Part shown: positions 1-64,000 of the stretch, in pieces
Layout: the number at the start of each line of letters is the position of its first letter
Numbering within the stretch: the stretch's first letter is position 1
Assembly: GCA_024277435.1 (NCBI GenBank)
Contig: JAJRVJ010000028.1
Coordinates: forward strand, 97,300 to 161,299
Length of the DNA stretch: 64,000 nt
Source: Patescibacteria group bacterium
GTDB taxonomy: Bacteria; Patescibacteriota; Patescibacteriia; UBA9570
Reading direction: 5' to 3'
Position numbers and translations under genes: made by a program
Notes under the pieces: generated by a model
Databases searched by the model: none
The model's input: only the letters and a program-made list of their open reading frames with translations
Told to the model about the DNA's origin: nothing

Positions 1-935
1 AGCCAGTATTACTGGAAGGCACCGAACGCAATGTAATTGCCGTTATTGGTGATGAGCGCATTATGGATGAGCATGTGCTAAATGCCATGCCAGGTGTAGA
101 AAAAGTAATGCCAGTACTTGCACCATTCAAATTAGCTTCAAAAAATATTCGTGGTCAATCCACTGTTCAAATTACAGATGATATTGAGGTAGGTGGAAAA
201 CGTCTAGCTATTATGGCTGGTAATTGTGCTGTAGAAACAATTGAAACATCAATGGCTACAGCCCAAGCTGTACAGGCTGCGGGTGGCAATATCCAACGCG
301 GCGGTGCATACAAGCCACGTACTTCACCATACTCCTTTCAAGGTCTTGGTACAGAAGGTTTAGAAATTCTTACCGAGGTAAAAAAGCAAACGGGAATGCC
401 AATTATTACTGAAATTTTAGATCCTCGTCATGTAGAATCAGTGGCCGAGCACGCTGATATTATGCAGGTAGGTACCCGTAATATGCAAAATTACGAGCTC
501 TTACGTGAGCTTGGTAACATAAAAAAACCAGTATTATTGAAGCGTGGAATGTCTGCCACTATTGAAGAATTTCTTATGTCTGCTGAATATGTATTATCAA
601 GCGGGAACCCAAATGTGATTTTGTGTGAGCGCGGTATTCGCACATACGAAACAGCAACGCGTAACACATTAGATATTTCTGCTATCCCTGTATTAAAAGA
701 AATGACGCATTTACCGGTAATCGTGGATCCTTCTCATGCGGCAGGGAAGCGTGATTATGTTCCAGCCTTGGCTAAGGCAGCTATTGCCGCCGGAGCGGAT
801 GGCTTACTCATGGATGTGCATCCAGAGCCACCAAAATCTATGGTAGATCCAGATCAAGCTCTTACGTTCGATCAATTTACCGAACTAATGGAAGATATTA
901 AGAAAATTGCTGAAGCTGTTGGCCGTACTGTATAA
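1..935 (+). CDS. aroG: 3-deoxy-7-phosphoheptulonate (DAHP) synthase, type I-beta (KDO8PS-like barrel). 5' partial: the ORF is open to the window edge, and the N-terminal regulatory domain continues upstream.
   Basis: Frame-3 ORF with no stop back to position 3. DAHPS/KDO8PS-like barrel sequence (KPRTSPYSFQG, VIVDPSHAAG). First gene of the aromatic operon. Confidence 0.8.
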   Translation, partial: PVLLEGTERNVIAVIGDERIMDEHVLNAMPGVEKVMPVLAPFKLASKNIRGQSTVQITDDIEVGGKRLAIMAGNCAVETIETSMATAQAVQAAGGNIQRGGAYKPRTSPYSFQGLGTEGLEILTEVKKQTGMPIITEILDPRHVESVAEHADIMQVGTRNMQNYELLRELGNIKKPVLLKRGMSATIEEFLMSAEYVLSSGNPNVILCERGIRTYETATRNTLDISAIPVLKEMTHLPVIVDPSHAAGKRDYVPALAKAAIAAGADGLLMDVHPEPPKSMVDPDQALTFDQFTELMEDIKKIAEAVGRTV

Positions 936-953
936 GCCAGTATCCTAAGATAT

Positions 954-2429
954 ATGTTTTACCGGCGCACCGTACAACCATTACCATATCATCAACCTCT
1001 GGAGACGTTTGAACGGTTTCCAGAGGTTGTGCCGGGATTTCTATTGGAATCAGCAGATATTGCTCCCATTTACGGGCGCTTAAGTGTAATGAGTATTGAT
1101 CCGCCGCTGGAAGTTATTGGTAAAGATACAGAATTTACTATTCGGGCACTAAATAGACATGGTGACGTATTGCTAGCTACGCTAACTAAGGATTTATTTC
1201 CATTTGCTAACTCTATTTCATTAAGTACTACTGAAATTACTGGAACCGTAGAGCGCTCAATGGAGTTAATTGATGAAGGAAAACGTCAGCAACAAGATAA
1301 TATTTCCTCAGTAATTCGTATGCTATTGGAGCACTTCAAAACCACCGATTCATTTATGGGTTTGTATGGTGCTTTTAGCTATGATTTTGTACGATTGTTC
1401 GAGGATTTACCTAATCAACATGAAGTAATAGACGTTCCAGATTTTCATTTATACTTACCAGATATTCTGTATGTCTATGATCATCTCAAAGAAACAGCGG
1501 AGCTACGATACTATGATGTTTCAGAAACACTATTAGAGGATAGGTTAGGGGAGTTGCCGCAAGCCAAAGCCGAAAAGAAATTTGCTGTATCGGATTTACA
1601 ATCGAATTATTCGCAAGATGAATTCGAGCAAGGAGTTATTAAGGCGCAGAAGTACATGAAGCAAGGTGATATATTTGAAGTAGTGTTATCTCGTCAATTT
1701 ACTGGAGATTTTAATGGCTCAACTGTTGAGGTATATAAACGCTATCGTGATGCCAATCCATCGCCGTATATGTTTTATTTTCGATTTGGTAAACAGCCAG
1801 ACCAAACTACAGTACTTGGAGCGTCCCCAGAAATGTTTGTACGCGTTGAAGATAATACAGTGATGACTCGGCCAATTTCTGGAACCGCTCGGCGCAGTGA
1901 TGATCCACTAGAAGATTATCAAAATATGATGAATCTATTAAATAGTGTAAAAGAAAAATCTGAGCTTGATATGTTAATTGATCTAGCCCGTAATGATGTG
2001 TCGCGGGTATGTACGTCTGGCATAGAAGTAAGTGATTATCGTTATGTTGAAAAATATTCAAAAGTAATGCATACCATTGCCCATGTGCAAGGCAGTTTAG
2101 ACACAGAACAGTACTCTGCATTTGATGCATTTATTGCATGTTTAAATGCCGGTACGCTTACAGGTGCGCCAAAAATTCAAGCAATGAAGGTTATTGAAGA
2201 GCTCGAGCCAAAGCGTCGTGGATATTATGGAGGAAATGTTGGATACCTTACATTTAATAATGAATTGAATACCGGTATAATTATTCGCTCGGCAGTAATA
2301 AAGAATGGTACAATTCAAACTCAAGCTGGCGCTACATTATTATATGATTCTCAGCCAGAAGCTGAATATAGAGAAACCGAACATAAGGCTGCAGCGATAC
2401 TATCAATTATGAATACCCAGTCTACATAA
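954..2429 (+). CDS. trpE: anthranilate synthase component I
   Basis: 491 aa. Motifs LIDLARNDVSRVC, GAPK, RGYYGG. Immediately followed by trpG. Confidence 0.9.
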   Translation: MFYRRTVQPLPYHQPLETFERFPEVVPGFLLESADIAPIYGRLSVMSIDPPLEVIGKDTEFTIRALNRHGDVLLATLTKDLFPFANSISLSTTEITGTVERSMELIDEGKRQQQDNISSVIRMLLEHFKTTDSFMGLYGAFSYDFVRLFEDLPNQHEVIDVPDFHLYLPDILYVYDHLKETAELRYYDVSETLLEDRLGELPQAKAEKKFAVSDLQSNYSQDEFEQGVIKAQKYMKQGDIFEVVLSRQFTGDFNGSTVEVYKRYRDANPSPYMFYFRFGKQPDQTTVLGASPEMFVRVEDNTVMTRPISGTARRSDDPLEDYQNMMNLLNSVKEKSELDMLIDLARNDVSRVCTSGIEVSDYRYVEKYSKVMHTIAHVQGSLDTEQYSAFDAFIACLNAGTLTGAPKIQAMKVIEELEPKRRGYYGGNVGYLTFNNELNTGIIIRSAVIKNGTIQTQAGATLLYDSQPEAEYRETEHKAAAILSIMNTQST

Positions 2430-2434
2430 ATTCT

Positions 2435-3076
2435 ATGAAGCAGAATATCAGAACACAATCTAAAGAAAAAATCCCCGCAGAAAAGAATACATCAAAGAAT
2501 GTTGTAGTAATTGATAATTTTGATTCATTCACATTTAATTTGGTTGATTATTTTAAACAAGCCGGAGCAGAACTTACTGTATATAGAAACGCTGCGGCTA
2601 TATAAACAATCGAAGATCTTCAACCTGATCTTATTGTGTATTCCCCGGGACCTGGTAATCCGCAGCAGGCTGGTAACGTACTGCAATACATTACACATTT
2701 TGCAGGGAAGATTCCACAATTTGGTGTATGTTTAGGGATGCAAGCTATGATTGAAGCGTTTGGCGGAACATTACGAGTGCTTGATGAGCCAGTGCACGGT
2801 AAAGCTTCGGCTGTTCAGCATGATGGAAAAGGTATTTTTAAAGATCTATCAAATCCAATGGAGGTTGGTCGTTATCATTCATTAGCTGCTAAAGTAATGC
2901 CGGAAAACTTTGAAATATCAGCCACAACTGTAGATAGAGATAATGATAAAGTAGTGATGGCCATTCGTCATAACACACTTCCTATAGTTGGTGTGCAGTT
3001 TCATCCAGAGTCTATCCTTACATATAAAGATCAAGCTGGTTTGCAAATGATTCATAATGTAATGAGTAGTATTTAG
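2435..3076 (+). pseudogene. trpG: Anthranilate synthase component II / glutamine amidotransferase (TrpG), interrupted by an in-frame TAA at 2603-2605. It is otherwise full length with no frameshift.
   Basis: ATG 2435 gives MKQNIRTQ...NVVVIDNFDSFTFNLVDYFKQAGAELTVYRNAAAI, then TAA, then TIEDLQPDLIVYSPGPGN...GVCLGMQ...HPES, all in one frame. The stop aligns to a sense (Leu/Glu-like) position of TrpG/PabA. Confidence 0.75.
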
Positions 3077-3078
3077 TT

Positions 3079-4062
3079 ATGGAAAAAGTATTACGCGCAA
3101 TTCAGCAGGGTGAAACCCTTACGCAACAACAAGCTGAAGCTGCAATGGACACAATGATGTCTGGCAAGGCAGATCCTATTCAAGCTGGTGCATTATTAAT
3201 GGCATTAGCAACTCGCGGAGAAACTGCCGATGAAGTAATTGGTATGTTGCGTAGTATGCGCAAGCATATGACCACCATTGATTTAGAAGTTCCGGTATTA
3301 GATACCTGCGGTACAGGAGGGGATGGCATGAATACATTTAACATTTCTACAGCTGTTGCCTTAGTATGCGCCGCTCTTGGTGTGGCCGTAGCTAAACATG
3401 GTAATCGCGCTGCTAGTTCTAAATGTGGTAGCGCAGATATTCTAGAAGCACTTACTATTCCTATTGAGCTGACTGGTGATGCTGCTAAAAAATATTTTTC
3501 TAATAATAATTTTGTGTTTCTTTATGCACGCAAATATCATGCAGCTATGAAACATTTAGCACCTATCCGCAAGGCATTAGGGGTTCGTACTATTATTAAT
3601 TTTCTTGGACCACTTTCTAATCCCGCTCAGGCTAAACATCAGCTTGTAGGTGTATCTGATCCACTAAAAGCTTAAATTATTGGCCAGGCATTAATCGAGT
3701 TAGGTTCGCAACATGCCATTATTGTGTATAGTGATGATGGTTTAGATGAGGCGAGTATTGCGGCACCTACCTCGGTGCTAGAAATGACACCAACCGATAC
3801 GAAGCGCTATCGTATTGAGCCGCGCACAATGTATACCATTGAAGAGATTCGAGGCGGTGATCCAGAGCATAATGCTGAAATAATGAAGCAATTAGCTGAC
3901 GGCAAAGGTTCGGCTGCATTAATTGAAGTGGTGGCAATGAACGCTGGTCTAGCGTTGCTGGCTGCTGACGCTGTATCTTCTTATGAAGAAGGTAAGCTTC
4001 AGGCAGAACAATTATTACGATCACATAAGTTATCTGATATTCTCAATAAAATGCAACAATAA
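3079..4062 (+). pseudogene. trpD: Anthranilate phosphoribosyltransferase (TrpD), interrupted by an in-frame TAA at 3673-3675. Both halves are in the same frame and conserved.
   Basis: N-terminal part carries the GTGGDG motif. ...VGVSDPLKA, then TAA, then IIGQALIELGSQHAIIVYSDDGLDEAS... The stop aligns to the conserved Leu of the VLPIAE region. Confidence 0.75.
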
Positions 4063-4066
4063 CCAT

Positions 4067-4855
4067 ATGGTCGGAACATTTCTTGATACAATGTATGAAT
4101 ATAAAGTAGAGGAAGTGATGCAACGTAAGCAACAGAAATCACTTATTGATTTGAAGCAGGAAGTGGTAGATTATTCTGTTGAAGGACGTGATTTTGTTGC
4201 CAGCCTTCAAGCATCTGCACAACAACCTGCTATTATTGCAGAATTCAAAATGGCTTCACCAAGTATGGGTGCGATTGCGCCGCAAGCTAATTTGGCGGCG
4301 GTTGTTAAATCGTACGCTGCTAATGGTGCAGCAGCAATTTCGGTACTTACCGATGAAGATTTTTTTCAAGGCTCACTTACAAATCTCACAGAAGCAAAAT
4401 CACACACCACATTACCGATATTGCGAAAAGATTTTATTGTAGACGAATATCAGGTGTATGAATCTGCTGTGGCCGGAGCCGATGCATTATTATTAATTAC
4501 CAGCATGTTAAGCGCAGAAAAATTGAGTACATTAGCGAGGTTGGCACGTGAGTTAGATATGCAGATTCTTATTGAGGTGCATGCTATAGAGGAGATTGAG
4601 CGCGCTGTGCAAGCGCATCCAGATATGTTGGGGATTAATAATCGAAATCTCCACACTATGGATGTTAATTTGCAAACATTTGCAGATTTAATAAAACACG
4701 TTCCAGATGATATGATAGTTATTGCTGAATCGGGAATATATACGGCAGATGATCTTACTTTTGTTAAAAAAGCGGGAGCGCATGCAGCGTTAATTGGTAC
4801 CAGCCTTATGAAGGCTACGGATCCTGGAAAGCAACTTGCAGAATTATGTCGGTAA
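4067..4855 (+). CDS. trpC: indole-3-glycerol phosphate synthase
   Basis: ATG at 4067, 4 nt after the trpD stop. Motifs VLTDEDFFQGS, ILRKDFIVDEYQ, GINNRNL. Confidence 0.85.
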   Translation: MVGTFLDTMYEYKVEEVMQRKQQKSLIDLKQEVVDYSVEGRDFVASLQASAQQPAIIAEFKMASPSMGAIAPQANLAAVVKSYAANGAAAISVLTDEDFFQGSLTNLTEAKSHTTLPILRKDFIVDEYQVYESAVAGADALLLITSMLSAEKLSTLARLARELDMQILIEVHAIEEIERAVQAHPDMLGINNRNLHTMDVNLQTFADLIKHVPDDMIVIAESGIYTADDLTFVKKAGAHAALIGTSLMKATDPGKQLAELCR

Positions 4856-5475
4856 CATCTCCTCAAGTAAAAATTTGTGGTATCACCAATCGGGAAGATG
4901 CCTTGATGGCTGCCAAATTAGGCGCGGACTATTTAGGGTATATTCTTAATTATCCAAGCAGTCCACGATTTGTAGAACCGAGTCGTGCGAAAGGAATTAT
5001 TCAAGAGATCCGTCGTGAATATCCACGCGTGCAACATGTTGGCGTAGTAGTGGATGCAGATGCACATAGTATTAATCAGTTGGTTACAGGACTTGGCTTG
5101 CAGGTTGTGCAATTACATGGCAACGAGCCATTAGATACAGTACAAGCGATACAAGGCGCAGAAGTATGGAAGGCTGTTGAATTACGTAATGCCAGTGGCT
5201 TACAAGCTATCGCCAAGTATAGAGATGTTGCTGATGGAATTCTTTTAGATTCAGGGAAGGGAACTGGCAAATCTATATCTGATCATTTATTGAGCAATGT
5301 AAAATTGCGAACTAAATTCATCTTGGCCGGTGGCATTACCCCAGATAATGTAACGAGAATCGTGAATGCATATGATCCAGATGTAGTTGATGTGAATTCT
5401 GGAGTTGAATCTGCGCCAGGAAAAAAGGACGCAGCCTTAGTGATGCGAATATTTCTAGCATTAGAAACAGTATGA
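4846..5475 (+). CDS. trpF: phosphoribosylanthranilate isomerase
   Basis: 209 aa with KICGIT N-terminus. Start overlaps the trpC stop (translational coupling). Confidence 0.85.
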   Translation: MSVTSPQVKICGITNREDALMAAKLGADYLGYILNYPSSPRFVEPSRAKGIIQEIRREYPRVQHVGVVVDADAHSINQLVTGLGLQVVQLHGNEPLDTVQAIQGAEVWKAVELRNASGLQAIAKYRDVADGILLDSGKGTGKSISDHLLSNVKLRTKFILAGGITPDNVTRIVNAYDPDVVDVNSGVESAPGKKDAALVMRIFLALETV

Positions 5476-6695
5476 AGATTCCGAAAACATTATTTTTTAA
5501 AACTCAATTTGATGCTGATAAACAAGGGCATTTTGGAGAATTTGGTGGTAGATATGTACCAGAGATGCTTATTCCTGCCTTAGATGAATTGAATGCAGCT
5601 TACGAAGAAGCTAAGCATGATTCAGTTTTTATTCAACAAGTATTAGATTTATACAAACACTATATTGGCAGGCCATCAGCACTCTATTTTGCAGAACGGT
5701 TAACAGCTAAGTTGGGTGGCGCTAAAATATATTTAAAAAATGAAGGCCTTAATCATACTGGCGCGCATAAGATTAATCATTGCGTAGGCCAGGCCCTTCT
5801 GGCGCAGCGCATGAATAAAAAGCGGTTAATTGCAGAAACTGGTGCTGGCCAACATGGTGTGGCCACTGCAACAGTTGCCGCGAAGTTTGGATTTGCATGC
5901 ACGGTGCATATGGGAGAAGTAGATATGGAGCGCCAGGCGCCAAATGTGCAATTAATGAAGCAGCTCGGCGCTGAGGTGATTCCTGTAAAAGAAGGGAACC
6001 GAACATTGAAAGATGCGGTAACCAGTGCTATCCAAGATTGGATGGGTGATCCGGAAGATGCATATTATTTACTTGGCTCGGCGCTTGGACCACACCCATA
6101 TCCAACGATGGTACGTGATTTTCAAAGTATTATTGGAATGGAGATTGCTGAACAATTACAGGAGCGTGAAGGTGTAGGTGTGTTGCCAAATTACTTGGTA
6201 GCCTGTGTTGGCGGCGGCAGTAATGCCATCGGAATGTTTAATGCATTCTTAGATGTACCAGAAGTGCAACTAATTGGCGTAGAGGCGGGTGGCACAGATA
6301 TTTATACACCTGGCCAGCATGCTACACGCTTAGCCAGCACGCCGCAATTAGGAGTGGTAGAGGGGTATAAATCATACTTCTTGCAAGATGAGCATGGTAA
6401 TGTAGAAGCAACACACAGTATATCAGCCGGATTAGATTATGCTGGTATTGGCCCGCAACATGCATATCTGCACTCGGTGGGTCGGGTGCGGTACGAATCG
6501 GCTTCTGATAATGAGGCTCTTAATGCTGTGAAGACTACGAGTCATTTAGAGGGTATTATTCCAGCCTTAGAATCTGCCCATGCAATTGCGTACGTTATGC
6601 GTTTAGCTCCAACGCTTGTGCCAGATGAAATTGTGGTAGTGAATGTATCTGGTCGCGGTGATAAAGATCAACATATTTTGAAACAGTATCTATAA
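5472..6695 (+). CDS. trpB: tryptophan synthase beta chain
   Basis: 407 aa. Motifs GGRYVPE, HTGAHKINH, GGGSNAIG. ATGA overlap with trpF. Confidence 0.92.
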   Translation: MKIPKTLFFKTQFDADKQGHFGEFGGRYVPEMLIPALDELNAAYEEAKHDSVFIQQVLDLYKHYIGRPSALYFAERLTAKLGGAKIYLKNEGLNHTGAHKINHCVGQALLAQRMNKKRLIAETGAGQHGVATATVAAKFGFACTVHMGEVDMERQAPNVQLMKQLGAEVIPVKEGNRTLKDAVTSAIQDWMGDPEDAYYLLGSALGPHPYPTMVRDFQSIIGMEIAEQLQEREGVGVLPNYLVACVGGGSNAIGMFNAFLDVPEVQLIGVEAGGTDIYTPGQHATRLASTPQLGVVEGYKSYFLQDEHGNVEATHSISAGLDYAGIGPQHAYLHSVGRVRYESASDNEALNAVKTTSHLEGIIPALESAHAIAYVMRLAPTLVPDEIVVVNVSGRGDKDQHILKQYL

Positions 6696-6697
6696 AT

Positions 6698-8476
<1,779 letters not shown>

Positions 8477-8493
<17 letters not shown>

Positions 8494-10249
8494 AGCTAAA
8501 AAAACTGATCCAGTAACACCGCTGGCAAAGCCAATTAAATATTCTATCGCGGTACCTGGTTCAAAATCGTTGATGAATCGAGCGCTTATTTGTGCTGCCC
8601 TTGGTAAAGGGAAGTCTGTATTACGTAATCCAATATATTGTGATGATACGAATTACATGATGAACGCTTTAGAAAAATTAGGCGTACGTATTGTGAAAAA
8701 ACCTAATGCTGTATGGATATATGGTAAAGGTGGAAAGTTTACATCGCCACAGCGGCCATTGCATTTAGGAAATGCTGGAACTACAACCAGATTTCTTATA
8801 CCACTCGTTCCGGCCGGAACTATCGTTACCGGAAACAAGCATATGCAAAAACGGCCCCTTACCGATTTGCTCAAGGCTTTAGAAACATTAGGATATATTT
8901 ATGAAACAGAAACTGGTTGTCCGCCAGTAAAAATAGTTTCACGTAATCAAGCAACAAGTACAATTACCATCAAGGGTACGATGAGTAGTCAGTATATATC
9001 AGCATTATTGATGTTGGCTCCTACATTGCAAAAACGCTTAACCATCAACGTATCTGGTACGTTGGTTTCAAAACCATACGTAGCAATGACACTGCAAGTG
9101 ATGAAGGAATTTGGGATCAAGGTAACCAATAAAAATTTCAAACAATTTACAATTCAACCACAGACATATACTCCAACTACCTATGAAGTTGAGGGTGATG
9201 CGAGTAGCGCAACATATTGGTGGGCCTTAGCCGCTATTAGTGGAAGTACTATTACCGTTACGAATGTTCCTGAAGATACATTACAGCCAGATCGTGATAT
9301 TTTACGTGTGTTGGAAAAAATGGATTGTCGGGTAGAGGGTAATACCGTGATTGGACCAGTTACTTCCCCCAACGCCGTGGAAGTAAGTATGCGGCACATG
9401 CCTGATGCAGTGATGAGTGTGGCAATGGTAGCAGTCTGTGCGCGTGGTACCACAGTATTAAAGCAGATTGCGCATTTAGCAATTAAAGAAACGAACCGAT
9501 TAACAGTATTAGCTGATAATCTCAAGAATCTAGGAGTAAAGGTTAAGGTAACAAAAGATAGAATTGAAATAACTGGCCAGCCTAAGAAGTGGAAAAGGGG
9601 AGTGATTGCTACACACGATGATCATCGGTTTGCTATGGCATTTGGGATACTAGGTTTAGTACAGCCTGGAATTACTATTGATACACCAGCCTGCGTACGA
9701 AAAAGCTACCCAACATTTTGGAACGATCTACGTAGTATTCAGCGCCATAGTAAGGATCAAACCATTGTTCTTACTGGTATGCGTGGCTCAGGAAAAAGCA
9801 CATTAGCCAAACATTTGGCGAAGAAATACACTGCTACGTTAATTGATCTTGATAACGAAATTGAAAAAGAGTTAGGCATGACAATTAATCAGTTCATCGA
9901 TAAAAATCCATCTACGGGCTGGAAGGGCTTTCGTAAAGTAGAACGAGAGCTTACTAAAAAGTTTTCAAATCAAAAAAATACTATCATTGCTACCGGCGGA
10001 GGCACATTGATGTTTGATGAAAATTATGCTATTATAAAGCATAATTACATCGTATTTTTGAATTCACCATTAGCGGTGTTGAAGAAACGATTGGTGCAAG
10101 ATAGCAATAAACGCCCTGCGCTTTTACATGACACGCTTAAAGAATTAGGAAGTATCTGGCAGGAGCGTAAAAGCCAATATTATTTTGTGGCCGACCAAAT
10201 CTTTGACATGTATTACGTACACAAAGATGATCGCAGTTACTTTAACTAA
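8477..10249 (+). CDS. aroA: bifunctional 3-phosphoshikimate 1-carboxyvinyltransferase (EPSP synthase) fused to a C-terminal shikimate kinase
   Basis: 590 aa. EPSPS motifs LHLGNAGTTTRFL and KETNRL. C-terminal P-loop GMRGSGKST with shikimate-kinase-like tail. Confidence 0.85.
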
Positions 10250-11519
10250 TCCAAAACTTCTCAAGCTTGCGAATGCAACTCAAGCGGACTTTATTGAGAT
10301 ACGAACTGATCTTTATCCGAAAGCTAATTTTACAAATTTGTTAAACCGGTGTGAGAAGCCGGTTATTTTTACAATCAAGTCTGCACAAACTGTACTGCTC
10401 GATCATATTGATTCACCCAAAGTGAAGTATGTAGATATTGATTATCGTTTACACCGGTTGATTAGGGATTTTCGTACACTACGCCCTAAGCGTACAAAAT
10501 TAATTGTGTCGTATCACGATTACAAGGAAACCCGTTCTTGGAAAGAGTTGTCAGAACGTGTAACAAAATTACGCACACTCAAGCCAGACGTTATCAAAAT
10601 CGCTACAATGATTGAAGAGTTTGATGATTTGCACATCACGATGCGGCTACAAAAAAAATTAAAGAACAAAGGTATTGTTATTGGAATGGGGGACCTTGGT
10701 ATTATGTCGCGCATTTATAATAAGTCACTATTAACGTATGCACGGCTTAATGTAAAAACCACCGCAGCCCCTGGTCAGTTAACTGTTGATGAATTAAAGA
10801 GCATGCAACTGTATGGATTGGCTGGTCATAGAATTCAAGAGAGCTTAAGCCCTGTAATGCATAATGCAGCGTTTGAGCATTTTAAAATCCCGCATCTGTA
10901 TCAATTATGGGATACCACTGACGCTAAGAAGTTTATGGAGGTATTTAATTTCTTTGAACTTCCTGGGGCTTCTGTAACCATGCCGTTCAAACATGATGTG
11001 ATGCCGTATCTTGATAAAATAGATGTACATGCAAAAAAAATAGGGGCGGTGAATACACTAGTTCGCAAAGGTAACAAGATTATTGGATATAATACAGATT
11101 GGCTTGGTGTAAGAACAGCCTTAAAAGGAAAATTAAAAAATAAAAAGGTACTTATTCTTGGTTCTGGTGGTGCGGCAGCCGCGGTTTATTATGCGGCTAA
11201 AAAAAATCATGCTACATCTGTAAATATGCTTACGCGTCATGAAATGCCAACTGAAGAGGATGACTACGATGTGCTTGTAAATGCAACTCCTGTATACGAT
11301 ATGGTGCTAGTCCCAGAGGATTCGTTATATAGCAAAGTGGTTATGGATTGCAACTATGGTAAACCAACAGTTTTACTTAGGCAGGCAACACAAAAATCGC
11401 ATAAAGTAATTAACGGTTTACCAATGCTATTGCATCAAGGTGTAGAGCAGTTTACACTATGGACCGGTAAAAAAATGCCCGTCCGCAAAATAGAACAGTT
11501 ACTTAAAATATCACAATAA
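10227..11519 (+). CDS. aroE: bifunctional type I 3-dehydroquinate dehydratase / shikimate 5-dehydrogenase (AroD-AroE fusion)
   Basis: ATG 10227 (MIAVTLTNP) overlaps the aroA end. N-terminal DHQase-I-like, C-terminal SDH motifs (SLSPVMHNAAF, GAVNTL, NTDWLG, GSGGAA). Confidence 0.8.
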   Translation: MIAVTLTNPKLLKLANATQADFIEIRTDLYPKANFTNLLNRCEKPVIFTIKSAQTVLLDHIDSPKVKYVDIDYRLHRLIRDFRTLRPKRTKLIVSYHDYKETRSWKELSERVTKLRTLKPDVIKIATMIEEFDDLHITMRLQKKLKNKGIVIGMGDLGIMSRIYNKSLLTYARLNVKTTAAPGQLTVDELKSMQLYGLAGHRIQESLSPVMHNAAFEHFKIPHLYQLWDTTDAKKFMEVFNFFELPGASVTMPFKHDVMPYLDKIDVHAKKIGAVNTLVRKGNKIIGYNTDWLGVRTALKGKLKNKKVLILGSGGAAAAVYYAAKKNHATSVNMLTRHEMPTEEDDYDVLVNATPVYDMVLVPEDSLYSKVVMDCNYGKPTVLLRQATQKSHKVINGLPMLLHQGVEQFTLWTGKKMPVRKIEQLLKISQ

Positions 11520-11526
11520 CAGTATT

Positions 11527-12516
11527 ATGGCGGCAGGAAATACAATAGGAACAGCATTTCGTTTAACTACTTGGGGTGAATCGCACGGCAAGGCTATTGG
11601 TGGTGTAGTGGATGGATGTCCAGCAGGAATTGAATTGACTGAAGCAGATATTCAAGTAGATTTAGATCGCCGTCGTCCTGGACAAAGTAGCATTACCACT
11701 GCTCGTAAAGAGCTAGATATCGTGGAAATTCTTTCCGGTGTATTTGAAGGTAAAACTACTGGCACACCAATTAGTTTGATTATTCATAATCAAGATCAGC
11801 GCTCAAAGGATTATAAAGATATTAAAGATAATTATCGCAAAGGCCATGCCGATGAAGTGTATGATTTAAAGTATGGTTTTCGTGACTATCGTGGCGGTGG
11901 AAGAGCCAGTGCCCGTGAAACGGCGATGCGTGTAGCCGGTGCAGCAATTGCAAAAAAAGTATTACCAAGCAAATTAAATGTAATCGCTCATTCTAAACAA
12001 ATTCAAGATGTTGTAGTAGAGAATCCAGATTTTTCTGTAATTGAAGATAATCCTGTACGAGCAGCTGATGCGGCGAAGGCAGAGGAGATGGTTGCACTTA
12101 TTAAAGAGGCGAGTCGTTCTAAGAATTCTCTTGGAGGCATTATTGAAATAATTGTACAGAACTGTCCAGTTGGTTTGGGTGAGCCTGTGTTTGATAAATT
12201 GAAAGCCGATTTTGCAAAGGCGCTACTCAGTATTCCAGCTGTAGTTGGTTTTGAATATGGTCAGGGCTTTGCTGTTGCCCATCTACAAGGTAGCGATAGT
12301 AACGAAATGGAAGCTGGTATGTACGGTGGAATTTCAAATGGCCAGGATATGGTTATGCGCATTGCACTTAAACCAACTGCTTCTATTGATGTGGGTGGAC
12401 GACACGACCCATGCTTATTACCACGGGCAGTGCCTATATGCGAGGCTATGGTGAATTTAGTATTGGGTGATCATTATCTACGTAATCAATCTACTCGTTT
12501 TGATAAGCTATCATGA
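11527..12516 (+). CDS. aroC: chorismate synthase
   Basis: 329 aa. Motifs TTWGESHG, GGGRASARETA. Confidence 0.9.
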   Translation: MAAGNTIGTAFRLTTWGESHGKAIGGVVDGCPAGIELTEADIQVDLDRRRPGQSSITTARKELDIVEILSGVFEGKTTGTPISLIIHNQDQRSKDYKDIKDNYRKGHADEVYDLKYGFRDYRGGGRASARETAMRVAGAAIAKKVLPSKLNVIAHSKQIQDVVVENPDFSVIEDNPVRAADAAKAEEMVALIKEASRSKNSLGGIIEIIVQNCPVGLGEPVFDKLKADFAKALLSIPAVVGFEYGQGFAVAHLQGSDSNEMEAGMYGGISNGQDMVMRIALKPTASIDVGGRHDPCLLPRAVPICEAMVNLVLGDHYLRNQSTRFDKLS

Positions 12517-12534
12517 GAGCAACTAATAATACGT

Positions 12535-13104
12535 ATGAACGAGCACGATAAATTAGTAGGAGGAGAGGCTATCGAGCAGGGCATCAAGCCAATGGAGCTA
12601 ACGAGAGATGAGAGAGCAGTGTTAGTGGAGATGGATTTTAATGTGAATAATACTGTTACGGTACATGAAACCAGTATTGAATTTTGGACACTTCAAGAGG
12701 ATGATAATTTTAAGCCAAACTTAGAAGTACCTCTTACACAGATTCGGCTTGCAAATGAAAGGATTAGTCTAGCTATCGAGCGTATTGCAGCGGCTCTGCC
12801 AAAGCTTCAGGTCCACACTAATCCAGTTATTAGAGCATTACATCAACCTGTAGCAAATACTCTATCTATATTGCGGCGCGTTCATACTATTGGTATGGAG
12901 CTTGAAGTAAATATGGCCGCAAACCTTGAGTTTGAATATAGTGAAACATCTCCATTGGTAAGTAAATTTAATGGGTTTGCAGAAGAGTTACAGGCGTTAA
13001 TGATATCTGTGGAATCTGATATGATGGCGGTACAAAATAACTCAGCCTATAAAGCATATAGAGATCGCGGTGAATCATTACGTGGTACAATAGAATGGAT
13101 ATGA
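12535..13104 (+). CDS. Hypothetical protein embedded in the aromatic operon. No recognisable family.
   Basis: 189-aa ORF between aroC and pheA, same strand, overlapping the pheA start by 10 nt. Host-like codon usage. Confidence 0.55.
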   Translation: MNEHDKLVGGEAIEQGIKPMELTRDERAVLVEMDFNVNNTVTVHETSIEFWTLQEDDNFKPNLEVPLTQIRLANERISLAIERIAAALPKLQVHTNPVIRALHQPVANTLSILRRVHTIGMELEVNMAANLEFEYSETSPLVSKFNGFAEELQALMISVESDMMAVQNNSAYKAYRDRGESLRGTIEWI

Positions 13105-13673
13105 ATAACTCGATTACAATAGCTGTAGCCGGAAATAATGGTAGCTTTTCACATGAAGCTGGTATGCTATATATCACTGGCCATAAATTAGAAGACGTTC
13201 GTTTTATCTTTGGTATTGATAGCCCTGGAGCATTCAAGGCGATGCGTGACGGCAAGGCGCAAAAAATTATTGTACCTATATACAACACAACCGGAGGATT
13301 GGTGCACATGACGTTGCAGGCTATGGGGTTGTATCAATTTTCTATTGAAGAGATGTTTGATATGAAAATTGATCAGTGTATTATGCTGCATGATGATGCG
13401 CAAGCTGATGAAATTGAACGAGTTGCTTCGCATCCACAAGCTCTACGTCAGTGCCATGATTATCTGCAGGAGCAATGGCCAAAGCGAGAGTTGCAAGAAT
13501 ATCAAGATACCGCTCAAGCCGCTAAAGATTTATCAGACGGCAAACTTTCCAAGCGCACAGCAGTGATAGCGCCAAAGCTTTCAGCGGAATTATACGATCT
13601 TACAATTGCGGGGGAGGCTATTCAGGACGATCCAAACAATGCAACAACATTTTTAGTAATCGCACCACATTAA
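13095..13673 (+). CDS. pheA: prephenate dehydratase, catalytic domain only (no ACT domain)
   Basis: 192 aa. Motifs AVAGNNGSFSHEA, HPQALRQC, IAPKLSAELYDL, IQDDPNNATTFLVI. Confidence 0.8.
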   Translation: MDMNNSITIAVAGNNGSFSHEAGMLYITGHKLEDVRFIFGIDSPGAFKAMRDGKAQKIIVPIYNTTGGLVHMTLQAMGLYQFSIEEMFDMKIDQCIMLHDDAQADEIERVASHPQALRQCHDYLQEQWPKRELQEYQDTAQAAKDLSDGKLSKRTAVIAPKLSAELYDLTIAGEAIQDDPNNATTFLVIAPH

Positions 13674-13680
13674 GAATAAT

Positions 13681-14379
13681 ATGAACATTGGAATTATTGG
13701 AGTAGGGCGGTTTGGCTCTCTATTAGAAAAACATCTTTCAACAGATAATACAGTAGTTACATTCGATAAAGGTGATCCAGGTGAAGAGTTAATATTATGT
13801 GATCTTGTTATTTTTGCAGTGCCGAATAAAATATTGCAGGATATTGTATATGAGTATCAGCCATTTATCTCTAGTGATGCCACGGTAATGGACGTGGGAT
13901 CAGTAAAAGTGTTGCCGTGTGAGATCTTGCAAGAAGAATTTTCTGATAGAGCATTAGGAACGCATCCGTTATTTGGGCCAGATAGTGCAGGTGAATCTTG
14001 GGACGGGCATAAAATGGTGTTTTGTAAACTAGATATCTCGGATGAACGATATACGGCTGTAAAGAAAGTATTTACTGCTAGAGGAATTACAGCAATTGAA
14101 AGTACGCCAGAGGAGCACGATAAAATGATGGCTAAAACTCAAGCTCTCGTACATTTTATGGGACGGGCGTTATCTGGTATTGAAGAGCAGGAAATTTCTA
14201 CGCCGGATTATGGGAATTTATTGAAGATGATGGAGAAGGTAACAAATGATACCTGGGAGTTATTTTTTGACATACAGAATTTAAATCCGTATGCTGAAGC
14301 TGAACGAAAACAACTGATTACAAAATTACAATCATTAGAAGAACAAATACACGATGACCAACAACAACGCACAACGTAA
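13681..14379 (+). CDS. tyrA: prephenate dehydrogenase
   Basis: 232 aa with N-terminal NAD fold IGIIGVGRFGS. TyrA-like core. Confidence 0.8.
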   Translation: MNIGIIGVGRFGSLLEKHLSTDNTVVTFDKGDPGEELILCDLVIFAVPNKILQDIVYEYQPFISSDATVMDVGSVKVLPCEILQEEFSDRALGTHPLFGPDSAGESWDGHKMVFCKLDISDERYTAVKKVFTARGITAIESTPEEHDKMMAKTQALVHFMGRALSGIEEQEISTPDYGNLLKMMEKVTNDTWELFFDIQNLNPYAEAERKQLITKLQSLEEQIHDDQQQRTT

Positions 14380-14635
14380 ATTAGAAGAGTTGCGAAAACA
14401 AATTGATGAGATAGATAGTGATATTGTGCAAAGTATTGCTAGACGGCTTGTAGTTGTAGAGGAGATCGGTGAAGTGAAAGCTGAATCTGGTTTAGCCGTA
14501 CAAGATGCTAATCGTGAAGCTAAGTTATATGTAAAATTAAATACGCTAGCTCATGAACATGGTGTGCCATTAGATCTCATCATGCATATCTACGATTACA
14601 TCATTAGTCAAGCGCGTGATCGCCAGCAGCAATAA
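14354..14635 (+). CDS. chorismate mutase (AroQ class, monofunctional)
   Basis: 93 aa. LRKQIDEIDSDIVQSIARRLVVVEEIGEVK is the typical AroQ helix pattern. Last gene of the operon. Confidence 0.8.
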   Translation: MTNNNAQRKLEELRKQIDEIDSDIVQSIARRLVVVEEIGEVKAESGLAVQDANREAKLYVKLNTLAHEHGVPLDLIMHIYDYIISQARDRQQQ

Positions 14636-14669
14636 CTACATCTCTTGTGGATAATTATACTCGTTTTTA

Positions 14670-14698
14670 TTGACACATATTTCTGAATGCGATATGTT
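14670..14698 (+). promoter_or_regulatory. sigma70-like promoter (TTGACA-17-TATGTT) reading into the non-coding region
   Basis: Consensus -35 and 4/6 -10 with 17-nt spacer, directly after the operon end. Confidence 0.35.
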
Positions 14699-15128
14699 GT
14701 TACTAAGTATTATGAATAGTAAAAAATCTTTTAACTTAATCCACAAGATTTGGAACACAACACTCCTCGTGAAGATGGTGTGTGTTTATGTTGTCACTAC
14801 AATTCGACGCACAAATTACGGGTTAAGTTCTATGAGCCATATATAGATTAAAAGATATTAAGGCAAATAACGAACGAAGCCCGCAAAAACAGTGGGATTT
14901 TTTATACGCCTAGACCAGTTTCTGAAACGTTGGAAATTACTCTAGCCGGATAAAACCGGTAAGTTAGCTCTTTACATGTGTATACCATCATTGTTATGCA
15001 ATGGCGATATAACATCAACGTATGGTCAATGAATGCATTGGCCTTATGGCAACGTGATCTTTGATCGTAACCATCTAACTTATATGTTCTTGGTCGCTCA
15101 ATGTATTTATAGTATATATGCATATTGA

Positions 15129-15206
15129 GCGGCTGGGAACCTTAAGCCACATGGAGTGGGCCTTCTTTGACAATGAAGGTGACGGGTTCGATTCCCCTCG
15201 GTCGCA
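15129..15206 (+). ncRNA. tRNA-like element of 78 nt: a 7-bp acceptor stem (two G-U pairs), a canonical T-arm GGGTTCGATTCCC, a discriminator A, and a non-canonical D/anticodon region. It is a degenerate tRNA, a tRNA 3' remnant, or a tRNA-like end of a longer ncRNA.
   Basis: gcggctg (15129-35) pairs with cggtcgc (15199-205). T-arm ACGGG-TTCGATT-CCCCT has one C-C mismatch. The best internal hairpin, ccttc/gaagg, has a 9-nt loop. An intrinsic terminator overlaps the 3' end. Confidence 0.3.
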
Positions 15207-15222
15207 CGAATCGTGCTTTTAT
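15204..15222 (+). terminator. intrinsic terminator (gcacg-aat-cgtgc followed by a T-run)
   Basis: 5-bp GC stem followed by TTTTAT. Confidence 0.55.
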
Positions 15223-15327
15223 AGTGTAGAGAAGAAATCTCCACTATGAAAAGCTTTGAGGGTGGGTACATTCCCACACAGATATTGACTTCGGTCACCA
15301 TCTGTGGAGCACAAGTATCACGTTGCC

Positions 15328-15383
15328 CCCTTCCCAGTGTGTATCTTACTTAATGTAAGTACTAGGTACACACTGTTCAAGGG
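15328..15383. repeat. 56-nt imperfect nested palindrome (ccctt/aaggg, ccagtgtgta/tacacactg, cttac/gtaag)
   Basis: Three concentric inverted-repeat pairs, visible by eye, in an AT-rich non-coding region. Confidence 0.5.
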
Positions 15384-15529
15384 ATTGTATTATCATTACA
15401 ACCATTATGAATTATTCAGGGAAACAACTTATTCTTATTGTGCTTAACCTCGTGATTAATATCACGCTGGGATCTTTATGGTTTAAAAAAGAAATGTAGA
15501 TTGATATTTTCTTCAATAACCCTAAAGAT

Positions 15530-15556
15530 CCCCGCGCGATAAACGTGGGGTTTTTT
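15530..15556 (+). terminator. intrinsic terminator (ccccgcg-cgataaa-cgtgggg followed by TTTTTT) at the left edge of GC-rich island A
   Basis: 7-bp stem including one G-U pair, followed by a T6 run. Confidence 0.6.
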
Positions 15557-15721
15557 CATTTAGGCTAATTCTCTGATCTCCCTCTCCTGAAAGGATGGGG
15601 GTCGGAGGAGGGGTCGATCAATGAATCGGTGGTGCTTATATGAGGCGCCAATAGGGTGCCTCAATAGGCATAAATCCACCAATTGTTCTTTACAGATGAT
15701 GAGTATGCAATACGATTCGAG

Positions 15722-15762
15722 GAAGCGCTGTATGGACTACACCGATGTCCATACAGCGCTTC
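15722..15762. promoter_or_regulatory. perfect 16-bp inverted repeat (GAAGCGCTGTATGGAC-N9-GTCCATACAGCGCTTC) upstream of the island A ORF; candidate operator or 5' leader structure
   Basis: The arms are exact reverse complements. Sits 53 nt upstream of ATG 15815 and is followed by direct repeats gcgcatc(t)gcgcatc. Confidence 0.5.
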
Positions 15763-15814
15763 CCGCGCATCTGCGCATCTTCATCTAACCCCGAAGACCC
15801 CTCAAGGAGGTCCT

Positions 15815-16213
15815 ATGTCGAGCAGCCTGCTCTCCAATCGTCCCGATTTCGCCATGCGCACTCGCGGTGGCCAGCGCCTGGCGTTCCACACCAGCGGTGG
15901 CGTCACCATGGCCTTCAGCCCCGCCACCAGTCAGCCCGTGCGCGCCCGCCTTGTCAGCGAGAAGGGTAACTCAAACGGTTGGCACCTAGTTGGTACTGCC
16001 GAGTTCGATGCGATGGCCACGCTCTACGGGCTGGTCAATGCCTTCGGCTCCTGGTGCCTGCGTGTCGTCCGCTTCGGCGTGGAGATGCTGGTGGACCTCA
16101 CTGCTCGTCACCTGGTGTGTGGTCGCTACGAAGGCGATGACGACTGGGTCAAGCTCGAGGCCGAGGGCTTCTGTGAGCTGGTGCGCGCGTACAACAACAT
16201 GTGCGCCGTCTGA
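15815..16213 (+). CDS. hypothetical protein (133 aa) in GC-rich island A
   Basis: ATG preceded by the strong SD AAGGAGG (7 nt upstream). About 65% GC with GC3-rich codons, unlike the host. A 12-bp GC hairpin follows the stop. Confidence 0.55.
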   Translation: MSSSLLSNRPDFAMRTRGGQRLAFHTSGGVTMAFSPATSQPVRARLVSEKGNSNGWHLVGTAEFDAMATLYGLVNAFGSWCLRVVRFGVEMLVDLTARHLVCGRYEGDDDWVKLEAEGFCELVRAYNNMCAV

Positions 16214-16230
16214 TGAGATGTTTTCGGGGA

Positions 16231-16266
16231 GAAGCGGTGGTGTGGTTCTAAGCCCACCACCGCTTC
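16231..16266 (+). terminator. GC-rich hairpin terminator (gaagcggtggtg...caccaccgcttc) after the island A ORF
   Basis: 12-bp perfect stem with no U-tract (high-GC-organism style). Confidence 0.5.
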
Positions 16267-16287
16267 GCAACCGCTACTGAAATGCTA

Positions 16288-16316
16288 TTGCAACACTTCA
16301 AAAATTTTCTTATAAT
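16288..16316 (+). promoter_or_regulatory. sigma70 promoter TTGCAA-17-TATAAT
   Basis: Near-consensus hexamers with 17-nt spacing, 40 nt upstream of ATG 16356. Confidence 0.55.
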
Positions 16317-16355
16317 CACTTTAACAAGCTAACCACTTGGCGTACTAATAGCGAT

Positions 16356-18950
16356 ATGGATCACACATTTCTACAATTACAAAAACGTTTAGCAAAACAA
16401 CTCTGGATCGTTAAAGAACAAACCAATAAAGAGCGCACTCTCGTGTATATCGCAGGAATGTCGCTTGATCAAGAAGAGCTAGCCAAAGTGGCTGGTATTG
16501 CGTTTTATGAAGAGCGATTACTATATGTAATTGGTCTACTTCGTAATCCTGAAACAACGGTAGTCTTCGTTACCTCCACACAAATTGACCCAGTAATTTT
16601 AGAGTATTATTTCCAACTATTTGGACGTAATAAACAAGAACAGGCCAGCATGCGTAAGCGCTGGCATCATTTTTATATTGGAAATAGTCGCACTCATAAA
16701 ACTCTTACGCGAAAGGTATTGTCTTCCAAGCGGGTAACCAACCAGGTGTTATCAAAAATTGTGAGCAAAGAACATGCAGTGTTACGGTGTTTTAATGTGT
16801 CTGAAGATGAACAGGCTTTAGCTGTTAAATTAGGAATTCCATTATTTGCTCCTAATCCCGACCTATTACATTGGGGTTCAAAATCTGGTTCCCGTAAAAT
16901 ATTTAAACAGGCTAAGCTAAAACCAGCGTATGGAATTGAAGATATTCATTCGATGGAAGAGCTTATTGCAGCCATTCGAAAAATTAAGAAGCAGCGTAAT
17001 CCAGAGCAAGTTGTTATTAAATTTAATTACAGTTTTTCTGGCGTTGGTAACGCAAATTTACTACTAAAGAAGTTTCCAAAATCAAATAAAGCCGCTGAAC
17101 AATATCTTAAAAAGAATATTGTGCCGTGTGAGCCGGGCATGACAAAAGTACAGTATCTAAAAAAATGTTTCGAAATGGGCGGCATTGTTGAAGAATGGCT
17201 AGTTGGAGATAAAGTATATTCACCAAGCGTACAAGTACTCATTGAACCAAATCAAGAAGTACGTATTTTATCTACACATGAACAATTATTAGATCCCGAA
17301 ACAAAGCAGGTGTATTTAGGTGCTCGTTTTCCAGCTCGTAAAAAATTACGACCATACATTGTAGATCAGGCTAAGGCGGTTGGTAATGCCTTAGCAAAAG
17401 AAGGTGTTATCGGACCACTTGGTATAGATTTTTTGGTAGTGAAAAAACGCGGAAAAACATATACGCATCCGGTTGAAATTAATTTACGCAAAGGTGGTAC
17501 CACGCATCCATTTCAAATTGCCCAAATGCTTACCGAGGGAACTACTCGTCCGATTGGAGCAATGCTTGGTAAAAATAAGAAGAAAGTATATTACTACTCA
17601 TTCGATAATATTAAGTCTTCGCAGTATACGGGGCTTACACCGAAACAGTTAATAGCTATCGTGCGAGAATCGGGACTGGAATTTGATTCCGAAGGAAATA
17701 TGGGGGTAGCATTACATTTAATGGGTGCGCTCCGTAAATATGGCAAATTCGGTGCAGTATGTATTGCCCGCTCACCAAAGGCAGCTGAACAACTATTTGT
17801 GTTATTGAAAAAAGTAGTTGATGCAAAAGTGGAGGAATTGGATATTGCCATAGAGGCTGAAGAGCTTGAAAATACCGTGAATCGTAAACGTTTAGTGGAT
17901 ACATTTGTTACGTTAGCAAGAATTCCCAGCCCTTCAGGTGAAGAAGATCAATTGCGCATTTGGTTACGTGAGGAGTTGGTGCGTTTAGGGTGTACAGTGC
18001 GGGTAGATAAGGCTGGAAATATTATTGCTAAAAAAGCTGGCGTGGGTAAAGTGCCAATATTACTTTCATCACATATGGATACAGTGCAGCCATGCCATAA
18101 TGTAAAACCAGTTGTGCGTGGAGATGTGATTATGACCGACGGCACAACTATTTTAGGCGCCGATAATAAAGCCGGAATAGTATATATTATTGAAGCCTTG
18201 CGTATACTGAGAGAAAATAAATTTTCACACATACCATTAGAAATTGTACTATCCACGTACGAAGAGCAATTTTCTCAGGGAGTGAAAGCTTTAGACATGT
18301 CAAAAATTAAATCGCCATTTGGATTAGTAATTGATGGTGCAGATGTAGGTGAGGTAGATTATACAGCACCATATATTGCAGTAATTGATGTAACTATAAC
18401 TGGCAAGGCGGCTCATTCGGGTGTAGAGCCAGAGAATGGTATTAGTGCAATTCAAATTGCTGCGCAGGCCATTAATCGTATGAAGCTTGGAAGAATCTAT
18501 CCAGATACTACCGCGAACATTGGATTGATTACGGGCGGAACTAATCGTAATGCTATCCCTGGAGAAGTAAGGCTTATTGGTGAAGTGCGTAGTCTTTCAA
18601 AACGGAAGCTTGAAGAGCAACTTGAACGCATGCACAAAGCATTGGAGGATGCCGCAGAAAAATATGGTGGTTTGTTGGCAATAGATAGTAGAGTTGCAGT
18701 GAGTGGTTATACATTTTCAAAAACCGATAAAGATATTAAACACATTATGGCTGTAATGAAGCGGGTTGGTATTCAGCCACAATTACGACAAGCTGGCGGA
18801 GGGTCTGATGCGAATGTATTTGTAATGCGCGGTGTAAAAACTATCGATGTAGGTACGGGAGTACGTAAGCCCCATACTGTTGAAGAGCATATCAATATCA
18901 ACGATATGGTGCAGATGGCTGAATTCGTTTTAGAGATGATCAAGGTATAA
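16356..18950 (+). CDS. Fusion protein (864 aa): an N-terminal ATP-grasp-like ligase domain (about 500 aa, tentative) joined to a C-terminal M20-family metallopeptidase (PepT/ArgE/DapE-like).
   Basis: C-terminal M20 motifs: SSHMDTV, GADNKAG, TYEEQ, ITGKAAHSG, GGGSDANV. N-terminal half has an ATP-grasp-like Gly-rich segment, KFNYSFSGVGNANLL, but no confident family assignment. Confidence 0.6.
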   Translation: MDHTFLQLQKRLAKQLWIVKEQTNKERTLVYIAGMSLDQEELAKVAGIAFYEERLLYVIGLLRNPETTVVFVTSTQIDPVILEYYFQLFGRNKQEQASMRKRWHHFYIGNSRTHKTLTRKVLSSKRVTNQVLSKIVSKEHAVLRCFNVSEDEQALAVKLGIPLFAPNPDLLHWGSKSGSRKIFKQAKLKPAYGIEDIHSMEELIAAIRKIKKQRNPEQVVIKFNYSFSGVGNANLLLKKFPKSNKAAEQYLKKNIVPCEPGMTKVQYLKKCFEMGGIVEEWLVGDKVYSPSVQVLIEPNQEVRILSTHEQLLDPETKQVYLGARFPARKKLRPYIVDQAKAVGNALAKEGVIGPLGIDFLVVKKRGKTYTHPVEINLRKGGTTHPFQIAQMLTEGTTRPIGAMLGKNKKKVYYYSFDNIKSSQYTGLTPKQLIAIVRESGLEFDSEGNMGVALHLMGALRKYGKFGAVCIARSPKAAEQLFVLLKKVVDAKVEELDIAIEAEELENTVNRKRLVDTFVTLARIPSPSGEEDQLRIWLREELVRLGCTVRVDKAGNIIAKKAGVGKVPILLSSHMDTVQPCHNVKPVVRGDVIMTDGTTILGADNKAGIVYIIEALRILRENKFSHIPLEIVLSTYEEQFSQGVKALDMSKIKSPFGLVIDGADVGEVDYTAPYIAVIDVTITGKAAHSGVEPENGISAIQIAAQAINRMKLGRIYPDTTANIGLITGGTNRNAIPGEVRLIGEVRSLSKRKLEEQLERMHKALEDAAEKYGGLLAIDSRVAVSGYTFSKTDKDIKHIMAVMKRVGIQPQLRQAGGGSDANVFVMRGVKTIDVGTGVRKPHTVEEHININDMVQMAEFVLEMIKV

Positions 18951-19019
18951 TAATATAGTGCGCTAAACTCAGCAGAAAAATCGTCAAGCAATTCAGTGTA
19001 TAAAATGCGCATAATTATA

Positions 19020-19048
19020 TTGAAGAGCAGCATATAATTTGTTACAAT
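19020..19048 (+). promoter_or_regulatory. promoter-like TTGAAG-17-TACAAT, upstream of a 250-nt leader that ends in the palindromic terminator
   Basis: Hexamer match with 17-nt spacer; the leader 19049-19268 is non-coding. Confidence 0.3.
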
Positions 19049-19230
19049 ATAGCTGTCCCGTTCTTTCACTTAAACCACTTTCGACAATCTTTTCTCTAAG
19101 GGAGTTTTACATCGCTGTGCATCATGGAGTTCTCTGCGACCATTCAGGAACTTGGAAAGTTCTAAGCTGTTCAGTTGCGAACACCCACGTAAAATAAGAG
19201 GGGAGTTGGTTTAAGATATCAGGGCGGGCT

Positions 19231-19268
19231 AAAAAGTAGATGCATGCCATGGCATGCATCTACTTTTT
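19231..19268. terminator. 38-bp perfect palindrome AAAAAGTAGATGCATGCCATGGCATGCATCTACTTTTT (bidirectional intrinsic terminator / repeat)
   Basis: Exact reverse-complement symmetry with an A-run and a T-run flanking. A related core, GCATGTCATGGCATGC, recurs at 23404-23423. Confidence 0.6.
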
Positions 19269-19303
19269 CTGGGCAGTTGTTGTTTATAAGATAAAAATAG
19301 TAT

Positions 19304-20587
19304 ATGAATTTCAAAGAATTACGTACAAAAGAGTTCGCTCGATTAGTGGATCAGCAGCATGTGTATGTAGATTATACTGGTGGTGGGCAATGTCCGGCTT
19401 CTGTGATGCAGCAATATAGTGATTTATTACAGACTACGGCTTTTGGTAATCCACACTCTTATAATCCAACATCATTGCATACTACGGAACTCATTGAAGA
19501 AGTGCGTGGAATGATATTAGATTTTTATAATGCCAAAGATGATTACACACTTATTTTTACACAGAATGCTTCAGGTGCTTTAAAAATTCTTGGAGAATCA
19601 TATCCATGGGGAGAAAATAGCCTATATATTATAGCGCGTGATAATCACAATTCCGTATTAGGCATTCGTGAATATGCAAAAAAAGCCGGAGCAACGGTGC
19701 AGTATTGGGAACTTGATGATGAATTGCGTTTACAAAATAATCTTGGAGAGTTAATTGGTCAGCATCCTGGCAAAGATGTTGTTGTGGCATATCCTGCGCA
19801 ATCAAACTTTAGCGGCGTAATGCATTCATTAGAATATGTTGAACGAGCGCATCAGCTTGGCGCTACAGTATTTTTAGATACTGCCGCATTTGTTCCAACG
19901 CATACGTTGGACTTACAAGCTATTCAGCCAGATGCAGCCTGTGTATCTTTTTACAAAGTTCTTGGATTTCCAACTGGTATTGGCGCGCTACTTATTCGCA
20001 ACGATCTATTGGAGAAACTTGAGAAAGCATGGTTTGCTGGCGGCACTGTGCGTGGAGTAAGTTTGGAAGATCATGTATTAGAACGCGGCCATGAAAGTTT
20101 TGAAGATGGTACGGTAAATTATGCTCTTATTCCAGGGTTAAAATATGTATATGAATTTATTGAAGAGCTTGGTGGTGTTGAAAAAATTGAAGAGCATGTA
20201 ACAGCGCTTACCGCAAAAGCATTAGAAGAATTACAGCAGATAGAAAACGTGGTTGTGTATGGTCCTAAAACAATGGATAACCATGGTGCAACTGTTGCAT
20301 TTAATATTCTAGATAAAGCCGGAGCTCCTATTCATTATGGCGAGATTGAGAAGTTAGCGTATGATAAAAAGATTTCATTACGTGGAGGATGTTTCTGTAA
20401 TCCTGGAGCAGGTTCAAAATCGTTTGGTCTCGATTCAGCGTCGATGCAAGGATTATTAGGAAAATTAAAAACGCATTCTAAAGAAGATGCGGCCGTACCT
20501 GGGGCTATTCGTGTTTCATTTGGAATTGCTAATTCAGAAGAAGATGTAAACGCAGTAATAGATTTTGTAAAATCAGTTGTGCAGTAA
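19304..20587 (+). CDS. PLP-dependent aminotransferase class V fold enzyme, NifS/MOCOS-N-terminal-like (cysteine desulfurase / Moco sulfurase-like)
   Basis: 427 aa. PLP-Lys context SFYKVLGFPTGIGAL. LRGGCFCNPGAG motif typical of the MOCOS NifS-like domain. Confidence 0.65.
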   Translation: MNFKELRTKEFARLVDQQHVYVDYTGGGQCPASVMQQYSDLLQTTAFGNPHSYNPTSLHTTELIEEVRGMILDFYNAKDDYTLIFTQNASGALKILGESYPWGENSLYIIARDNHNSVLGIREYAKKAGATVQYWELDDELRLQNNLGELIGQHPGKDVVVAYPAQSNFSGVMHSLEYVERAHQLGATVFLDTAAFVPTHTLDLQAIQPDAACVSFYKVLGFPTGIGALLIRNDLLEKLEKAWFAGGTVRGVSLEDHVLERGHESFEDGTVNYALIPGLKYVYEFIEELGGVEKIEEHVTALTAKALEELQQIENVVVYGPKTMDNHGATVAFNILDKAGAPIHYGEIEKLAYDKKISLRGGCFCNPGAGSKSFGLDSASMQGLLGKLKTHSKEDAAVPGAIRVSFGIANSEEDVNAVIDFVKSVVQ

Positions 20588-20608
20588 TAATATAATTCTC
20601 AGTAAAAC

Positions 20609-20645
20609 AAAACAGCTCTCTTAAATAATTTAAGAGAGCTGTTTT
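20609..20645. terminator. palindromic terminator aaaacagctctcttaaa-taa-tttaagagagctgtttt
   Basis: 17-bp perfect arms with an A-run and a T-run flanking, directly after stop 20587. Confidence 0.6.
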
Positions 20646-20651
20646 GTAGTT

Positions 20652-20698
20652 CACCTCTATACATACCATAAATGTGTAGGCTGTTATGTATAGAGGTG
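20652..20698. repeat. inverted repeat cacctctatacat-N21-atgtatagaggtg at the left low-GC/high-GC junction of island B
   Basis: 13-bp perfect arms located exactly where GC content jumps. Confidence 0.45.
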
Positions 20699-20754
20699 TA
20701 ACGGACGCGAGTTGTAGCAAGCGTCCGTCCACCGAACTCCCCCTGGGAGCATGT

Positions 20755-21168
20755 TCAGATGATCTTGTGCTGTCTCCTGACGGAGGCAGCGACGACGTGG
20801 TCCAGTGCTTCCGCGCAGTTGCGCCAGGCGGTGCCGCTCACCACCACGATCTGGCCCTTGTTGGCGGAAGCAACGATCACGTCGGCGTCGCGCATCATTC
20901 CATCGACGTATAGGCTGTGGAATCCTACGGGCAGGAGGCCGGAGTCGATCAGGACCCGGATCCTCTCCTGACTACCGGACTTGCGCGGCAGGTTGGTCTG
21001 GACGGTGACACCCGGACCCAGGAAGTAGAGCTTCCCGTCGCTGGAGGTGTCAGCAGTGATGATCTTCTGACCGCGGCGGACGGTCAGCACCGATGCCCCT
21101 TCGGACACCAGGTGCTTCGCCGCAGCCTCGGAGAAGCCCAGTTGTTGCAGGATCTGTTCTGCTGTCAT
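20755..21168 (-). CDS. stand-alone cyclic-nucleotide-binding (CAP/CRP-type cNMP-binding) domain protein, 137 aa, with no effector or HTH domain
   Basis: Pattern VRRGQKIITADTSSDGKLYFLGPGVTVQT ... GLLPVGFHSLYVDGMMRDADVIVAS resembles the beta-roll plus phosphate-binding cassette (G-E-L...R-A). GC-rich. SD GAGGGAG upstream on the minus strand. Confidence 0.45.
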   Translation of the reverse strand: MTAEQILQQLGFSEAAAKHLVSEGASVLTVRRGQKIITADTSSDGKLYFLGPGVTVQTNLPRKSGSQERIRVLIDSGLLPVGFHSLYVDGMMRDADVIVASANKGQIVVVSGTAWRNCAEALDHVVAASVRRQHKII

Positions 21169-21382
21169 AGTTCTCCCTCGGATTGTTCCATGACAATCCT
21201 ATTCGGTGTGTACATATTTAATAGCATTATGAGTATTTTGTACATATCTATTGAAGTACTACTGAATATATTTTACTTGACAAAATACCCCAATAATTGG
21301 AAAATGATGTGCTCGCAGGACTAGTTTCCTGCTTGCGTTCCTTGAAAAATGGCACATGCCACTAACGTCATGAGGTCTCCAC
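21169..21382. promoter_or_regulatory. AT-rich divergent promoter region inside GC-rich island B, containing TTGACA-like hexamers and the palindrome TGGCACATGCCA (21350-21361)
   Basis: A local GC drop to below 35% between two divergently oriented GC-rich genes. The 12-bp palindrome sits 22 nt upstream of the cyclase ATG. Confidence 0.45.
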
Positions 21383-23332
21383 ATGTCTGATACCAATCTG
21401 CGTGGGGCCCTCCGTGATGTGGGCTCTGCAAACGCCGTTGCTACGGTTGTGGCGGTTGAGGCGGAAGAACTGCAGCGGAAGTTGCCTAAAGGCACGCTGG
21501 TCGAGCGTCTCTGGCACCAGGTTTTCATGCCGGAAGGCTGGAAGACCAAGGATCTACTGAAGCGCACCATGCCCCTGCTCACCTGGGTCGCCGTGGAGCG
21601 GAACCTGTTCCGCATTTTCGGTAATCCCCAGGCTGCTGCGAAGGCGGTGGCTGCCAAGGCCGCTACGGCGGACTTCGGTGGCTTGGAGTTGGCGGACTGG
21701 TTCCGTTGGCTTCTGCGGCTGTTCGTGCCGCCCAGTTTCGTGTTCGCCTCAATCATCCCGCGGCTGATGCCCAAGTTCAACACCCTGAAGCGAGTCACTC
21801 TCGTGGAAGAAGATGACAACCACGTCATCTATCGGGTGCAGTACATGAACAAGAGCGGTAAGCAGACGCACGATCCTCACGAGGATATGGGTTCCCGTGT
21901 CTGGTTCGAGACGGCCATGACGGCTGGCGCGGCCAAGTACTGGTTCCCAGACGCTGCGCGGGTAGTACACCACGTGTTGGAGTTGGACCTCGTCCAGTAC
22001 CTCCAGCACTTCACTGAGTTCATGCCTGGCACCACCTTCTACCGGTCCGGTGGTACGCTGCGTATGCGCGCTACCGATGCGCGGCCCGACGTCATGGATA
22101 CGGTAGTGGCCACTCAAGTTCAGCTTCGGCCGGATGATGACGGCTTCTACACCGTCGTTGCCACTCAGGAAGACCTGAACATGGGCTTCGACACTCGCCT
22201 TGGCTGGCGGGTGGAGCGTGATATTGCGGCAGTGGACGCCATGGGTGAAACCTGGCAGCCCGTCGCTAGTGGAACGATCTTCTGCGCTGGAGCCAAGTGC
22301 TCGCTCACCGAGTACAACTGGCGTCCGCAGACAATCGCTCTGCGCGCGGTGTTCCGGTTCGCGGTGTTCTGCATCAAGCTGCTCGGTGGAAGCTTCACTG
22401 GCGCCGCTAGGTTGGCCGAAGCCAAGACGAACATGGCTGAGCTGGCTGCCGAGCGTGATAACGCTCTGGGTGACGCCGAGCGTGAACGTGCGCTCCGCCA
22501 GGAGATGGACAAAGATCACTTCCCGACGGAACAGATCGCTACGGCGATGCGTGAGCAGGCGTTCAGCCCGCGTCAGCTCTTCGGAGCGTTGCTGTTCTTC
22601 GATCTCGGCGATAGCACGGCTGCTAACGAGCGTCTTCCGAACTACGCGGATTTGCTCCAGCAGTTCATGGATGCCATCGATGCCGTTATGGTGCGCTACC
22701 GTGAGGGAGCGCGTGAAGACGGTGTCGTAGGATTCACGGTCTCGGAGCCGGGCGATGCTCGCCTCATGATCTTCTCGCGGCGCTGGAATGAGCACCACCA
22801 GACTATGGACGAGGCCGTTGCCCGCGATTAGCTCGCGGTGGCCATTGCGGTGGCCACGGAGATCTTCGCGATCTTCAACCAGGTGTTCAATGTTCCTGGC
22901 GGCCCCAGCTGCGTGCGCATCGGCATTCACTACGGCGAGTTCAAGCTCGATCGCCGTGGTGCCAGCAAGAGCCGTGCTCAGTGTTACGGCGATACCACGA
23001 ACACCGTCGCTCGTTTGGAGGCGGCCGGTAAGTTGCCTGGCGTAGCGGCCGGTGACCTGCGCACCGTGGTGCTGATGGCGAGCGTGGCCGAACTGGTGGC
23101 AGACAGTCACGAGTTCGTGCCGGTCGGCACACAGACCTTCAAGGGTGTCTCCGGACACCATGAGGTCGTGCGGCTGCTGCTGCCTGGTCAGCAGGGCGTT
23201 CGTCGCCTCAAGGACTTCACCGAGGAGATCAAAACCTTGCCGGACGTCGCAATCCAGCAGTTGGGGCCAGCGGACGCCAACCGTGAACTCCTCGACGAAC
23301 TCCTCGATGAGTTCGTCAGCGAAGCAGAGTAG
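21383..23332 (+). pseudogene. Sensor class III nucleotidyl (adenylyl/guanylyl) cyclase: an N-terminal domain of about 390 aa of unknown type, a coiled-coil linker and a cyclase catalytic domain. It is interrupted by an in-frame TAG at 22829-22831.
   Basis: Cyclase motifs FFDLGDST, EPGDARLMIF, VRIGIHYGEF and YGDTTNTVARLE are split across ORFs 21383-22831 and 22838-23332, both in the same frame. About 62% GC. Confidence 0.6.
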
Positions 23333-23336
23333 CGCT

Positions 23337-23375
23337 CTACCCGGTCGTGCACCTAACAAGTGCGCGGCCGGGTAG
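23337..23375 (+). terminator. GC-rich hairpin terminator (ctacccggtcg...cggccgggtag) after the cyclase
   Basis: 11-bp stem with one G-U pair, enclosing an inner gcac/gtgc hairpin. Confidence 0.5.
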
Positions 23376-23388
23376 GGTAGGAGGATTT

Positions 23389-23441
23389 AGCCCCCTAGTG
23401 TGGGTGCATGTCATGGCATGCACTAAAACATTCAGGGGGCT
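23389..23441. repeat. nested palindrome agccccct...[GTGCATGTCATGGCATGCAC]...agggggct at the right junction of island B
   Basis: Outer 8-bp and inner 7-bp inverted repeats. The inner core is related to the 19231-19268 palindrome. Confidence 0.5.
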
Positions 23442-23574
23442 TTATCACATATTCAGGCACTTGATTTTTACTTAAAAAAATGTTATACTTCTAAAAACAA
23501 GTTCTTACACTAGTATAGTAATACATAAAAATACTATATTGCTGTAACAACTGGTAAAACAAAAATAAAAAAAC

Positions 23575-25062
23575 ATGTCCCATCAAAAAGAACCTGTCCA
23601 GAGCGCTATCACTGGAGATCAAGTTATTCATATTCCCACATTTCGTGAGAAAGTTTTTGGTTTTAGAGTTATTTCACTATTCAACCTACTATTAATAGTG
23701 GAGATTCCGTTTATCGTAATTGTACAATTTTTTCTCGATAAATCAGAACGTGATGAACTGTGGCGCTTAGCGGCGCATCGTAACTGTAATATTTTCTTAA
23801 AACTCTGGGGGATTGATTTAGAAGTAATCAACATTCCTCGTTACCAACATCCAGTTATTTATTCATCCAATCACCCTAGTATGATTGATGGGTTTATATT
23901 ATTCGGCTTACTGGGCCCAAATGTGGTAGCGCTTACTGCGCCGTTTACTAGTTTTGGCTTTCCTTTCAACTATTGGTTTAAAAATATGGGGTTTATTGAT
24001 ATTCAACGCGATGCCGATGATATTCATAAGCACCCCAAAGCCAATACACGTGATGAGGCGTTCAAAAAAATATTCAATCACGTAAAACAAGGGCATAGTT
24101 TATTAATATTTCCAGAGGGTCATGTTGAACGTACGCATAAGTTACATTACGTGCACACTGGTGTAGCGCGCATTGCATTGCGGGCTAAAGTTCCTGTGCA
24201 AGTATTAAGTATTGTGGGTATGGAAAAGTTATTTTTTGGTGGATTTGGTGCTAGTAAAGGTAAGCTACAGGTGCGGTTTGGTAGATTTATGGATCCACCA
24301 GCTGTATCAAAGCTCGTGCCATTTCGCAAAGTAGTAAAGGCCTTCTCCAAGGATATTGAACGAGCTATTGTTTCTATAATCCCGTTACGCTATCTTCCAG
24401 AGTATTATAATGCTACAGGGCAAAACATTGCGGTGTTCGTTGATATAGATAACACTTTGTACAATGGTTACTCAATGAAGGATTTTGTGCGCTATTTATT
24501 AAAAAAGAAATCACTTTCGAAATGGTTGCCTCTTAAAGTATTATTTTGGGTAATTTTAGAAAAGATACATATTGTTTCGCATAATCGCTTAATGAAAATT
24601 TCACTTGGTGTATTAGGTGGATTTGAAGTGAAGCATTTTAATAAGTTATGTGAAGATTTTTTTAATGACGTAGCTGTTCATAAAATCAATCATCATCTTT
24701 TGCCAGATATTAAAGATCACCAAGAGGATGGACATGTAGTTATCATCGTAAGTGAGGTAGTACATCCCTTAGCGAATTTGTTCAAAAAATACCTAGAAGC
24801 ATCAGCCTCAATTGATACGGTGCTACTAAAAAAGGATGGTGTGTACACTGGTGAGGTAGAAAGTTTAAACTATGGCTTTAGTAAAGCAGAGCATGTAGAG
24901 GAGTTTGCACATAACTTCAATATTAATGTAAAGAAAAGTTATGCCTACGCTGATTCCATTAGTGATTTGCCATTATTATATTCTGTTCGCTACAAAACCG
25001 TGGTAAATCCAGATAAAAAGCTTAAAAAAGTCGCTCAAAAGAACAATTGGCCAGAACTATAG
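23575..25062 (+). CDS. fusion of a lysophospholipid/1-acyl-glycerol-3-phosphate acyltransferase (PlsC-like) to a C-terminal HAD-superfamily (subfamily IB-like) hydrolase
   Basis: NHPSMIDGF (HX4D) and FPEG motifs in the N-terminal part. VFVDIDNTL and ADSISDLPLL HAD motifs in the C-terminal part. Confidence 0.65.
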   Translation: MSHQKEPVQSAITGDQVIHIPTFREKVFGFRVISLFNLLLIVEIPFIVIVQFFLDKSERDELWRLAAHRNCNIFLKLWGIDLEVINIPRYQHPVIYSSNHPSMIDGFILFGLLGPNVVALTAPFTSFGFPFNYWFKNMGFIDIQRDADDIHKHPKANTRDEAFKKIFNHVKQGHSLLIFPEGHVERTHKLHYVHTGVARIALRAKVPVQVLSIVGMEKLFFGGFGASKGKLQVRFGRFMDPPAVSKLVPFRKVVKAFSKDIERAIVSIIPLRYLPEYYNATGQNIAVFVDIDNTLYNGYSMKDFVRYLLKKKSLSKWLPLKVLFWVILEKIHIVSHNRLMKISLGVLGGFEVKHFNKLCEDFFNDVAVHKINHHLLPDIKDHQEDGHVVIIVSEVVHPLANLFKKYLEASASIDTVLLKKDGVYTGEVESLNYGFSKAEHVEEFAHNFNINVKKSYAYADSISDLPLLYSVRYKTVVNPDKKLKKVAQKNNWPEL

Positions 25063-25078
25063 AGAATTTGGTATACTA

Positions 25079-26260
25079 GTGAGCGCTATGGCTAAAAATA
25101 TTACGGCACTCACAATCGATTTAGAGCAAGATGGCTGGGATACTTCAACCGGCTTTATTAAGCGGGAAGTGTCTATGCCGGAACTGGATCAATCGAATCC
25201 ATCCGACACTATCTCTGTAATTGTCAAAATTCAATACGCTGGCATGTGCGGCTCCGATCGTGGTATTTGGAAGCGCGCCGCGTTTTCCGACATGTTCAAA
25301 GAATCCTTAGCCGAAGAAGGAAAATCGCTACGGATCTTGGGCCATGAGTTTATGGGAGAAATCGTAGAAGCTGGATCGCAAGTAGAGGAATTATATGGTA
25401 TTAAAACTGGAGATCTTGTTTCAGGTGATTCGCATGTTACGTGTGGTCGTTGTTTTCAATGCAGGGTAGGTGAACAAGAGGTGTGTCAGGATCAGGCTAT
25501 TTTAGGAATTTCTATTGATGGCATTTTTGCTGAGTACGTGAAGATTCCTGCTAAAAACTTATGGGCCATTGATACATCACGGGTTCGTCCTGAGATGGCT
25601 GCATTATTCGATCCCTTTGGAAACGCGGTGCATGCATTATCAAAAACCGATGTACGAGGCGCCCGTGTAGCTATATTTGGTTGCGGTCAAATTGGTTTAT
25701 TCTCTATATTATTAGCTCGCACATTTGGCGCCGCTAAAGTAATTGGCATCGATGTTAATCAAGATAATCTTGATATGGCAAAAGAGTTAGGTGCGCATGA
25801 AACTATTTTAGTTAAGCCAGAAACCAAGGCTAACGATTATGATGCAGATCCAGCGGTTATTGAACGCATTATGGAGCTAACGTATGGTAAGGGCGTTGAT
25901 GTAAGCATGGAAATGGCTGGGTTTAATTCGTCGGTGAATAATTGTATAGCTGCAACAAGATTTGGTGGGGACGTGATTCTATTTGGTATCAAAGATGGAG
26001 ATTTCGTTATTCCAGATTTTTCACGCATGGTTGTAAAAGGGCTTACGTTACATAATGTGATTGGGCGACAAATTTTTCAAACCTGGCAAACAGCTCAACG
26101 AGTATTATCCGATAAGAGCAATGGTGTGCAAGATAAAATGTGGGATATTATTATGAAGGGCGGAAATGATACCGTCATTAAGCTTAGTGAATTTTCACCA
26201 GAACTCATAGAAGACAAAATGGCAGCTCACCCTAAATTAGTATTTGATATGCAAAATTAA
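25079..26260 (+). CDS. tdh: L-threonine 3-dehydrogenase-like zinc-dependent alcohol dehydrogenase
   Basis: 393 aa. Motifs GMCGSD, GHEFMGEIVEAG, FGCGQIG. Followed by kbl. Confidence 0.7.
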   Translation: MSAMAKNITALTIDLEQDGWDTSTGFIKREVSMPELDQSNPSDTISVIVKIQYAGMCGSDRGIWKRAAFSDMFKESLAEEGKSLRILGHEFMGEIVEAGSQVEELYGIKTGDLVSGDSHVTCGRCFQCRVGEQEVCQDQAILGISIDGIFAEYVKIPAKNLWAIDTSRVRPEMAALFDPFGNAVHALSKTDVRGARVAIFGCGQIGLFSILLARTFGAAKVIGIDVNQDNLDMAKELGAHETILVKPETKANDYDADPAVIERIMELTYGKGVDVSMEMAGFNSSVNNCIAATRFGGDVILFGIKDGDFVIPDFSRMVVKGLTLHNVIGRQIFQTWQTAQRVLSDKSNGVQDKMWDIIMKGGNDTVIKLSEFSPELIEDKMAAHPKLVFDMQN

Positions 26261-26273
26261 TTTCAAATAACTT

Positions 26274-27458
26274 ATGAATAAAGCATTAGTAAATCACGCC
26301 CAACAACAGCTGGATGACATTAATGAAGCTGGTTTATATAAAAATCAACGTGTCATTACTTCAAAACAAGGTACTGTTGTAGAGGTAGATGGTAAAGAAC
26401 TTATTAATTTCTGTGCAAATAATTATCTTGGATTATCCGGTCGCCAGGAATTGATAGATGCCGCTAAGGATAATCTTGATAATTATGGATACGGTTTATC
26501 CTCTGTGCGGTTTATTTGTGGAACTCAGAGCGTACATAAGGAGCTAGAAGCAAAGATTGCTGAATACCTTCATAAAGAAGATGCCATTACATTTACATCG
26601 TGCTGGGATGCTAATGAAGCGGTATTTACAACCTTACTTGGTAAAGAAGATGCCATTCTCACAGACGCATTAAATCACGCAAGTTTAATTGACGGCATTC
26701 GTTTATGTAAAGCTGAACGCCATATTTTTAAACATATGGACATGGCTGACCTTGAAGAGCAATTAAAAGCAACGCAAGATAAGCGGTTGCGCTGTATTGT
26801 TACCGATGGTGTATTTAGTATGGATGGTGACGTAGCGCCATTGAAAGAAATTCGTGATTTAGCAGATAAATACGACGCTTACGTTGTGGTAGATGATTCT
26901 CATGCAACGGGCTTTATGGGAGAAACTGGACGCGGTGCGGTAGAGCAAGAGGGTGTATTGGATCGTGTAGATATTATTACTACTACCTTTGGTAAGGCGC
27001 TCGGTGGCGCAAGTGGAGGCTGTATTGCAGGGTCAAAAGAGGTGATTGAATTATTCCATCAAAAGGCACGCACTACATTATTTACCAATTCTGTTCCACC
27101 AGTGGTTGCGGGAACAACATTATTTGCACTCAACTATGTTGACGAGCACCCAGAGTTACGAGAGCAGTTATGGAAAAACACCAATTATTTTCGAGACGAG
27201 ATGACAAAAAATGGATTTACCGTTCCAGAATCTGTTCATCCAATTGTTCCAGTGATGATTGGTGATGGAAAGGCAGCTAGCGACATGGCGGATGATATGC
27301 TTGAAGAGGGTATTTATGTTATCGGCTTTAGTTATCCAGTTGTACCAATCGATACAGCGCGCATTCGTGTGCAAATTTCTGCCATTCATACTAAGGAGCA
27401 AATCGATCAGCTATTGACAGCCTTCGAAAAACTCGGTAAAAAATATAGCATTATCTAA
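26274..27458 (+). CDS. kbl: 2-amino-3-ketobutyrate CoA ligase (glycine C-acetyltransferase)
   Basis: 394 aa PLP alpha-oxoamine synthase. Motifs SSVRFICGTQ, VDDSHATGF, TTFGKALGG. Confidence 0.8.
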   Translation: MNKALVNHAQQQLDDINEAGLYKNQRVITSKQGTVVEVDGKELINFCANNYLGLSGRQELIDAAKDNLDNYGYGLSSVRFICGTQSVHKELEAKIAEYLHKEDAITFTSCWDANEAVFTTLLGKEDAILTDALNHASLIDGIRLCKAERHIFKHMDMADLEEQLKATQDKRLRCIVTDGVFSMDGDVAPLKEIRDLADKYDAYVVVDDSHATGFMGETGRGAVEQEGVLDRVDIITTTFGKALGGASGGCIAGSKEVIELFHQKARTTLFTNSVPPVVAGTTLFALNYVDEHPELREQLWKNTNYFRDEMTKNGFTVPESVHPIVPVMIGDGKAASDMADDMLEEGIYVIGFSYPVVPIDTARIRVQISAIHTKEQIDQLLTAFEKLGKKYSII

Positions 27459-27495
27459 ATTACAAAATCTCTCCTACAGGTTAAGAAGGGGATGA

Positions 27496-27792
27496 GTGAG
27501 GTTAAAAGAAAATATGCCAAAAGTTAAATTTATTGCCGATAATATTGAGGTGGAAGCCGAAGAGGGTAAGTTACTTCGCGAGGTCTGTCAGGATAATGAC
27601 ATGACTATCCCGTTTGGTTGTGAGAATGGATTATGTGGTACCTGTTTGGTAAGTGTTAAAGAAGGAGAAGATAATCTTTCCGAAAAAACGGACATTGAAA
27701 AAGAAACATTAGAAGCTATTTTAGCGTACGAAGATCAGCGCTTGGCCTGTCAGTGTAAAGTACAGGGCGATGTAACATTTGATCTAGATTAA
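27496..27792 (+). CDS. [2Fe-2S] ferredoxin
   Basis: 98 aa with Cys pattern C-x4-C-x2-C ... C (CENGLCGTCLV ... CQC). Confidence 0.7.
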   Translation: MRLKENMPKVKFIADNIEVEAEEGKLLREVCQDNDMTIPFGCENGLCGTCLVSVKEGEDNLSEKTDIEKETLEAILAYEDQRLACQCKVQGDVTFDLD

Positions 27793-27799
27793 GTAGCGC

Positions 27800-28438
27800 A
27801 TGTTTTTTGATCTCCTTGAAGTAAATCCACTATTCTTAATTCCTTGGATACTCACGGTTATTTTTGCTATTGGTATTCACGAATTTTCTCACGCGCTGTC
27901 CGGATATTTGCAAGGAGATGATACCGCGCAACGGCAGGGTAGGTTGACATTAAATCCACTTAATCATATAGATTGGCTGGGGTTTGCATTATTGCTTTTC
28001 ATTGGTTTTGGTTGGGGTAAGCCAACGCCATATAACCCATACAATTTGAAATATAAAAAATGGGGTGGGGCACTAGTGGCCATAGCCGGGCCAGTTTCAA
28101 ATATTTTAATGATGGTAGTATCTATTTTTGTATTTAAACTACTTGGATTTACAAATTTAAATTGGATGCTTTCAACAAACTTATTGGAGGTGTTTCTGTT
28201 ATTCATGGTGCAATTAAATATTGTATTATTTGTATTTAATCTTATCCCAATTCCACCATTAGATGGTTCGAAAGTTCTTTATAGTATTCTTGGTCCTAAG
28301 CGCCAGAATATTATTCGTACCCTTGAAATGCAGGGTCCTTGGCTGCTATTATTATTAATTTTATTCGGCCAAGGCATTCTTGGTCGCATGATTTCATTTG
28401 TATTTTTGGCAGTGTATCAATTATTTGGGCTTATCTAG
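27800..28438 (+). CDS. membrane zinc metalloprotease, M50/site-2-protease-like
   Basis: 212 aa, multiple TM segments, HEFSHAL (HExxH) in the first TM region. Confidence 0.65.
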   Translation: MFFDLLEVNPLFLIPWILTVIFAIGIHEFSHALSGYLQGDDTAQRQGRLTLNPLNHIDWLGFALLLFIGFGWGKPTPYNPYNLKYKKWGGALVAIAGPVSNILMMVVSIFVFKLLGFTNLNWMLSTNLLEVFLLFMVQLNIVLFVFNLIPIPPLDGSKVLYSILGPKRQNIIRTLEMQGPWLLLLLILFGQGILGRMISFVFLAVYQLFGLI

Positions 28439-28556
28439 TTCGGTCTAACAAATACATACTATCTATTTGTCATAATATGCTATCAATAGTACACTATTTT
28501 TAGTCCCTTATTTTAATATAATTTAGTCGCATATATACTAACTAACTAACTATCAT

Positions 28557-29270
28557 ATGTTTATGAGAAAAGTACTTTTAGGTGCAATGGTTACCGCTGT
28601 TGCGGCATTACTTTTGCCGGTTGCTGCAACTCAAGCCGCTGAGTTAGCATTTACAACGCAACCCACTATTGAATTTGAACAAGTAAAACGTAGGAATCCT
28701 GTTCCGCAAACCATGACTATCGCAGTTTCTGGTCAGGTGGATGATGGCGACGAAACAATCGATCGCATGGAACTTACCATTACCGATTCAACTGATGATA
28801 CTACAGTGTGCGTTATTGATGATATTACCGCTGATGTGCGATCGTTAAAGATTAATAAAAAGAATTGTTCAGATTTAAATGTGCTCAGTCAGTATAGCGG
28901 TAGCTTAGTAGAGTACTATGAATCAGGTAATGAATCGCGTGCGGGTACTGCAACATTCCGTACTGCACCGCCAAAGTTAAAACGCCTCAGAACCCCAAAG
29001 AAAAAACGTAAGGCTAACAGCATTCGTGTGAAATTCAATCGTGGCGTTAACGCTGCCGGAACATCTATGTATGTAGATTATGTAGTAACTCGACGTAAGA
29101 ATAAAAGTAAGATTGTAGAGAATGGCACAACGTATACAAGGAATAATTATGTAGATATCTCAGGATTGCCAGCTAATAAAAAACTTTCTGTTAAAGTAGC
29201 GCTGCGGTCAACTTCATACGGGTCTGGACCATGGTCTAAATGGAAGAAATTCAAAACCAAGAAAAATTAG
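28557..29270 (+). CDS. hypothetical secreted protein (signal peptide, Lys-rich C-terminus)
   Basis: 237-aa ORF with N-terminal hydrophobic signal LLGAMVTAVAALLLPVAATQA. Confidence 0.5.
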   Translation: MFMRKVLLGAMVTAVAALLLPVAATQAAELAFTTQPTIEFEQVKRRNPVPQTMTIAVSGQVDDGDETIDRMELTITDSTDDTTVCVIDDITADVRSLKINKKNCSDLNVLSQYSGSLVEYYESGNESRAGTATFRTAPPKLKRLRTPKKKRKANSIRVKFNRGVNAAGTSMYVDYVVTRRKNKSKIVENGTTYTRNNYVDISGLPANKKLSVKVALRSTSYGSGPWSKWKKFKTKKN

Positions 29271-29295
29271 ATAGCTAATCTTAGCACTTTTCATA

Positions 29296-29326
29296 GCCCC
29301 GCATTTATATGCGGGGTTTGTGTTTT
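29296..29326 (+). terminator. intrinsic terminator ccccgcat-ttatat-gcgggg followed by TTTG/T-run
   Basis: GC stem followed by T-rich tract after stop 29270. Confidence 0.55.
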
Positions 29327-29378
29327 GGCCAATTTTATGTTTATTCACAACACGTATTCATATGTTGGTTCAATATTC

Positions 29379-29407
29379 TTGACAGATAGAAGTGATCTGT
29401 ATATAGT
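29379..29407 (+). promoter_or_regulatory. sigma70 promoter TTGACA-17-TATAGT for the str operon
   Basis: Consensus hexamers with 17-nt spacer, 48 nt upstream of rpsL. Confidence 0.6.
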
Positions 29408-29454
29408 AACCGTCGCGCTTAATACGCATGAAAACACTATAAAATAATACTGAA

Positions 29455-29874
29455 ATGCCAACAATCAATCAACTGATTCGCAAACCTCGTAAACGGACTA
29501 AGAAGAAGTCTAAAGTTCCTGGATTGCAGATGACATTCAACGCTATGAAACGACAACGTAAACCTTTGAAAAAGGGTAGTCCATTTAAGCGTGGTGTATG
29601 TACGAAAGTAACTACAGTAACTCCAAAAAAGCCTAACTCAGCGTTACGTAAAATTGCTCGTGTTCGTTTATCAAACGGAATGGAAGTAACTGCGTATATT
29701 CCTGGCGAAGGTCACAATCTTCAAGAGCATAGCATTGTATTATTACGTGGTGGTCGTGTACGTGATCTACCTGGTGTTCGTTATCATGTCGTTCGTGGCG
29801 TGTATGATACATCTGGTGTAGAAGGACGTCGCCAAAGCCGTTCTCACTATGGTACAAAGAAGCCAAAAGAATAA
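29455..29874 (+). CDS. rpsL: 30S ribosomal protein S12 (with a roughly 12-aa insertion near the N-terminus)
   Basis: Motifs [48 protein letters not shown]. Confidence 0.92.
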
Positions 29875-29902
29875 TTTTGTTAAATAATTATAGATATAAG
29901 AT

Positions 29903-30367
29903 ATGCGTGGAAAACGTGCCCCCAAACGTAAAGTAGCTCCAGATCCTGTGTATAACAGCACAACTGTAGCGAAGTTCATTAACTACATCATGTTGAATGG
30001 TAAGAAAACTATTGCACAAGGAATTGTGTATGATGCATTTGATATAGTAGAAAAAAAGACTGGTGAAAAAGGTTTGGATATGTTCGATAAAGCGATGCGT
30101 AATGTTTCGCCAACTGTTGAAGTAAAAGCCCGCCGAATTGGTGGTGCCAATTATCAAGTACCTATTGAAGTAAAAGGTGATCGACGATTCACGTTAGCAT
30201 CTCGCTGGATGATTACAGCTGCTCGAGCTCGTAAAGGTAAACCTATGCGAGAACGCCTAGCATTAGAAATTATGGACGCTGTAGAAGGACAAGGCGAGGC
30301 AGTAAAGAAGAAGCAAGACGTACATCGAATGGCCGAGTCAAACCGAGCGTTTGCACATTTTGCCTAA
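29903..30367 (+). CDS. rpsG: 30S ribosomal protein S7
   Basis: 154 aa. Motifs DPVYNS, ARRIGGANYQVP. Confidence 0.92.
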   Translation: MRGKRAPKRKVAPDPVYNSTTVAKFINYIMLNGKKTIAQGIVYDAFDIVEKKTGEKGLDMFDKAMRNVSPTVEVKARRIGGANYQVPIEVKGDRRFTLASRWMITAARARKGKPMRERLALEIMDAVEGQGEAVKKKQDVHRMAESNRAFAHFA

Positions 30368-30393
30368 GGTTAGTCTACAGTTAGTAAAAAAAA

Positions 30394-30424
30394 TAAACCC
30401 CACGGCTAAAGCGTGGGGTTTTTA
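30394..30424 (+). terminator. intrinsic terminator aaaccccacg-gctaaag-cgtggggttt followed by T-run
   Basis: 10-bp stem followed by TTTTAG. Confidence 0.6.
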
Positions 30425-30516
30425 GTGCATGGATTATTATATACGATGTTGCCTTATGGTAATTTTTGTGCTATAATTACTTAAATTAGTTATTTTATTC
30501 ATAATTTATAGCAAAA

Positions 30517-30960
30517 ATGCTTATGAAAAAACTTTTAGCTCGCGGTCTAGCTGCAGCTGTTGGAGTTACTGCTCCAGCGATTGCTCTGGCGCAAAACTAT
30601 TCCAACGATTACTATGACGATTACTATGACGATTACTACTACGATGATTACAGCACCGTTTCTGACGGTACAGCTGCTGCTCTCGGAGTAGGAATGATGG
30701 TATTCATTGGAATTATTGCTCTGCTAAGTTTAGTTGCAGGTATTTTCGTTCTATGGATGATTATCGATGCTGCTCGCCGAGACTTTGATCAAAAAGTTAT
30801 GTGGATCCTATTAATGGTATTCCTTGGCTTAATTCCAGCTATTGCATACTTCTTTATGATCAAGAAGAAAAATGTTACCGGTTCTGGTAGCAAACCAGCT
30901 TCTCCAGCTGCTGGCGGACAAACTCCACCAGCTCAACCACCGCAACAGCCACAACAATAA
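30517..30960 (+). CDS. membrane protein with signal peptide, (DYY/DDYY)n acidic Tyr-rich repeat, two TM helices carrying a PLDc_N-like motif, and a Pro/Gln-rich tail
   Basis: NDYYDDYYDDYYYDDY repeat. LWMIIDAARRDFDQKVMWILLMVFLGLIPAIAYFF resembles the PLD-nuclease N-terminal (PLDc_N) small TM domain. Confidence 0.5.
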   Translation: MLMKKLLARGLAAAVGVTAPAIALAQNYSNDYYDDYYDDYYYDDYSTVSDGTAAALGVGMMVFIGIIALLSLVAGIFVLWMIIDAARRDFDQKVMWILLMVFLGLIPAIAYFFMIKKKNVTGSGSKPASPAAGGQTPPAQPPQQPQQ

Positions 30961-30987
30961 TTACTGTACTGTTACGGTATTAGAAGC

Positions 30988-31014
30988 AAAAGTCCCCATT
31001 CGGGGGCTTTTGTG
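30988..31014 (+). terminator. intrinsic terminator agtcccc-att-cgggggct followed by TTTTG
   Basis: GC hairpin followed by T-tract after stop 30960. Confidence 0.55.
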
Positions 31015-31062
31015 TTATTTTGCAGTAAAACGCCCTGGAGGCCAAAAAGTCTAAAGGGGACT

Positions 31063-31120
31063 TTACATACCCAACGCAATCTAGTATCATACAGCAGCCT
31101 TTTACGAAAGGCATTTTTTA
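31063..31120 (+). promoter_or_regulatory. promoter-like TTTACA-16-TATCAT followed immediately by a hairpin (gccttt-tacg-aaaggc) and a T-run, 30 nt upstream of the fusA start
   Basis: Hexamers 31063-68 and 31085-90. Hairpin 31097-31112 followed by TTTTTT. Confidence 0.35.
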
Positions 31121-31150
31121 ACGCTTAAACTATTAATTTCATCGCCCGCT

Positions 31151-33304
31151 ATGGCTAATGCAGAATTTAACTTAAAGAACGTCCGTAATATCGGAATTAT
31201 TGCTCACATTGATGCTGGTAAAACAACGGTGACTGAACGCATTTTATTTTACACTGGTAAGAAGCATAAAATCGGTGAAGTACATGAAGGTGAAGCGGAA
31301 ATGGATTGGATGGAACAAGAGCAGGAGCGTGGTATTACTATTACGTCCGCTGCGACAACATGTTTTTGGCCAATCGCAGAATTTCTTGGTGGAGGAGAGG
31401 CATGGATTAATATTATTGATACTCCTGGTCACGTAGACTTTACTGCTGAAGTAGAACGTTCGTTACGCGTGCTTGATGGTGCTGTAACTGTATTTGATGG
31501 AGTAGCTGGTGTAGAGCCACAATCTGAAACGGTATGGCATCAGGCCGATAAATATAAAGTTCCACGCATGTGTTTTATTAATAAGCTAGATCGTACCGGA
31601 GCCGATTTTTATAAGGATCTTGATTCTATTCATGAGCGCTTAACAAAAAAAGCGCATCCAATTCAATTACCAATTGGTGCGGAAGAGAATTTTCAAGGTG
31701 TAATTGATCTTATTGAAATGAAAGCGATCATCTTTAAGGATGACCTTGGTAAAGATATTGAAATTACCGAAAATATTCCAGAGGATATGAAGGAATTGGT
31801 TAAAAAGTATCGTTCACAATTAATCGAAGCTGTTGTAGAGCAGGATGAAGATGTGATGAATGCATATCTTGAAGGTAATGAGCCAAGCACTGAAGATATA
31901 AAGAAGATATTACGTAAAGCAACGATTGCTACTGAATTGATTCCTGTACTCTGTGGTACTGCGTTGAAGAATAAAGGAGTGCAGCTACTATTGGATGCTG
32001 TTACAGCATACTTACCATCTCCACTTGATGTTCCGCAACTTGTTGGTCATGATTATGATGATGAAGAGAAAGAAATAGTGATGAAGCCAGATGCGACAGA
32101 GCCGTTAGCTGCCTTAGCTTTTAAAGTAGCTACCGATCCTTTTGTTGGTCGATTGATTTTTATTCGTGTATATTCCGGTACCCTAAAATCTGGTTCCTAT
32201 GTATTTAACACTACCAGTGGAAAGAAAGAACGTATTTCACGTATTCTTCGTATGCATGCAAATGAGCGTGAAGATATTCAAGAAATTAAGGCTGGCGACA
32301 TTGCTGCTGTGGTTGGTTTAAAAGAAACTGTTACGGCAGATACACTATGCGATCCTGATAACAAGGTAGTTCTTGAGAAAATTGTATTTCCTGAACCAGT
32401 AATTTCTATTGCCATTGAGCCTAAAACAAAAGGTGATCAAGAAAAGATGGGCATGGCCTTGCAAAAACTTGGTGAGGAAGATCCTACATTCCGTGTAGAA
32501 TCTAACGAGGAAACAGGCCAAACTATTATTTCTGGAATGGGCGAACTTCATTTAGAAATTCTTGTAGAACGCATGAAGCGTGAGTTTAATGTTGAAGCGA
32601 ACGTTGGTAAGCCGCAAGTTGCGTATAAAGAAACTATTACCAAAGAAGCAAATGGTGAAGGTAAGTTTGTTAAGCAATCTGGTGGACGTGGTCAGTATGG
32701 TCATTGTCTATTAACTGTTGAGCCGCTTACGGAAGAGGATAAAGGGGATGACGCAGATATGAACTTTAAGTTTGAAGATAAAGTTAAGGGTGGTCGTATT
32801 CCTAAAGAATATATTGGGCCAATTGAAAAGGGTGTTAAAGAAACTATGGATAAAGGTGTATTAGCTGGATACCCATTATTAAATGTAAAAACAACTGTTA
32901 CCGATGGTAGTTACCATGATGTGGATTCGTCTGAAGTTGCCTTTAAGATGGCTGGTTCAATGGCGTTTCGAGATGCTACTAAGAAAGCTGGTGCAGTAAT
33001 TCTTGAGCCAACAATGAAAGTAACTATTGTTACCCCAGAAGATTACATGGGTGATGTAATTGGTGATATTAATTCTAAACGTGGTCAAGTATTAGAGATG
33101 ACCGATCAGAATCAAATGAAACTCGTGGATGCACATATTCCACTTGGAGAAATGTTTGGTTACGCAACGCAGTTACGTTCTATGACACAAGGTCGCGCTT
33201 CATATAGTATGATCTTTGAAAAATATTCAGAAGTTCCACATAACGTAGCTGAAGAGCTTATGAGTAAGTATACAAATACAGGTACCGAAGAAGACGAAGC
33301 GTAA
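31151..33304 (+). CDS. fusA: elongation factor G
   Basis: 717 aa. Motifs [22 protein letters not shown] and full EF-G domain set. Confidence 0.95.
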
Positions 33305-33324
33305 ATTCATATCAGCTGAACAGT

Positions 33325-33356
33325 AAATCCTCCTCTTAAATGAGGGGGATTTTTGT
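33325..33356 (+). terminator. intrinsic terminator aatcctcctc-ttaaat-gagggggatt followed by TTTTG
   Basis: Hairpin followed by T-run, directly after the fusA stop. Confidence 0.6.
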
Positions 33357-33614
33357 TATACTGTATCTATGATTTTTTGGTCACGATATGTTCATTCATT
33401 TGAAAAAACTGCTAACAAGTTTTTTAAATCGGTTCGTTCAAATACACATCAAGTAAAAGTGCACCAGCAGTTAGCAGCGTTAATGCAGCAAGATGTTATT
33501 ATAGTGAACTTATGGATGGAGAAGCGCTTTAAAAATTAGACAAATCTCACAAAGAAACATCGTAAGCAACTTTATGCTAACGCAATTCTTATTGGTCAGG
33601 CATTCGATATATTC

Positions 33615-34559
33615 TTGCAAACATATCAGCCGGCTTCACAGGCAACTCCACAATTACAGTACATGTCAGCTATTATGGAGTTCTTAAAACCTGGTGGTCG
33701 TTACCAATATATAAAAACGGCTAGCTTCGCTCGGTTATTGCGTGATCCGCAAAGCACTGTACTGGAAGGGGATTGCAATCAAATTGTTACGCTGTACGCA
33801 TATCTCTATTCTCGTCAGCATCCAATTACTGATTTACAAATTAAAATTTTACCGGAGCATGTTTGTTTGCATTTGCAGGGAGTAGATATTGAAGCCACTA
33901 ATGGTACATTTCAGCGTTATGCTGAACATACGGTGATTGCTCCAATCACCGAGTTATTAGCAGTAAACTTGCTTGATATTTCTGATTTTCGAGAAATGAC
34001 GGCAGAAATTTCTGAAAAAAGTATTCTAGAAAGTGCTAAGTTAGCATATGTATTAAGTAGTAATAGAGCACTGGTAGAACGTAACTTAGTTATTGCATAT
34101 CACAATTTGGCAATTGCCATGGTTAATCAAAAGAATTTTCAGTCAGCACTATTTTATGCCAAGCGTGCTAACAATAAGCAGGTATTAGAATATGTACATA
34201 ATACAGCTGCACAATCATATGTTCAGCAAAAGAATTTTTCTAAAGCACAGTATCATGCAAATCAACTCGGAAACAAATCTATGCAGCAATATGTGGATAT
34301 TAGCGAAGGAATGAATCACTTAGTCAATAAGCGTTACGATAAGGCACGGTTCAAGTTTCAAAAATATGGTGATAGTAGTCGTATTAAGATTGCATATCAG
34401 CAGGAATATAATGATCTAGTAAAAACTACGCAATCATACAAAACACTAGAGCAAATGAAGAAGCACAAGTCTACGTATCGAAAAATATTACAGCTATCTA
34501 ATAAAGCCGGGTTAGGGGAGCAAGAACGACAGATCAGGAATATGCTAAATCAGATATAA
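33615..34559 (+). CDS. hypothetical protein (314 aa) with TPR-like helical repeats, inserted between fusA and tuf
   Basis: ORF with host-like codon usage and repetitive N/Q/Y-rich helical segments (NFQSALFYAKRANN..., NFSKAQYHANQLGN...). TTG start is uncertain; alternative ATG at 33660. Confidence 0.5.
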   Translation: MQTYQPASQATPQLQYMSAIMEFLKPGGRYQYIKTASFARLLRDPQSTVLEGDCNQIVTLYAYLYSRQHPITDLQIKILPEHVCLHLQGVDIEATNGTFQRYAEHTVIAPITELLAVNLLDISDFREMTAEISEKSILESAKLAYVLSSNRALVERNLVIAYHNLAIAMVNQKNFQSALFYAKRANNKQVLEYVHNTAAQSYVQQKNFSKAQYHANQLGNKSMQQYVDISEGMNHLVNKRYDKARFKFQKYGDSSRIKIAYQQEYNDLVKTTQSYKTLEQMKKHKSTYRKILQLSNKAGLGEQERQIRNMLNQI

Positions 34560-34645
34560 ATACATATTAAGCAATATTTATATTAAAAAGTCAATTATAT
34601 TCATATATTCTGATACTTATCCACAGTATGTTCATTGAGCCTGCC

Positions 34646-34673
34646 TTTACAGGGTAAAAAATGCTGTTATAAT
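34646..34673 (+). promoter_or_regulatory. sigma70 promoter TTTACA-16-TATAAT (extended -10 TGcTGTTATAAT) for tuf
   Basis: Near-consensus elements 115 nt upstream of tuf. Confidence 0.55.
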
Positions 34674-34786
34674 AACTCGGCTGTCGTAATTACGTACGGC
34701 TATTACATGCGTTTAGATACCATATTTACAGGATAAAATACATTTATAATTTACATTTAGAAACTAAATTAACATAAGCAAATTCT

Positions 34787-35977
34787 ATGGCAGATACATT
34801 TGATCGCTCTAAACCACATTTGAACGTAGGAACCCTGGGTCACGTTGATCACGGTAAAACTACTACTACTGCTGCTATTCTTTCAGTTCTAGCCGCAAAG
34901 GGTGGTACAGCACAAGATAAAACAGTAGATCAAATTGATAACGCTCCTGAAGAAAAGGAACGTGGTATTACGATTAATACATCTCATGTTGAGTATGAAA
35001 CTGACAACCGTCACTATGCTCATATTGACTGTCCTGGACATGCTGACTACATCAAGAACATGATTACTGGTGCCGCTCAAATGGACGGTGCTATTCTAGT
35101 TGTATCTGCTTCTGATGGCCCTATGCCACAAACTCGTGAGCATATCTTACTTGCGCGCCAAGTTGGAGTACCTGCTTTCGTAGTATTCTTGAATAAAGTA
35201 GATCAAGTTGAAGATGAAGAACTTCTAATGCTTGTTGAAGAAGAAATTAAAGATCTTCTAAAGAAGTATGATTTTGATGGTGATAATACACCAATTATTC
35301 GTGGTTCCGCTCTAAAGGCTGTTGAAAATCCAGGGGATGAAGCAGCTGCTAAACCAATTATGGATCTATTAGCTGCACTTGATGAACATATTCCAGAGCC
35401 AACTCGTCCAGTAGATGAGGATTTCCTAATGGCTATTGAAGATGTAATGTCTATTGAAGGTCGTGGTACTGTAGTAACTGGACGTATCGAAACTGGTATC
35501 GCTAAAGTTGGTGAAGAGGTTGAGTTAGTAGGTATTAAAGATACTACTAAAACAACTATTACTGGAATTGAAATGTTTAACAAAACATTAGACGAAGGTC
35601 GCGCTGGTGATAATGCTGGTATCCTACTTCGTGGTACAAAGAAAGAAGAAGTACAACGCGGTCAAGTTCTTGCTAAGCCAGGATCAGTAACCCCTCACAC
35701 AGAAATTGAAGCTGAAGTATATGTTCTATCAAAAGAAGAGGGTGGTCGTCACAAACCATTCATGACTGGTTATAAGCCTCAGTTCTACATGCGTACTACT
35801 GATGTAACTGGTGATGTAACTCTTCCTGAAGGAACTGAAATGGCTATGCCCGGTGATACATTAAACGTAATAATCAAATTGATCGTACCTGTAGCTATGA
35901 CTGAAAAGCAAACCTTCTCAATTCGTGAAGGTGGTAAAACTGTAGGAGCTGGAGTAGTTACTAAGATTATCAAATAA
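34787..35977 (+). CDS. tuf: elongation factor Tu
   Basis: 396 aa. Motifs [21 protein letters not shown]. Confidence 0.97.
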
Positions 35978-36004
35978 AGAGGAATGCAATAGTATTCGAT
36001 AATA

Positions 36005-36349
36005 ATGTCTGAAACAAAAACTACAAATAAATCTGACGAAGAAGTTGAGCAACGAATACGCGTTAAAATACGTGCATACGATAGTAAGATCATTGATCAG
36101 TCTAGTAAAACTATTATTGAAACCGCACAGCGGACTGGGGCCAAAGTACGTGGTCCTATTCCGCTGCCAACGGAGAAAAACCGTTATACCGTACTAAGGT
36201 CAACGTTCGTAAATAAGACAGCACGTGATCAATATGAAATTCGCGTTCACAAACGTCTTATCGATATCTATAGTCCAACAGCAAAGACAATCGATGAGTT
36301 ATCTCATCTAAACTTGCCAGCTGGCGTGGATGTAGAAATCAAAATGTAG
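36005..36349 (+). CDS. rpsJ: 30S ribosomal protein S10
   Basis: 114 aa. [16 protein letters not shown] ... [14 protein letters not shown]. Confidence 0.93.
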
Positions 36350-36524
36350 TAGAGCCTTCAAAACAAAAAGGAAAAAATAACAATCTAATATCCACCGCTA
36401 TATTATGTAGCCAGATGATGATCTCGACAGAGATATCTATCAGGAGACAGGTAGAGTGACAGGAGAATCCAATATTAATCAAACTCAACTCATGCAAATC
36501 GGCTAATCCCAATCGGGAAAGAGC

Positions 36525-36572
36525 TGTGATGTATCCACGCCAATATGCGTGGTTTGGGTGCATCACAGTTTT
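36525..36572 (+). promoter_or_regulatory. nested hairpin (gtgatg[ccacgc-caatat-gcgtgg]...catcac) followed by a T5 run in the 232-nt rpsJ-rplC spacer; candidate attenuator or autoregulatory leader
   Basis: Outer 6-bp and inner 6-bp stems followed by TTTTT, 10 nt upstream of the rplC ATG. Spacers of this length are unusual inside the S10 operon. Confidence 0.4.
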
Positions 36573-36581
36573 TATATAGAT

Positions 36582-37193
36582 ATGAAAAAAGCAATTATAG
36601 GAAAAAAATCAATCATGACACAAGTGTACACCGATAATGGTGTAGCTGTTCCTGTTACTGTATTAAAAGCAGGTCCTTGTGTTGTAACACAAGTAAAGAC
36701 TGTAGATGGTGAAGGGTATCGGTCATTTCAAATTGGATACGGAACGAAGAAGGAAAAGAATATGACAAAGCCAGAAAAGGGACATCTCAAAGGTAATGGA
36801 AATTTTGCAATACTAAGAGAGTTCCGTTTCGATGAAGAAGTTTCTCATGAGGTTGGACAACAACTAAATGTAGATCAATTCGAAGTTGGAGAAAAAGTTA
36901 AGGTAACCGGCACAAGCAAGGGTAAGGGTTTTCAGGGTGTTGTTAAACGACATGGCTTTTCTGGAGCGCCTGCATCACATGGTCATAAGGATCAACAGCG
37001 CATGCCTGGCTCAATTGGAGCAACTGGTCCACAAAAAGTATTTAAAGGTACAAAGATGGGTGGTCAAATGGGTAATGTTCGAAGTACAGTTACTAATCTC
37101 GAAGTAGTGAAGGTTGATACTGAAAATAATGAAATTTATGTAAAAGGCGCTGTACCTGGAGCACGTAATTCATATATCTATATTTCTGCATAA
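36582..37193 (+). CDS. rplC: 50S ribosomal protein L3
   Basis: MKKAIIGKKSIMTQVYTDNG start. Motifs GKGFQGVVKRHGF, KMGGQMG. Confidence 0.92.
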   Translation: MKKAIIGKKSIMTQVYTDNGVAVPVTVLKAGPCVVTQVKTVDGEGYRSFQIGYGTKKEKNMTKPEKGHLKGNGNFAILREFRFDEEVSHEVGQQLNVDQFEVGEKVKVTGTSKGKGFQGVVKRHGFSGAPASHGHKDQQRMPGSIGATGPQKVFKGTKMGGQMGNVRSTVTNLEVVKVDTENNEIYVKGAVPGARNSYIYISA

Positions 37194-37198
37194 CACAT

Positions 37199-37831
37199 AT
37201 GTCTAAAGTAAAAGTATACAACATGACAGGTGCCGCAGTAGGGGAGCAAGAGCTCAACGATGCAGTATTTTCTGTTCCTGTAAAAGAAGATGTAGTACAT
37301 CAAGTAATGGTTGCTCAGCAAGCGAATAGTCGTCAGGTTGTTGCCCATACTAAAACACGTGGCGAAGTACGCGGTGGTGGAAGAAAGCCTCATCGTCAAA
37401 AGGGAACGGGTCGCGCACGCGCCGGTTCTATTCGATCACCATTGTGGCGTGGCGGTGGAGTAGTATTTGGTCCACGTAAAGATCGTAACTATACAAAGCA
37501 AGTGAATAGAAAAATGAAGCAGTCTGCTTTGCGCATGGTGCTATCTGATAAGGTTGCAAATGATCACCTTGTAGTTGTTGATGAATGGGCTGTTGCTGAG
37601 GGTAAAACAACAAACTTGAAGGCTAGCTTACAGAAGCTTCCTTCAGCTGATAGTAAAGTGTTGATTAGCTTAGCTAAAAAGAATGATGACTTAGTAAAAG
37701 CTGCTAGCAATTTGATGAATACTAATTATATTGCTGCTGATAGTTTAAATGTTGTTGATTTATTGAAAAATGATTATGTTGTTCTAGATAAAGCTGCTAT
37801 TGAATTAATAAATGAGCGTTTAGCGAAATAG
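37199..37831 (+). CDS. rplD: 50S ribosomal protein L4
   Basis: 210 aa, L4 core (THTKTRGEVRGGGRKPHRQKGTGRAR). Confidence 0.92.
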   Translation: MSKVKVYNMTGAAVGEQELNDAVFSVPVKEDVVHQVMVAQQANSRQVVAHTKTRGEVRGGGRKPHRQKGTGRARAGSIRSPLWRGGGVVFGPRKDRNYTKQVNRKMKQSALRMVLSDKVANDHLVVVDEWAVAEGKTTNLKASLQKLPSADSKVLISLAKKNDDLVKAASNLMNTNYIAADSLNVVDLLKNDYVVLDKAAIELINERLAK

Positions 37832-37835
37832 TTGT

Positions 37836-38261
37836 ATGGGAATTATTGATAAGTTAAAAAAAACACCAAATAAAGATAGGGATGGAAAAGATGTAGCTGT
37901 AGATAAAAAGGTGGCTAAAAAATCTGAAAAGAAGGCAGATAAGAAATCTGCAAAGAAAACTGATGTGAAACCAGCAACTGTTGCACGAGCGAACGCTGAA
38001 AAAATTCTTTTACAACCAATTATTACAGAGAAGTCTACAATGTCAGGAACGTACCAGTTCATGGTTGCAACAGACACAAATAAAAACGAAGTTGCAAAGG
38101 CATTTTCTGCAGTGTATGAAAAAACACCGCGCAAAGTAAACATTGTAAACGTTAAAGGTAAAAGTATGCGTACTGGAGTAATTCGTGGAAAGCGCAAAAA
38201 TTGGAAGAAGGCAGTAATTTATTTAAACAAAGGTGAAACAATTGATCTCTACGCTGAATAA
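37836..38261 (+). CDS. rplW: 50S ribosomal protein L23 with an N-terminal Lys-rich extension of about 45 aa
   Basis: L23 core ILLQPIITEKS...VAKAFSAVYE. N-terminus KK.EKKADKKSAKK. Confidence 0.9.
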   Translation: MGIIDKLKKTPNKDRDGKDVAVDKKVAKKSEKKADKKSAKKTDVKPATVARANAEKILLQPIITEKSTMSGTYQFMVATDTNKNEVAKAFSAVYEKTPRKVNIVNVKGKSMRTGVIRGKRKNWKKAVIYLNKGETIDLYAE

Positions 38262-38266
38262 GAATT

Positions 38267-39109
38267 ATGGGAGTTAAAGTATATAAACCAACTACACCAG
38301 GACGACGCAAATCTAGCGTTGATGATTTTGCTGATATTACAAAGTCTCATCCAGAGAAGCGTCTTACGAGTCCTATTAAACGTAAGGGGGGTCGTAATAA
38401 CCAAGGTAAAATTACCGTACGTCATCGTGGTGGTGGAGCAAAACGTCGATATCGTAATATCGATTTTAAGCGTGAGCGATTTGATGTTGAGGCAACTGTT
38501 GAAGCGATTGAATATGATCCAAACCGAAATGCTCGTATCGCATTAATTTCATACACTGATGGTGAAAAATCATATATTATTGCACCTCACCAATTGAAAG
38601 TAGGCGACAAAGTTGTATCTTCACAATCGAAGGTAGAAATCCAACTTGGTAATCGTATGCCAATCGGAAATATTCCAGCTGGAATTATGGTGTACAATTT
38701 AGAATTAGCTCCTGGTAAAGGTGGTACTGTAGCTCGATCTGCTGGTAATGGTATTATGGTGCAATCCAAAGAAGGGGAGTTCGTACAAGTTAAAATGCCA
38801 TCTAGCGAAATTCGAGTGTTTAATGTAAATTGTTTAGCAACTGTTGGTCAGGTGAGTAATCCAGAGTATCGCGGTATCCGTTGGGGTAAGGCTGGTCGTA
38901 TGCGTCACCGTGGTTTTCGTCCAACTGTACGTGGTAAAGCCATGAACCCTGTTGATCATCCTCATGGCGGTGGTGAAGGTAGTCAACCAATTGGTTTAAA
39001 GCATCCAAAGACTCCGCAAGGTAAACCAGCATTGGGTGTAAAGACACGTAAGGCACATAAGGCATCAAACAATTTTATAGTTAATCGACGTAATAAAAAG
39101 AAACGTTAA
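38267..39109 (+). CDS. rplB: 50S ribosomal protein L2
   Basis: 280 aa. Motifs GRNNQGKITVRHRGGG, HPHGGGEG. Confidence 0.95.
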   Translation: MGVKVYKPTTPGRRKSSVDDFADITKSHPEKRLTSPIKRKGGRNNQGKITVRHRGGGAKRRYRNIDFKRERFDVEATVEAIEYDPNRNARIALISYTDGEKSYIIAPHQLKVGDKVVSSQSKVEIQLGNRMPIGNIPAGIMVYNLELAPGKGGTVARSAGNGIMVQSKEGEFVQVKMPSSEIRVFNVNCLATVGQVSNPEYRGIRWGKAGRMRHRGFRPTVRGKAMNPVDHPHGGGEGSQPIGLKHPKTPQGKPALGVKTRKAHKASNNFIVNRRNKKKR

Positions 39110-39118
39110 TAAACGATT

Positions 39119-39397
39119 ATGGGTAGAAGTTTAAAAAAAGGTGCATTTGTACATCCGAGTTTAATGAAAAAGGTTCAGGCGGCTCAAAAAGGTGATAAAA
39201 ATGCAATTAAAACTTGGTCACGAGCGTCAACTATTATTCCTGAAATGGTAGGTCTTCGATTTAACGTACATAATGGTCGTCAATTTATTGAAGTACTAGT
39301 TACAGAAACAATGGTAGGCCATCGTTTAGGAGAGTTTGCACCAACCCGTAAATTTAAAGGGCATGGTGGAAAAATGGCTAAAGAACAAGCAAGCTAA
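39119..39397 (+). CDS. rpsS: 30S ribosomal protein S19
   Basis: 92 aa. Motifs GRSLKKG, NGRQF, GHRLGEF. Confidence 0.95.
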
Positions 39398-39406
39398 TAT
39401 ACGATT

Positions 39407-39964
39407 ATGGAAGTAAAAGTACACTTAAGAAAACTCCGCATCTCTCCTCGTAAAGTCCGTTTGGTCGCTAATGTTGTTCGTGGTTTAGAGATTGCACCAG
39501 CAGAATTACAGCTACAGTACTCCTCTAAGCAGGCTGCTAAGCCAGTATTAAAGTTATTGCGTTCAGCAGCAGCAAATGCAGAGCATAACTACAAGCTGAA
39601 TCGTGACGATCTGTTTATCAAATCTATTGAAGTAAATGATGGTCGCACATTACGTCGTTGGAAACCACGAGCAATGGGTAGAGCTACTATTATTCGTAAA
39701 CGTTCATCTCATATTACTCTAGTTCTTGATGTAAAAGATTCTGCTAAGCAAGCAGCACAAGTTAAATCTGCTGCTAAAAAGATTGATAAAAAAACCACAG
39801 TAAAAGCTGATGATAAAAAAACAGCAGTAAAGAAAGTAGAAGGCAAGAAGGTTGAGAAGAAAGCGCCTGCTAAAAAAACCACTGCTAAGAAGCGGGAAAA
39901 AACTGAAGAAAAGAAGTCGGTGGCAAAGAAAGAAGTTAAAAAATCTGATTCAAAAAAAGATTAA
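39407..39964 (+). CDS. rplV: 50S ribosomal protein L22 with a C-terminal Lys/Ala-rich tail of about 70 aa
   Basis: L22 core followed by AKKIDKKTTVKADDKKTAVKKVEGKK repeats. Confidence 0.9.
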   Translation: MEVKVHLRKLRISPRKVRLVANVVRGLEIAPAELQLQYSSKQAAKPVLKLLRSAAANAEHNYKLNRDDLFIKSIEVNDGRTLRRWKPRAMGRATIIRKRSSHITLVLDVKDSAKQAAQVKSAAKKIDKKTTVKADDKKTAVKKVEGKKVEKKAPAKKTTAKKREKTEEKKSVAKKEVKKSDSKKD

Positions 39965-39978
39965 ATACCTGAACACTC

Positions 39979-40812
39979 ATGGGAAAGAAGATTAATCCAA
40001 TTATATTACGAATGGGAATCACGACGTCACCAACGTCGAAGTGGTTTGTAAGTAAACGACAATTTGCAAGTTATTTGCAAAGTGATATTCAATTACGTAA
40101 AGCATTAAAGATTAAGTTAAAAGATGGTGGTGTATCTAGAATTGAGGTTCATCGATCTGCTGGAAAAATCAAATTTGTTATTTATACTTCTAAACCCGGT
40201 GTTATTATTGGTCGCAGTGGATCTGGTATTGAAGAAATTAAGAGGGTTATTAAAAAAGATTTCTTTGGATCTGAGAAAATTGATATTAAAATTGAGATTG
40301 AAGAAGTGCGTAATCCAGATATGGATGCAGCACTTGTTGTGCAAAACGTTATTTATCAATTGGAAAAACGTGTTCCTTTCCGACGCGCAATGAAGCGCGC
40401 TATTGAATCAGTTACTCAAGCAGGAGCTGCTGGAGTAAAAATTCAATGCGCAGGACGTTTAAATGGTGTAGAAATTGCTCGTACTGAAACTCTTGTTGAA
40501 GGATCAATTCCAACTCATACACTGCGTGCTAATATTGATTATTCACGTGATGCAGCACAAACTATCTATGGTAAAATTGGTATAAAAGTATGGATTTATA
40601 AAGGACAGGTATTTGCCGATCAGGAAAAAGAAGAAGCTGAAAAATCACAGAAAAAAATGCGTGGTAATCGTAAACGATCTAGTGGTAAAAAAAAGCAGCA
40701 TGCTACAAAATCAAAGACACGTAAAAAGCGCACAATTGTTAAAGGTGGTACGAAAAAAGAAACTGTTGCAAAGGACGTTAAAGATAAAAAAGATCAATCA
40801 GAAAGTAAATAA
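39979..40812 (+). CDS. rpsC: 30S ribosomal protein S3 with a C-terminal Lys-rich tail
   Basis: MGKKINPI start, KH domain, C-terminal KKMRGNRKRSSGKKKQH. Confidence 0.93.
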   Translation: MGKKINPIILRMGITTSPTSKWFVSKRQFASYLQSDIQLRKALKIKLKDGGVSRIEVHRSAGKIKFVIYTSKPGVIIGRSGSGIEEIKRVIKKDFFGSEKIDIKIEIEEVRNPDMDAALVVQNVIYQLEKRVPFRRAMKRAIESVTQAGAAGVKIQCAGRLNGVEIARTETLVEGSIPTHTLRANIDYSRDAAQTIYGKIGIKVWIYKGQVFADQEKEEAEKSQKKMRGNRKRSSGKKKQHATKSKTRKKRTIVKGGTKKETVAKDVKDKKDQSESK

Positions 40813-40825
40813 TTAGTAGAATTGT

Positions 40826-41236
40826 ATGTTAACTCCACGTAAATTAAAACATCGTAAATGGCATCGAGCTCGTGTAAAGGGGAAAGCTACCCAGCGCACA
40901 AATGTTAATTTTGGTGATTATGGATTGAAGGCAACTACCGGCGCATGGATTACTGCTCGCCAAATTGAAGCAGCTCGTCGTGCAATGACTCGTTTTGTAC
41001 AACGTGGTGGTAAGATTTGGATTCGCATTTTTCCACATAATCCAGTTACGCTAAAAGGTGGTGAAATTCGCATGGGTGGGGGTAAAGGTGCCGTGGATCA
41101 CTTTATTGCTGAAGTAAAGCCAGGAACTATATTGTTTGAGATTGGTGGCGTTGAAGAGAGATTAGCTCGTGAAGCGATGCGTTTAGCAGCACATAAGCTA
41201 CCGGTAAAAACCAAGTTTATTAAGAAAGATAATTAA
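40826..41236 (+). CDS. rplP: 50S ribosomal protein L16
   Basis: 136 aa. Motifs [18 protein letters not shown]. Confidence 0.95.
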
Positions 41237-41265
41237 CGCACGTCTGTTGACAGGTTATTAATAAT

Positions 41266-41466
41266 ATGAAATATTCAGAACTCGAACGAAAATCACCATC
41301 CGAATTACAGAAGTTTTTATTAGAAACTCGTAATGAGATTCAGAGTGTACGATTCGGTATTAGTAGTGGTCAAGAGAAGAATGTACGTAAATTACGTAAA
41401 TTAAAAAAACAGCAAGCTCAAATCGTTACACTATTAAATAACCCAGCTAAACAAGTTGCTAACTAG
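41266..41466 (+). CDS. rpmC: 50S ribosomal protein L29
   Basis: 66 aa helical protein in the conserved position between L16 and S17. Confidence 0.85.
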   Translation: MKYSELERKSPSELQKFLLETRNEIQSVRFGISSGQEKNVRKLRKLKKQQAQIVTLLNNPAKQVAN

Positions 41467-41468
41467 TT

Positions 41469-41759
41469 ATGACTGATACGAAGAACACAACCAAAGATAC
41501 AGACGTAATGAAGCGTACCTTCGAGGGTATTGTGGTATCTGCAAAGGGTGATAAAACTATTGTTGTAAAGGTAGATCGTGTACGAATTCATAGATTATAT
41601 AAAAAACGCTATACAGTAAGTAAACGGTATCAAGTACATGATGAGCGTAATGAGTTTAAAGAAGGTGATGCTGTGCAATTTATTGAATGTCGGCCAATTA
41701 GTAAGCACAAGAAGTGGCGCGTAGTATATAGTAAAACTACTAATGTAGAAAAGAACTAG
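41469..41759 (+). CDS. rpsQ: 30S ribosomal protein S17
   Basis: 96 aa with [18 protein letters not shown]. Confidence 0.92.
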
Positions 41760-41760
41760 T

Positions 41761-42132
41761 ATGATTCAAGTAGAAAGTCGATTAAAAGTAGCAGATAATA
41801 GCGGAGCCAAAGAAGTGCTGTGTATTCGTGTTCTCGGTGGTTATAGAAAACGCTATGCTCGAGTTGGTGATATTATCACTGTTACTATCAAGCAAGCTCA
41901 GCCACATACGCAAATGAAGAAAGGTGAAGTTGTTCATGCTGTAGTTGTGCGAACAAAGAAAGAGTATCGTCGAAAAGATGGTTCGTATATCCGTTTTGAT
42001 GAAAATGCTTGTGTAATTATTGATAAGAACAATAAGGAGCCAAAGGGGACTCGTATTTTTGGACCAATCCCACGTGAGATTAAAGCCAAAGGATTTAATA
42101 AAATTGCCTCATTAGCACCAGAAGTATTATAA
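41761..42132 (+). CDS. rplN: 50S ribosomal protein L14
   Basis: [17 protein letters not shown]. Confidence 0.95.
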
Positions 42133-42136
42133 GATT

Positions 42137-42448
42137 ATGAAGATTAAAAAAGACGATACAGTAAAAGTAATGGCCGGAAAAGATGCTGGTAAAACGGGCA
42201 AGGTTGTTCAGGTGCTTCCAAAAGAGGAGATGATTGTAGTGGAGGGCGTGAACAAAATGGTTAAACACATGCGCCCACAACAGCGTGGTGAAAAAGGGCA
42301 GAAATTTGAATTCGATGGCCCTATTCATGTTTCCAAAGTGCAGTTGGTAGATCCAAAAACTGGAAAAACAACTCGCGTTGGATATAAAATTCTAGAAAAT
42401 GGCGACAAAGTTCGCATTGCTAAAAAAACTGGAGAAGAAATTGATTAA
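42137..42448 (+). CDS. rplX: 50S ribosomal protein L24
   Basis: 103 aa with KOW-like KIKKDDTVKVMAGKDAGKTGKV. Confidence 0.92.
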   Translation: MKIKKDDTVKVMAGKDAGKTGKVVQVLPKEEMIVVEGVNKMVKHMRPQQRGEKGQKFEFDGPIHVSKVQLVDPKTGKTTRVGYKILENGDKVRIAKKTGEEID

Positions 42449-42449
42449 T

Positions 42450-43007
42450 ATGAACAGATTAAAACAACAATATATTACTGATATCATTCCAAAGTTGCGG
42501 GAAGAGTTCTCAATCTCTAACGTTAATGCTGTTCCAAAGATAGAGAAAATTACCGTCAATGTAGGAGTAGGGAAGCAGCAGGAAGATAAGAAGTTTATCG
42601 AAAGTGTAGAAAATACACTCGCACGCATTACCGGACAAAAGCCAGTAAAAACGATTGCAAAGAAATCCATTTCTAACTTTAAGTTGCGTGAAGGTGTAGT
42701 TATTGGTTTGATGGTAACGCTGCGTAAAGACTTGATGTATACATTCATGGATAAATTAGTGAATATCACATTACCTCGCGTACGTGATTTTCAAGGTATT
42801 AATACGAAATCTGTTGATGCCAATGGTAACTTGAATATTGGATTTAAAGAGCACATTGTATTTCCTGAAATTTATTCTGACGAAGTTGAAAAGCTACATG
42901 GCTTAGAAGTATCTGTAACAACAAGTACTAAAGATCGTAAAGAGGGGTATCGCTTACTTGAATTAATGGGCGTACCATTTAAAAAGGACGAAAAAACTAA
43001 GAAGTAA
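42450..43007 (+). CDS. rplE: 50S ribosomal protein L5
   Basis: Start MNRLKQQY at 42450, immediately after the rplX stop. Contains the L5 core. Confidence 0.92.
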   Translation: MNRLKQQYITDIIPKLREEFSISNVNAVPKIEKITVNVGVGKQQEDKKFIESVENTLARITGQKPVKTIAKKSISNFKLREGVVIGLMVTLRKDLMYTFMDKLVNITLPRVRDFQGINTKSVDANGNLNIGFKEHIVFPEIYSDEVEKLHGLEVSVTTSTKDRKEGYRLLELMGVPFKKDEKTKK

Positions 43008-43028
43008 TCTAATTAACAACTTGCACGT

Positions 43029-43214
43029 ATGGCAAAGAAATCTCAAATCGCTAAATCTAAACGTAAGCCAAAATTCTCAACCCGAAAAGTGAATCGTTGT
43101 TGGAGATGTGGTCGTAACCGTGGCTATATGAGAGACTTTAATCTTTGTCGTATTTGTTTCCGCGAATTAGCTGAGCAGGGCGCCATTCCAGGCGTTCGCC
43201 GTGCAAGTTGGTAA
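43029..43214 (+). CDS. rpsN: 30S ribosomal protein S14 type Z (zinc-binding, 61 aa)
   Basis: C-x2-C ... C-x2-C ([23 protein letters not shown]). Confidence 0.93.
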
Positions 43215-43232
43215 TTAATAAATGATATTGCA

Positions 43233-43625
43233 ATGACAGATCCAATCGCTGACATGTTAACTCGAATCCGAAACGCACAGGCTGTAAATAAAACTACAGT
43301 AGTGTTACCATACTCAAAAGCTAAACACAAATTAGCTGAACTTATTAATGCTGAAGGATATATCGAGTATGTAAAAAAACAAGAGGATGCTGGAAAGCCA
43401 GTACTAGAATTAGGATTGAAATATGATACACAAGGAAAAGCGGTTATTCATACTATCAAACGTGTAAGTACTCCTGGTCGTCGTGTATATGCTCAAAAAA
43501 AGGAATTACCGTACATCTTAAATAATTTAGGAATTGCTATTATCTCAACTTCACGTGGCTTGATGACTAATAAAAAAGCTCGCAAAGAAAATATCGGTGG
43601 CGAGGTAATTTGTGAAATCTACTAA
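43233..43625 (+). CDS. rpsH: 30S ribosomal protein S8
   Basis: MTDPIADMLTRIRNA. Confidence 0.95.
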   Translation: MTDPIADMLTRIRNAQAVNKTTVVLPYSKAKHKLAELINAEGYIEYVKKQEDAGKPVLELGLKYDTQGKAVIHTIKRVSTPGRRVYAQKKELPYILNNLGIAIISTSRGLMTNKKARKENIGGEVICEIY

Positions 43626-43634
43626 GTAACGATT

Positions 43635-44180
43635 ATGTCTAGAAAATCCAATAAACCAATTGCAATCCCAGATGGAGTTACTGTAGAAGTAAAAGATAAA
43701 ACTCTTACGGTAAAGGGTCCTAAGGGAGAACTTCAGGAAACAATTCATCCATTTGTTACTATTGAGGTAAAAGATAATGCAGTAAACTTATCAGTAAAGA
43801 ATCCTGATGTGAAAGCAGAACGATCTATGTGGGGTACATTTGGTGCGCTAGTAGCTGTAATGATAGAGGGTGTTGTGAATGGATATACCAAGCAACTTGA
43901 AATTAACGGTGTAGGTTATGGATTTGATGTATCTGGAAAAAAGCTCACTGTGAAAGCTGGTTATTCTCATCCTGTAATAGTGGAAATTCCTGATAATGTA
44001 GAAATTAAGGGAGAAAAAAATGTTATTACACTTACATCACATGATAAACAACTAGTAGGTCAGGTAGCTGCTGAAATTCGTAAAATTCGTAAGCCAGAAC
44101 CATATAAGGGTAAGGGTATTAAGTACATGGAAGAAGTGATCCAACGTAAACAAGGTAAACAAGCTGTTGGTTCAGAATAA
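43635..44180 (+). CDS. rplF: 50S ribosomal protein L6
   Basis: 181 aa. MSRKSNKPIAIPDGV. Confidence 0.93.
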   Translation: MSRKSNKPIAIPDGVTVEVKDKTLTVKGPKGELQETIHPFVTIEVKDNAVNLSVKNPDVKAERSMWGTFGALVAVMIEGVVNGYTKQLEINGVGYGFDVSGKKLTVKAGYSHPVIVEIPDNVEIKGEKNVITLTSHDKQLVGQVAAEIRKIRKPEPYKGKGIKYMEEVIQRKQGKQAVGSE

Positions 44181-44192
44181 TAGCAAACAATT

Positions 44193-44552
44193 ATGAGTAA
44201 TAAAACGATTCTTAACAAACGTAAACGATTCAAACAGCGCAAGGCACGTGTTCGCGCTAAGATTTCTGGTACTAGCACACGGCCACGTTTAGCTGTGTAT
44301 CGATCACTGAAATATATTTATGTTCAGTTAATTGATGATACTACTGGAACAACATTAGTAGCTGCTACAGATAAAAAAGATGCAGTAACAGGCACTAAAT
44401 CAGAACGTGCTAAAGCTGTGGGATTAGAAGTTGCTAAACAAGCTAAAGAAAAGGGGATTACAGAAGTGTTATTCGATCGTGGCGGTAGAGATTATCGGGG
44501 TCGTGTAAAAGCATTAGCTGAAGGAGCTCGTGAAGGTGGTTTGCAATTTTAA
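44193..44552 (+). CDS. rplR: 50S ribosomal protein L18
   Basis: 119 aa. [14 protein letters not shown]. Confidence 0.92.
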
Positions 44553-44567
44553 TAACAATATAACGAT

Positions 44568-45086
44568 ATGGGATACCAACAAGATAAAAAACAGAATAAC
44601 CGAAGACGACGCAATCGGCGCGAACGTCCAAAGGATGAGTTTGAGCAAAAAATTGTAGATCTAGCTCGTGTTACTCGTGTAATGGCTGGTGGAAAACGTA
44701 TGAATTTTCGATGTTGTGTAGTAGTAGGCGATCATAAGGGTCGTGTTGGCGTAGGATTAGCTAAAGGTAAAGACGTAGCAATTGCTGTAAATAAAGCTGT
44801 AAATAAAGCTAAAAAGAACCTAATCACTGTACCAATCGTTAATGGAACTATTCCACATGAAGTTGAAGTAAAGTATTCAAGTGCTCGCATTATGATTAAG
44901 CCAGGACGACAGGGTAGTGGTGTAATTGCTGGTGGGCCAGTACGTGCAGTACTAGAAATGGCTGGCGTACCAAATGTGGTAAGTAAAATGCGTGGTTCAC
45001 GCAATAAGGTAAATAATTGTTTTGCAGTAATGGAGGCGCTACAATCACTACGTACTAAGGAACAAATTAAAGCATCCATCCAATAA
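44568..45086 (+). CDS. rpsE: 30S ribosomal protein S5
   Basis: 172 aa. Motifs VTRVMAGGKRMNFRC, VVGDHKGRVGVGLAKGKDV. Confidence 0.93.
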   Translation: MGYQQDKKQNNRRRRNRRERPKDEFEQKIVDLARVTRVMAGGKRMNFRCCVVVGDHKGRVGVGLAKGKDVAIAVNKAVNKAKKNLITVPIVNGTIPHEVEVKYSSARIMIKPGRQGSGVIAGGPVRAVLEMAGVPNVVSKMRGSRNKVNNCFAVMEALQSLRTKEQIKASIQ

Positions 45087-45097
45087 TATTAATTACT

Positions 45098-45511
45098 ATG
45101 TTAAGTGTAAAATCTGTTAAACCAAAATCTACAGCTAAGAGTAGGAAACGAATCGGTCGTGGTAAGGGTTCCGGCACCGGTACCTATGCTGGTCGTGGCT
45201 TAAAAGGGCAACGGTCTCGCTCGGGTGGTAAAAGTGGTTTAAAGTTGAGAGGTTTAAAAGCTACGTTTAAAGGAATACCAAAGCGTAGAGGATTTACAAG
45301 CCCACACGCAAAACTTAATGTTGTTAATATTGCTCAAATTGAGTCACGTTATAAAGATAAAGGTACAGTTCACCTCGAAGGATATAAGGTACTTGGACAA
45401 GGTGAATTAACAAAGAGTGTTACCGTATATGCTGATAAATTTTCAGAAACAGCTAAAGAAAAAATTCAACAAAAAGGTGGAAAAGCAATTACATGTGGAA
45501 AGCGATCCTAA
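45098..45511 (+). CDS. rplO: 50S ribosomal protein L15. It follows S5 directly, with no L30 gene between them.
   Basis: 137 aa Gly/Arg-rich L15. Only 11 nt separate it from rpsE. Confidence 0.9.
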   Translation: MLSVKSVKPKSTAKSRKRIGRGKGSGTGTYAGRGLKGQRSRSGGKSGLKLRGLKATFKGIPKRRGFTSPHAKLNVVNIAQIESRYKDKGTVHLEGYKVLGQGELTKSVTVYADKFSETAKEKIQQKGGKAITCGKRS

Positions 45512-46767
45512 AAATTTGGAAGCATAGAGAGCTTCGTAATAAAATTCTCTATGTATTAGCAGTGCTTGTTATTTTTCGTTTTGCTGCTCACATTCCAATT
45601 CCTGGTGTAGACATTGTTAATTTACGAAACTTCTTTGGTAGCAACGCCTATCTAGGTTTATTGAATGTATTTTCAGGTGGAGCACTTGAAAATTTTTCAT
45701 TAGTAATGCTTGGTGTAGGCCCATACATTACATCGTCTATTATCTTTCAATTATTAAACATCATTGTTCCTAAACTAGAGGAAATGCAAAAGGAAAGTGA
45801 TGGTCAGCGTAAAATTCAACAGTGGACTCGATACTTAGCAGTGCCATTAGCTATGGTGCAAGGATATGCAACTATTGTATTATTACAACGCTCTGGTGGG
45901 GGATTAATTGGCGAACTTGATATCTTCCAATGGATTACAGCTATTTCACTAATTACTGCTGGTAGCACGTTTGTAATGTGGCTTGGTGAGCTTATCACTG
46001 AGAAAAATATTGGTAACGGTATTTCGTTAATGATTTTCGCGGCTATTATTGCACGCCTACCAACCTCAATTCAGCAATTTTTTGCAACGTATGATGCTTC
46101 ACAACTTCCAACTGTTCTACTATATGTAGGGTTGGCAGTAGTAATGATTTTCGGAATTGTATTTATTACAGAAGGACAGCGTAATATTCCTATTTCTTCC
46201 GCACGACAAGCGCGGGGTGGTGGAGCTGGGAAGCAAAATACCCATTTACCAATTCGTGTAAATCAGGCTGGAGTAATTCCTATTATCTTCGCTGTATCTC
46301 TTGTATTATTTCCACCAGTAATTGGTCAGTACCTTACAACAATGAGCCAAGCATGGCTGGTTGATTTTGGATACTTTATTGTTGATGCCTTTAATAATCA
46401 GATTGTGTATGGAGTGCTCTATTTCATCTTTGTATTCGCATTTACATATTTCTATACGGCAGTTATTTTCAAACCAGAACAGATTGCTGAAAATCTTCAA
46501 AATCGCGGTAACTTTATTCCTGGAATTCGTCCAGGCAAACCAACCATTGATTACTTGAGCTATGTATCGAATCACTTATTACTAGTTGGTGCAATCTTCC
46601 TTGGTGTTGTAGCAGTATCGCCTGTAGCATTACAATCTCTAGCGTCTGGTAGTGCAAATTCACTAGTTATTGGTGGTACATCACTATTAATTGTGGTATC
46701 TGTAGGTATTGAAACAGTGAAGCAAATTCAAGCGCAAATGCAATTACGTGATTACGAAAACTTTTAA
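45493..46767 (+). CDS. secY: preprotein translocase subunit SecY
   Basis: 424 aa, 10 TM, ELRNKILYVL N-terminus. Confidence 0.93.
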   Translation: MWKAILKIWKHRELRNKILYVLAVLVIFRFAAHIPIPGVDIVNLRNFFGSNAYLGLLNVFSGGALENFSLVMLGVGPYITSSIIFQLLNIIVPKLEEMQKESDGQRKIQQWTRYLAVPLAMVQGYATIVLLQRSGGGLIGELDIFQWITAISLITAGSTFVMWLGELITEKNIGNGISLMIFAAIIARLPTSIQQFFATYDASQLPTVLLYVGLAVVMIFGIVFITEGQRNIPISSARQARGGGAGKQNTHLPIRVNQAGVIPIIFAVSLVLFPPVIGQYLTTMSQAWLVDFGYFIVDAFNNQIVYGVLYFIFVFAFTYFYTAVIFKPEQIAENLQNRGNFIPGIRPGKPTIDYLSYVSNHLLLVGAIFLGVVAVSPVALQSLASGSANSLVIGGTSLLIVVSVGIETVKQIQAQMQLRDYENF

Positions 46768-46769
46768 CC

Positions 46770-47408
46770 ATGGCAGACGCTAAACGCATTTTACTATTTG
46801 GTCCACAAGGGTCGGGTAAAGGTACTCAAGGTGAAAAACTTAGTGAATGGCTCAAGCTCCCACTTATTGTAACGGGAAATATTTTTCGTCATAACATTAA
46901 AGAACAAACTGAATTAGGTGTTCTAGCAAAGGGATATATTAATAAGGGTGAACTTGTTCCTGATGCAGTAACGAATCGAATGATTGGAGAGCGCATTACT
47001 CAAGAAGATTGCGCACAAGGATTTATTCTCGATGGATTTCCGCGCAATCTTGTGCAAGCTGATGCTCTCGATACATATGTGAAGATTACTGATCTTATGC
47101 ATATTAGTATTCCAGATGATGAAGCTGTGCGCCGCATTGCTAATCGCCGCACCTGTGTAGATCAAGGTCATGTGTATCATTTAGTGTATAATCCACCAAA
47201 GCAAGAGGGGATTTGTGATGAAGATGGCTCAGCGTTAGAGCAGCGCAAAGATGATACAGAAGAATCCTTGAAAAAACGTCTAGGTATTTATCATTCAGAA
47301 ACAGAGCCAATTTTGGATCATTATCGTCCATATGGTGTTATTCATGATATCGATGGTATTGCATCAATTGAGGAAGTTTGGCAAACTGTTCAAGCATCAT
47401 TACAATAA
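46770..47408 (+). CDS. adk: adenylate kinase
   Basis: Motifs GPQGSGKGTQ, GFILDGFPRN. Confidence 0.92.
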   Translation: MADAKRILLFGPQGSGKGTQGEKLSEWLKLPLIVTGNIFRHNIKEQTELGVLAKGYINKGELVPDAVTNRMIGERITQEDCAQGFILDGFPRNLVQADALDTYVKITDLMHISIPDDEAVRRIANRRTCVDQGHVYHLVYNPPKQEGICDEDGSALEQRKDDTEESLKKRLGIYHSETEPILDHYRPYGVIHDIDGIASIEEVWQTVQASLQ

Positions 47409-47417
47409 AGGAATATT

Positions 47418-48167
47418 ATGATTACTATTAAAACACCAGCAGAGCAAGATGCTTTGCGAGCTAGTGGGAAGATTTTAGCATCCGTAGTGAATGTTCTTAT
47501 GGATATGGTGCAACCTGGTATTACTCTAAATGAGCTTGAAGCTGCTGCTAGTGATTTCATTAAGAAAACGGATGCCGTACCAGCCTTTAAGGGGTATAAG
47601 GGGTATCAAAACATTCTCTGCACATCTGTAAATGAAGAGGTAGTACATTGTCCGCCAACGGATCGTGTATTACAAGATGGTGATATTATAAGTATTGATG
47701 CTGGGGTTGTATATAATGAGCTGTATTCCGATTGTGCGGTAACTGTGCCAGTTGGAAATATCTCTACAGAGGCTGAGCAGTTGATTAAAATAACAAGAGA
47801 ATCGTTGTACGAAAAAGCGGTTCAAGAAATTCAACCCGGTAAATACACCGGTGATATTGGAGCCGCCATTCAAGAATATGTAGAGGGAGCTGGTTTTTCT
47901 ATTGTAAAAAGCTTAGTAGGACATGGCATTGGTAAGCAATTGCATGAGGAGCCATCGATTCCTAATTACGGAAGTCGGGGAAAGGGTGTACAATTAAAAC
48001 CAGGTATGGCAATTGCCATTGAGCCAATGGTAAATATTGGTGGTGAGGATGTAGTATTTGAGAGCGACGGTTGGCGTGTAGTAACAACAGATCAATCATT
48101 AAGTGCACATTTTGAACATACATTTCTCATTACAGAAACAGGAAATGAAATAATCACACAACTATGA
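47418..48167 (+). CDS. map: methionine aminopeptidase type I
   Basis: 249 aa, pita-bread fold motifs (DAGVVYNELYSDCAVT, HGIGKQLHEEP). Confidence 0.9.
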   Translation: MITIKTPAEQDALRASGKILASVVNVLMDMVQPGITLNELEAAASDFIKKTDAVPAFKGYKGYQNILCTSVNEEVVHCPPTDRVLQDGDIISIDAGVVYNELYSDCAVTVPVGNISTEAEQLIKITRESLYEKAVQEIQPGKYTGDIGAAIQEYVEGAGFSIVKSLVGHGIGKQLHEEPSIPNYGSRGKGVQLKPGMAIAIEPMVNIGGEDVVFESDGWRVVTTDQSLSAHFEHTFLITETGNEIITQL

Positions 48168-48568
48168 AATATTTAGCTTTAGATTACGGTAAAGCCCGCG
48201 TTGGATTATCGTTAGGGGATTCTGAAACAAAAATCGCACTTGGTAAAGGTGTGCTTGAAGGATTGAGCCAGAATAAACTCATTACAAAAATTAAAGCGAT
48301 TGTAGATTTCGAACACATCGATCGAATTATTATCGGCTTACCATTAAACATGGAGGGCGAGTCAACGGCAATGACTGAAGAAGTAGAACGCTTCGTTGAA
48401 AAAATGCGCAACCATCTTGAAGTTCCTGTGCAAACTGTTGATGAGCGCTTAACTTCAAAAATGGCTGACCAGTTGATAAAAGACATGCCTAAAGAGCAAC
48501 GCAAGCAGGATCAAGTAGCCGCCCAGATTATCCTGCAAAATTATTTAGATCAATTACCGGCAGAGTAA
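48164..48568 (+). CDS. ruvX: Holliday-junction-resolvase-like protein YqgF/RuvX
   Basis: 134 aa. Motifs LALDYGKARVGLSLGD ... DERLTS. Confidence 0.8.
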   Translation: MKYLALDYGKARVGLSLGDSETKIALGKGVLEGLSQNKLITKIKAIVDFEHIDRIIIGLPLNMEGESTAMTEEVERFVEKMRNHLEVPVQTVDERLTSKMADQLIKDMPKEQRKQDQVAAQIILQNYLDQLPAE

Positions 48569-49680
48569 TGGAGAATAGTATCTGGTATCTAAGTATATTC
48601 CTCGGTGCTACTCTCGTGGCATATATTAGTACCTGGCTGATGATGAAAGTAGCAATCCGATTCGGATTTGTAGATGAAGCTGCATCTGCGCCGCATCGTA
48701 AACAGCAATCCAAGGCCATGCCCTTATTAGGGGGAGTGGCTATTTTTATAACAATAACGATTTTTTTACTTTGGTTAGCCCCGAATTTAACTCAAGGCTA
48801 TTTACTACCTAAGCATTTGTGGGGGATTATACTAGCGGCTGCAGTATTAATGATTGGCGGAATTATTGATGATCGCTGGTCATTAACACCATACGTACAA
48901 ATACTATTTCCACTACTAGCAATCGCTATCGTAATTAGTTCGGGTATTGGCATTGAATATATTTCCAACCCATTTGGTGATGTATGGGGTCTGGACCAGT
49001 GGCGGTGGGATGTTTTTTTTATTAATGACATACCATATCAATTTATTATTTGGGCTGATGTATTTACCATACTGTGGTTGCTGGGCACAATGTATACCAC
49101 TAAATTGTTAGATGGATTAGATGGATTAGTTCCTGGTATTACCGTAATTGGAGGGATTATTATTTTTTTCTTAAGTCATTCACAGGATGTAGCTCAGCCA
49201 GAAACTGCTACATTGGCATTAGTGGTAGCCGCAGCAGCGCTGGGGTTTCTGATTTGGAATTTTATCCCAGCTAAAATTTACCTAGGGGAAGGTGGTTCGT
49301 TATTGAGTGGATTTTTATTAGGTGTGTTAGCAATTTTATCTGGAGGAAAAATTGCTACAGCGTTACTTATTCTTGGATTGCCAATTATTGATTTGATTTG
49401 GGTGATTATTCGTCGTTCGCTTATCGAGAAGCGCTCGCCATTTTCTGGTGATGCATTGCATCTACACTTTCAGCTCCAAAAGCTGGGCTGGAGTAAGCGT
49501 AGCGTCGTGTTGCTATTTTATGCCATCACAATAATTTTTGGTGCTAGTACATTGCTATTTACAGGTAAGGCTAAAATAATCGTATTAATAATTTTAGCCG
49601 TGGCATCATTTATTGCTATCGCATGGTTATATACATTATCACGTAAGCAGGCACTCGCTGATGAAAAATATTCTCACTAA
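48568..49680 (+). CDS. glycosyltransferase family 4 polyprenyl-phosphate sugar-1-phosphate transferase (MraY/WecA type)
   Basis: 370 aa, about 10 TM. PLLGGVAIF, DDRWSLTP, LLDGLDGL motifs. Not in a mur context, so MraY versus WecA/TagO is undecided. Confidence 0.65.
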   Translation: MENSIWYLSIFLGATLVAYISTWLMMKVAIRFGFVDEAASAPHRKQQSKAMPLLGGVAIFITITIFLLWLAPNLTQGYLLPKHLWGIILAAAVLMIGGIIDDRWSLTPYVQILFPLLAIAIVISSGIGIEYISNPFGDVWGLDQWRWDVFFINDIPYQFIIWADVFTILWLLGTMYTTKLLDGLDGLVPGITVIGGIIIFFLSHSQDVAQPETATLALVVAAAALGFLIWNFIPAKIYLGEGGSLLSGFLLGVLAILSGGKIATALLILGLPIIDLIWVIIRRSLIEKRSPFSGDALHLHFQLQKLGWSKRSVVLLFYAITIIFGASTLLFTGKAKIIVLIILAVASFIAIAWLYTLSRKQALADEKYSH

Positions 49681-50134
49681 AGTTAGTTTACTACTTGTAC
49701 TATTTCTTATCGGATGTACGCAAAGTGCAGAACCGGATAGTTTTTCTGAGGCACTCTATACCATTACCGTAGGTACTATGAATTCAAGTATTGATGTGTA
49801 TATTGCAGATGAAGATAGTGAGCGTCAGAAGGGGTTGGGAGGTATTGATGAACTACCAGAAAATACAGGAATGTATTTTATTTATAATTCCGCACGTGTA
49901 CGTGAGTATTGGATGTTGGACGTAGAATATCCAATTGATATCATTTGGTTGCATAATAATAAGGTGGTATATCTCACGAAATCAGCCCAACCTGAGGCTA
50001 ATATCACTCTTTTAGAGGATTATCAGCGCTATAGCTCGCCAGTGCCAATAAACGCTGTATTAGAGGTGCCTGAAGGCTTTATAGAGCAATATGACATCAT
50101 TGAGGGTAACGTCTTGACACTCACAGAGAAATAA
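49661..50134 (+). CDS. DUF192-like lipoprotein (signal peptide with lipobox LIGC)
   Basis: MKNILTKVSLLLVLFLIGCTQ. C-terminal EYPIDIIWLHNNKVVYL ... VLEVPEGF pattern typical of DUF192. Confidence 0.55.
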   Translation: MKNILTKVSLLLVLFLIGCTQSAEPDSFSEALYTITVGTMNSSIDVYIADEDSERQKGLGGIDELPENTGMYFIYNSARVREYWMLDVEYPIDIIWLHNNKVVYLTKSAQPEANITLLEDYQRYSSPVPINAVLEVPEGFIEQYDIIEGNVLTLTEK

Positions 50135-50198
50135 TATATCGTACACAAGCCCTGTTAAATAGTGCTAATGGGTATTAGTCAATAATAATAGTAGAATT

Positions 50199-50513
50199 AT
50201 GATTGCAATTGTAAAAACTGGTGGTAAACAGTACACCTTAAAAGAGAATGATACTGTTCGTGTAGAAAAATTAATGGGAGAAGCTGGTGATAGTATTATA
50301 TTTGAAGAAGTACTGTTACTTGCTGATGAATCCGGAAAAAAACTACAAGTTGGATCTCCAACAGTTAGTGGTGCTAAAGTAACTGGCACTGTTGTAAAGC
50401 AGGGTCGTGCTAAAAAAATCACTGTTGTGAAATATAAGAATAAAACTCGCTATAAGCGAACCCTTGGTCATCGTCAGCATTTCACTGATGTAAAGATCGA
50501 TAAGATCGGATAA
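50199..50513 (+). CDS. rplU: 50S ribosomal protein L21
   Basis: MIAIVKTGGKQY. 104 aa. Not followed by rpmA. Confidence 0.9.
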   Translation: MIAIVKTGGKQYTLKENDTVRVEKLMGEAGDSIIFEEVLLLADESGKKLQVGSPTVSGAKVTGTVVKQGRAKKITVVKYKNKTRYKRTLGHRQHFTDVKIDKIG

Positions 50514-50544
50514 TCGTTCTGCAAAAGGAATAATCGCAATAGCA

Positions 50545-50575
50545 AATAACCCTACGTATAAAACGTAGGGTTATT
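50545..50575 (+). terminator. intrinsic terminator aataaccctacgt-ataaa-acgtagggttatt
   Basis: 13-bp perfect stem after the rplU stop. Confidence 0.65.
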
Positions 50576-50632
50576 GATTTAGATTAACTCCCATGATTTA
50601 TTCATGTGGGTTAATAGCATGATGGCTCCTGA

Positions 50633-50662
50633 AAACCTCAAGTATAAAACCGAGGGTTTTTT
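50633..50662. terminator. hairpin aaaacctc-N12-gagggtttt followed by T-run; bidirectional terminator between the convergent rplU and recR
   Basis: 8-bp stem followed by TTTTTTAT, abutting the recR stop codon. Confidence 0.55.
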
Positions 50663-51260
50663 ATATATCCTTACGATCTTTCAGGGCGTTACTAAGCGTA
50701 ATATCATCGGCGTATTGAATATCAGCACCAGCTGGTAAGCCCTGGGCTAGCCGGGTAACTTGCACATTCATATCTTTCAACGCTTCAATTACGTACATGG
50801 CTGTAGCATTTCCACCAACGTTGGGATTGGTAGCGATGATAATTTCTTGCGCGCCATCATTATGTACACGTTCAACTAATTCTGTAATGCGTAATTGATT
50901 TGGGCCAATGCCATCTAATTGATTAATCACGCCACCAAGTACATGGTATACGCCATGATAGTCACCAGTTTGTTCAATGGCGTGCAGATTAGTGCTATCA
51001 GAAACTACACAAATTGTTGAAATATCTCGTTGGCTATCTCTGCATACATCACATATGGTGTTCACAGTGATATTAAAACAGCGTTCACAATCGTGAATGT
51101 CTTGTTGTACTCCATGAAGTCCTTGAACTATTTTTTCTACCACAGCGGGTGGTTGGCGTAACAAATGAAAAACGTAGCGTTCAGCAGTTTTTCTGCCAAC
51201 ACCTGGCAGGGTAGTGAGCGCGTGAATCAGTCGCTCGATCGATTCGGGATAGAGCGCCAT
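50661..51260 (-). CDS. recR: recombination protein RecR
   Basis: 199 aa. HhH N-terminus LPGVGRKTAERY, C4 zinc finger CERCFNITVNTICDVC, Toprim. Confidence 0.92.
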   Translation of the reverse strand: MALYPESIERLIHALTTLPGVGRKTAERYVFHLLRQPPAVVEKIVQGLHGVQQDIHDCERCFNITVNTICDVCRDSQRDISTICVVSDSTNLHAIEQTGDYHGVYHVLGGVINQLDGIGPNQLRITELVERVHNDGAQEIIIATNPNVGGNATAMYVIEALKDMNVQVTRLAQGLPAGADIQYADDITLSNALKDRKDI

Positions 51261-51266
51261 CTGTTA

Positions 51267-51584
51267 CTATTGTTTTAATCCAGAAATGTCTGGCATTTTC
51301 ATTTCACCAGACTGAATTTTCTTAGCCATTTCACGTTGTAGTTTTTTGGAGGCTGATTCCATCGCTTCAATAATACCTTTTTGAATTGTTTCTTTATGTT
51401 CTGGAGCAAGTAGTGCATCTTCAATATCAAGAGAGAGAATTTTTTGATTTCCATCCATTACAACATTTACTTGCTTCTTAGCGCCTTCACCATGAACCGT
51501 TACAGTAGATAGTACACTTTGTACATTCTTGGCTTCTGATCGGAGGTCTTTATATGATTTTAACTTGGATAACATTGAACTCAT
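51267..51584 (-). CDS. ybaB: nucleoid-associated protein YbaB/EbfC
   Basis: 105 aa. Conserved position upstream of recR. Confidence 0.85.
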   Translation of the reverse strand: MSSMLSKLKSYKDLRSEAKNVQSVLSTVTVHGEGAKKQVNVVMDGNQKILSLDIEDALLAPEHKETIQKGIIEAMESASKKLQREMAKKIQSGEMKMPDISGLKQ

Positions 51585-51615
51585 AGGTCTATATAATAAT
51601 TATTAATAAATGGTG

Positions 51616-53001
51616 CTAGTCGAAGTCTGGCGCACCCATACCTGTTTTTTCGAGGTTAGTAAAACTGGCTTTTTCTTGGTCAAAGTATAGCTCAACTCGG
51701 CCGGTTGGTCCATTACGATGTTTAGCCACAATAATATCGGCAATGTTCTTACGATCGGAATCTTTCTTGTAGTATTCTTCACGATAAATAAACATTACTA
51801 CATCGGCATCTTGCTCAATCGAACCGGAATCACGGAGATGAGATAGTTTTGGAATAGGTACGTTCTGTTGTTCTACAGCGCGAGATAACTGCGATAGACA
51901 TAGTACAGGAAGATTGAGCTCACGGGCTAAACCTTTAAGCTGGCGGGATATTTTCGCAATTTCTTGTACCCGGTTTTCTGTATTTACCTTACCTTCCATT
52001 AATTGCAGGTAATCAATAACAATCAATCCTAAGCCATGCTCCATTTGTAAACGACGGGCTTTGGTACGAATTTCTAGTGCGTTGGTATTTGCTGCATCAT
52101 CAATGTATAACGGAGCTTCCGATAATATACCCATAGCTTGCCCGATGCGAGGAAAGTCATCACTGCCGGGAGCATCGGATAATTTACCGGTACGCATTTT
52201 CCATAAATCTACATCGGCTTGAGCACACAGTAGGCGATCCACTAACTGATCCTTGCTCATTTCTAGGCTGAACAATCCAACTGGTATGCGTTCAGCTACA
52301 GCAACATGACGAGCAATATCTAAAGCCAGCGATGTTTTACCCATGGATGGGCGAGCCGCTAAGATAACTAAATCTGATTTTTGTAATCCACCAAGTTTTT
52401 TATCGAGATCTACAAAGCCAGTTGATACCCCACGTAATTTACCAGATTCTTTATGAATTTCATCAATGCGATCGAACGCATCAGCCAGGATACTAGAAAT
52501 TGGTGTAAAGTTCTGACGCAGATTTTTTTGAGAAACTGAGAATAGTGTTTGTTCTGCTACGTCTAGCTTTTCACCTAAATCTTCCGTTTCATCATCTAGA
52601 GCAGTATTTAAAATTTCATGCGCAGCTTGAATCAGGCGTCGTAATGTTGCTTTACGCTGAATGATATTGGTATAGCTTACTACATTGGCGGCAGTAGGAA
52701 CTGCGTTCGTAAGAGTAACTAAATAACTGCGACCACCCATGCTTTCTAATACATTTTGGTCGGTTAGGCGATTGGTAAGATTTAGTACATCAATTGGTTC
52801 GCGTCTATTATAGAGATCGATCATGGCCTGAAAAATGAGGCGATGCTTATCACTATAAAAATCTTCAGAATCAATAAGGTCAGCCACTTGAAGAACAGCA
52901 TCTTTGTTGATTAACAGTGAACCCAAACAGGCTTGTTCAGCCTCAAGATTATGAGGGGGAACCGCTGCTTTAAGTTGAGTTGATGTTATTTTGTCGGTCA
53001 T
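51616..53001 (-). CDS. dnaB: replicative DNA helicase DnaB
   Basis: 461 aa, with Walker A motif and no intein. Confidence 0.93.
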   Translation of the reverse strand: MTDKITSTQLKAAVPPHNLEAEQACLGSLLINKDAVLQVADLIDSEDFYSDKHRLIFQAMIDLYNRREPIDVLNLTNRLTDQNVLESMGGRSYLVTLTNAVPTAANVVSYTNIIQRKATLRRLIQAAHEILNTALDDETEDLGEKLDVAEQTLFSVSQKNLRQNFTPISSILADAFDRIDEIHKESGKLRGVSTGFVDLDKKLGGLQKSDLVILAARPSMGKTSLALDIARHVAVAERIPVGLFSLEMSKDQLVDRLLCAQADVDLWKMRTGKLSDAPGSDDFPRIGQAMGILSEAPLYIDDAANTNALEIRTKARRLQMEHGLGLIVIDYLQLMEGKVNTENRVQEIAKISRQLKGLARELNLPVLCLSQLSRAVEQQNVPIPKLSHLRDSGSIEQDADVVMFIYREEYYKKDSDRKNIADIIVAKHRNGPTGRVELYFDQEKASFTNLEKTGMGAPDFD

Positions 53002-53114
53002 GAATTACAAGATAATTAAGGTCATTTAGCTTACCTAAAAATAGGCTCTCTGCCAAGGTGGCCTCATCAACCGTTTATGCACATACTATAAGATGTGCCA
53101 TACTGTCATTAAGT

Positions 53115-54833
53115 ATGAGCAAAAAAGTTTGGCCGATATTAGGGATCGGCATAATAGTAGTTCTAGCCACATCTATGTTAGTAGTATTTATAGGGATGGG
53201 TAAAGTACCTGAAACTATTGTTACTGAGTACGATAACATTGGGAGTGTATCTCTTGGTAGGAGCATTAACGACATTACTGAAGATTCTACATCTATTATA
53301 GCTGGTATTATTCCGTATGACTTAGTTCAAGAAGATATAATGCGGGACACATTACAGCTTATCGCTACAGAGAATCCTGAAACAATATTACTTGTAAGCT
53401 CAGATAGAGTAGGAGTGTCGCAATATCCATTATCTACTATGAGCCATGATATTTCGAATGGAGTAAAAATAGATAGCGCTTTACGTGATGCATTAGAGAT
53501 TGATATAGATAATGAGGCATTCATAAATACACCCAGTATGATGGAACGCTTGGATATAGTAAATAAACATTTTCCAGAGGCCGCAGTGCTGCCAATAATA
53601 ATTTCAGAAGATACAAGTGCAGATACGCTAGATGTATTTACTAATGCGCTTATAAAGAATGCACCGCCTAATACGGTTGTGCTAGCTAGCGTAGATTATT
53701 CGCGCGACTTACCATCGAATCTTGCAAATGTACACAATGCATACACTCAATCATTACTTCAAACATTTGATATTGAAGAGCTATATACTGCTGATGTGGA
53801 TTGCTGGCAATGCCTTTATGTAATATCGACATATGCAAAAAATTATGAAGCAGATTATGTAGAGCATGAGCAAGTAAATTCAGTTACATATGATACCGCA
53901 GTAGCTATAGAGGATGACGTGGCTATTACAATGCTAGCAGTAGGGGATATCATGGTAGGGAGATTTGTAGAAACACTTATGAGGAGCAATGGTGATGGAT
54001 ATCCATTTGAGAAGGTGCAAACTGCAATGCAGGGAGTAAATATAATACTCGGTAACCTTGAGGGGCCAATACCAGTTTCACATTCACAAACTCCAAATGA
54101 GGTACTGTTATTTTCATTTCGTGAATCAACAGCCAGGCTATTGGCAGAACAGAAATTTACAGATGTAAGTTTAGCAAATAATCATACCCTTGATAGAGGG
54201 GAGGATGATTATTTCAACACCATTACTGAACTGGAAGAAGTTGGAATTAGTACCATTGGTCATCCTTGGGAGGTAGATTTTGAACGGGTGGTGAGTAAAA
54301 CAATTAATGATAAGAAAATTATCTTTACAGGATTTCATGATGCCACTCGTAGGGTTGATGCTGCGGCAGCTGTTGAATTAATTGCTCAACTGCGTAGTGA
54401 GAATCCTGATGCGTTTATTGTTACCACTATTCATTGTGGGAGTGAGTATGTTCTTCATTCAAATTCTCATCAACAGAATTTAGCGCACCAACTTGTTGAT
54501 GCTGGAACTGACGTGATTATTGGTCATCACCCTCATGTTGTTCAAGAGGTGGAGTTGTATAATGGTAAGGTGATTTTTTATTCGCTTGGTAACTATGTAT
54601 TTGATCAATATTTTTCTCAAAATACGCAAGAGGGATTGATGGTTGGAATAGAATTAACAGATAAAGAAGTTCGATATTCATTACATCCATTAGTAAGTAA
54701 GCGTAGTCAAGTACAGCTCATGCCAGAAATTCAAGTACAGCCCTGGCTCGAGGAGTTAGCTCTACGTAGTTCGGATGAATTAGAGGGGATTAAAGATGGT
54801 TTAATTACGATAGATAATCTGTTGACACCTTAA
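53115..54833 (+). CDS. CapA/PgsA-family metallophosphoesterase (poly-gamma-glutamate synthesis-type) with an N-terminal TM anchor and an extra N-terminal domain of about 230 aa. The start may instead be GTG 53058.
   Basis: C-terminal motifs GDIMVGR, NLEGP, LANNHTLD, GHHPHVVQ, YSLGNYVFDQ. N-terminal domain unassigned (weakly Memo/AmmeMemoRadiSam-B-like). Confidence 0.6.
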   Translation: MSKKVWPILGIGIIVVLATSMLVVFIGMGKVPETIVTEYDNIGSVSLGRSINDITEDSTSIIAGIIPYDLVQEDIMRDTLQLIATENPETILLVSSDRVGVSQYPLSTMSHDISNGVKIDSALRDALEIDIDNEAFINTPSMMERLDIVNKHFPEAAVLPIIISEDTSADTLDVFTNALIKNAPPNTVVLASVDYSRDLPSNLANVHNAYTQSLLQTFDIEELYTADVDCWQCLYVISTYAKNYEADYVEHEQVNSVTYDTAVAIEDDVAITMLAVGDIMVGRFVETLMRSNGDGYPFEKVQTAMQGVNIILGNLEGPIPVSHSQTPNEVLLFSFRESTARLLAEQKFTDVSLANNHTLDRGEDDYFNTITELEEVGISTIGHPWEVDFERVVSKTINDKKIIFTGFHDATRRVDAAAAVELIAQLRSENPDAFIVTTIHCGSEYVLHSNSHQQNLAHQLVDAGTDVIIGHHPHVVQEVELYNGKVIFYSLGNYVFDQYFSQNTQEGLMVGIELTDKEVRYSLHPLVSKRSQVQLMPEIQVQPWLEELALRSSDELEGIKDGLITIDNLLTP

Positions 54834-54880
54834 TCTAAGCTTGCTAGAATAGTCCAGACCTGCACTATGTAGGTTTGTAG

Positions 54881-54953
54881 GGGACGTTAGCTCAGTTGGT
54901 AGAGCAGCAGCCTTTTAAGCTGATGGTCACTGGTTCAAATCCAGTACGTCCCA
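54881..54953 (+). tRNA. tRNA-Lys (anticodon TTT), CCA not encoded
   Basis: Cloverleaf with acceptor gggacgt/acgtccc, D-arm gctc-agttggta-gagc, anticodon loop cTTTTaa, T-arm actgg-ttcaaat-ccagt, and discriminator A. Confidence 0.85.
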
Positions 54954-54960
54954 CAAATAA

Positions 54961-54989
54961 AATAACGCTATAATAGGCGTTATTTTTTA
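54961..54989. terminator. hairpin aataacgc-tataatag-gcgttatt followed by T6 (bidirectional: after tRNA-Lys and after the minus-strand gene at 55004)
   Basis: 8-bp stem followed by TTTTTTAT. Confidence 0.6.
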
Positions 54990-55003
54990 TTAAGCAAATC
55001 CTC

Positions 55004-55297
55004 TTAGTCTTTGATCGGCAATAGTGATGGTTTACCGTGAGCCTTGATATCCGCTGGTCGTTTTACTGAGAAATAATAAATGAGGCCGCCAATCCAACCA
55101 GCTAGCGCAACTACTAACATCCAAGTAGTTTTGTCGTTTTCTTTTTCAAAATCTCGTTTTACAACATCGATTAACATCATTATCCAAAATACGATACCGA
55201 AAATAGCAAAAATAAAGATCACAAAATATAACAGCATAAAAAAAGCCATAAAGCCGAACGAGAAGATCATGATGAACATTGCTGCAATTGTTTCCAT
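55004..55297 (-). CDS. small membrane protein with a PLDc_N-like (PLD nuclease N-terminal) TM domain
   Basis: 97 aa, 3 TM. WIMMLIDVVKRDFEKENDKTTWMLVVALAGWIGGLIYYF. Confidence 0.55.
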   Translation of the reverse strand: METIAAMFIMIFSFGFMAFFMLLYFVIFIFAIFGIVFWIMMLIDVVKRDFEKENDKTTWMLVVALAGWIGGLIYYFSVKRPADIKAHGKPSLLPIKD

Positions 55298-55362
55298 AGA
55301 GATATGGTAACTTATATATTTTTAGGTGACAATAGGGCAATTTTATGGTATACTAATCTTCT

Positions 55363-55578
55363 ATGTGGCAAGCACTATCAACAACAATAGGTAAGTATTT
55401 CTTAGGTTGGTTAAAATCTCAATTCAAAGGCAATCCTTTAATTGAGAATACATCTGAATATCTAGCAAAGGCAGGTGCTTCCATACAGGTTGGAATTATT
55501 GCAATGGTGAGTATCATTGCATTTGGTTTTTTACTATATACATTTATGATCGTCGCTGTTGTAAAAGGATGGCTTTAA
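55363..55578 (+). CDS. small hypothetical membrane protein (71 aa)
   Basis: ORF with two hydrophobic segments, directly upstream of the ATPase. Confidence 0.35.
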   Translation: MWQALSTTIGKYFLGWLKSQFKGNPLIENTSEYLAKAGASIQVGIIAMVSIIAFGFLLYTFMIVAVVKGWL

Positions 55579-55594
55579 CGTTTTAATAATACAT

Positions 55595-58282
55595 ATGCCA
55601 GATATTACATTTTTTAACATTTCAAAGGAGGATGCTTTTAAAAACCTTGATACTAATGATAAGGGGTTAACTACTAAAGAGGTTACTCGCCGTCAAGGAT
55701 ATTACGGTTTAAATAAATTACCTGAAGAAGCTGCTACGCCATGGTATAAATTATTCATAGAGCAATTCAAAAGCTCATTGGTGTTTATTTTGGTTATTGC
55801 AGCTGGTATTAGCTTTGGATTAGAAGAGCCGGTGGACGGTACTGTAATACTCGCTGCCGTTGTTATTCAAGTGCTCGTTGGTTTTGTACAGGAGTTTCGT
55901 GCTCAGCGTTCGCTAGCTGCCTTAAAGCAAGTTATTTCATTATCAGCTCGCGTATTACGTAACGGAAAAGAAGGGGGTGTTGCTGCGGAAGCTTTAGTGC
56001 CTGGCGACATTGTATTGCTTAGTGCTGGTGATAAGGTGCCAGCTGATGTGCGTTTAATCGAAGTGCATGATTTTGAAGTAGATGAAGCACCGCTTACGGG
56101 AGAGTCTGAGCCGATTAAGAAACAAATAAAAGTGTTAGATAATGATACGGATTTAGCCGAACGCAGTAACATGGCATTTACAGGAACAGTAGCAACGAAA
56201 GGCCAGGCTATTGGTATGGTTACTTTTACTGGGCAGTACACAGAAATTGGAAAGATCGCGCAACTTATAAAAGATACCGAGGATGAGCCAACTCCGTTAC
56301 AAGATAAGCTCACACAGTTTTCTAAAAGAATTAGTATTGTTGTAGTGATAATCGCTGTAGCCATCGCAGTGTTTGGGTACTTCACTCAGGGTGACTTCAC
56401 TACAATGTTTACCGTGGCTGTAGCAGTTGCTGTATCAGCTATTCCAGAGGGATTGGCTGTGGCGGTAACTATTATTCTGGCAGTTGGTATGCAACGCATG
56501 ATTAAACGTGATGCTTTAGTACGAAAATTATTAGCCGCTGAAACCCTTGGTTCTACAAATGTAATTTGTACGGATAAGACGGGAACTCTTACCGAAGGTA
56601 ATATGCAAATTACCGATATTATTACGTGGGAAAATAATTTTGCAGTAGATGGGACAAATACAACGCATGATAAAAATGGTGCGAGGGATTTAATATTTTC
56701 ATTACGCCTTGGATTATTATGTAACGATGCCAAAGTAGATAATATTGAGGACAATATTGGTGATTGGAAAATTTCAGGAAATCTTACTGAACGAGCATTG
56801 TTAATGGCCGGATCACAAGCCGGATTGCATTTTCACGATATTCAAAAAGAGGCGCCACGCATAGACGCAATTCCATTTGATTCTAGTATTAAGTATATGG
56901 CTACGTTGCATCGGGAAGCGCAAGGTAGAATGTTGTATGTAAAAGGAGCTCCAGAAATTATTATCTCTAAATGTTCGAAGGTAATGGCATCTGGCAAGGC
57001 CATCTCTTTTGATAAGGTCAAGCAAAAGAAATTTCAAAAGAAATTTATACAACTCTCTAAACAAGGCTTGCGTATTATAGCGTTGGCGTACAAGAATACA
57101 GGAGAAGCTACTAAAGAAATTACCGATAATACATTATCTGATTTGGTGTTTGTAGGATATGTTGGCATTAAGGATCCGTTACGTAAAGAGGCGAAACAAA
57201 CTGTAGCGCGCTGCCTTGATGCTGGTATTCAAACTGTAATGATTACAGGTGATCATAAGCTAACTGCTCAAGCTATTGCCAAAGAGCTTGGTTTAAAATT
57301 TGATGAGCATAATATCATGGAGGGCAAGGAGTTGGATAGTCTTTCTCAACATGAATTAAACAAGCGTGTGAAAGATATTACAGTATATGCTCGTGTAACT
57401 CCAGAGCATAAATTACGCATCGTCAATGCGTGGCAAGCAAATGACATGGTAGTTGCGATGACAGGTGATGGTATTAATGATTCCCCAGCTATTAAAGCGG
57501 CGGATATTGGTATTGCGCTTGGCTCTGGCACAGATGTTGCAAAAGAAACGGCCGATATGGTTATTTTGGATGATAATTTTGAAACAATTGTTGAAGCCGT
57601 GGAAGAGGGGCGTGGAATATTTGATAATATTAAAAAAACTGTATTGTATCTGTTATCAGATAGTTTTTCGGAAGTGATATTAATTATTGGGGCATTATTA
57701 TTAGGCTTACCAATTCCAATTACTGCAGCACAAATTTTATGGATTAATCTCATCGATGATAGCTTTCCAAGTTTAGCCATGACGCAAGAACCAAAAGAGC
57801 TAGAAAGTATGAAGGAAAAACCGCGTGGTCGTAAAGCGCAAATTTTAGATGGCGAAGTAAAAATATTGATTGTAATTATTAGTGTCGTCACTGGTTTCAT
57901 GAATCTTGCGCGATTCTACTTTGTATATTCTACTACCGGTGATCTTGATTTGGCGCGTACAGTAGTATTCTTATCCTTAGGAATTGATTCATTATTCTAT
58001 ATGTTTAGTGTGCGGTCTATGCGCAAGATGATTTGGCAGAAGAATCTATTTTCGAATAAGTGGTTAATTGGTGCGTTCTTCCTGGGAATTTTATTCCAGG
58101 TAATTCCAATTTACGTGCCATTCTTCCAGAAATATATCAATACGGTTCCACTCGGTTGGGAACAGTGGGTAGTAGCGCTTTCACTATCAGTTGCGGTAAT
58201 TGTGAGTATTGAGACTATTAAATTTATATTCTTGCACGTGCTACGCAAAAAAAATCCAGAACAAGAGTTGCAACGAGCATAA
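55595..58282 (+). CDS. P-type cation-transporting ATPase (type IIA/IIB Ca2+/Mg2+-like)
   Basis: 895 aa. Motifs TGES, ICTDKTGTLT, MITGDH, GDGINDSPAIKAADIGIA. Confidence 0.9.
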   Translation: MPDITFFNISKEDAFKNLDTNDKGLTTKEVTRRQGYYGLNKLPEEAATPWYKLFIEQFKSSLVFILVIAAGISFGLEEPVDGTVILAAVVIQVLVGFVQEFRAQRSLAALKQVISLSARVLRNGKEGGVAAEALVPGDIVLLSAGDKVPADVRLIEVHDFEVDEAPLTGESEPIKKQIKVLDNDTDLAERSNMAFTGTVATKGQAIGMVTFTGQYTEIGKIAQLIKDTEDEPTPLQDKLTQFSKRISIVVVIIAVAIAVFGYFTQGDFTTMFTVAVAVAVSAIPEGLAVAVTIILAVGMQRMIKRDALVRKLLAAETLGSTNVICTDKTGTLTEGNMQITDIITWENNFAVDGTNTTHDKNGARDLIFSLRLGLLCNDAKVDNIEDNIGDWKISGNLTERALLMAGSQAGLHFHDIQKEAPRIDAIPFDSSIKYMATLHREAQGRMLYVKGAPEIIISKCSKVMASGKAISFDKVKQKKFQKKFIQLSKQGLRIIALAYKNTGEATKEITDNTLSDLVFVGYVGIKDPLRKEAKQTVARCLDAGIQTVMITGDHKLTAQAIAKELGLKFDEHNIMEGKELDSLSQHELNKRVKDITVYARVTPEHKLRIVNAWQANDMVVAMTGDGINDSPAIKAADIGIALGSGTDVAKETADMVILDDNFETIVEAVEEGRGIFDNIKKTVLYLLSDSFSEVILIIGALLLGLPIPITAAQILWINLIDDSFPSLAMTQEPKELESMKEKPRGRKAQILDGEVKILIVIISVVTGFMNLARFYFVYSTTGDLDLARTVVFLSLGIDSLFYMFSVRSMRKMIWQKNLFSNKWLIGAFFLGILFQVIPIYVPFFQKYINTVPLGWEQWVVALSLSVAVIVSIETIKFIFLHVLRKKNPEQELQRA

Positions 58283-58392
58283 AAATTGACCAGATGCGTA
58301 ATACGCGATAAGCTTCTCGATACTTTATACGCCTCGGGGGAGTGCGTATATGTTTGACATTTTGGGTACAGCTTCATACAAGGAGCTGAAAA

Positions 58393-58716
58393 GTGCCTAC
58401 ACCGGAACGTCCGGCGGTGCTGATTCATTCAGCTACCGCAGAAATATACGAGTTCCTGCCAACTCGTGATCGGCAGCGGCGACAAGACTCTCTCGCTCAG
58501 TTACAACTACTCAAGCAGCTGCTGCAGCGCCTCACAAGCAACGACATTACTCTGTCGCGTGCAGGGGAGTTGATTGTGAGACCCAACTTGGCGAGGCGCC
58601 GGCTGAGGGAGAATCCTCATAATCTGACGCACTACTGGGCAGCACGCTATAGTCGCTGCACTAACTGGGCTATGCTGCAATATGTTTTGCGCCTGTGCGC
58701 ACTATGCCCGGCATAG
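58393..58716 (+). CDS. hypothetical protein (107 aa), first ORF of GC-rich island C
   Basis: SD AGGAGC followed by GTG. GC-rich codon usage. Preceded by TTGACA-like promoter 58345-58375. Overlaps the next ORF by 22 nt in another frame. Confidence 0.4.
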   Translation: MPTPERPAVLIHSATAEIYEFLPTRDRQRRQDSLAQLQLLKQLLQRLTSNDITLSRAGELIVRPNLARRRLRENPHNLTHYWAARYSRCTNWAMLQYVLRLCALCPA

Positions 58717-58901
58717 ATCATTTGGTTGGCGAGTTGAATCGGGCTGGTCATCCGTTGCGTGAGCAAGTGCGACGCGCTCGGTTTGCTACTGATGTGCGCA
58801 TGCTACTCGCTGCGACGCGTCGCCTTACGGAGGCGCACCACCCGGCTGGAGCTGGTAGGCTTGTGGCTTGGCTCACTGGAGCTAAAGTGGAGGTGCCGTA
58901 G
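58695..58901 (+). CDS. hypothetical protein (68 aa), overlapping partner of the preceding ORF (possible two-gene module or frameshifted single gene)
   Basis: GC-rich ORF. Followed by hairpin cttggag-tag-ctccaag (58902-58918). Confidence 0.35.
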   Translation: MRTMPGIDHLVGELNRAGHPLREQVRRARFATDVRMLLAATRRLTEAHHPAGAGRLVAWLTGAKVEVP

Positions 58902-58977
58902 CTTGGAGTAGCTCCAAGAATGTTCAAGCGCCTTCTGAGTTCATCCCAGAACTTAGAAGGCAATAGGACAATACTCA

Positions 58978-59076
58978 TTGACTTTTTATTAAAATATAGT
59001 ACACTCGTGGCGCCTGTTAATTAGGCGTTCTTTACAATTAGGAGGAATTATCGTGAAGTTGAACGTATACTCGTAG
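58978..59076 (+). promoter_or_regulatory. promoter TTGACT-16-TACACT, then imperfect IR ggcgcct/aggcgtt, strong SD AGGAGG and a 7-codon mini-ORF (GTG-KLNVYS-stop, 59053-59076); candidate leader-peptide control region for the 176-aa ORF
   Basis: Hexamers at 58978-83 and 59000-05. SD 59040-45. GTG 59053. TAG 59074-76. Confidence 0.35.
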
Positions 59077-59194
59077 GTCACGGGTGCGGCAAATAGTGTG
59101 GTTTATACATGCGCATTACTTGCTACATCCGTGGCCACAAAAAAGAGTGGAGACGCTCTGATCTGTGTATCCCCCAAAAAAAGGTAGGTAAGTC

Positions 59195-59725
59195 ATGAGC
59201 ACCCCGCTCAGCATCATTCTCGGCAACTCTGTTGTCGGCCCCATCGTTCCCGTCCGCGTCGTCGAGACCGTGGATCCGCGGGTCTCGATTCACTTCAAGG
59301 ACGGCATCGTCCTCAACCTCGTCGGCCTCACCGCCGAGGAGCGCGATGGCTTCGACGAGACCGGGATCAACTGGCACGACGACATCGAGGACAGCGGAGC
59401 GCTGCTCCACCGCGACATGGGCGTCCTGTTCGACCGCAGCGGGATGACCAACCTGCGGCAGGGCGGTGAGCCCCACCCCGACCCCCGTGTTCGCCAGCAG
59501 GACTGGCAGAACACCGTGAGTTCGGTTACCGTCACCACGGGCGCCGGCCCCTACGGGCTGCTGGTGGCCCTCTGCGCCGCCGGCTGGGGACCCGCCATCA
59601 GCTCCCGGATCGACGTGGTCGGCCACATGCGGATGGCCGTGGGCAGCCGGGACTCCGCAGAGCTGGCCCGCTACGTGGGCGGGGCCTTCCGCTCCAGCGG
59701 ACGGAAGTACGTCCGGGTCGCCTAG
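59195..59725 (+). CDS. hypothetical protein (176 aa), GC-rich island C
   Basis: ATG with upstream AGGTAGG. About 65% GC. Followed by GC hairpin 59764-59802. Confidence 0.5.
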   Translation: MSTPLSIILGNSVVGPIVPVRVVETVDPRVSIHFKDGIVLNLVGLTAEERDGFDETGINWHDDIEDSGALLHRDMGVLFDRSGMTNLRQGGEPHPDPRVRQQDWQNTVSSVTVTTGAGPYGLLVALCAAGWGPAISSRIDVVGHMRMAVGSRDSAELARYVGGAFRSSGRKYVRVA

Positions 59726-59856
59726 AGCGCGCTGAAGAAGCGCAGGATCTACGGTTCAACTTCACGCCCCCTTCAATCGTGTATGCGAGGGAAGGGGGAA
59801 CGTGATCTTTCTAGATTAGATAAATAGTCTACAGAGAATACGTAAAATTTGCAGAG

Positions 59857-59884
59857 TTGACATATTCATAATTTTCCCTAAATA
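59857..59884 (+). promoter_or_regulatory. sigma70 promoter TTGACA-16-TAAATA upstream of the 60-aa ORF
   Basis: Consensus -35 and A/T-rich -10. Confidence 0.4.
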
Positions 59885-59892
59885 GTCGCGTT

Positions 59893-60075
59893 GTGCATTA
59901 CAACATAGTGAAGCGTCCCGCTGGCCTTCCGATAAAACTTCTCATGCAGCGGGTCTTCGGGCCGCTGGCGAAGGGAGATCCCCTCAAGCGAGACGTCGAG
60001 AAGAGGCGCCTAGGTAAGGTCACCCGCAACATGACCTCCGCCCTCAACACCAGTCGAGGTCTCCAGGAACTGTAA
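59893..60075 (+). CDS. small basic hypothetical protein (60 aa)
   Basis: GTG-start ORF, moderately GC-rich, between island C and asnS. Confidence 0.3.
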   Translation: MHYNIVKRPAGLPIKLLMQRVFGPLAKGDPLKRDVEKRRLGKVTRNMTSALNTSRGLQEL

Positions 60076-60136
60076 TTATTCCTAAATATTACACATGATA
60101 ATTGACGCATTAGGTAAGACTCCGTACAATACGCAT

Positions 60137-61432
60137 ATGAAGACAGTATTATTACGGGAATTATCCCAACACGTTGATAACGAAGTCACCATTCAAGGTT
60201 GGATGTTTAATAAACGTTCATCCGGTAAAATTTCATTCTTACAGGTACGCGACGGCAGTGGTGTCACGCAAGCCATTGTGAATAAAGCTGATGTTGAAGA
60301 ATCAATATGGAATTCGGTAGATACGTTAAATTTAGAATCATCTGTACGTATCACCGGTACAGTATCAAAGCATCCTAAGAAAGAAGAATATGAATTACAA
60401 GTTTCAGGATTAGAGGTAATACATAATGCGGCTCCAGATTTTCCAATTGGGAAGAAAGAACATGGTCCAGATTTTCTCTTACAGAATCGTCACCTATGGT
60501 TACGATCACCCCGGCAGTGGGCGATACAACGGATTCGTAATACCATTATTAATGTAACGTACGAATATTTTAATCAAAACGATTATATTAAAATTGACGC
60601 TCCGATATTTACCCCAACTTCTTGCGAGGATTCCACAGAGTTATTTGAAGTAGAATATTTTGATGAAGGTAAAGCGTACTTAACACAATCTGGTCAGCTC
60701 TATATTGAATCTGCGATTTTTTCTCATGGAAGAGTATTTGATTTTGGCCCTGTATTTCGTGCAGAGAAATCTAAAACCCGGCGTCACCTTACCGAGTTTT
60801 GGATGATGGATGCCGAAGCCGCCTTTGTAGATTTTGAAGGTAATATGGATATTCAGGAGGCGTTAATGAAATACATCATAGAAAAATCGCTACGTGAAAA
60901 TGCCTATGAATTAAAGGTACTTGAACGTGACGTAGAAGCATTAAAGAAATGCCTAGAACCATTTGTACGTATTACACACGAAGAAGCGGTTAAAACCCTC
61001 CAAGGCTTAGGTAGTGATATTAAAGACGGTGAAGATCTCGGTGCAGATGATGAAACGATGCTTACACAGCAATATGATTCACCGGTATTTGTTACGCACT
61101 GGCCGGCAGCAATTAAAGCCTTTTATATGCAGCCCGACCCTAACGATCCCACCAAGATTTTAGGATCCGATTTATTAGCACCTGAAGGGTATGGAGAAAT
61201 TATTGGTGGCTCTGAACGTATTCATGATTATGATTTGTTAGTGAAGAAAATGGAAGAGTTCAATTTACCACGAGAAGACTACGAATGGTATTTAGATTTA
61301 CGCAAATATGGCTCAGTTCCGCATTCCGGATTTGGCTATGGTTTAGAACGTATCACCGCATGGATTTCTGGCACAAAACATATTCGGGAAACCATCCCGT
61401 TCCCACGCATGATTAACAGAATTTATCCATAA
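60137..61432 (+). CDS. asnS: asparaginyl-tRNA synthetase (class IIb)
   Basis: 432 aa from ATG 60137. Motifs FRAEKSKTRRHLTEFWMMDAE, GSVPHSGFGYGLER. Confidence 0.85.
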   Translation: MKTVLLRELSQHVDNEVTIQGWMFNKRSSGKISFLQVRDGSGVTQAIVNKADVEESIWNSVDTLNLESSVRITGTVSKHPKKEEYELQVSGLEVIHNAAPDFPIGKKEHGPDFLLQNRHLWLRSPRQWAIQRIRNTIINVTYEYFNQNDYIKIDAPIFTPTSCEDSTELFEVEYFDEGKAYLTQSGQLYIESAIFSHGRVFDFGPVFRAEKSKTRRHLTEFWMMDAEAAFVDFEGNMDIQEALMKYIIEKSLRENAYELKVLERDVEALKKCLEPFVRITHEEAVKTLQGLGSDIKDGEDLGADDETMLTQQYDSPVFVTHWPAAIKAFYMQPDPNDPTKILGSDLLAPEGYGEIIGGSERIHDYDLLVKKMEEFNLPREDYEWYLDLRKYGSVPHSGFGYGLERITAWISGTKHIRETIPFPRMINRIYP

Positions 61433-61581
61433 ATGCATGGCAGCATGCGGAATATCTACAGTTGTTAAAGCATTATTCGCAAAAAAGAAACCACTATCTC
61501 CCAGATAGCCTAATAAAGCTTGCTACAATGCCTGAGAGACTGTATAATTGGGCTAAAATAAGCTTTAAATAAAGGAAATTC

Positions 61582-62979
61582 ATGAAGCGAACGCTCATTC
61601 TTGATACGCTCAACCATATTGGCGAGGAAGTACTATTAAAAGGTTGGGTACATACCCGCCGCAAAATGGGGAAAATGGTATTTATTGATCTACGTGACTA
61701 CACAGGTGTGTGTCAGGTGATTTTTTTACCGAACCATGAAGAAGCAGTTGAAGAAGCAAAAAAACTAGGAGTAGAGTTTGTAGTAGAAATTAAGGGTCGG
61801 GTAAATGCTCGTCCGGAGAAGCAGGTGAATAAAGATCTTCCAACGGGAACAGTAGAAATTGAAGCGCTTGAATTGAAGATTTTGAATGAATCCGAAACTC
61901 CACCATTTGAAATCGAAGACGAATTTAAAGAAGAAGTGAATGAAGAGTTGCGATTGAAGTATCGGTATTTAGATATTCGTCGTAAACGGATGCAGGATAA
62001 CCTTCGTTTACGTGATCGCGTGATTACATTTTTTCGTGACTACATGCACAAGAATGATTTTCTTGAAGTAGAAACTCCAATCCTTATGAAGGGAACCCCA
62101 GAGGGTGCGCGCGAATATCTTGTTCCATCTCGTATTCATCCAGGCAAAGCTTATGCGTTACCACAATCACCACAGCAGTTTAAGCAATTACTTGTTGTTG
62201 GGGGAGTGGAGAAGTACTTTCAAATCGCCCGATGTTTTCGTGATGAAGATCCGCGCGGTGATAGGCAGTTTGAATTTACACAGTTGGATTATGAAATGGC
62301 ATTTGTTACTCAAGAAGATGTGCTGGAGTTTACCGAGCCGATGTTTAAAGAGTTGGTAGCAACAATTACTCCAGAAAAACATTTAACCGATAAAACATTT
62401 CCTGTACTTACCTACGCTGAAGCGATGGAGAAGTATGGTTCGGATAAACCAGATTTACGGAAGAATCCAGACGATCCAAATGAATTAGCATTTTGTTGGA
62501 TCGTAGATTTTCCAATGTTTGAAAAATTAGAAGATGGGACTATTCAATCGATGCATCATCCATTCTGTTCAATAAAACCAGAGGATGTAGATAAGTTAGA
62601 TAATCCTGATGAGTTGTTAAGTATTCGGGCAAACTCATATGATCTTGTGCTTAATGGGTACGAGTTATCAAGTGGTAGTATTCGAATTCATGAGGCGGCT
62701 ATGCAAACTAAAGTATTTGATTTATTAGGTATTGATAAAGAAGAGCAAGAGCGTAAATTTGGCCATATGATTCAGGCGTTTAAATTTGGTGCACCACCAC
62801 ATGGTGGCTTTGCTCCTGGCATCGATCGCATCGTAATGATTCTAGCTGGTGAAGAAAGTATTAAAGATGTTATTGCCTTTCCTAAAACCAATGAGGCGCG
62901 TGACCCAATGATGGAGGCACCATCCGATATGGAAGAGGCTCAATTAGACGCATTATCACTTCAATTGAAAACTAAATAG
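61582..62979 (+). CDS. aspS: aspartyl-tRNA synthetase, bacterial type but lacking the GAD insertion domain (465 aa)
   Basis: Motifs LPQSPQQFKQLL, FRDEDPRGDRQFEFTQLD, GAPPHGGFAPGIDR. About 120 aa shorter than canonical bacterial AspRS. Confidence 0.8.
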   Translation: MKRTLILDTLNHIGEEVLLKGWVHTRRKMGKMVFIDLRDYTGVCQVIFLPNHEEAVEEAKKLGVEFVVEIKGRVNARPEKQVNKDLPTGTVEIEALELKILNESETPPFEIEDEFKEEVNEELRLKYRYLDIRRKRMQDNLRLRDRVITFFRDYMHKNDFLEVETPILMKGTPEGAREYLVPSRIHPGKAYALPQSPQQFKQLLVVGGVEKYFQIARCFRDEDPRGDRQFEFTQLDYEMAFVTQEDVLEFTEPMFKELVATITPEKHLTDKTFPVLTYAEAMEKYGSDKPDLRKNPDDPNELAFCWIVDFPMFEKLEDGTIQSMHHPFCSIKPEDVDKLDNPDELLSIRANSYDLVLNGYELSSGSIRIHEAAMQTKVFDLLGIDKEEQERKFGHMIQAFKFGAPPHGGFAPGIDRIVMILAGEESIKDVIAFPKTNEARDPMMEAPSDMEEAQLDALSLQLKTK

Positions 62980-62987
62980 CCACATCT

Positions 62988-64000
62988 ATGAAATTATTTC
63001 GCAATATTCTTCTTAGCATCGTAGCAGCAGCTACAGTGCTATTACCACTCAGCGTAAGCGCTGACGGTATGGTAGTGTCTCCATCAACAGTATATGTTGA
63101 GGAAACCGAGCAGAAGGCGGTAATTTTTTATGAGCCAACAACAGCCATGGAAACAATGGTGGTGGGTATAGCGTACGAGGGGACTGCGAACGACTTTGCT
63201 TGGCTTATTCCAACCCCTGGTAAGCCAGCTGTAGAACGTGGTTCACAACAATTATTTAGCAATCTAGAAGAGCTTACAGCTTACACCTATAGTTACAGTG
63301 AATTAGATTATGGAATTAGTGATGTACCTGCTAGTCAGGAAATAGAGAGTGGCGTAACAGTGATTGATGAATTAGCGGTGGATTATTACGATGTTGTTGT
63401 ATTGGAGGCTACCAGCAGTTTTGATCTTGTGGCATGGCTAGAGAAGAATGGCTACTACTTTCCACCAACAAATACATATATTTTGGATAGCTATATAAAA
63501 GCTGGTTGGTATTTTACTGCCATGCGCGTTAATGACACTGTGAATCAAATTGGTGTTGGAGCACAATTGCATGATGGTACAGCAACGCCTGTACAACTTA
63601 CATTCCCGGCAGCCAACATTGTATATCCATTAAGAGTTTCATCAATTGTTGATGAAGTGCGAACAACTGGAACGATTACAGATAGTATCGAGGTAGATCC
63701 ATATGCATACGATTATGGGTATTATGATGAGTATGATAGTTATAGCTACGATGATGATTATCAAGATATAAGCGTGTATGTTATTACCGATCATCGTGTA
63801 CAAGCAAGTGATACAGATTTTTGGACAAACTACGCCGATTGGGTAACAGCAGATGAAATTGAATCATGGGCAAGGGATGTAAATGGAAATCCATGGATTG
63901 AGCCGCTAGCTTCTAAATACTTTCTCACAGAGGTTTCTGCATACTTTACTACAGATGACATGAATGAGGATATATTTTTCACGCAATCATATTCTGATGA
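62988..64000 (+). CDS. secreted hypothetical protein (signal peptide; DUF2330-like), 3' partial at the window end
   Basis: Start MKLFRNILLSIVAAATVLLPLSVSA. ORF open to position 64000. Acidic Tyr/Asp-rich internal segment. Confidence 0.55.
   Translation, partial: MKLFRNILLSIVAAATVLLPLSVSADGMVVSPSTVYVEETEQKAVIFYEPTTAMETMVVGIAYEGTANDFAWLIPTPGKPAVERGSQQLFSNLEELTAYTYSYSELDYGISDVPASQEIESGVTVIDELAVDYYDVVVLEATSSFDLVAWLEKNGYYFPPTNTYILDSYIKAGWYFTAMRVNDTVNQIGVGAQLHDGTATPVQLTFPAANIVYPLRVSSIVDEVRTTGTITDSIEVDPYAYDYGYYDEYDSYSYDDDYQDISVYVITDHRVQASDTDFWTNYADWVTADEIESWARDVNGNPWIEPLASKYFLTEVSAYFTTDDMNEDIFFTQSYSD

Follow-up and report, generated by a model that had tools for sequence, protein, structure and literature searches.

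To our knowledge, non-decoding mimics of tRNA in bacteria are few, comprising tmRNA, the Y RNAs and, in T-box systems, the ligand side. All of them led to new biology. The bacterial small RNA YrlA contains a non-decoding domain that mimics the D arm, T arm and acceptor of tRNA; in M. smegmatis the acceptor of YrlA has 7 bp, and the RNA is cleaved by RNase P and acquires CCA (PMC4201824). Relative to tRNA, YrlA is circularly permuted, and it carries a Ro60-binding helix with the GNCGAA motif and adjoins rsr (PMC4201824). The allo-tRNA family is characterized by a 9/3 branch, a long V-arm and G73 or U73 (PMC5389517).

Here, a 78-nt element from the 64-kb stretch of DNA that was analysed (the window) is compared with these systems. 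We propose, with moderate confidence and from two sequences, that it is a conserved, structured, non-decoding tRNA mimic carried in a small accessory cassette. If true, the CPR bacteria, which are little studied and cannot be cultured, would offer a further mimic of distinct structure and with it a handle on their RNA processing or regulation, and a mutually exclusive hairpin would add interest. The module is presented as a lead and not as a discovery, since it is represented by two sequences only and the case is sequence-based.

Results

A predicted cloverleaf with a tRNA-type 3' end

The first-pass annotation had described a tRNA-like module of 78 nt at 15129 to 15206, and both the position, on the plus strand, and the wording were borne out. 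The element was supported by a homologue in a related uncultured bacterium of the CPR type (L049), in which it recurs with the cloverleaf kept, by the minimum free energy (MFE) structure of the window copy and by the RNAalifold consensus of the two copies. In this consensus, predicted de novo, a 9-bp acceptor closes a cloverleaf whose D-like hairpin is short and whose anticodon-like and T hairpins have 7 and 3 bp, respectively. In this fold the acceptor strands occupy 15129 to 15137 and 15197 to 15205, followed by the discriminator A15206, which was present as claimed. Between them lie a connector (15138 to 15146), the D-like hairpin (15147 to 15159), the anticodon-like hairpin (15160 to 15180) and the T hairpin with the core GGGTTCGATTCCC (15184 to 15196). 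The anticodon-like hairpin, with 7 bp and a 7-nt loop, adjoins the D-like hairpin without a spacer and is separated from the T hairpin by a 3-nt connector, GAC (15181 to 15183). The hairpin with a 9-nt loop that had been named as the best internal one was confirmed, at 15160 to 15180. When the window copy was folded in isolation, the cloverleaf was its MFE structure and accounted for 55% of the ensemble; the folding energy of the module in the window gave a z value of only -1.7.

The 7-bp acceptor helix noted previously was confirmed (GCGGCTG/CGGTCGC, including two G-U pairs), as was the absence of a G3-U70 pair, position 3-70 being G-C with the G-U falling at 4-69 (A-U in L049). The T arm had been called canonical, but its reading as a 5-bp stem contains a C.C mismatch. 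The 7/5 division between acceptor and T stem includes this mismatch, whereas the 9/3 division is fully paired, and in it the 9-bp acceptor stacked on the 3-bp T hairpin would give a 12-bp branch as in tRNA. Both copies can form the pairs involved, 8-71 (G-U) and 9-70 (G-C), but neither pair differs between them, so that no covariation distinguishes the 9/3 from the 7/5 reading. The features of canonical tRNA that are present include a discriminator, a T arm and an acceptor helix of 7 bp, while the connector has 9 nt (11 in the 7/5 reading) versus 2 and the variable region has 3 nt versus 4 to 5. The D-like loop has 4 to 5 nt, and U8 and A14 are missing. CCA is encoded neither in the module nor in the window's own tRNA-Lys.

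A filter requiring a T arm and then an adjacent 7-bp acceptor was run over 1.56 Mb of real sequence and over shuffled sequence. Seven matches were obtained in the real sequence, six of them genuine tRNAs and the seventh the module; shuffled sequence gave 0.75 matches per 1.56 Mb, equivalent to ∼0.06 expected for the 64-kb window. The filter is specific for tRNAs. The module ends at its 3' side in the same 23 nt as genuine genes for tRNA Gly-UCC and Arg-CCG found elsewhere, and a JGI pattern scan with the element matched only ordinary tRNAs of unrelated organisms.

Conservation of the module in one relative

The homologue was located at 435 to 513 of L049, in the same syntenic place (blastn E value, 9e-5); L058 is the adjoining upstream contig from the same sample. 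BLAST and tblastx searches of the tract against the closest relatives (L001, L002 and L042) returned nothing, and while only these three were compared the tract looked like unique junk. The L049 homologue surfaced only after the set of syntenic contigs had been widened.

The module was the conservation peak of the tract between the window and L049. Changes on both sides of a stem pair were observed at 5-74 (C-G to U-A) and 37-49 (U-A to G-U) (n = 2), four further pairs were changed on one side with pairing kept, and one pair was broken. Across the module alignment 97.8% of cells were paired, versus 42 to 58% with slid partners, while a shuffle control on pairing, made with the two sequences, gave 120/500 and was not significant. 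By eye, the D-like hairpin showed a C-G to G-C swap that was hidden by an alignment gap column. A covariation between the D-like loop and the T loop resembling G19-C56 of tRNA (G..C in the window, U..A in L049) was likewise seen by eye and was picked post hoc; G18 and U55 are invariant between the copies. The most strongly conserved stretch, GGTGACGGGTT..A.TCCCCTCG.TCGCACGA, was kept in sequence and not in pairing alone. When the L049 copy was folded on its own, a rod-like fold was favoured by 4.4 kcal/mol.

A covariance model built on the two members (window 15129 to 15206 and L049 435 to 513) scored 94.7 and 101 bits on them, and a search with it found no further copies. At least six of the syntenic relatives lack the module, also when searched without filters, and it is therefore dispensable or mobile. 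Exact or degenerate patterns of the element gave either no matches in viral contigs or chance matches that the covariance model rejected, BLAST of the whole gap against phages and plasmids gave no match, and a JGI metagenome scan using the ATP-grasp protein gave no relatives.

Two of the origins proposed in the first-pass annotation were a degenerate tRNA and a tRNA 3' fragment left at an attachment (att) site, that is, a decaying pseudogene or an integration scar beside GC-rich DNA. Such an origin would account for the 3' 23 nt shared with genuine tRNAs and for the negative scans for known families, and the slot is indeed variable, with foreign-looking GC-rich cassettes. Decay is difficult to reconcile with 84% identity and compensated stems kept between genomes whose neighbouring proteins are 62 to 67% identical, with synonymous sites saturated by inference and the flanking intergenic DNA near background. 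As for an att scar, conservation extends beyond the 3' part to the internal hairpins and the 5' strand, and searches for another copy of the 3' 22 nt in the 64-kb window at ≤3 mismatches, among direct repeats and in viral contigs were negative. An adjacent integrase-like ORF is absent, and relatives without the module also hold GC-rich cassettes in the slot. We consider an origin by decay or integration very improbable and retain the reading of a conserved tRNA mimic.

Scans for known RNA families

The ARAGORN and Rfam scans suggested in the first-pass annotation were run; the known families were negative, and the comparative evidence still supports a structured conserved RNA. Over the whole window, ARAGORN with default settings identified only the tRNA-Lys at 54881 and no tmRNA, and Rfam at gathering thresholds likewise returned only tRNA-Lys. 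Runs of ARAGORN with introns allowed, in tmRNA mode or with lowered thresholds gave nothing credible, and in bacterial mode the element was called only at -ps70, a setting that yields 8 junk calls in 2.1 kb. A search upstream for an intact tRNA 5' half, as a sign of a split tRNA or of one with an intron, was negative. The Rfam tRNA and tRNA-Sec models remained unreported even at an E value of ≤10 on 106 nt, and permissive Rfam scans gave sub-threshold matches only (miRNA-like families to hairpins, a 13-nt tmRNA match and a Tymovirus tRNA-like match). The tmRNA match was local, covering 13 nt of the T hairpin with 10.9 bits versus a gathering score of 47 bits. The Tymovirus-type model, RF00233, scored 26.9 bits on L049 (E value of 5e-4 in a 191-nt search) and 14.9 to 15.8 bits on the window, with a gathering threshold of 40. 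These sub-threshold scores are an independent sign of the D/anticodon/T layout.

An alternative is that the module is a functional non-canonical tRNA which is aminoacylated, either for translation or as an amino-acid donor, and whose enlarged connector defeats the standard finders. Consistent with this, the cloverleaf has the 12-bp acceptor/T branch, the discriminator A and, like the tRNA-Lys of the window, no encoded CCA, and contacts between 18/19 and 55/56 are possible. The window loop, UUGACAA, would provide U33, a valine anticodon GAC and A37, and ARAGORN in mitochondrial mode called the window copy as tRNA-Val(gac). The L049 copy, however, has the loop CCGGCAC, with C33 and the triplet GGC in place of GAC, lacks C56, and gave no ARAGORN call even in relaxed or mitochondrial mode. 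The 7-nt loop of the window copy closes only via a U.U pair. The 9-nt connector, the 3-nt variable region and the missing U8 and A14 also argue against a tRNA, as do the silence of default ARAGORN and of the Rfam tRNA and tRNA-Sec models and the lack of the module in most relatives. Since the anticodon-like loop differs between the two copies, the module is not a decoding tRNA, and we regard a working tRNA of any kind as quite unlikely beside the non-decoding mimic proposed here.

A competing hairpin at the 5' end of the module

A hairpin designated H1, with arms at 15087 to 15103 and 15125 to 15141 of the plus strand (17 to 19 bp, four of them G-U), takes up the 5' acceptor strand and so excludes the acceptor helix. 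It is more stable on the plus strand, where the four G-U pairs form. In L049 the equivalent is a 19-bp hairpin at 396 to 440, which sequesters that copy's own 5' acceptor strand and differs in its inner sequence. Compared with an enforced cloverleaf, the H1 fold was more stable by 14 kcal/mol in the window and 9 kcal/mol in L049. The upstream arm of H1 is nearly a repeat of the 3' acceptor strand (CTTGGTCGC / CTCGGTCGC).

An intrinsic terminator had been reported to overlap the 3' end of the element. The overlap was observed, with a hairpin GCACGAATCGTGC followed by TTTTAT at 15204 to 15220 (plus strand) that includes the last 3 nt of the module, but this hairpin is weak and only terminator-like. 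In the MFE structure it coexists with H1; enforcing the cloverleaf abolishes it. The T-run of L049 begins only ∼40 nt beyond the module, so that the overlap is not conserved. Directly after the T-run of the window is a 14-bp hairpin (15217 to 15251, plus strand), with an 11-bp counterpart in the same relative place in L049 (GAGGTGGTATA...TATACCACCTC). No convincing conserved promoter for the module was found.

The dominance of H1 by 9 to 14 kcal/mol in both genomes raises the question of whether the likeness to tRNA is incidental. H1 and a conserved single-stranded 3' segment could instead serve a small ORF downstream, whether as its leader, as an attenuator or by binding a protein, or the conserved bases could be a DNA site such as a recombination site or an operator. 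The near repeat between the upstream arm and the 3' acceptor strand would fit such a function, as would the most conserved stretch, kept in sequence and not in pairing alone, and the co-occurrence of module and small ORF in 2/2 genomes. On the other hand, the compensated 5-74 pair requires the 3' strand as partner, the internal hairpins stay paired with differing sequences, and the identity of the 3' end to that of genuine tRNAs is left unexplained. An incidental likeness is thus given an appreciable but minor probability, and selection on a tRNA-like structure is preferred.

Organization of the surrounding tract

The cassette containing the module lies in a variable slot located between the chorismate mutase gene and an ATP-grasp/M20 gene. 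The first part of the 0.9-kb tract is a separate unit, TU1. The promoter-like sequence TTGACA-17-TATGTT at 14670 to 14698 (plus strand; 10/12 matches) had been described as reading towards the element; the site is there, but it does not read into the element, as the TU1 terminator lies between them at 14880 to 14902 (plus strand; CCCGCAAAAACAGTGGG and then ATTTTTT). Immediately downstream of the chorismate mutase gene, both promoter boxes (TTGACA and -10) and a subsequent AAGTTATATGA-like start region can be aligned across six related genomes, and the CCCGC-loop-GCGGG-TTTTT motif of the terminator aligned in 6/6. Because this conserved terminator precedes the module, the 14670 promoter was assigned to a unit of its own. 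The same terminator contradicts the earlier option that the element is the tRNA-like 3' end of a ∼500-nt RNA, and the element lies near the 5' side of its own unit. TU1 contains a 44-codon ORF (14712 to 14846, plus strand) whose coding status is uncertain. An ATG at the matching place opens 40 to 45 codons in every relative; the proteins of L055, L057 and L042 are alike (E values of 1e-16 to 1e-4), unlike those of the window, L049 and L001.

Downstream of the module, a hairpin with a UUCG tetraloop (15277 to 15306, plus strand) is followed by the block ATCACGTTGCC (15317 to 15327, plus strand), which is complementary to 15048 to 15058 and forms an 11-bp long-range helix with it in the MFE structure. 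The 11-mer, within which TCACGTTGCCC is common to L049, recurs at approximately L049 683, with no upstream partner seen there. The nested palindrome reported at 15328 to 15383 is present on the plus strand but spans approximately 15335 to 15375.

It had been stated that no ORF is plausible in this tract. Apart from the TU1 ORF, a small ORF encoding a 30-aa hydrophobic peptide (MNYSGKQLILIVLNLVINITLGSLWFKKEM) was identified at 15407 to 15499 (plus strand), and it is shared with L049 at 795 to 878 (MPQFKNTILIIINILVVITSGSLHMKR). The two were reciprocal best tblastn matches (E value of 0.002) in the same relative place, with five synonymous differences in identical residues and replacements of the V/I/L type. 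The small ORF has no SD motif, which is normal here because only 2/35 native genes carry one. A promoter-like site was also seen on the opposite strand within this region (15411 to 15384). The second terminator of the first-pass annotation, at 15530 to 15556 (plus strand), was confirmed as a strong intrinsic terminator of the small-ORF unit; together with a hairpin at 15460 to 15541 it has a counterpart at approximately L049 845 to 930, with compensated stem changes. In both genomes the cassette has the order H1, module, T-run, further hairpins, ∼30-aa ORF and terminator, and the module and the small ORF are both absent elsewhere.

Two other interpretations of the tract were rejected. A single large structured RNA (15040 to 15560; z = -9.2) was discarded, as other intergenic junctions at GC patches were equally hairpin-rich and most of the hairpins are unconserved. 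An integron attC array was discarded because R'/R'' motifs are absent from the tract. Beyond the tract, the GC-rich DNA noted previously was confirmed, with GC rising from approximately 15560 to 15600. This patch, island A (15560 to 16300, plus strand), contains an ORF at 15815 to 16213 preceded by AAGGAGG; it had no Pfam, PHROG or NCBIfam match and no homologue in the protein collection. Relatives without the module hold GC-rich cassettes in the same slot.

Discussion

The module illustrates a caution for annotation, in that tRNA and Rfam scans were blank and yet one relative shows selection on structure. In the mechanism that we propose, the module would be transcribed on the plus strand and its 5' acceptor strand would pair alternatively, either with the upstream arm in H1, predicted to be the more stable state, or with the 3' strand in the cloverleaf. 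Because H1 is more stable, the cloverleaf would form only once the upstream arm is removed or a factor is bound. When H1 forms in the window, the 3' strand may be freed for the small terminator, giving an attenuator-like layout (1:2/3:4 versus 2:3); any control of the downstream peptide gene by this switch is conjecture. Handling of the tRNA type as for YrlA (RNase P and CCA) would fix the termini of a small RNA or shield them.

The downstream peptide recalls type I toxin-antitoxin systems, which also have a peptide of ∼30 aa with one hydrophobic helix and a basic C terminus, a hairpin-rich predicted transcript and an accessory slot; the promoter-like site on the opposite strand at 15411 to 15384 adds to the resemblance. 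The small ORF at 15407 to 15499 can be likened to type I toxins by analogy, being known here from its peptide character and its conservation in L049. We know of no type I locus that carries a tRNA-like domain, and a literature search found none.

Among the bacterial mimics, tmRNA likewise combines an acceptor helix and T arm without a canonical D stem, and a short ORF lies within the module's tract. The module differs in having no G3-U70 pair, pseudoknots or tag-type ORF, and both of its acceptor strands lie within 78 nt, whereas those of tmRNA end an RNA of ∼360 nt. Unlike YrlA, the module is unpermuted and has neither a Ro60-type helix nor an Rfam match, and its neighbours are aro/phe/tyr and ATP-grasp/M20 genes, not rsr. 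Like the allo-tRNAs it has a longer anticodon-type stem and, in L049, a D-like stem with a tetraloop, and it may have their 9/3 acceptor/T branch (12 bp). It differs in its variable region of 3 nt, in A73, in the 9 nt that connect acceptor and D-like hairpin and in an anticodon that is not conserved.

In both genomes Rfam matched best with the Tymovirus-type tRNA-like structure (RF00233), in which tRNA is mimicked without decoding. In that structure the acceptor is a 3' pseudoknot and in the module it is an ordinary 5'/3' helix; the viral element stands at the 3' end of plant-virus RNA, whereas the module is located in a bacterial chromosome and its valine anticodon is not conserved. In both, a short D-like hairpin directly adjoins a hairpin of 7 bp, and 3 nt connect the latter to a short T hairpin, each of these last two having a loop of 7 nt. 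A speculative and rather improbable extension of this likeness would make the module the cellular equivalent of the tRNA-like structures of viruses. It would then enter tRNA maturation and charging (RNase P, CCA addition and perhaps valylation, for which the window copy has A35, C36 and A73), the H1/cloverleaf switch would couple this pathway to the expression or stability of the cassette, and the module would represent a new class of bacterial mimic, unrelated to tmRNA and Y RNA.

The tRNA-like element and its detectability by RNA models

The 78-nt element at 15129 to 15206 (+ strand), within the noncoding tract at about 14636 to 15560, agreed in sequence with its first-pass description. Its ends, GCGGCTG and CGGTCGC, form a 7-bp pairing that includes two G-U pairs, the T-arm core GGGTTCGATTCCC lies at 15184 to 15196, A15206 directly follows the helix, and the G3-U70 pair is absent. 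A tRNA and noncoding RNA scan of the whole window with ARAGORN and the Rfam curated thresholds returned only a tRNA-Lys at 54881. Permissive Rfam scans of the tract gave no tRNA, tmRNA, RNase P, 6S, or SRP; they matched the tmRNA T-loop over 13 nt and, weakly, tRNA-like families. In bacterial mode, ARAGORN reported the element only at a 70% threshold, together with eight junk calls in 2.1 kb.

The real sequence of the window and 41 loci (1.56 Mb, both strands) was filtered for a TTCRANN loop with G-C closing and at least 4/5 stem pairs, followed immediately by a 7-mer fully paired with a 7-mer 66 to 95 nt upstream. Seven matches were obtained, comprising six genuine tRNAs and the element, compared with 0.75 matches per 1.56 Mb of shuffled sequence and ∼0.06 expected in the window. 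The last 23 nt of the element were identical to the 3' ends of real tRNA-Gly(UCC) and tRNA-Arg(CCG) genes that belong to unrelated organisms in metagenomes. Therefore, the 3' part of the element is ordinary tRNA sequence.

A second copy and a predicted shared cloverleaf

Similarity searches with the tract found nothing in the closest relatives; the syntenic contig L049 (Logan sample SRR22387796) does match it, window 15178 to 15212 aligning to L049 485 to 519 (E 9e-5). Another contig from this sample, L058, spans the aro genes and ends at chorismate mutase, which places L049 and L058 side by side in a single genome. The copies were 84% identical across the whole element, while the rest of the intergenic gap aligned at roughly background level and the neighboring proteins were merely 62 to 67% identical.

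Both copies can form a 9-bp acceptor (15129 to 15137 with 15197 to 15205 in the window), a conserved 9-nt connector (AACCUUAAG), a D-like hairpin of 4 to 5 bp with a loop of 4 to 5 nt, and, with zero spacer, an anticodon-like hairpin of 6 to 7 bp with a loop of 7 to 9 nt, followed by GAC and a 3-bp hairpin bearing a 7-nt T-loop. The acceptor/T branch amounts to 12 bp whether read as 9/3 or 7/5, but the 7/5 reading contains a C.C mismatch that the two copies share. The cloverleaf was the single-sequence MFE structure of the window copy, accounting for 55% of the ensemble, and RNAalifold recovered an identical four-helix cloverleaf from the alignment alone.

Differences between the copies were located in loops or compensated. 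In the acceptor, C-G in one copy corresponds to U-A in the other at pair 5-74, G-U alternates with a Watson-Crick pair at 4-75 and at 6-73, and the long internal hairpin has one two-sided change (U-A to G-U) and two one-sided changes. By eye, the short hairpin also has a C-G swapped for G-C, masked by an alignment gap column. Only one pair was broken, a U.U in the window, and 97.8% of cells were paired, against 42 to 58% when the 3' partners were slid by 1 to 3 columns. The shuffle control gave 120/500, a comparison in which two sequences cannot give significance, and this limit weakens the case more than any other.

The T-loop reads UUCGAUU in the window, against UUAAACU in L049. Where C56 of the T-loop becomes A, the second G of the D-like loop GG becomes U, which would preserve a 19-56 type pair; because it was spotted post hoc, this covariation is only suggestive. 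The anticodon-like loop differs at five positions (UUGACAA in the window, CCGGCAC in L049). ARAGORN in mitochondrial mode called the element tRNA-Val(gac). A decoding tRNA is unlikely, given the variable anticodon loop, the C33 of L049, the long connector, and the failure of all tRNA models.

An upstream hairpin competing with the cloverleaf

In both genomes, an arm 20 to 30 nt upstream of the element complements the 5' acceptor strand and is a near-repeat of the 3' acceptor strand (CTTGGTCGC at 15090 against CTCGGTCGC at 15197 in the window; CTCGGTCGC against CTCGATCGC in L049). The resulting hairpin, H1 (15087 to 15141), is 17 to 19 bp long in the two genomes, with unrelated inner sequences. 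In the window it is stronger on the + strand because of four G-U pairs, and folding windows over 15040 to 15189 gave −38.5 to −41.9 kcal/mol on that strand against about −30 kcal/mol on the other. Folding with the upstream arm present favored H1 over the enforced cloverleaf by 14 kcal/mol in the window and 9 kcal/mol in L049; the cloverleaf therefore requires that the arm be untranscribed or removed or that a factor intervene. An alternative is that the working form is H1 plus a conserved single strand.

A small terminator hairpin at 15204 to 15216 in the window is compatible with H1 and excluded by the cloverleaf, a predicted layout that is attenuator-like. In L049 the T-run lies ∼40 nt further on, so the terminator part of this layout is not conserved.

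Transcription signals and small ORFs in the tract

A consensus scan recovered the TTGACA-17-TATGTT promoter at 14670, the weak hairpin and T-run at 15204 to 15220 overlapping the 3' end of the element, and the strong terminator at 15530 to 15556, and added an overlooked terminator at 14880 to 14896. The promoter had been read as directed towards the element, but it belongs to a separate unit, TU1, with its own terminator. In TU1 (∼200 nt), the promoter is accompanied by a conserved AAGTTATATGA-like start, an ACGCGGGTTA block, and a CCCGC...GCGGG-TTTTT terminator, and the content of the unit is an ORF of 40 to 45 codons or an sRNA. It lies directly 3' of chorismate mutase in six genomes, including genomes without the tRNA-like module (window 14640 to 14905, L049 92 to 348, L001 10961 to 11200, L042 5483 to 5730, L055 8135 to 8398, and L057 8150 to 8402). 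Protein-level conservation of the ORF was clear only among three relatives. No Rfam family matched TU1 at threshold, and a weak Trp_leader match (18.8 bits) is probably due to chance.

No ORF had been considered plausible in the tract, but a 30-aa hydrophobic ORF at 15407 to 15499 is the reciprocal best match of a 27-aa ORF at the equivalent relative place in L049 (795 to 878), with several synonymous differences. A hairpin and terminator 3' of this ORF are also common to both. Since just 2/35 native window genes carry a Shine-Dalgarno sequence, its absence is no objection. The 27- to 30-aa peptide has a basic C terminus and type I toxin-like character, and its ORF lies just 5' of the terminator at 15530 to 15556; an opposite-strand promoter-like site lies nearby at 15411 to 15384.

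Trained on the two module copies, a covariance model scored these members at 94.7 and 101 bits. It found nothing in L001, L002, L042, L048, L050 to L055, or L057, even with filters off, and nothing in viral contigs preselected by degenerate patterns. Thus, the module occurs together with the small hydrophobic ORF in two genomes, and the others lack both.

The syntenic slot and GC-rich patches

At least seven relatives retain the order aroC, unknown ORF, pheA, tyrA, chorismate mutase, gap, ATP-grasp/M20. The nearest relatives of the 864-aa ATP-grasp/M20 neighbor are 49 to 68% identical and labeled Patescibacteria group, and names among the TyrA relatives include Candidatus Kerfeldbacteria. The ORF between chorismate synthase and prephenate dehydratase (170 to 440 aa; window 12535 to 13104, same position in L001, L042, L048, L050, L055, and L057) is always present in the clade, has no Pfam match, and may be an unrecognized member of the aromatic amino acid pathway.

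The gap measures 1.7 kb in the window and 1.4 to 3.4 kb in relatives, and usually contains patches of 55 to 70% GC in genomes of 37 to 50% GC. In three relatives that lack the module, this slot holds another conserved hairpin block together with a GC-rich ORF. The block (...GGGGTGGGTACATGTGCAT...GTAGAGACGCAT-AGCA-ATGCGTCTCTAC...CACCCACCCC; L042 5760 to 5890, L055 8450 to 8600, L057 8455 to 8600) precedes this conserved + strand ORF (MCIPAPD.../MCLPEPS...), for which gene callers chose the wrong strand; the 12-mer GGGTGGGTACAT is common to these relatives and the window (15259 to 15270).

Patches of this composition were found at 15560 to 16300, 20700 to 23400, and 58300 to 60000 in the window and in L042 (5800 to 8000 and 12200 to 15000), L048 (5400 to 8000), L053 (1 to 1000), and L057 (8600 to 9100). 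Nearly all their ORFs have a Shine-Dalgarno sequence (AAGGAGG, GAGGGAG, GGAAGGAG, and similar), against 2/35 native window genes, and by composition and translation signals the patches look foreign. One ORF (21383 to 22831) is 54% identical to L042 12929 to 14842 in the same syntenic place after an aminotransferase gene; Pfam, PHROG, and NCBIfam searches gave no match for the pair, and both copies are 60 to 68% GC although the housekeeping neighbors are just 62 to 68% identical. At the end of the second patch, the ORF at 22838 to 23332 matches part of an adenylate/guanylate cyclase catalytic domain (profile positions 98 to 149 of 183) and may be a gene fragment.

The folding energy of 15040 to 15560 was very low (z = −9.2); this is not special, because junctions beside other GC-rich patches are equally hairpin-rich (z of −8 to −9.6, both strands). 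Perfect or near-perfect palindromes with arms of 16 to 20 nt (15721 to 15763, 19231 to 19268, 20607 to 20647, and 23337 to 23375) are positioned 3' of genes and at patch edges.

Interpretation and comparison with known tRNA-like structures

The observation of the 78-nt element is real, and the label tRNA-like stands; the origins proposed with it (degenerate tRNA, attachment-site remnant, or tRNA-like 3' end of a ∼500-nt noncoding RNA) were unsupported. A second copy of the element's 3' end, as expected of att duplication, was not found within the window. A neutral pseudogene or att scar would leave unexplained the conservation exceeding that of neighboring genes, the compensated stems, and the conserved 5' half.

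The evidence best supports reading the element as a tRNA-mimic RNA domain inside a small accessory cassette. The module would be transcribed and then handled by enzymes recognizing the acceptor/T branch, with H1 gating this handling. With its two copies, the element represents a candidate new family of tRNA-like RNAs.

Among known structures, the Tymovirus tRNA-like Rfam model scored 26.9 bits on L049 (E 5e-4, 191-nt search) and ∼15 bits on the window, short of its 40-bit threshold. The alignment covers exactly the D-like, anticodon-like, and T hairpins; unlike that of the model, the acceptor of the element is not a pseudoknot. The likeness is taken as architectural resemblance rather than membership.

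Follow-up and report, generated by a model that had tools for sequence, protein, structure and literature searches.

Long, perfect hairpins at or close to the 5' terminus of an mRNA, ahead of the Shine-Dalgarno (SD) sequence, are known from stem-loop stabilisers of the ompA leader type and from RNase III leader hairpins. In T4-type phages, 'morons' or PeSL cassettes form units of promoter, stem-loop, orphan ORF and hairpin that lie between conserved genes, with conserved regulatory motifs as the points at which hyperplastic regions are shuffled (PMC2839356, PMC4122927). Bacteroidia display SD-blind translation: their genes generally have no SD and are preceded by A-rich sequence, a small minority carries strong SDs, and in Flavobacterium the SD-led genes respond to ribosome state (bS21) (PMC7797042, PMC9976891).

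The window analysed here, a 64-kb stretch of DNA, contains a GC-rich island (island A) flanked by a chorismate mutase and an ATP-grasp/M20 enzyme (16356-18950). We tentatively favour an explanation that may well prove wrong: that island A is a self-contained one-gene cassette for a lineage-restricted putative accessory protein, that it occupies a hypervariable slot, and that it belongs to an actively maintained class of GC-rich, SD-led genes. The compact layout described by the first-pass annotation is present, as a promoter-like element, stem-loop, SD, ORF and hairpin in succession. The features of the locus are as follows.

15040-15335, + strand: neighbouring cassette 'X', without an ORF, flanked by the inverted repeat GGCAACGTGA / TCACGTTGCC; it has a 32-nt core that is also present in L006
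15460-15557, + strand: conserved long hairpin at the left slot border; its 3' arm overlaps the intrinsic terminator
15580-15619, + strand: pyrimidine/purine hairpin CTCCCTCTCC..GGAGGAGGGG followed by GTCGATC, of intermediate GC
15621-15788, + strand: possible upstream ORF of 55 aa running across the palindrome; GGAGGAGG lies 7-9 nt ahead of its ATG
15689-15716, + strand: sigma-70-like promoter candidate, TTTACA-16-TACGAT, recognised by consensus match only (9/12 positions)
15721-15763, + strand: perfect inverted repeat, 17 bp per arm (15721-15737 / 15747-15763), 9-nt loop
15766-15781, + strand: GCGCATCT twice in tandem, a small GCGC/GCGC hairpin in the predicted fold
15804-15811, + strand: SD sequence AAGGAGGT, part of which pairs with an upstream GACC in the predicted fold
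15815-16213, + strand: ORF A, 132 aa plus stop, from the ORF list and codon-position GC
16231-16266, + strand: GC-rich 3' hairpin of about 16 bp, without a U-tract (z = -4.2)
16288-16316, + strand: promoter-like TTGCAA-17-TATAAT at the right slot border, promoter of the downstream ATP-grasp/M20 gene

Composition along the window places the block of more than 55% GC at about 15721-16270. The stretch 15550-15750 has 43-50% GC, so the jump to ~65% reported at 15560 is not seen there, and the extent of the island is corrected from 15560-16285 to 15721-16270. Within the islands, the spacers that carry promoters are AT-rich and host-like. The description of the cassette as bracketed by terminators holds for its upstream side. 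The hairpin there includes a canonical intrinsic terminator (15530-15557, stem 15530-15550 plus T-run), kept in six genomes as AAAGAACCCTGC..GCAGGGTTTTTT; this terminator is part of the upstream unit and lies outside the GC-rich insert. The hairpin after the ORF is real, with a stem of about 16 bp instead of 12, but it is not a canonical terminator because GCAACCGC follows it in place of a U-tract. We interpret it as a 3' stabiliser or a non-canonical terminator.

ORF A starts and ends as first annotated, although it encodes 132 rather than 133 amino acids before the stop. Its GC content is 64% (0.63/0.49/0.80 at codon positions 1, 2 and 3), and this periodicity (chi-square p = 1e-6) falls in the same frame as the ATG and the full SD, so the ORF looks coding. 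The reported foreign character of the island relative to the surrounding genome was borne out: GC3 is 0.80 compared with 0.28 in the host (range 0.18-0.36), codons rare in the host make up 40% of ORF A compared with 9% of one host gene, and an SD is present in a host that nearly lacks them. The predicted protein has no Ile, 1.5% Lys, a pI of 6.8 and a GRAVY score of -0.01, and reading it by eye suggested neither a signal peptide nor a membrane segment. In line with the earlier statement that it has no recognisable motif, Pfam, PADLOC (anti-phage defence proteins), PHROGs, NCBIfam and the PDB gave zero matches, and the other island ORFs likewise matched no PHROG. A word-seeded search of 5.8 billion proteins and an exhaustive phmmer run over 1.84 billion representatives found no homologue, nor did back-translated scanning of contigs from metagenomes and viruses; with phage and plasmid sequences as tblastn targets, only noise from Rhizobium plasmids appeared (E = 0.7).

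Some of these observations would suit a different view, in which there is no functional protein gene: the island would specify a structured, GC-rich non-coding RNA, or be a pseudogene in decay, with the long ORF a by-product of sequence poor in stops. An ATG-initiated ORF of at least 132 codons arises in 143 of 5000 island shuffles (p about 0.03), several overlapping ORFs occupy other frames at ORF A, and decayed ORFs of this kind occur in a related genome. Lack of homologues, AlphaFold modelling without an alignment, which gave no confident fold (pLDDT 41.6), and the absence of ORF A from an exact look-up in a public 15-billion-protein collection also fit. We nevertheless give this view only a slim chance. 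The strong three-base periodicity in the frame of the ATG and SD argues against it, as does the lack of an Rfam family match: covariance models reported only tRNA at gathering score and chance-level matches at E <= 10. Absence from the collection can be attributed to gene callers, which mis-call the GC-rich class, as illustrated by the antisense ORFs called in the related genome L002. An Rfam E-value scan of the gap also turned up a tRNA-like or tmRNA-3'-end resemblance at 15143-15219, which we discarded as weak and not significant.

Upstream of ORF A, the perfect inverted repeat was confirmed, with arms of 17 bp (15721-15763) and not 16 (15722-15762), and the tandem repeats noted behind it are the two copies of GCGCATCT. 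The repeat had been read as either an operator or a leader structure. The first alternative found no backing: recurrence at promoters, sequence kept in relatives and an adjacent regulator gene were all absent, and no further copy exists in the 64-kb window with up to 3 mismatches allowed. The second gained support from related genomes, of which L002, L007, L004 and L006 carry equally strong leader hairpins of unrelated sequence at the same position (z -4 to -6.6); the L001 leader has no significant fold (z = -0.6). The 121-nt leader of ORF A folds at -53.5 kcal/mol (z = -6.2), and none of 200 shuffles was as stable. Because it is single-copy in 64 kb and conserved in structure only, the palindrome is best read as a stem-loop in the leader of the cassette mRNA, not as an operator. 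The equivalence with relatives' leaders is positional and structural only, because sequence likeness is not significant; homology to the L002 and L007 leaders through a GGAAGC..GCTTCC stem base was rejected by a shuffle test. Likewise, 60 of 1000 shuffles scored as high as the borderline likeness between 15580-15619 and L001 9532-9547, which is thus not significant. The upstream ORF at 15621-15788 (GC1/2/3 = 0.39/0.41/0.61) is of uncertain status because it is not conserved in L001.

The SD reported ahead of ORF A is present as AAGGAGGT, at 3-4 nt from the ATG and not 7. This short spacing counts against our favoured explanation, as do the 9/12 promoter match, the lack of significant sequence similarity between leaders, the unstructured L001 leader, the low-confidence AlphaFold model and the chance level for an ORF of this length (p about 0.03).

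We compared the slot across seven related genomes, L001-L008 (L004/L005 taken together), all independent assemblies. The comparison shows a slot of hypervariable content, with a conserved terminator on one side and the ATP-grasp/M20 promoter on the other; for this promoter, a similar TTGnnn / TATACT pair is discernible by eye in the relatives. Unrelated GC-rich ORFs fill it in L001, L002, L003, L004/L005 and L006, even where the upstream synteny differs, and ORF A matches none of them; it has no orthologue in any relative and is absent from the few families that relatives have in common. In L008 the slot is empty, with the terminator abutting the promoter. L007 holds a decayed GC-rich ORF: its leader and trailer are about 90% identical to those of L002, whose ORF has suffered deletion and AT-enrichment in L007. 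Scanning metagenomes with the flank protein yielded no relatives.

This comparison bears directly on whether the island could be an assembly chimera, that is, GC-rich DNA of another organism joined into an AT-rich contig, which the first-pass annotation had raised as a possible refutation. The switch in composition is abrupt and the source is a metagenome-assembled genome. However, both junctions lie in host-like sequence with the conserved terminator and promoter, and a second GC-rich island of the window, island B, is syntenic in five genomes. Since seven relatives' independent assemblies, from different samples, show islands of the same kind at the same locus, we judge a chimeric join very unlikely, to the point of being negligible.

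The GC-rich class (GC3 of 0.55-0.91) has seven ORFs in the window, distributed over island A and two further islands.

20755-23332, both strands: island B, with B1 at 20755-21168 (- strand) and B2 at 21383-23332 (+ strand)
58393-60075, + strand: island C, four GC-rich ORFs (58393-58716, 58695-58901, 59195-59725, 59893-60075)

Of 21 GC-rich ORFs, 15 have an SD of at least 5 nt ahead of them, compared with 3 among the 65 host genes (p = 1.6e-9, Fisher test), the pattern of an SD regulon, in which host genes mostly lack an SD and a minority has a strong one. Neither a 16S rRNA gene nor rpsU turned up in the window or the relatives' loci. We considered whether the small ORFs are RiPP precursors of the adjoining PGM1-like ATP-grasp ligase; this is unlikely because the class also occurs at unrelated loci (islands B and C, and the rpsG-fusA gap in L004) and its ORFs have no common core motif.

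Island B, syntenic in five genomes, is the conserved member of the class. B2 contains a class III cyclase domain, with only a weak PycC-like match in PADLOC, and an in-frame TAG at 22829-22831. Its family has only six members among 5.8 billion proteins; contigs were read for five of them, and all five map to the syntenic site within this lineage. Between species, 49-65% of the four-fold sites of island B orthologues differ, which is near saturation, and these sites are 0.67-0.82 GC compared with 0.29-0.43 in adjacent host genes. Because near-saturated synonymous sites stay 67-82% GC, the composition of island B is maintained and is not simply the trace of a recent transfer. GC maintenance is demonstrated in island B; for island A, it is an extrapolation. 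A literature search on GC-rich islands in such genomes yielded nothing relevant.

These data also bear on a competing explanation, the view of the first-pass annotation, in which a still unameliorated unit of promoter, ORF and hairpin came recently by horizontal transfer from an unsampled bacterium, plasmid or phage that is GC-rich and uses SDs, and inserted between the terminator and the promoter. Much about island A is donor-like, including its GC3, rare codons, SD in an SD-less genome and hairpin without a U-tract. The slot is empty in one relative and differently filled in the others, none of which has an ORF A orthologue, and one of the slot ORFs in L003 encodes a class IV aminotransferase of ordinary type (GC3 0.84). 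Against this stand the failure to find a homologue among 1.84 billion representatives, phages, plasmids, and viral or metagenome contigs, and the failure to find an integrase, a transposase, a tRNA target, direct repeats above chance or attC. The class moreover includes vertically inherited, lineage-only families that are GC-rich at saturated synonymous sites, and the promoter spacers inside the islands are AT-rich and host-like. On balance, we regard recent acquisition as possible, though on the unlikely side. The label 'acquired' given to the cassette is not upheld: no collection searched contains a donor or homologue, no mobility gene, att or attC was found, and island B shows that the class can be inherited vertically with its GC-richness kept.

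The hairpins themselves raise another possibility, namely that they are recombination sites in the style of attC or of IS200/IS605 ends, at which a recombinase encoded elsewhere swaps ORFs. A single slot with differing, hairpin-bounded ORFs would fit such exchange, and the 5' and 3' hairpins of island A have the base GAAGCG..CGCTTC in common. Upstream cassettes in L001, L002, L007 and L008 are flanked by inverted repeats of 10-15 nt that are cassette-specific yet complementary (TGGGTAACGTAATA/TATTACGTTACCCA, GGACAACGGT/ACCGTTGTCC, GGGTAACGTATACGA/TCGTATACGTTACCC), imperfect palindromes of 70-90 nt separate these cassettes, and tandem paralogous cassettes occur. By contrast, island A has no M'/M repeat, and when the three island regions were scanned by regex on both strands, no RYYYAAC/GTTRRRY core pair emerged. 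The 64 kb hold no tyrosine or HUH recombinase and neither intI nor attI; Pfam scans of the less obvious window ORFs gave housekeeping families only, and the remaining ORFs were assigned by synteny to aro/trp, ribosomal and biosynthetic genes. The ORF in L007 decayed in place and was not cleanly excised. Hairpin-directed exchange is, in our assessment, improbable.

Other mobile settings were considered as well. The 12-nt direct repeat at 15623/16231 was rejected as an att-like duplication, its size being expected by chance in 1.2 kb. The ends of island A show only short, chance-level repeats, with no transposase that would indicate an IS, MITE or transposon, and no target-site duplication was seen by eye at neighbouring cassettes. 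The only tRNA in the window lies at 54881 and no integrase accompanies it, and no phage gene was found that would place island A in a prophage.

Returning to the maintained one-gene cassette, we propose the following sequence of events. Transcription would start at the palindrome or just before it; a transcript from the candidate promoter at 15689-15716 would begin at the palindrome's first bases. The palindrome would then fold into a 17-bp leader stem-loop, which may insulate and stabilise the mRNA or serve as a processing site for a double-strand RNase. The GC-rich mRNA would probably rely on its strong SD because, we propose, the A/U-rich, SD-independent initiation of the host is unusable for it. 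The 3' hairpin would close and protect the transcript. Across the class, GC-richness could be actively kept by selection on mRNA or codons, or by biased conversion, and an ORF that loses function would be expected to drift to AT-richness and then be deleted.

A broader interpretation, which we consider unlikely but worth stating, is that in this little-sampled lineage, whose nearest named relatives bear the label 'Patescibacteria group', one chromosome carries two genetic 'dialects': an AT-rich, SD-independent core and a maintained, GC-rich, SD-led, hairpin-insulated, lineage-only compartment in fixed intergenic slots, to which island A would belong. The compartment would constitute a translationally separate regulon, gaining some cassettes while others decay in place. 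Its translation might be confined to times when the anti-SD is accessible; other possibilities are that its mRNAs are unusually stable or even that its genes are meant for expression in a GC-rich partner.

Should the class prove genuine and maintained, two regimes of composition and translation would coexist across speciation within a few hundred bases, which would be hard to fit with a picture of transfer followed by amelioration. The class would then offer a test case for the origin of GC-rich synonymous sites (mRNA-structure selection, biased gene conversion or repeated replacement) and for how SD-independent ribosomes handle SD-led messages. There is also a practical consequence. Because standard gene callers miss such genes or place them on the wrong strand, the class is under-represented in protein databases, as with the missing ORF A and the antisense L002 calls.

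Integron cassettes and CALIN elements resemble this locus in their small, mostly orphan and mostly co-oriented ORFs with their own ribosome-binding sites, in their imperfect-palindrome borders, and in concentrating tandem paralogues and content that differs between species in a single intergenic hot spot. Here, however, there are no attC cores and no intI or attI in 64 kb, and the 3' hairpin of island A is only 36 nt long and lacks such cores. Hairpins stand both before and after the ORF, AT-rich promoter-like spacers separate the cassettes, and the uniformly GC-rich composition is kept up through speciation. Phage morons and PeSL cassettes have the same unit order and are inserted between conserved genes. 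In contrast, our locus has a chromosomal context (aro/trp operons, ribosomal proteins, aminoacyl-tRNA synthetases) with no phage gene, and its leader has no significant sequence motif in common with those of relatives. Compared with ompA-type leaders, the 17-bp hairpin of island A is unusually long and perfect, and the transcript start is a predicted one. As in Bacteroidia, host genes are mostly SD-less with A-rich sequence ahead of them and a minority has a strong SD, whereas the SD-led set here consists of GC-rich orphan genes and not rpsU or prfB. Classical acquired islets are similar in that they lie between genes, are present in some relatives and absent from others, and stand out in GC and codon usage. 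The present locus differs from them in having no donor and no mobility genes, and conserved members of its class keep a four-fold GC of 0.67-0.82 near saturation, the opposite of amelioration.

The window is a bacterial chromosome segment of 40.6% GC that contains trp and aro operons, a ribosomal-protein cluster, aminoacyl-tRNA synthetases, and dnaB. A trpD-like ORF (3079-3675) encodes just 198 aa, approximately half of a Glycos_transf_3 domain (profile positions 3-125 of 253), with a 300-nt gap after it; its short length could reflect a frameshift, an insertion, or splitting of the gene. A 1.7-kb gap separates the chorismate mutase gene (14354-14635) from a gene encoding an ATP-grasp (PGM1-like)/M20 peptidase (16356-18950, 864 aa), and island A makes up the last third of this gap. 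The first-pass annotation of island A was largely right in what it observed. The GC-rich block is present, but its reported extent was too generous: fine profiling gave just 43-50% GC at 15550-15750 and confined values above 55% (maximum 75%) to ~15721-16270.

Features of island A and its borders
15530-15557, canonical terminator
15580-15619, pyrimidine/purine hairpin
15689-15716, weak sigma-70-like promoter match
15721-15763, perfect 17-bp inverted repeat, 9-nt loop
between this repeat and the SD, two copies of GCGCATCT
15804-15811, Shine-Dalgarno (SD) site AAGGAGGT
15815-16213, plus strand, ORF A, ATG start, 132 aa
16231-16266, GC hairpin, ~16 bp
16288-16316, promoter-like TTGCAA-17-TATAAT of the downstream gene

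The leader of island A folds with -53.5 kcal/mol (z = -6.2) and its trailer with -38.4 kcal/mol (z = -4.2). The block had been described as bracketed by terminators; however, the 3' hairpin lacks a U-tract, leaving the element at 15530-15557 as the only canonical terminator.

The codon-position GC of ORF A (GC1/2/3 = 0.63/0.49/0.80, chi-square p = 1e-6) matches that expected for a gene of a ~64% GC genome, and the SD and ATG agree with this frame. In the antisense ORF in register the values are mirrored (0.75/0.45/0.63), which puts GC1 implausibly high. Because an ORF of this length occurs in 2.9% of island shuffles, length alone is weak evidence. The predicted protein has no Ile, little Lys, and a pI of 6.8, and no signal-peptide-like or membrane-like segment was seen when the sequence was read by eye. 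Consistent with the earlier statement that it has no recognizable motifs, profile searches of Pfam, PADLOC, PHROGs, and NCBIfam returned nothing, as did PDB. No match was found among 5.8 billion clustered proteins, in an exhaustive scan of 1.84 billion representatives, in phage and plasmid DNA, or in metagenome and viral contigs. In any frame or from any start, ORF A is also absent from a 15-billion-protein collection that does contain other proteins encoded on its 188.7-kb NCBI contig. The structure prediction that had been proposed was run (AlphaFold without an alignment) and was uninformative, with a pLDDT of 41.6. Taken alone, island A is an orphan gene.

Two further regions of the window contain genes of the same class.

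Further GC-rich islands of the window
20755-23332, island B: B1 (minus strand) and B2 (class III cyclase domain)
58393-60075, island C: four ORFs

AT-rich, promoter-like spacers separate the GC-rich ORFs within both islands. One island C ORF (59195-59725; 176 aa, 69% GC, GC3 0.91) was the sole tested island ORF present in a public protein collection (P0127). Island C lies between the genes for a P-type ATPase and AsnRS, and a hairpin at 59763-59805 joins both halves of the M/M' motif (TTCACG-CCCCCTTC .. GGAAGGGGGAACGTGA).

The AT-rich host genes are different in both composition and initiation signals. Across 37 of them, GC1/2/3 is 0.54/0.36/0.28, with GC3 at or below 0.36 throughout, and codons rare in the host account for 40% of ORF A versus 9% of a neighboring host gene. 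Of the 21 GC-rich ORFs, 15 are led by an SD of 5 nt or more (19 when 4 nt suffice); among host genes, the count is 3 of 65 in the relatives and practically none of 36 in the window (Fisher p = 1.6e-9). Host genes of the window and of L001-L006 have A/T-rich start and upstream regions, and promoter-like sites in these sequences have a sigma-70-like look. Translation in this lineage thus seems to start independently of an SD.

Seven related loci from independent assemblies were identified through the flanking ATP-grasp/M20 gene.

Related loci (percentages are ATP-grasp/M20 identity unless stated)
L001, 66%, MAG JAUYKW01
L002, 68%, Logan assembly
L003, 56%, Logan assembly
L004/L005, 49%, GCA_018822435.1 'Patescibacteria group bacterium' (L004) and Logan assembly (L005)
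L006, 62%, Logan assembly
L007, B2 protein 75% identical to that of L002, GCA_040960315.1
L008, 68%, Logan assembly

GC-rich islands lie immediately 5' of this gene in every related locus, including L004 despite its different upstream genes. Their ORFs are GC-rich, with GC3 > GC1 > GC2; ORF A matches none of them. They fall into many unrelated families, few of which recur, and a Cys-rich family ('LPCGC...HPDGKVWHW.CGK') is found in L002, L007, and L008 and as a tandem pair in L001. The class is not bound to this locus, since L004, the most distant relative, has a moderately GC-rich island (18724-19458; 56% GC, GC3 0.66) between rpsG and fusA, where our scan gives an ORF of 244 aa and public calls give 135 and 139 aa. 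Over the GC-rich cassettes at L002 7947-9830, the public gene calls are antisense (172, 116, and 135 aa). The class is systematically mis-annotated or missed.

The left border of the slot, the intergenic space between the upstream terminator and the ATP-grasp/M20 promoter, is a terminator conserved in six genomes. At 15460-15557 of the window, the 5' arm of this terminator (AAAGAACCC) has a second possible pairing partner, a conserved GGGTTCTTT further upstream, giving two mutually exclusive, attenuator-like hairpins with counterparts in L001, L002, L006, L007, and L008; RNAalifold recovered the terminator alone. The slot of L008 is empty, with the promoter within a few bases of the terminator T-run and the ATG ~34 nt downstream. 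Leader and trailer are ~90% identical between L007 (6640-7040) and L002 (9330-10000), and the 127-aa terminal-slot ORF of L002 is reduced in L007 to a shorter, AT-enriched vestige that has neither SD nor ATG. Together these loci indicate that ORFs enter, stay in, and leave the slot, whereas the hairpins on either side of it remain.

Long leader hairpins precede an SD-led ORF in L002, L007, L004, and L006 (z -4.0 to -6.6); the L001 leader has no long hairpin (z = -0.6). The window leader has no significant sequence similarity to those of relatives, and its palindrome, which the first-pass annotation took for an operator or leader structure, is unique in the 64 kb, also when up to 3 mismatches are allowed. 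What recurs is structure and position, which argues for a nucleic-acid hairpin function over a sequence-specific operator.

Island B provides orthologues in which composition can be followed. B1 (136 aa, weak RAMA-like match) is oriented divergently to B2, which has its class III nucleotidyl cyclase domain at the C-terminus and a weak PycC-like match. Both are syntenic in the window, L002, L007, and L008, with B2 also in L003; identities range from 46% to 85% for B1 and from 26% to 75% for B2. An in-frame TAG (22829-22831) breaks B2 in the window, and the gene is intact (637-654 aa) in L002, L003, L007, and L008. Among 5.8 billion proteins, six belong to the B2 family; contigs were read for five of these, and all five occupy the syntenic position in this lineage. 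Four-fold degenerate sites of island B orthologues differ at 49-65%, near saturation, yet their GC is 0.67-0.82 in both partners, whereas in adjacent host genes 65-72% of such sites differ and GC is 0.29-0.43. Since island B is near saturation yet GC-rich beside equally diverged host genes, two compositional equilibria have existed side by side since species divergence, and amelioration of a recent import fails to account for its composition. Given that ORF A has no orthologue, maintenance is extended to island A by class membership, and recent acquisition of island A is therefore still a serious, though less likely, rival. The first-pass view, a small cassette whose function is unknown and whose DNA is of foreign composition, was partly right; that it was acquired is unproven.

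Inverted repeats of 10-15 nt flank cassettes further upstream and an ORF-less element X.

Upstream cassettes and element X
L001 7002-8481, upstream cassette
L002 7769-9143, upstream cassette
L007 4832-6470, upstream cassette
L008 343-870, upstream cassette
window 15040-15335 and L006 360-700, element X, flanks GGCAACGTGA / TCACGTTGCC

The repeats differ from cassette to cassette with complementarity kept, and are followed by a CCACCTC(T)C motif, which resembles the 16S 3' tail, and then by 70-90-nt imperfect palindromes. The palindrome apex (GTAGAGACGC..GCGTCTCTAC in L002, GTAGATACGCG.. in L001) is replaceable by other GC stems in L007. Such complementary repeats and palindromes would suit a hairpin-directed exchange mechanism, but island A lacks flanking repeats of this kind, and we regard this explanation as improbable. 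The window and L006 copies of element X have in common a 32-nt core, GGTGACGGGTTnnAnTCCCCTCGrTCGCACGA, that includes a T-arm-like stem-loop. Because the two cores differ mostly at every third base, element X may represent either a tiny ORF or a small RNA under conservation.

What makes island A of interest is that it belongs to a gene class which is GC-rich, SD-led, maintained, and mis-annotated, and whose fixed slots sit in an AT-rich genome without SDs, from a lineage that has been sampled poorly. Transcription may begin at the palindrome, and the stem-loop and 3' hairpin might insulate or stabilize a monocistronic mRNA or act as double-strand RNase sites. The GC-rich, structured 5' region would be unable to use the A/U-rich, SD-independent initiation of the host and would thus need an SD. 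Loss of function would be followed by AT-ward decay and then deletion, as in L007.

Of the hallmarks of an integron, RYYYAAC/GTTRRRY pairs are absent from all islands and no IntI was found in the window; PHROGs revealed no phage genes that would point to a prophage moron. Terminal repeats or duplications at island A are not above chance for an IS or MITE, and, as regards a tRNA-targeted island, the sole tRNA of the window is 39 kb away from island A. Rfam gave no match, nor did defense systems for ORF A. Neither rpsU nor a 16S rRNA gene was identified in the window or related loci. In architecture, island A comes closest to integron cassettes and to the PeSL (promoter/stem-loop) cassettes that T4-type phages carry (PMC2839356, PMC4122927). 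For SD-led genes within an SD-less genome, the nearest analogy is Bacteroidia, in which the anti-SD is sequestered and the small set of SD-led genes is responsive to the level of bS21 (PMC7797042, PMC9976891).

Follow-up and report, generated by a model that had tools for sequence, protein, structure and literature searches.

A ligase–peptidase fusion gene and a predicted gene for a structured small RNA in a Patescibacteria genome

Organization of the locus

We analyzed a 64,000-nucleotide stretch of contig JAJRVJ010000028.1 from a Patescibacteria group bacterium (hereafter, the window), with particular attention to one long open reading frame, the spacer behind it, and the gene that follows (Table 1). 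The original prediction, made from the letters of the window, described an 864-aa fusion of a ligase with a complete M20 peptidase, followed by a class-V PLP enzyme under the control of a leader. The fusion and the identity of the PLP enzyme were confirmed, while the leader was not. The fusion gene lies in a syntenic backbone running from shikimate genes through to M50-rpsL-rpsG-fusA. Its promoter-like site, a consensus match only, was the top site of the scanned region (10 of 12 consensus positions), with the ATG 40 nt further on.

Table 1. Features of the locus (window positions; + strand is the strand shown)
Feature	Position	Strand	Basis
Promoter-like site of the fusion gene: TTGCAA, 17-nt spacer, TATAAT	16288..16316	+	Consensus match only
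Bifunctional ORF, ATP-grasp ligase + M20 peptidase, 864 aa	16356..18950	+	ATG start; profile, structure, and homologue comparison
Predicted ligase domain, PGM1/BesA-family ATP-grasp, aa 26–480	16431..17795	+	Pfam, NCBIfam, PDB 8yi6, Foldseek, residue conservation
Predicted PepT-like M20 metallopeptidase domain, aa 508–864; dimerisation subdomain, aa 678–770	17877..18947	+	TIGR01883, 3gb0, invariant columns, model
Conserved block (CTCAGC..GTCAAGCAATTCAGTGTATAAAATG), possible upstream promoter/regulatory site of the sRNA gene	18968..19007	+	Conservation in L001 and L003
Predicted sRNA promoter: TTGAAG, 17-nt spacer, TACAAT, extended -10 TG (TGTTACAAT)	19020..19048	+	Consensus scan
Predicted conserved structured small RNA, 176 nt (133–187 nt elsewhere)	19054..19229	+	Alignments A1, A4, A5; covariance model; covariation
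Intrinsic terminator, perfect palindrome between A5 and T5	19230..19268	+	Sequence, folding
Class-V PLP enzyme, group-II cysteine-desulfurase-like, SFYK and GCFCNPG motifs	19304..20587	+	Pfam, PDB matches

The protein encoded after the spacer matched Aminotran_5 (PF00266, 7e-56), and the family's fold, its PLP lysine, and the Cys loop of its active site were all present. Its best PDB matches were group-II cysteine desulfurases (7e-29), and its scores were below every SufS and CsdA equivalog cut-off. This gene is an ordinary, unrelated neighbour and does not form part of the fusion or small RNA system.

The ligase–peptidase fusion is very rare. Among 1.84 billion (1.84e9) clusters at 50% identity, we found three representatives, and clustering at 90% identity gave about 20 proteins; named relatives fall among CPR/Patescibacteria, including Kerfeldbacteria and Peregrinibacteria. 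In a motif search with the fusion alignment, based on the M20 motifs, the matches listed were standalone PepT-like loci (L009–L088; L numbers denote loci from other genomes), and the ligase was absent from all of these. The ORF is a genuine ligase–peptidase fusion of a small CPR/Patescibacteria clade. An evolutionary accident joining halves with unrelated activities, or an artefact of assembly or gene calling, is distinctly unlikely, since at least 18 proteins from independent assemblies, 48–68% identical, share this architecture, with the linker helix conserved and the reading frame unbroken. The poorly defined arrangement of the two domains in the model (pTM 0.65) would fit such an accident; against it stands, in addition, the separate association of the ligase family with another zinc hydrolase, by fusion in eukaryotes and by operon linkage in proteobacteria (described below).

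Ligase and peptidase halves of the fusion protein

The N-terminal half, named an ATP-grasp and possibly PGM1-like ligase in the original prediction, scored over the cut-offs of ATP-grasp_IQCH (64 bits), ATP-grasp_3 (34 bits), and PGM1_C (35 bits) in Pfam. Both Pfam and Foldseek indicated a three-domain ATP-grasp fold with the PGM1 C-terminal domain. Matches to the NCBIfam BesA model (6e-46) and to the BesA structure 8yi6 (8e-39, spanning the full length of the latter) were consistent with this assignment. In the AlphaFold2 model, the ligase half had a Foldseek TM of 0.86 to 8yi6 and 0.77 to 8ynd, an ATP-grasp peptide ligase from Streptomyces. The kind of ligase originally named was thus borne out.

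Conserved residues of the ligase half include K176-S-G178, K222, E279, D358, E374-x-N376, and R378. Across the 18 fusion proteins, the catalytic residue sets of both halves were invariant; K222, E279, D358, E374-I-N376, and R378 were invariant or at least 90% conserved in these proteins, and conservation of the ligase residues was about 90% or more across 60 sequences including standalone ligases. The Mg/catalytic motif EINLRKGG aligns with EINLRK of BesA. As in other ATP-grasp enzymes, we take these residues to be the central-domain Lys, the hinge Glu, the Mg ligands of the E-x-N motif, and the catalytic Arg. The half is predicted to be an ATP-grasp carboxylate–amine ligase of the PGM1/BesA subfamily. 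Its score with the BesA equivalog NF042917 (157 bits) was below the cut-off of 750, so it is a family relative of BesA and not an orthologue.

BesA and PGM1 belong to the same ATP-grasp subfamily as the ligase half and share its PGM1_C domain. Both use a carboxylate of amino-acid type to acylate an alpha-amino group: BesA couples the gamma-carboxylate of Glu to the amine of L-propargylglycine (bioRxiv 10.1101/2025.10.10.681649), and peptide N-termini are acylated by PGM1 (PMC8359417; PMC8939145). However, the ligase half is only about 27% identical to them, neither is fused to a peptidase, and no bes or pgm biosynthetic genes were found near the fusion gene of the window. The PGM1-related family is large, with 6,398 members at E <= 0.001 among the candidates scored and 9,698 representatives in the cluster-representative search. 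Two characterised members were found, both from specialised antibiotic pathways.

In the C-terminal half, aa 512–862 matched the PepT-like model TIGR01883 with 314 bits (curated cut-off, 274). Matches to Pfam Peptidase_M20 and M20_dimer revealed both the catalytic and the dimerisation domain. The closest structures were 3gb0 (1e-70) and 3rza, with 35–37% identity and a Foldseek TM of 0.81–0.86. The complete M20 motif set expected at the C-terminus was present: H573, D575, D603, E636, E637, D660, and H840 were invariant in 18 of 18 homologues. By motif mapping to PepT, we presume H573, D603, E637, D660, and H840 to be the di-metal ligands and D575 and E636 to be catalytic. This half is predicted to be a PepT-like, dimer-forming, di-zinc M20 peptidase. 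The protein resembles the PepT-like M20 peptidases and the tripeptidase PepT in having all metal and catalytic residues as well as the dimerisation domain; it differs from them in its 500-aa N-terminal ligase, standalone members being about 360–370 aa long.

Structure prediction and domain searches agreed on both domains. In the AlphaFold2 model of the fusion (pLDDT 91), a long helix at aa 474–505 joins the ligase to the peptidase; the pTM of 0.65 leaves the inter-domain geometry undefined.

The spacer and its predicted small RNA

The spacer between the fusion gene and the PLP gene (18951–19303) is non-coding, as indels in the inter-genome alignment are not multiples of three. A small protein gene in this place was rejected because of 1-nt and 11-nt indels and the lack of a conserved start codon. 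As had been noted, the spacer ends in a perfect hairpin 35 nt before the ATG of the PLP gene: an A-run (19231–19235), a palindromic stem (19236–19263), and a T-run (19264–19268). Alone, this terminator folds with -24.4 kcal/mol, and in the predicted fold, it forms beside the closing stem P1 with 0 crossing pairs. Its sequence varies and its position is kept in L001, L003, L089, L090, and L092.

Between the fusion gene and the terminator lies a conserved, predicted small RNA (sRNA). Its predicted fold comprises closing stems P1 and P2, a large conserved internal loop of about 17–19 by 13–15 nt, stem P3, and a variable apex. The 5' strand of the loop is CACUUUCGACAAUC (19076–19089), and the 3' strand carries a -10-like UAAAAU (19190–19195) and a 3-bp mini-hairpin. 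The covariance model matched eight loci, seven of them distinct, with 43–174 bits (window, L001/L002, L003, L089, L092, L090, and L091). In these seven distinct sequences of one lineage, with alignment A5 fitted to the model, 87.6% of cells were paired versus 40–58% with the partners slid, 19 pairs showed compensatory changes, and none of 500 shuffles matched the observed value; all P1 pairs covaried. The folding z-score was -3.75, and the consensus fold was also obtained from a MAFFT alignment. The spacer thus has both conserved structure and homologues, the absence of which had been named as refuting the original prediction. In a metagenome motif search, the strict sRNA motif gave 0 matches and the relaxed motif 11, of which only L092 was genuine. 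In L004 and L005, the sRNA was not found even with filters off.

The sRNA is preceded by its own predicted promoter. The motif TGnTAnAnT was found at an equal distance from the sRNA in L001, L003, L089, L090, and L092; TATAAT without TG lies upstream in L091, so that the extended TG is present in six of seven genomes. Further upstream, the conserved block directly after the fusion stop codon is kept in L001 and L003; a GTCAAC...GTGTATAAAATG resembling it precedes the sRNA in L090, and L092 has a weaker version. Judging by these sequence features, the sRNA and its terminator are predicted to be an independent sRNA gene with an extended -10 promoter. Because the fusion gene lacks its own terminator, its transcript probably shares that of the sRNA, which would explain the conserved synteny of the two.

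An Rfam screen had been proposed for the spacer, and Rfam 15 gave no match for the sRNA at gathering scores and only noise at E <= 10 in 18900–19400. Known RNA families, such as SRP RNA, tmRNA, RNase P, and riboswitches, were rejected by the lack of an Rfam match; SRP RNA is also argued against by the unconserved apex. Little regulatory RNA is known from CPR/Patescibacteria, whose genomes are tiny, and an sRNA absent from Rfam and supported by covariation would add to their RNA inventory.

The reading of the 250-nt spacer as a leader of riboswitch or attenuator type, controlling the PLP gene through the terminator, was largely refuted by genomic context and architecture, and we regard it as highly unlikely. 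The conservation and strong structure of the element, its intrinsic terminator so close to the ATG, the weak window promoter behind that terminator, and the presence of Aminotran_5 as the next gene in three of seven genomes are all in line with a leader. However, the following gene is a different one in the other four: Tdh-like ADH, WrbA-like, and two unknown proteins were found, as well as a tRNA-Pro directly abutting the sRNA in L091. No consistent set of downstream genes without an intervening promoter was therefore seen across the seven genomes. Minimum-energy folds of all six terminator-bearing copies contained both the closing stem (18–23 pairs) and the terminator (10–19 pairs) with 0–2 crossing pairs. 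According to this thermodynamic prediction, the terminator is not exclusive with an antiterminator or P1, so there is no antiterminator logic. The promoter-like site directly before the sRNA and the lack of a match to any riboswitch or leader family described in Rfam also argue against this reading.

Transcription signals behind the terminator provided further evidence against a leader. In L003, L089, and L092, a second extended -10 was found between the terminator and the next gene, 6 nt before the ATG, and the PLP orthologue of L089 (62% identical) has its true start at a leaderless-type ATG. In the window, a weak -10-like TATAAG (19285–19290) precedes the PLP ATG by 13 nt. The arrangement of an extended -10 with a leaderless ATG was not enriched across the window, so the leaderless-promoter argument rests only on the three loci named. 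The PLP gene is probably transcribed from its own start just after the terminator, to judge from these motifs; because the window promoter is weak and the arrangement is not enriched, some read-through into the PLP gene may also occur.

A tie between the sRNA and the fusion gene deserves consideration: the sRNA could regulate or stabilise the fusion mRNA as a 3'-UTR-derived RNA, or serve the enzyme as RNA cofactor or substrate. The sRNA was found downstream of the fusion gene in seven of seven distinct genomes, at fusion identities down to about 50% and with at most two intervening genes, and in the window no terminator separates it from the fusion stop codon. Nevertheless, such a tie is improbable: the sRNA has its own promoter-like site, one or two unrelated genes intervene in L090 and L091, and L004 carries the fusion gene with no sRNA found nearby. 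The linkage may simply be inherited with the shikimate-to-fusA backbone, and a search for antisense targets of the conserved loop sequence within the window gave nothing convincing.

We compared the sRNA, as an independent gene, with 6S RNA, which has a closing stem, a central bubble, an apical stem, a small 3'-bubble hairpin, and a -10-like element, with limited sequence identity across lineages (PMC8876501). Like 6S RNA (ssrS), the sRNA is about 130–190 nt long and rod-shaped with a closing stem, a large internal loop or central bubble, and an apical stem, supported by covariation, and it has its own predicted sigma-70-type promoter. The 3' loop strand carries a small hairpin, predicted as a 3-bp CCU/AGG helix, and a candidate -10-like element, which are suggestive of 6S RNA. 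The place of UAnAnY is taken in the seven sequences by UAAAAU, UAAAUU, UAAAAC, UACAAC, UACAUU, and UAUACU, motifs so short that they are weak evidence. Unlike known 6S RNA, the sRNA gave no match to the Rfam 6S models in 18900–19400 even at E <= 10 and has been seen in one CPR lineage only. By this analogy, a 6S-like RNA sequestering RNA polymerase by open-promoter mimicry is the leading candidate, though somewhat short of probable. If it were 6S RNA, the global control of RNA polymerase by an RNA decoy would extend to the CPR radiation. 6S covariance models miss divergent lineages.

Proposed role of the fusion enzyme

The ligase family recurrently accompanies a zinc amidohydrolase: the M20 peptidase in the present fusion, a zinc deacylase of the AstE/AspA type in fusion proteins of Physarum and other eukaryotes, and again AstE/AspA in proteobacterial operons. 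In the latter case, an AstE_AspA gene was found immediately upstream of the standalone ligase in two loci; five standalone-ligase contexts were sampled, and these two had a clear hydrolase partner.

By analogy with its two characterised relatives, BesA and PGM1, the ligase half would convert the carboxylate of an amino acid into an acyl-phosphate and then link it to an alpha-amino group, either of an amino acid or of a short peptide. The M20 half would remove the N-terminal residue from very short peptides. Because the two chemistries are inverse and the family recurs with a zinc amidohydrolase, both halves may act on one small amide-linked compound with an amino-acid or peptide substrate, and they probably make and break, or install and remove, a single amide bond. 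A make-and-break cycle like that of glutathionylspermidine synthetase/amidase is one possibility. Alternatively, the halves could catalyze the opening and closing steps of a 'protect, modify, deprotect' route, comparable with gamma-glutamylation by BesA or with LysX/LysK. The shared substrate and the direction of the chemistry are what we infer here, as distinct from the domains, catalytic residues, rarity, and hydrolase partnership, which were found directly. Synthesis and processing of a small peptide or amino-acid conjugate, as originally suggested, is still the best reading, now strengthened by the AstE/AspA partnership. Taken as a whole, the explanation by a fusion enzyme, an independent sRNA, and a PLP neighbour seems reasonably probable.

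In Gss, LysX/LysK, and PuuA/PuuD, an ATP-dependent ligase that forms an amide works together with a hydrolase that cleaves this amide or a downstream one. Gss and LysX contain an ATP-grasp ligase; LysK is an M20 enzyme, whereas the hydrolase of Gss has a CHAP fold. The functional logic of these systems matches that of the window fusion, which is an analogy and not membership: the ligase subfamily, hydrolase fold, and domain order differ, the sequences are related only at the level of the superfamily, and no gene for a LysW carrier protein was found near the fusion gene.

The ligase might instead tag the terminus of a ribosomally made peptide or protein, in the manner of PGM1, RimK, or graspetide enzymes, with the M20 half trimming or removing the tag. 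PGM1 does ligate ribosomal peptides (PMC8939145; PMC8359417), ligase–WD40 fusions exist, and small ORFs of 68–108 aa with no Pfam match were found upstream of the fusion gene in several loci. These ORFs were rejected as PGM1-style precursor peptides, as they are not conserved from one subclade to another and the window contains no homologue of them. The M20 domain, moreover, falls in the PepT-like clade, whose members are associated with very short peptides. Tagging of this kind is, therefore, unlikely, and we retain a small amide-linked compound as the preferred substrate.

A broader proposal is tentative and less likely than not: that the ligase–M20 fusion and the ligase–AstE/AspA fusions and operons together constitute a widespread 'write/erase' system, and that, separately, the sRNA founds a new CPR/Patescibacteria RNA family, of 6S type or wholly new. 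In such a system, the amino group of a small metabolite or peptide may reversibly receive an amino-acyl group, possibly gamma-glutamyl. The link with zinc amidohydrolases provides a concrete, testable hypothesis for the function of the remaining members of the PGM1-related family, and the bifunctional CPR enzyme is a handy single-protein entry to substrate discovery.

Other neighbours of standalone ligases were less distinctive. One context contained a weak GATase-like gene in divergent orientation, and in another, CN_hydrolase and Amidohydro genes formed part of a divergent cluster. An Amidohydro_1 gene next to the ligase in L103 was rejected as a partner: it is NagA (above the cut-off), and its position was judged probably coincidental. 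The ligase–WD40 fusions hint that some members of the family act on proteins.

Domains and distribution of the fusion protein

The 864-aa reading frame proposed in the original prediction was confirmed as real, and so was its composition. An ATP-grasp ligase from the PGM1/BesA subfamily makes up the first 480 residues, with Pfam matches to ATP-grasp_IQCH, ATP-grasp_3, and PGM1_C. The PepT-like M20 peptidase that forms the C-terminal third scored 314 bits against TIGR01883 (NCBIfam; curated cut-off of 274) and also matched Pfam Peptidase_M20 and M20_dimer. Solved PepT-like structures were matched by the M20 half at 1e-70 (3gb0) and 6e-61 (3rza). The ligase half matched the BesA crystal structure 8yi6 over its full length (8e-39) and the BesA model at 6e-46, yet with 157 bits versus an equivalog cut-off of 750.

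The AlphaFold2 model of the protein, computed from an input alignment of 60 sequences, had a mean pLDDT of 91, with a long helix (residues 474–505) joining the halves; pTM was only 0.65, and the placement of the halves relative to each other is therefore uncertain. Foldseek recovered 3gb0/3rza (TM 0.81–0.86), BesA (TM 0.86), and the Streptomyces ATP-grasp peptide ligase 8ynd with this model. Across 18 aligned fusion proteins (48–68% identical), the M20 metal and catalytic residues (H573, D575, D603, E636/E637, D660, H840) and the ATP-grasp residues (K176-S-G, K222, E279, D358, E374-x-N376, R378) were invariant or nearly so; thus, judging from residue conservation, both halves look catalytically competent.

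When 1.84 billion cluster representatives were searched exhaustively with HMMER, only three ligase–M20 fusion representatives were recovered (the homologous proteins P0009, P0122, and the fragment P0121), and about 20 such fusions were found in a collection clustered at 90% identity. Relatives bearing names were "Patescibacteria group bacterium" or unclassified "bacterium" MAGs. The best matches of the chorismate synthase of the window were from Candidatus Kerfeldbacteria (74%) and Peregrinibacteria (65–68%), which places the host among the CPR bacteria. The database label of the fusion protein is merely "M20/M25/M40 family metallo-hydrolase"; the fusion is a novel variant of known enzyme kinds. 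Its gene, preceded by a good sigma-70-type promoter-like site, lies in a syntenic backbone with shikimate and aromatic amino-acid genes on the upstream side and Tdh/Kbl-like genes, Fer2, an M50 peptidase, and rpsL-rpsG-fusA on the downstream side.

Probable role of the fusion enzyme

PepT-type M20 enzymes strip the N-terminal residue from very short peptides. Regarding the characterised relatives of the ligase half, BesA links the gamma-carboxylate of Glu to L-propargylglycine (bioRxiv 10.1101/2025.10.10.681649), and PGM1 adds an acyl group to short peptides at their N-terminus (PMC8359417, PMC8939145). Acylation of an alpha-amino group is common to both; the two halves of the fusion are therefore chemically inverse.

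Very many standalone homologues of the ligase (about 520 aa, roughly 40% identity) occur in Cyanobacteria, Bacteroidota, Chloroflexota, and Proteobacteria; they seem to be uncharacterised. At two proteobacterial loci, a gene of an AstE/AspA-type zinc deacylase was located directly 5' of the standalone ligase on the same strand. The same ligase was fused to an AstE/AspA deacylase in P0144, P0270, P0271, and P0279, and a eukaryotic source is recorded for two of them: P0270 is a transcript of Physarum polycephalum, and P0279 comes from the transcriptome of another eukaryote. Independent fusions to two zinc amidohydrolases that differ in fold (M20 and AstE/AspA), together with the operon linkage, are classic evidence for one compound common to ligase and hydrolase. 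Weaker contexts of the standalone ligase, found at one locus each, were a GATase-like gene in divergent orientation, a NagA neighbour, probably coincidental, and a divergent Aldedh/CN_hydrolase/Amidohydro/Aminotran_3 cluster. A PGM1-related ligase was fused to WD40 beta-propellers in P0169 and P0176.

Because the halves are inverse and the ligase–hydrolase partnership is recurrent, we infer that the fusion couples its two activities as a "write/erase" or "protect/deprotect" enzyme for an amide; it would be analogous to glutathionylspermidine synthetase/amidase or to LysX/LysK, although a member of neither. The initial ligase–peptidase interpretation was supported and sharpened. Candidate precursor peptides encoded 5' of the fusion gene were examined and rejected.

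A predicted structured small RNA 3' of the fusion gene

The original prediction placed a riboswitch-like leader in the spacer that follows the fusion gene. The perfect hairpin at the spacer end was confirmed; the leader itself was replaced by a predicted independent small RNA (sRNA), since the downstream genes vary, the RNA has a promoter-like site of its own, and the predicted folds show no switch geometry. Aligned with its equivalents in two other loci (L001/L002, counted as one, and L003), the spacer demonstrated higher nucleotide conservation than the flanking protein-coding genes, and frame-breaking indels. A relaxed motif scan of metagenomes recovered the copy of L092, confirmed by BLAST and sequence reading, and sequence inspection gave the fifth copy, L089. 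A covariance model was then constructed on the five copies; it matched all of them (173 bits for the window) and, at lower scores, L090 (53 bits) and L091 (43 bits), in which one or two unrelated genes separate the fusion gene from the sRNA. No match to the sRNA was found in Rfam 15 at gathering scores or E ≤ 10.

The consensus fold consists of closing stems P1 and P2, a large internal loop, stem P3 (GGGAGUY/RAYACCC), and an apex of varying length. The most conserved parts are both strands of the internal loop: CACUUUCGACAAUC on the 5' side and ACCCAC-S-UAnAnY-..AGAGGGG, with a 3-bp mini-hairpin, on the 3' side. In the model-fitted alignment of seven distinct sequences, 87.6% of cells were paired versus 40–58% with partners slid; compensatory double changes occurred at 19 pairs, including all eight of P1, and none of 500 shuffles reached the observed values. 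A MAFFT-only alignment had already given 13 covarying pairs.

The gene 3' of the sRNA encodes an Aminotran_5 enzyme in the window, L003, and L089, a Tdh-like dehydrogenase in L001, a WrbA-like flavoprotein in L092, and one Pfam-less protein each in L090 and L091. The Aminotran_5 gene of the window was verified as encoding a class-V PLP enzyme, whose nearest matches are group-II cysteine desulfurases. In L091, the sRNA runs directly, with the terminator absent, into a contiguous tRNA-Pro(GGG), which is typical for co-transcribed stable RNAs. The related L004 carries the same tRNA-Pro after ArsP genes, and the sRNA was not found there. In all copies, the sRNA is preceded at a constant distance by a −10 element, in the extended form TGnTAnAnT in six of seven genomes and as TATAAT without TG in L091. 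In the predicted minimum-energy folds of all six terminator-bearing copies, a complete closing stem and a complete terminator coexist, essentially without cross-pairing, so the folds predict no switch geometry. A conserved block, GTCAA(G/C)...GTG(T/G)A(T/C)(A/G)AAA, is located about 35–65 nt 5' of the −10 element in several genomes and may serve as a second promoter or as the site of a regulator.

A second extended −10 element lies right 3' of the terminator U-tract in L003, L089, and L092, with the next ATG 6 nt further, which suggests separately initiated, leaderless mRNAs for these downstream genes. The Aminotran_5 ORF of L089 was wrongly extended in the database into the sRNA, with a TTG inside the sRNA as the called start; the true start is the ATG 6 nt past the extended −10 element (TGTTATACT), an example of a gene model corrupted by an unannotated RNA. 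The corresponding promoter of the window is weak, and some read-through transcription into the PLP gene may occur. The leaderless arrangement (extended −10 plus ATG) was not generally enriched within the window.

The predicted sRNA is previously undescribed and probably independent, representing either a divergent 6S RNA or a family of its own. Like 6S RNA (PMC8876501), it is rod-shaped (130–190 nt), a central bubble separating the closing stem from the apical stem, and has a promoter-like site of the housekeeping type. A small predicted hairpin and a short −10-like hexamer (UAAAAU, UAAAUU, UAAAAC, UACAAC, UACAUU, or UAUACU), both within the 3' bubble strand, are suggestive of their 6S counterparts. 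If it were 6S RNA, to which we give somewhat less than an even chance, the hexamer strand would mimic the non-template strand, and the invariant CACUUUCGACAAUC would be the template of a product RNA predicted to begin approximately with 5'-(GA)UUGUCGAAAGUG. None of the 6S covariance models matched the sRNA, and another kind of small RNA is an alternative. The RNA could instead be tied to the fusion gene, next to which it is conserved; no terminator was found between the two, the fusion gene having none of its own, and they probably share that of the sRNA, which could alone account for the conserved synteny.

Additional features of the window

Coordinates of features in the window and in the compared loci
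Feature	Locus	Position (strand)	Remark
Fusion gene	window	16356–18950 (+)	864 aa
Fusion-gene promoter-like site	window	5' of gene	TTGCAA-17-TATAAT, consensus match
Conserved block 5' of sRNA	window; L090; L092	18968–19007; ~9462–9486; ~897–925	
sRNA promoter	window	(+)	TTGAAG-17-TACAAT with TG, consensus match
sRNA	window	19054–19229 (+)	
Terminator	window	19230–19268	
Post-terminator promoter	window	19285–19290	TATAAG
PLP gene	window	19304–20587 (+)	
Wrong ORF extension	L089	4258–4326	true ATG at 4327
sRNA with tRNA-Pro(GGG)	L091	8515–8724	
tRNA-Pro	L004	11586–11661	
GC-rich islands	window	15750–16250, 20750–23250, 58500–59750	
GC-rich islands	L001; L003; L090	5250–7750; 5750–7900; 3500–5900	
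GC-rich ORF	window	21407–23245 (+)	TAG at 22829–22831
tRNA/tmRNA-like 3' fragment	window	~15172–15212 (+)	in ORF-poor gap 14636–15683
Rfam tmRNA 3'-end match	window	15184–15196	weak
Patch similar to tmRNA-like region	L089	485–519	
Variable shikimate/aromatic fusion sites	window	10185–11519, 13681–14635	
Variable shikimate/aromatic fusion sites	L003; L090	1–995; 2447–3424	

Sharp GC-rich islands (0.55–0.72) interrupt a genome of 0.38–0.40 GC. In four genomes, one lies just 5' of the fusion gene, with ORFs on both strands; no similarity between these islands was detectable by blastn or tblastx, and their ORFs had no Pfam matches. The GC-rich ORF of the window is a homologue of a Pfam-less, GC-rich 637-aa protein of L003 (53% identity over 616 aa), and its product is distantly related to a 654-aa protein of L090. 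It is broken by a single in-frame TAG, which may mean that the gene is a pseudogene, that the codon is read through, or that the sequence contains an error.

The tRNA/tmRNA-like fragment comprises a T-arm (GACGGGTTCGATTCCCCTC) and an acceptor strand, and a 35-nt patch of this region is 86% identical to L089. ARAGORN made no call there; possible readings of the fragment are a tmRNA, either divergent or permuted, and a remnant of an integration site.

Fusions of shikimate and aromatic genes vary in this CPR lineage: DHQase-I with shikimate dehydrogenase, EPSP synthase with shikimate kinase, and prephenate dehydrogenase with chorismate mutase. PDH and CM_2 are encoded in the window by two separate, overlapping ORFs.
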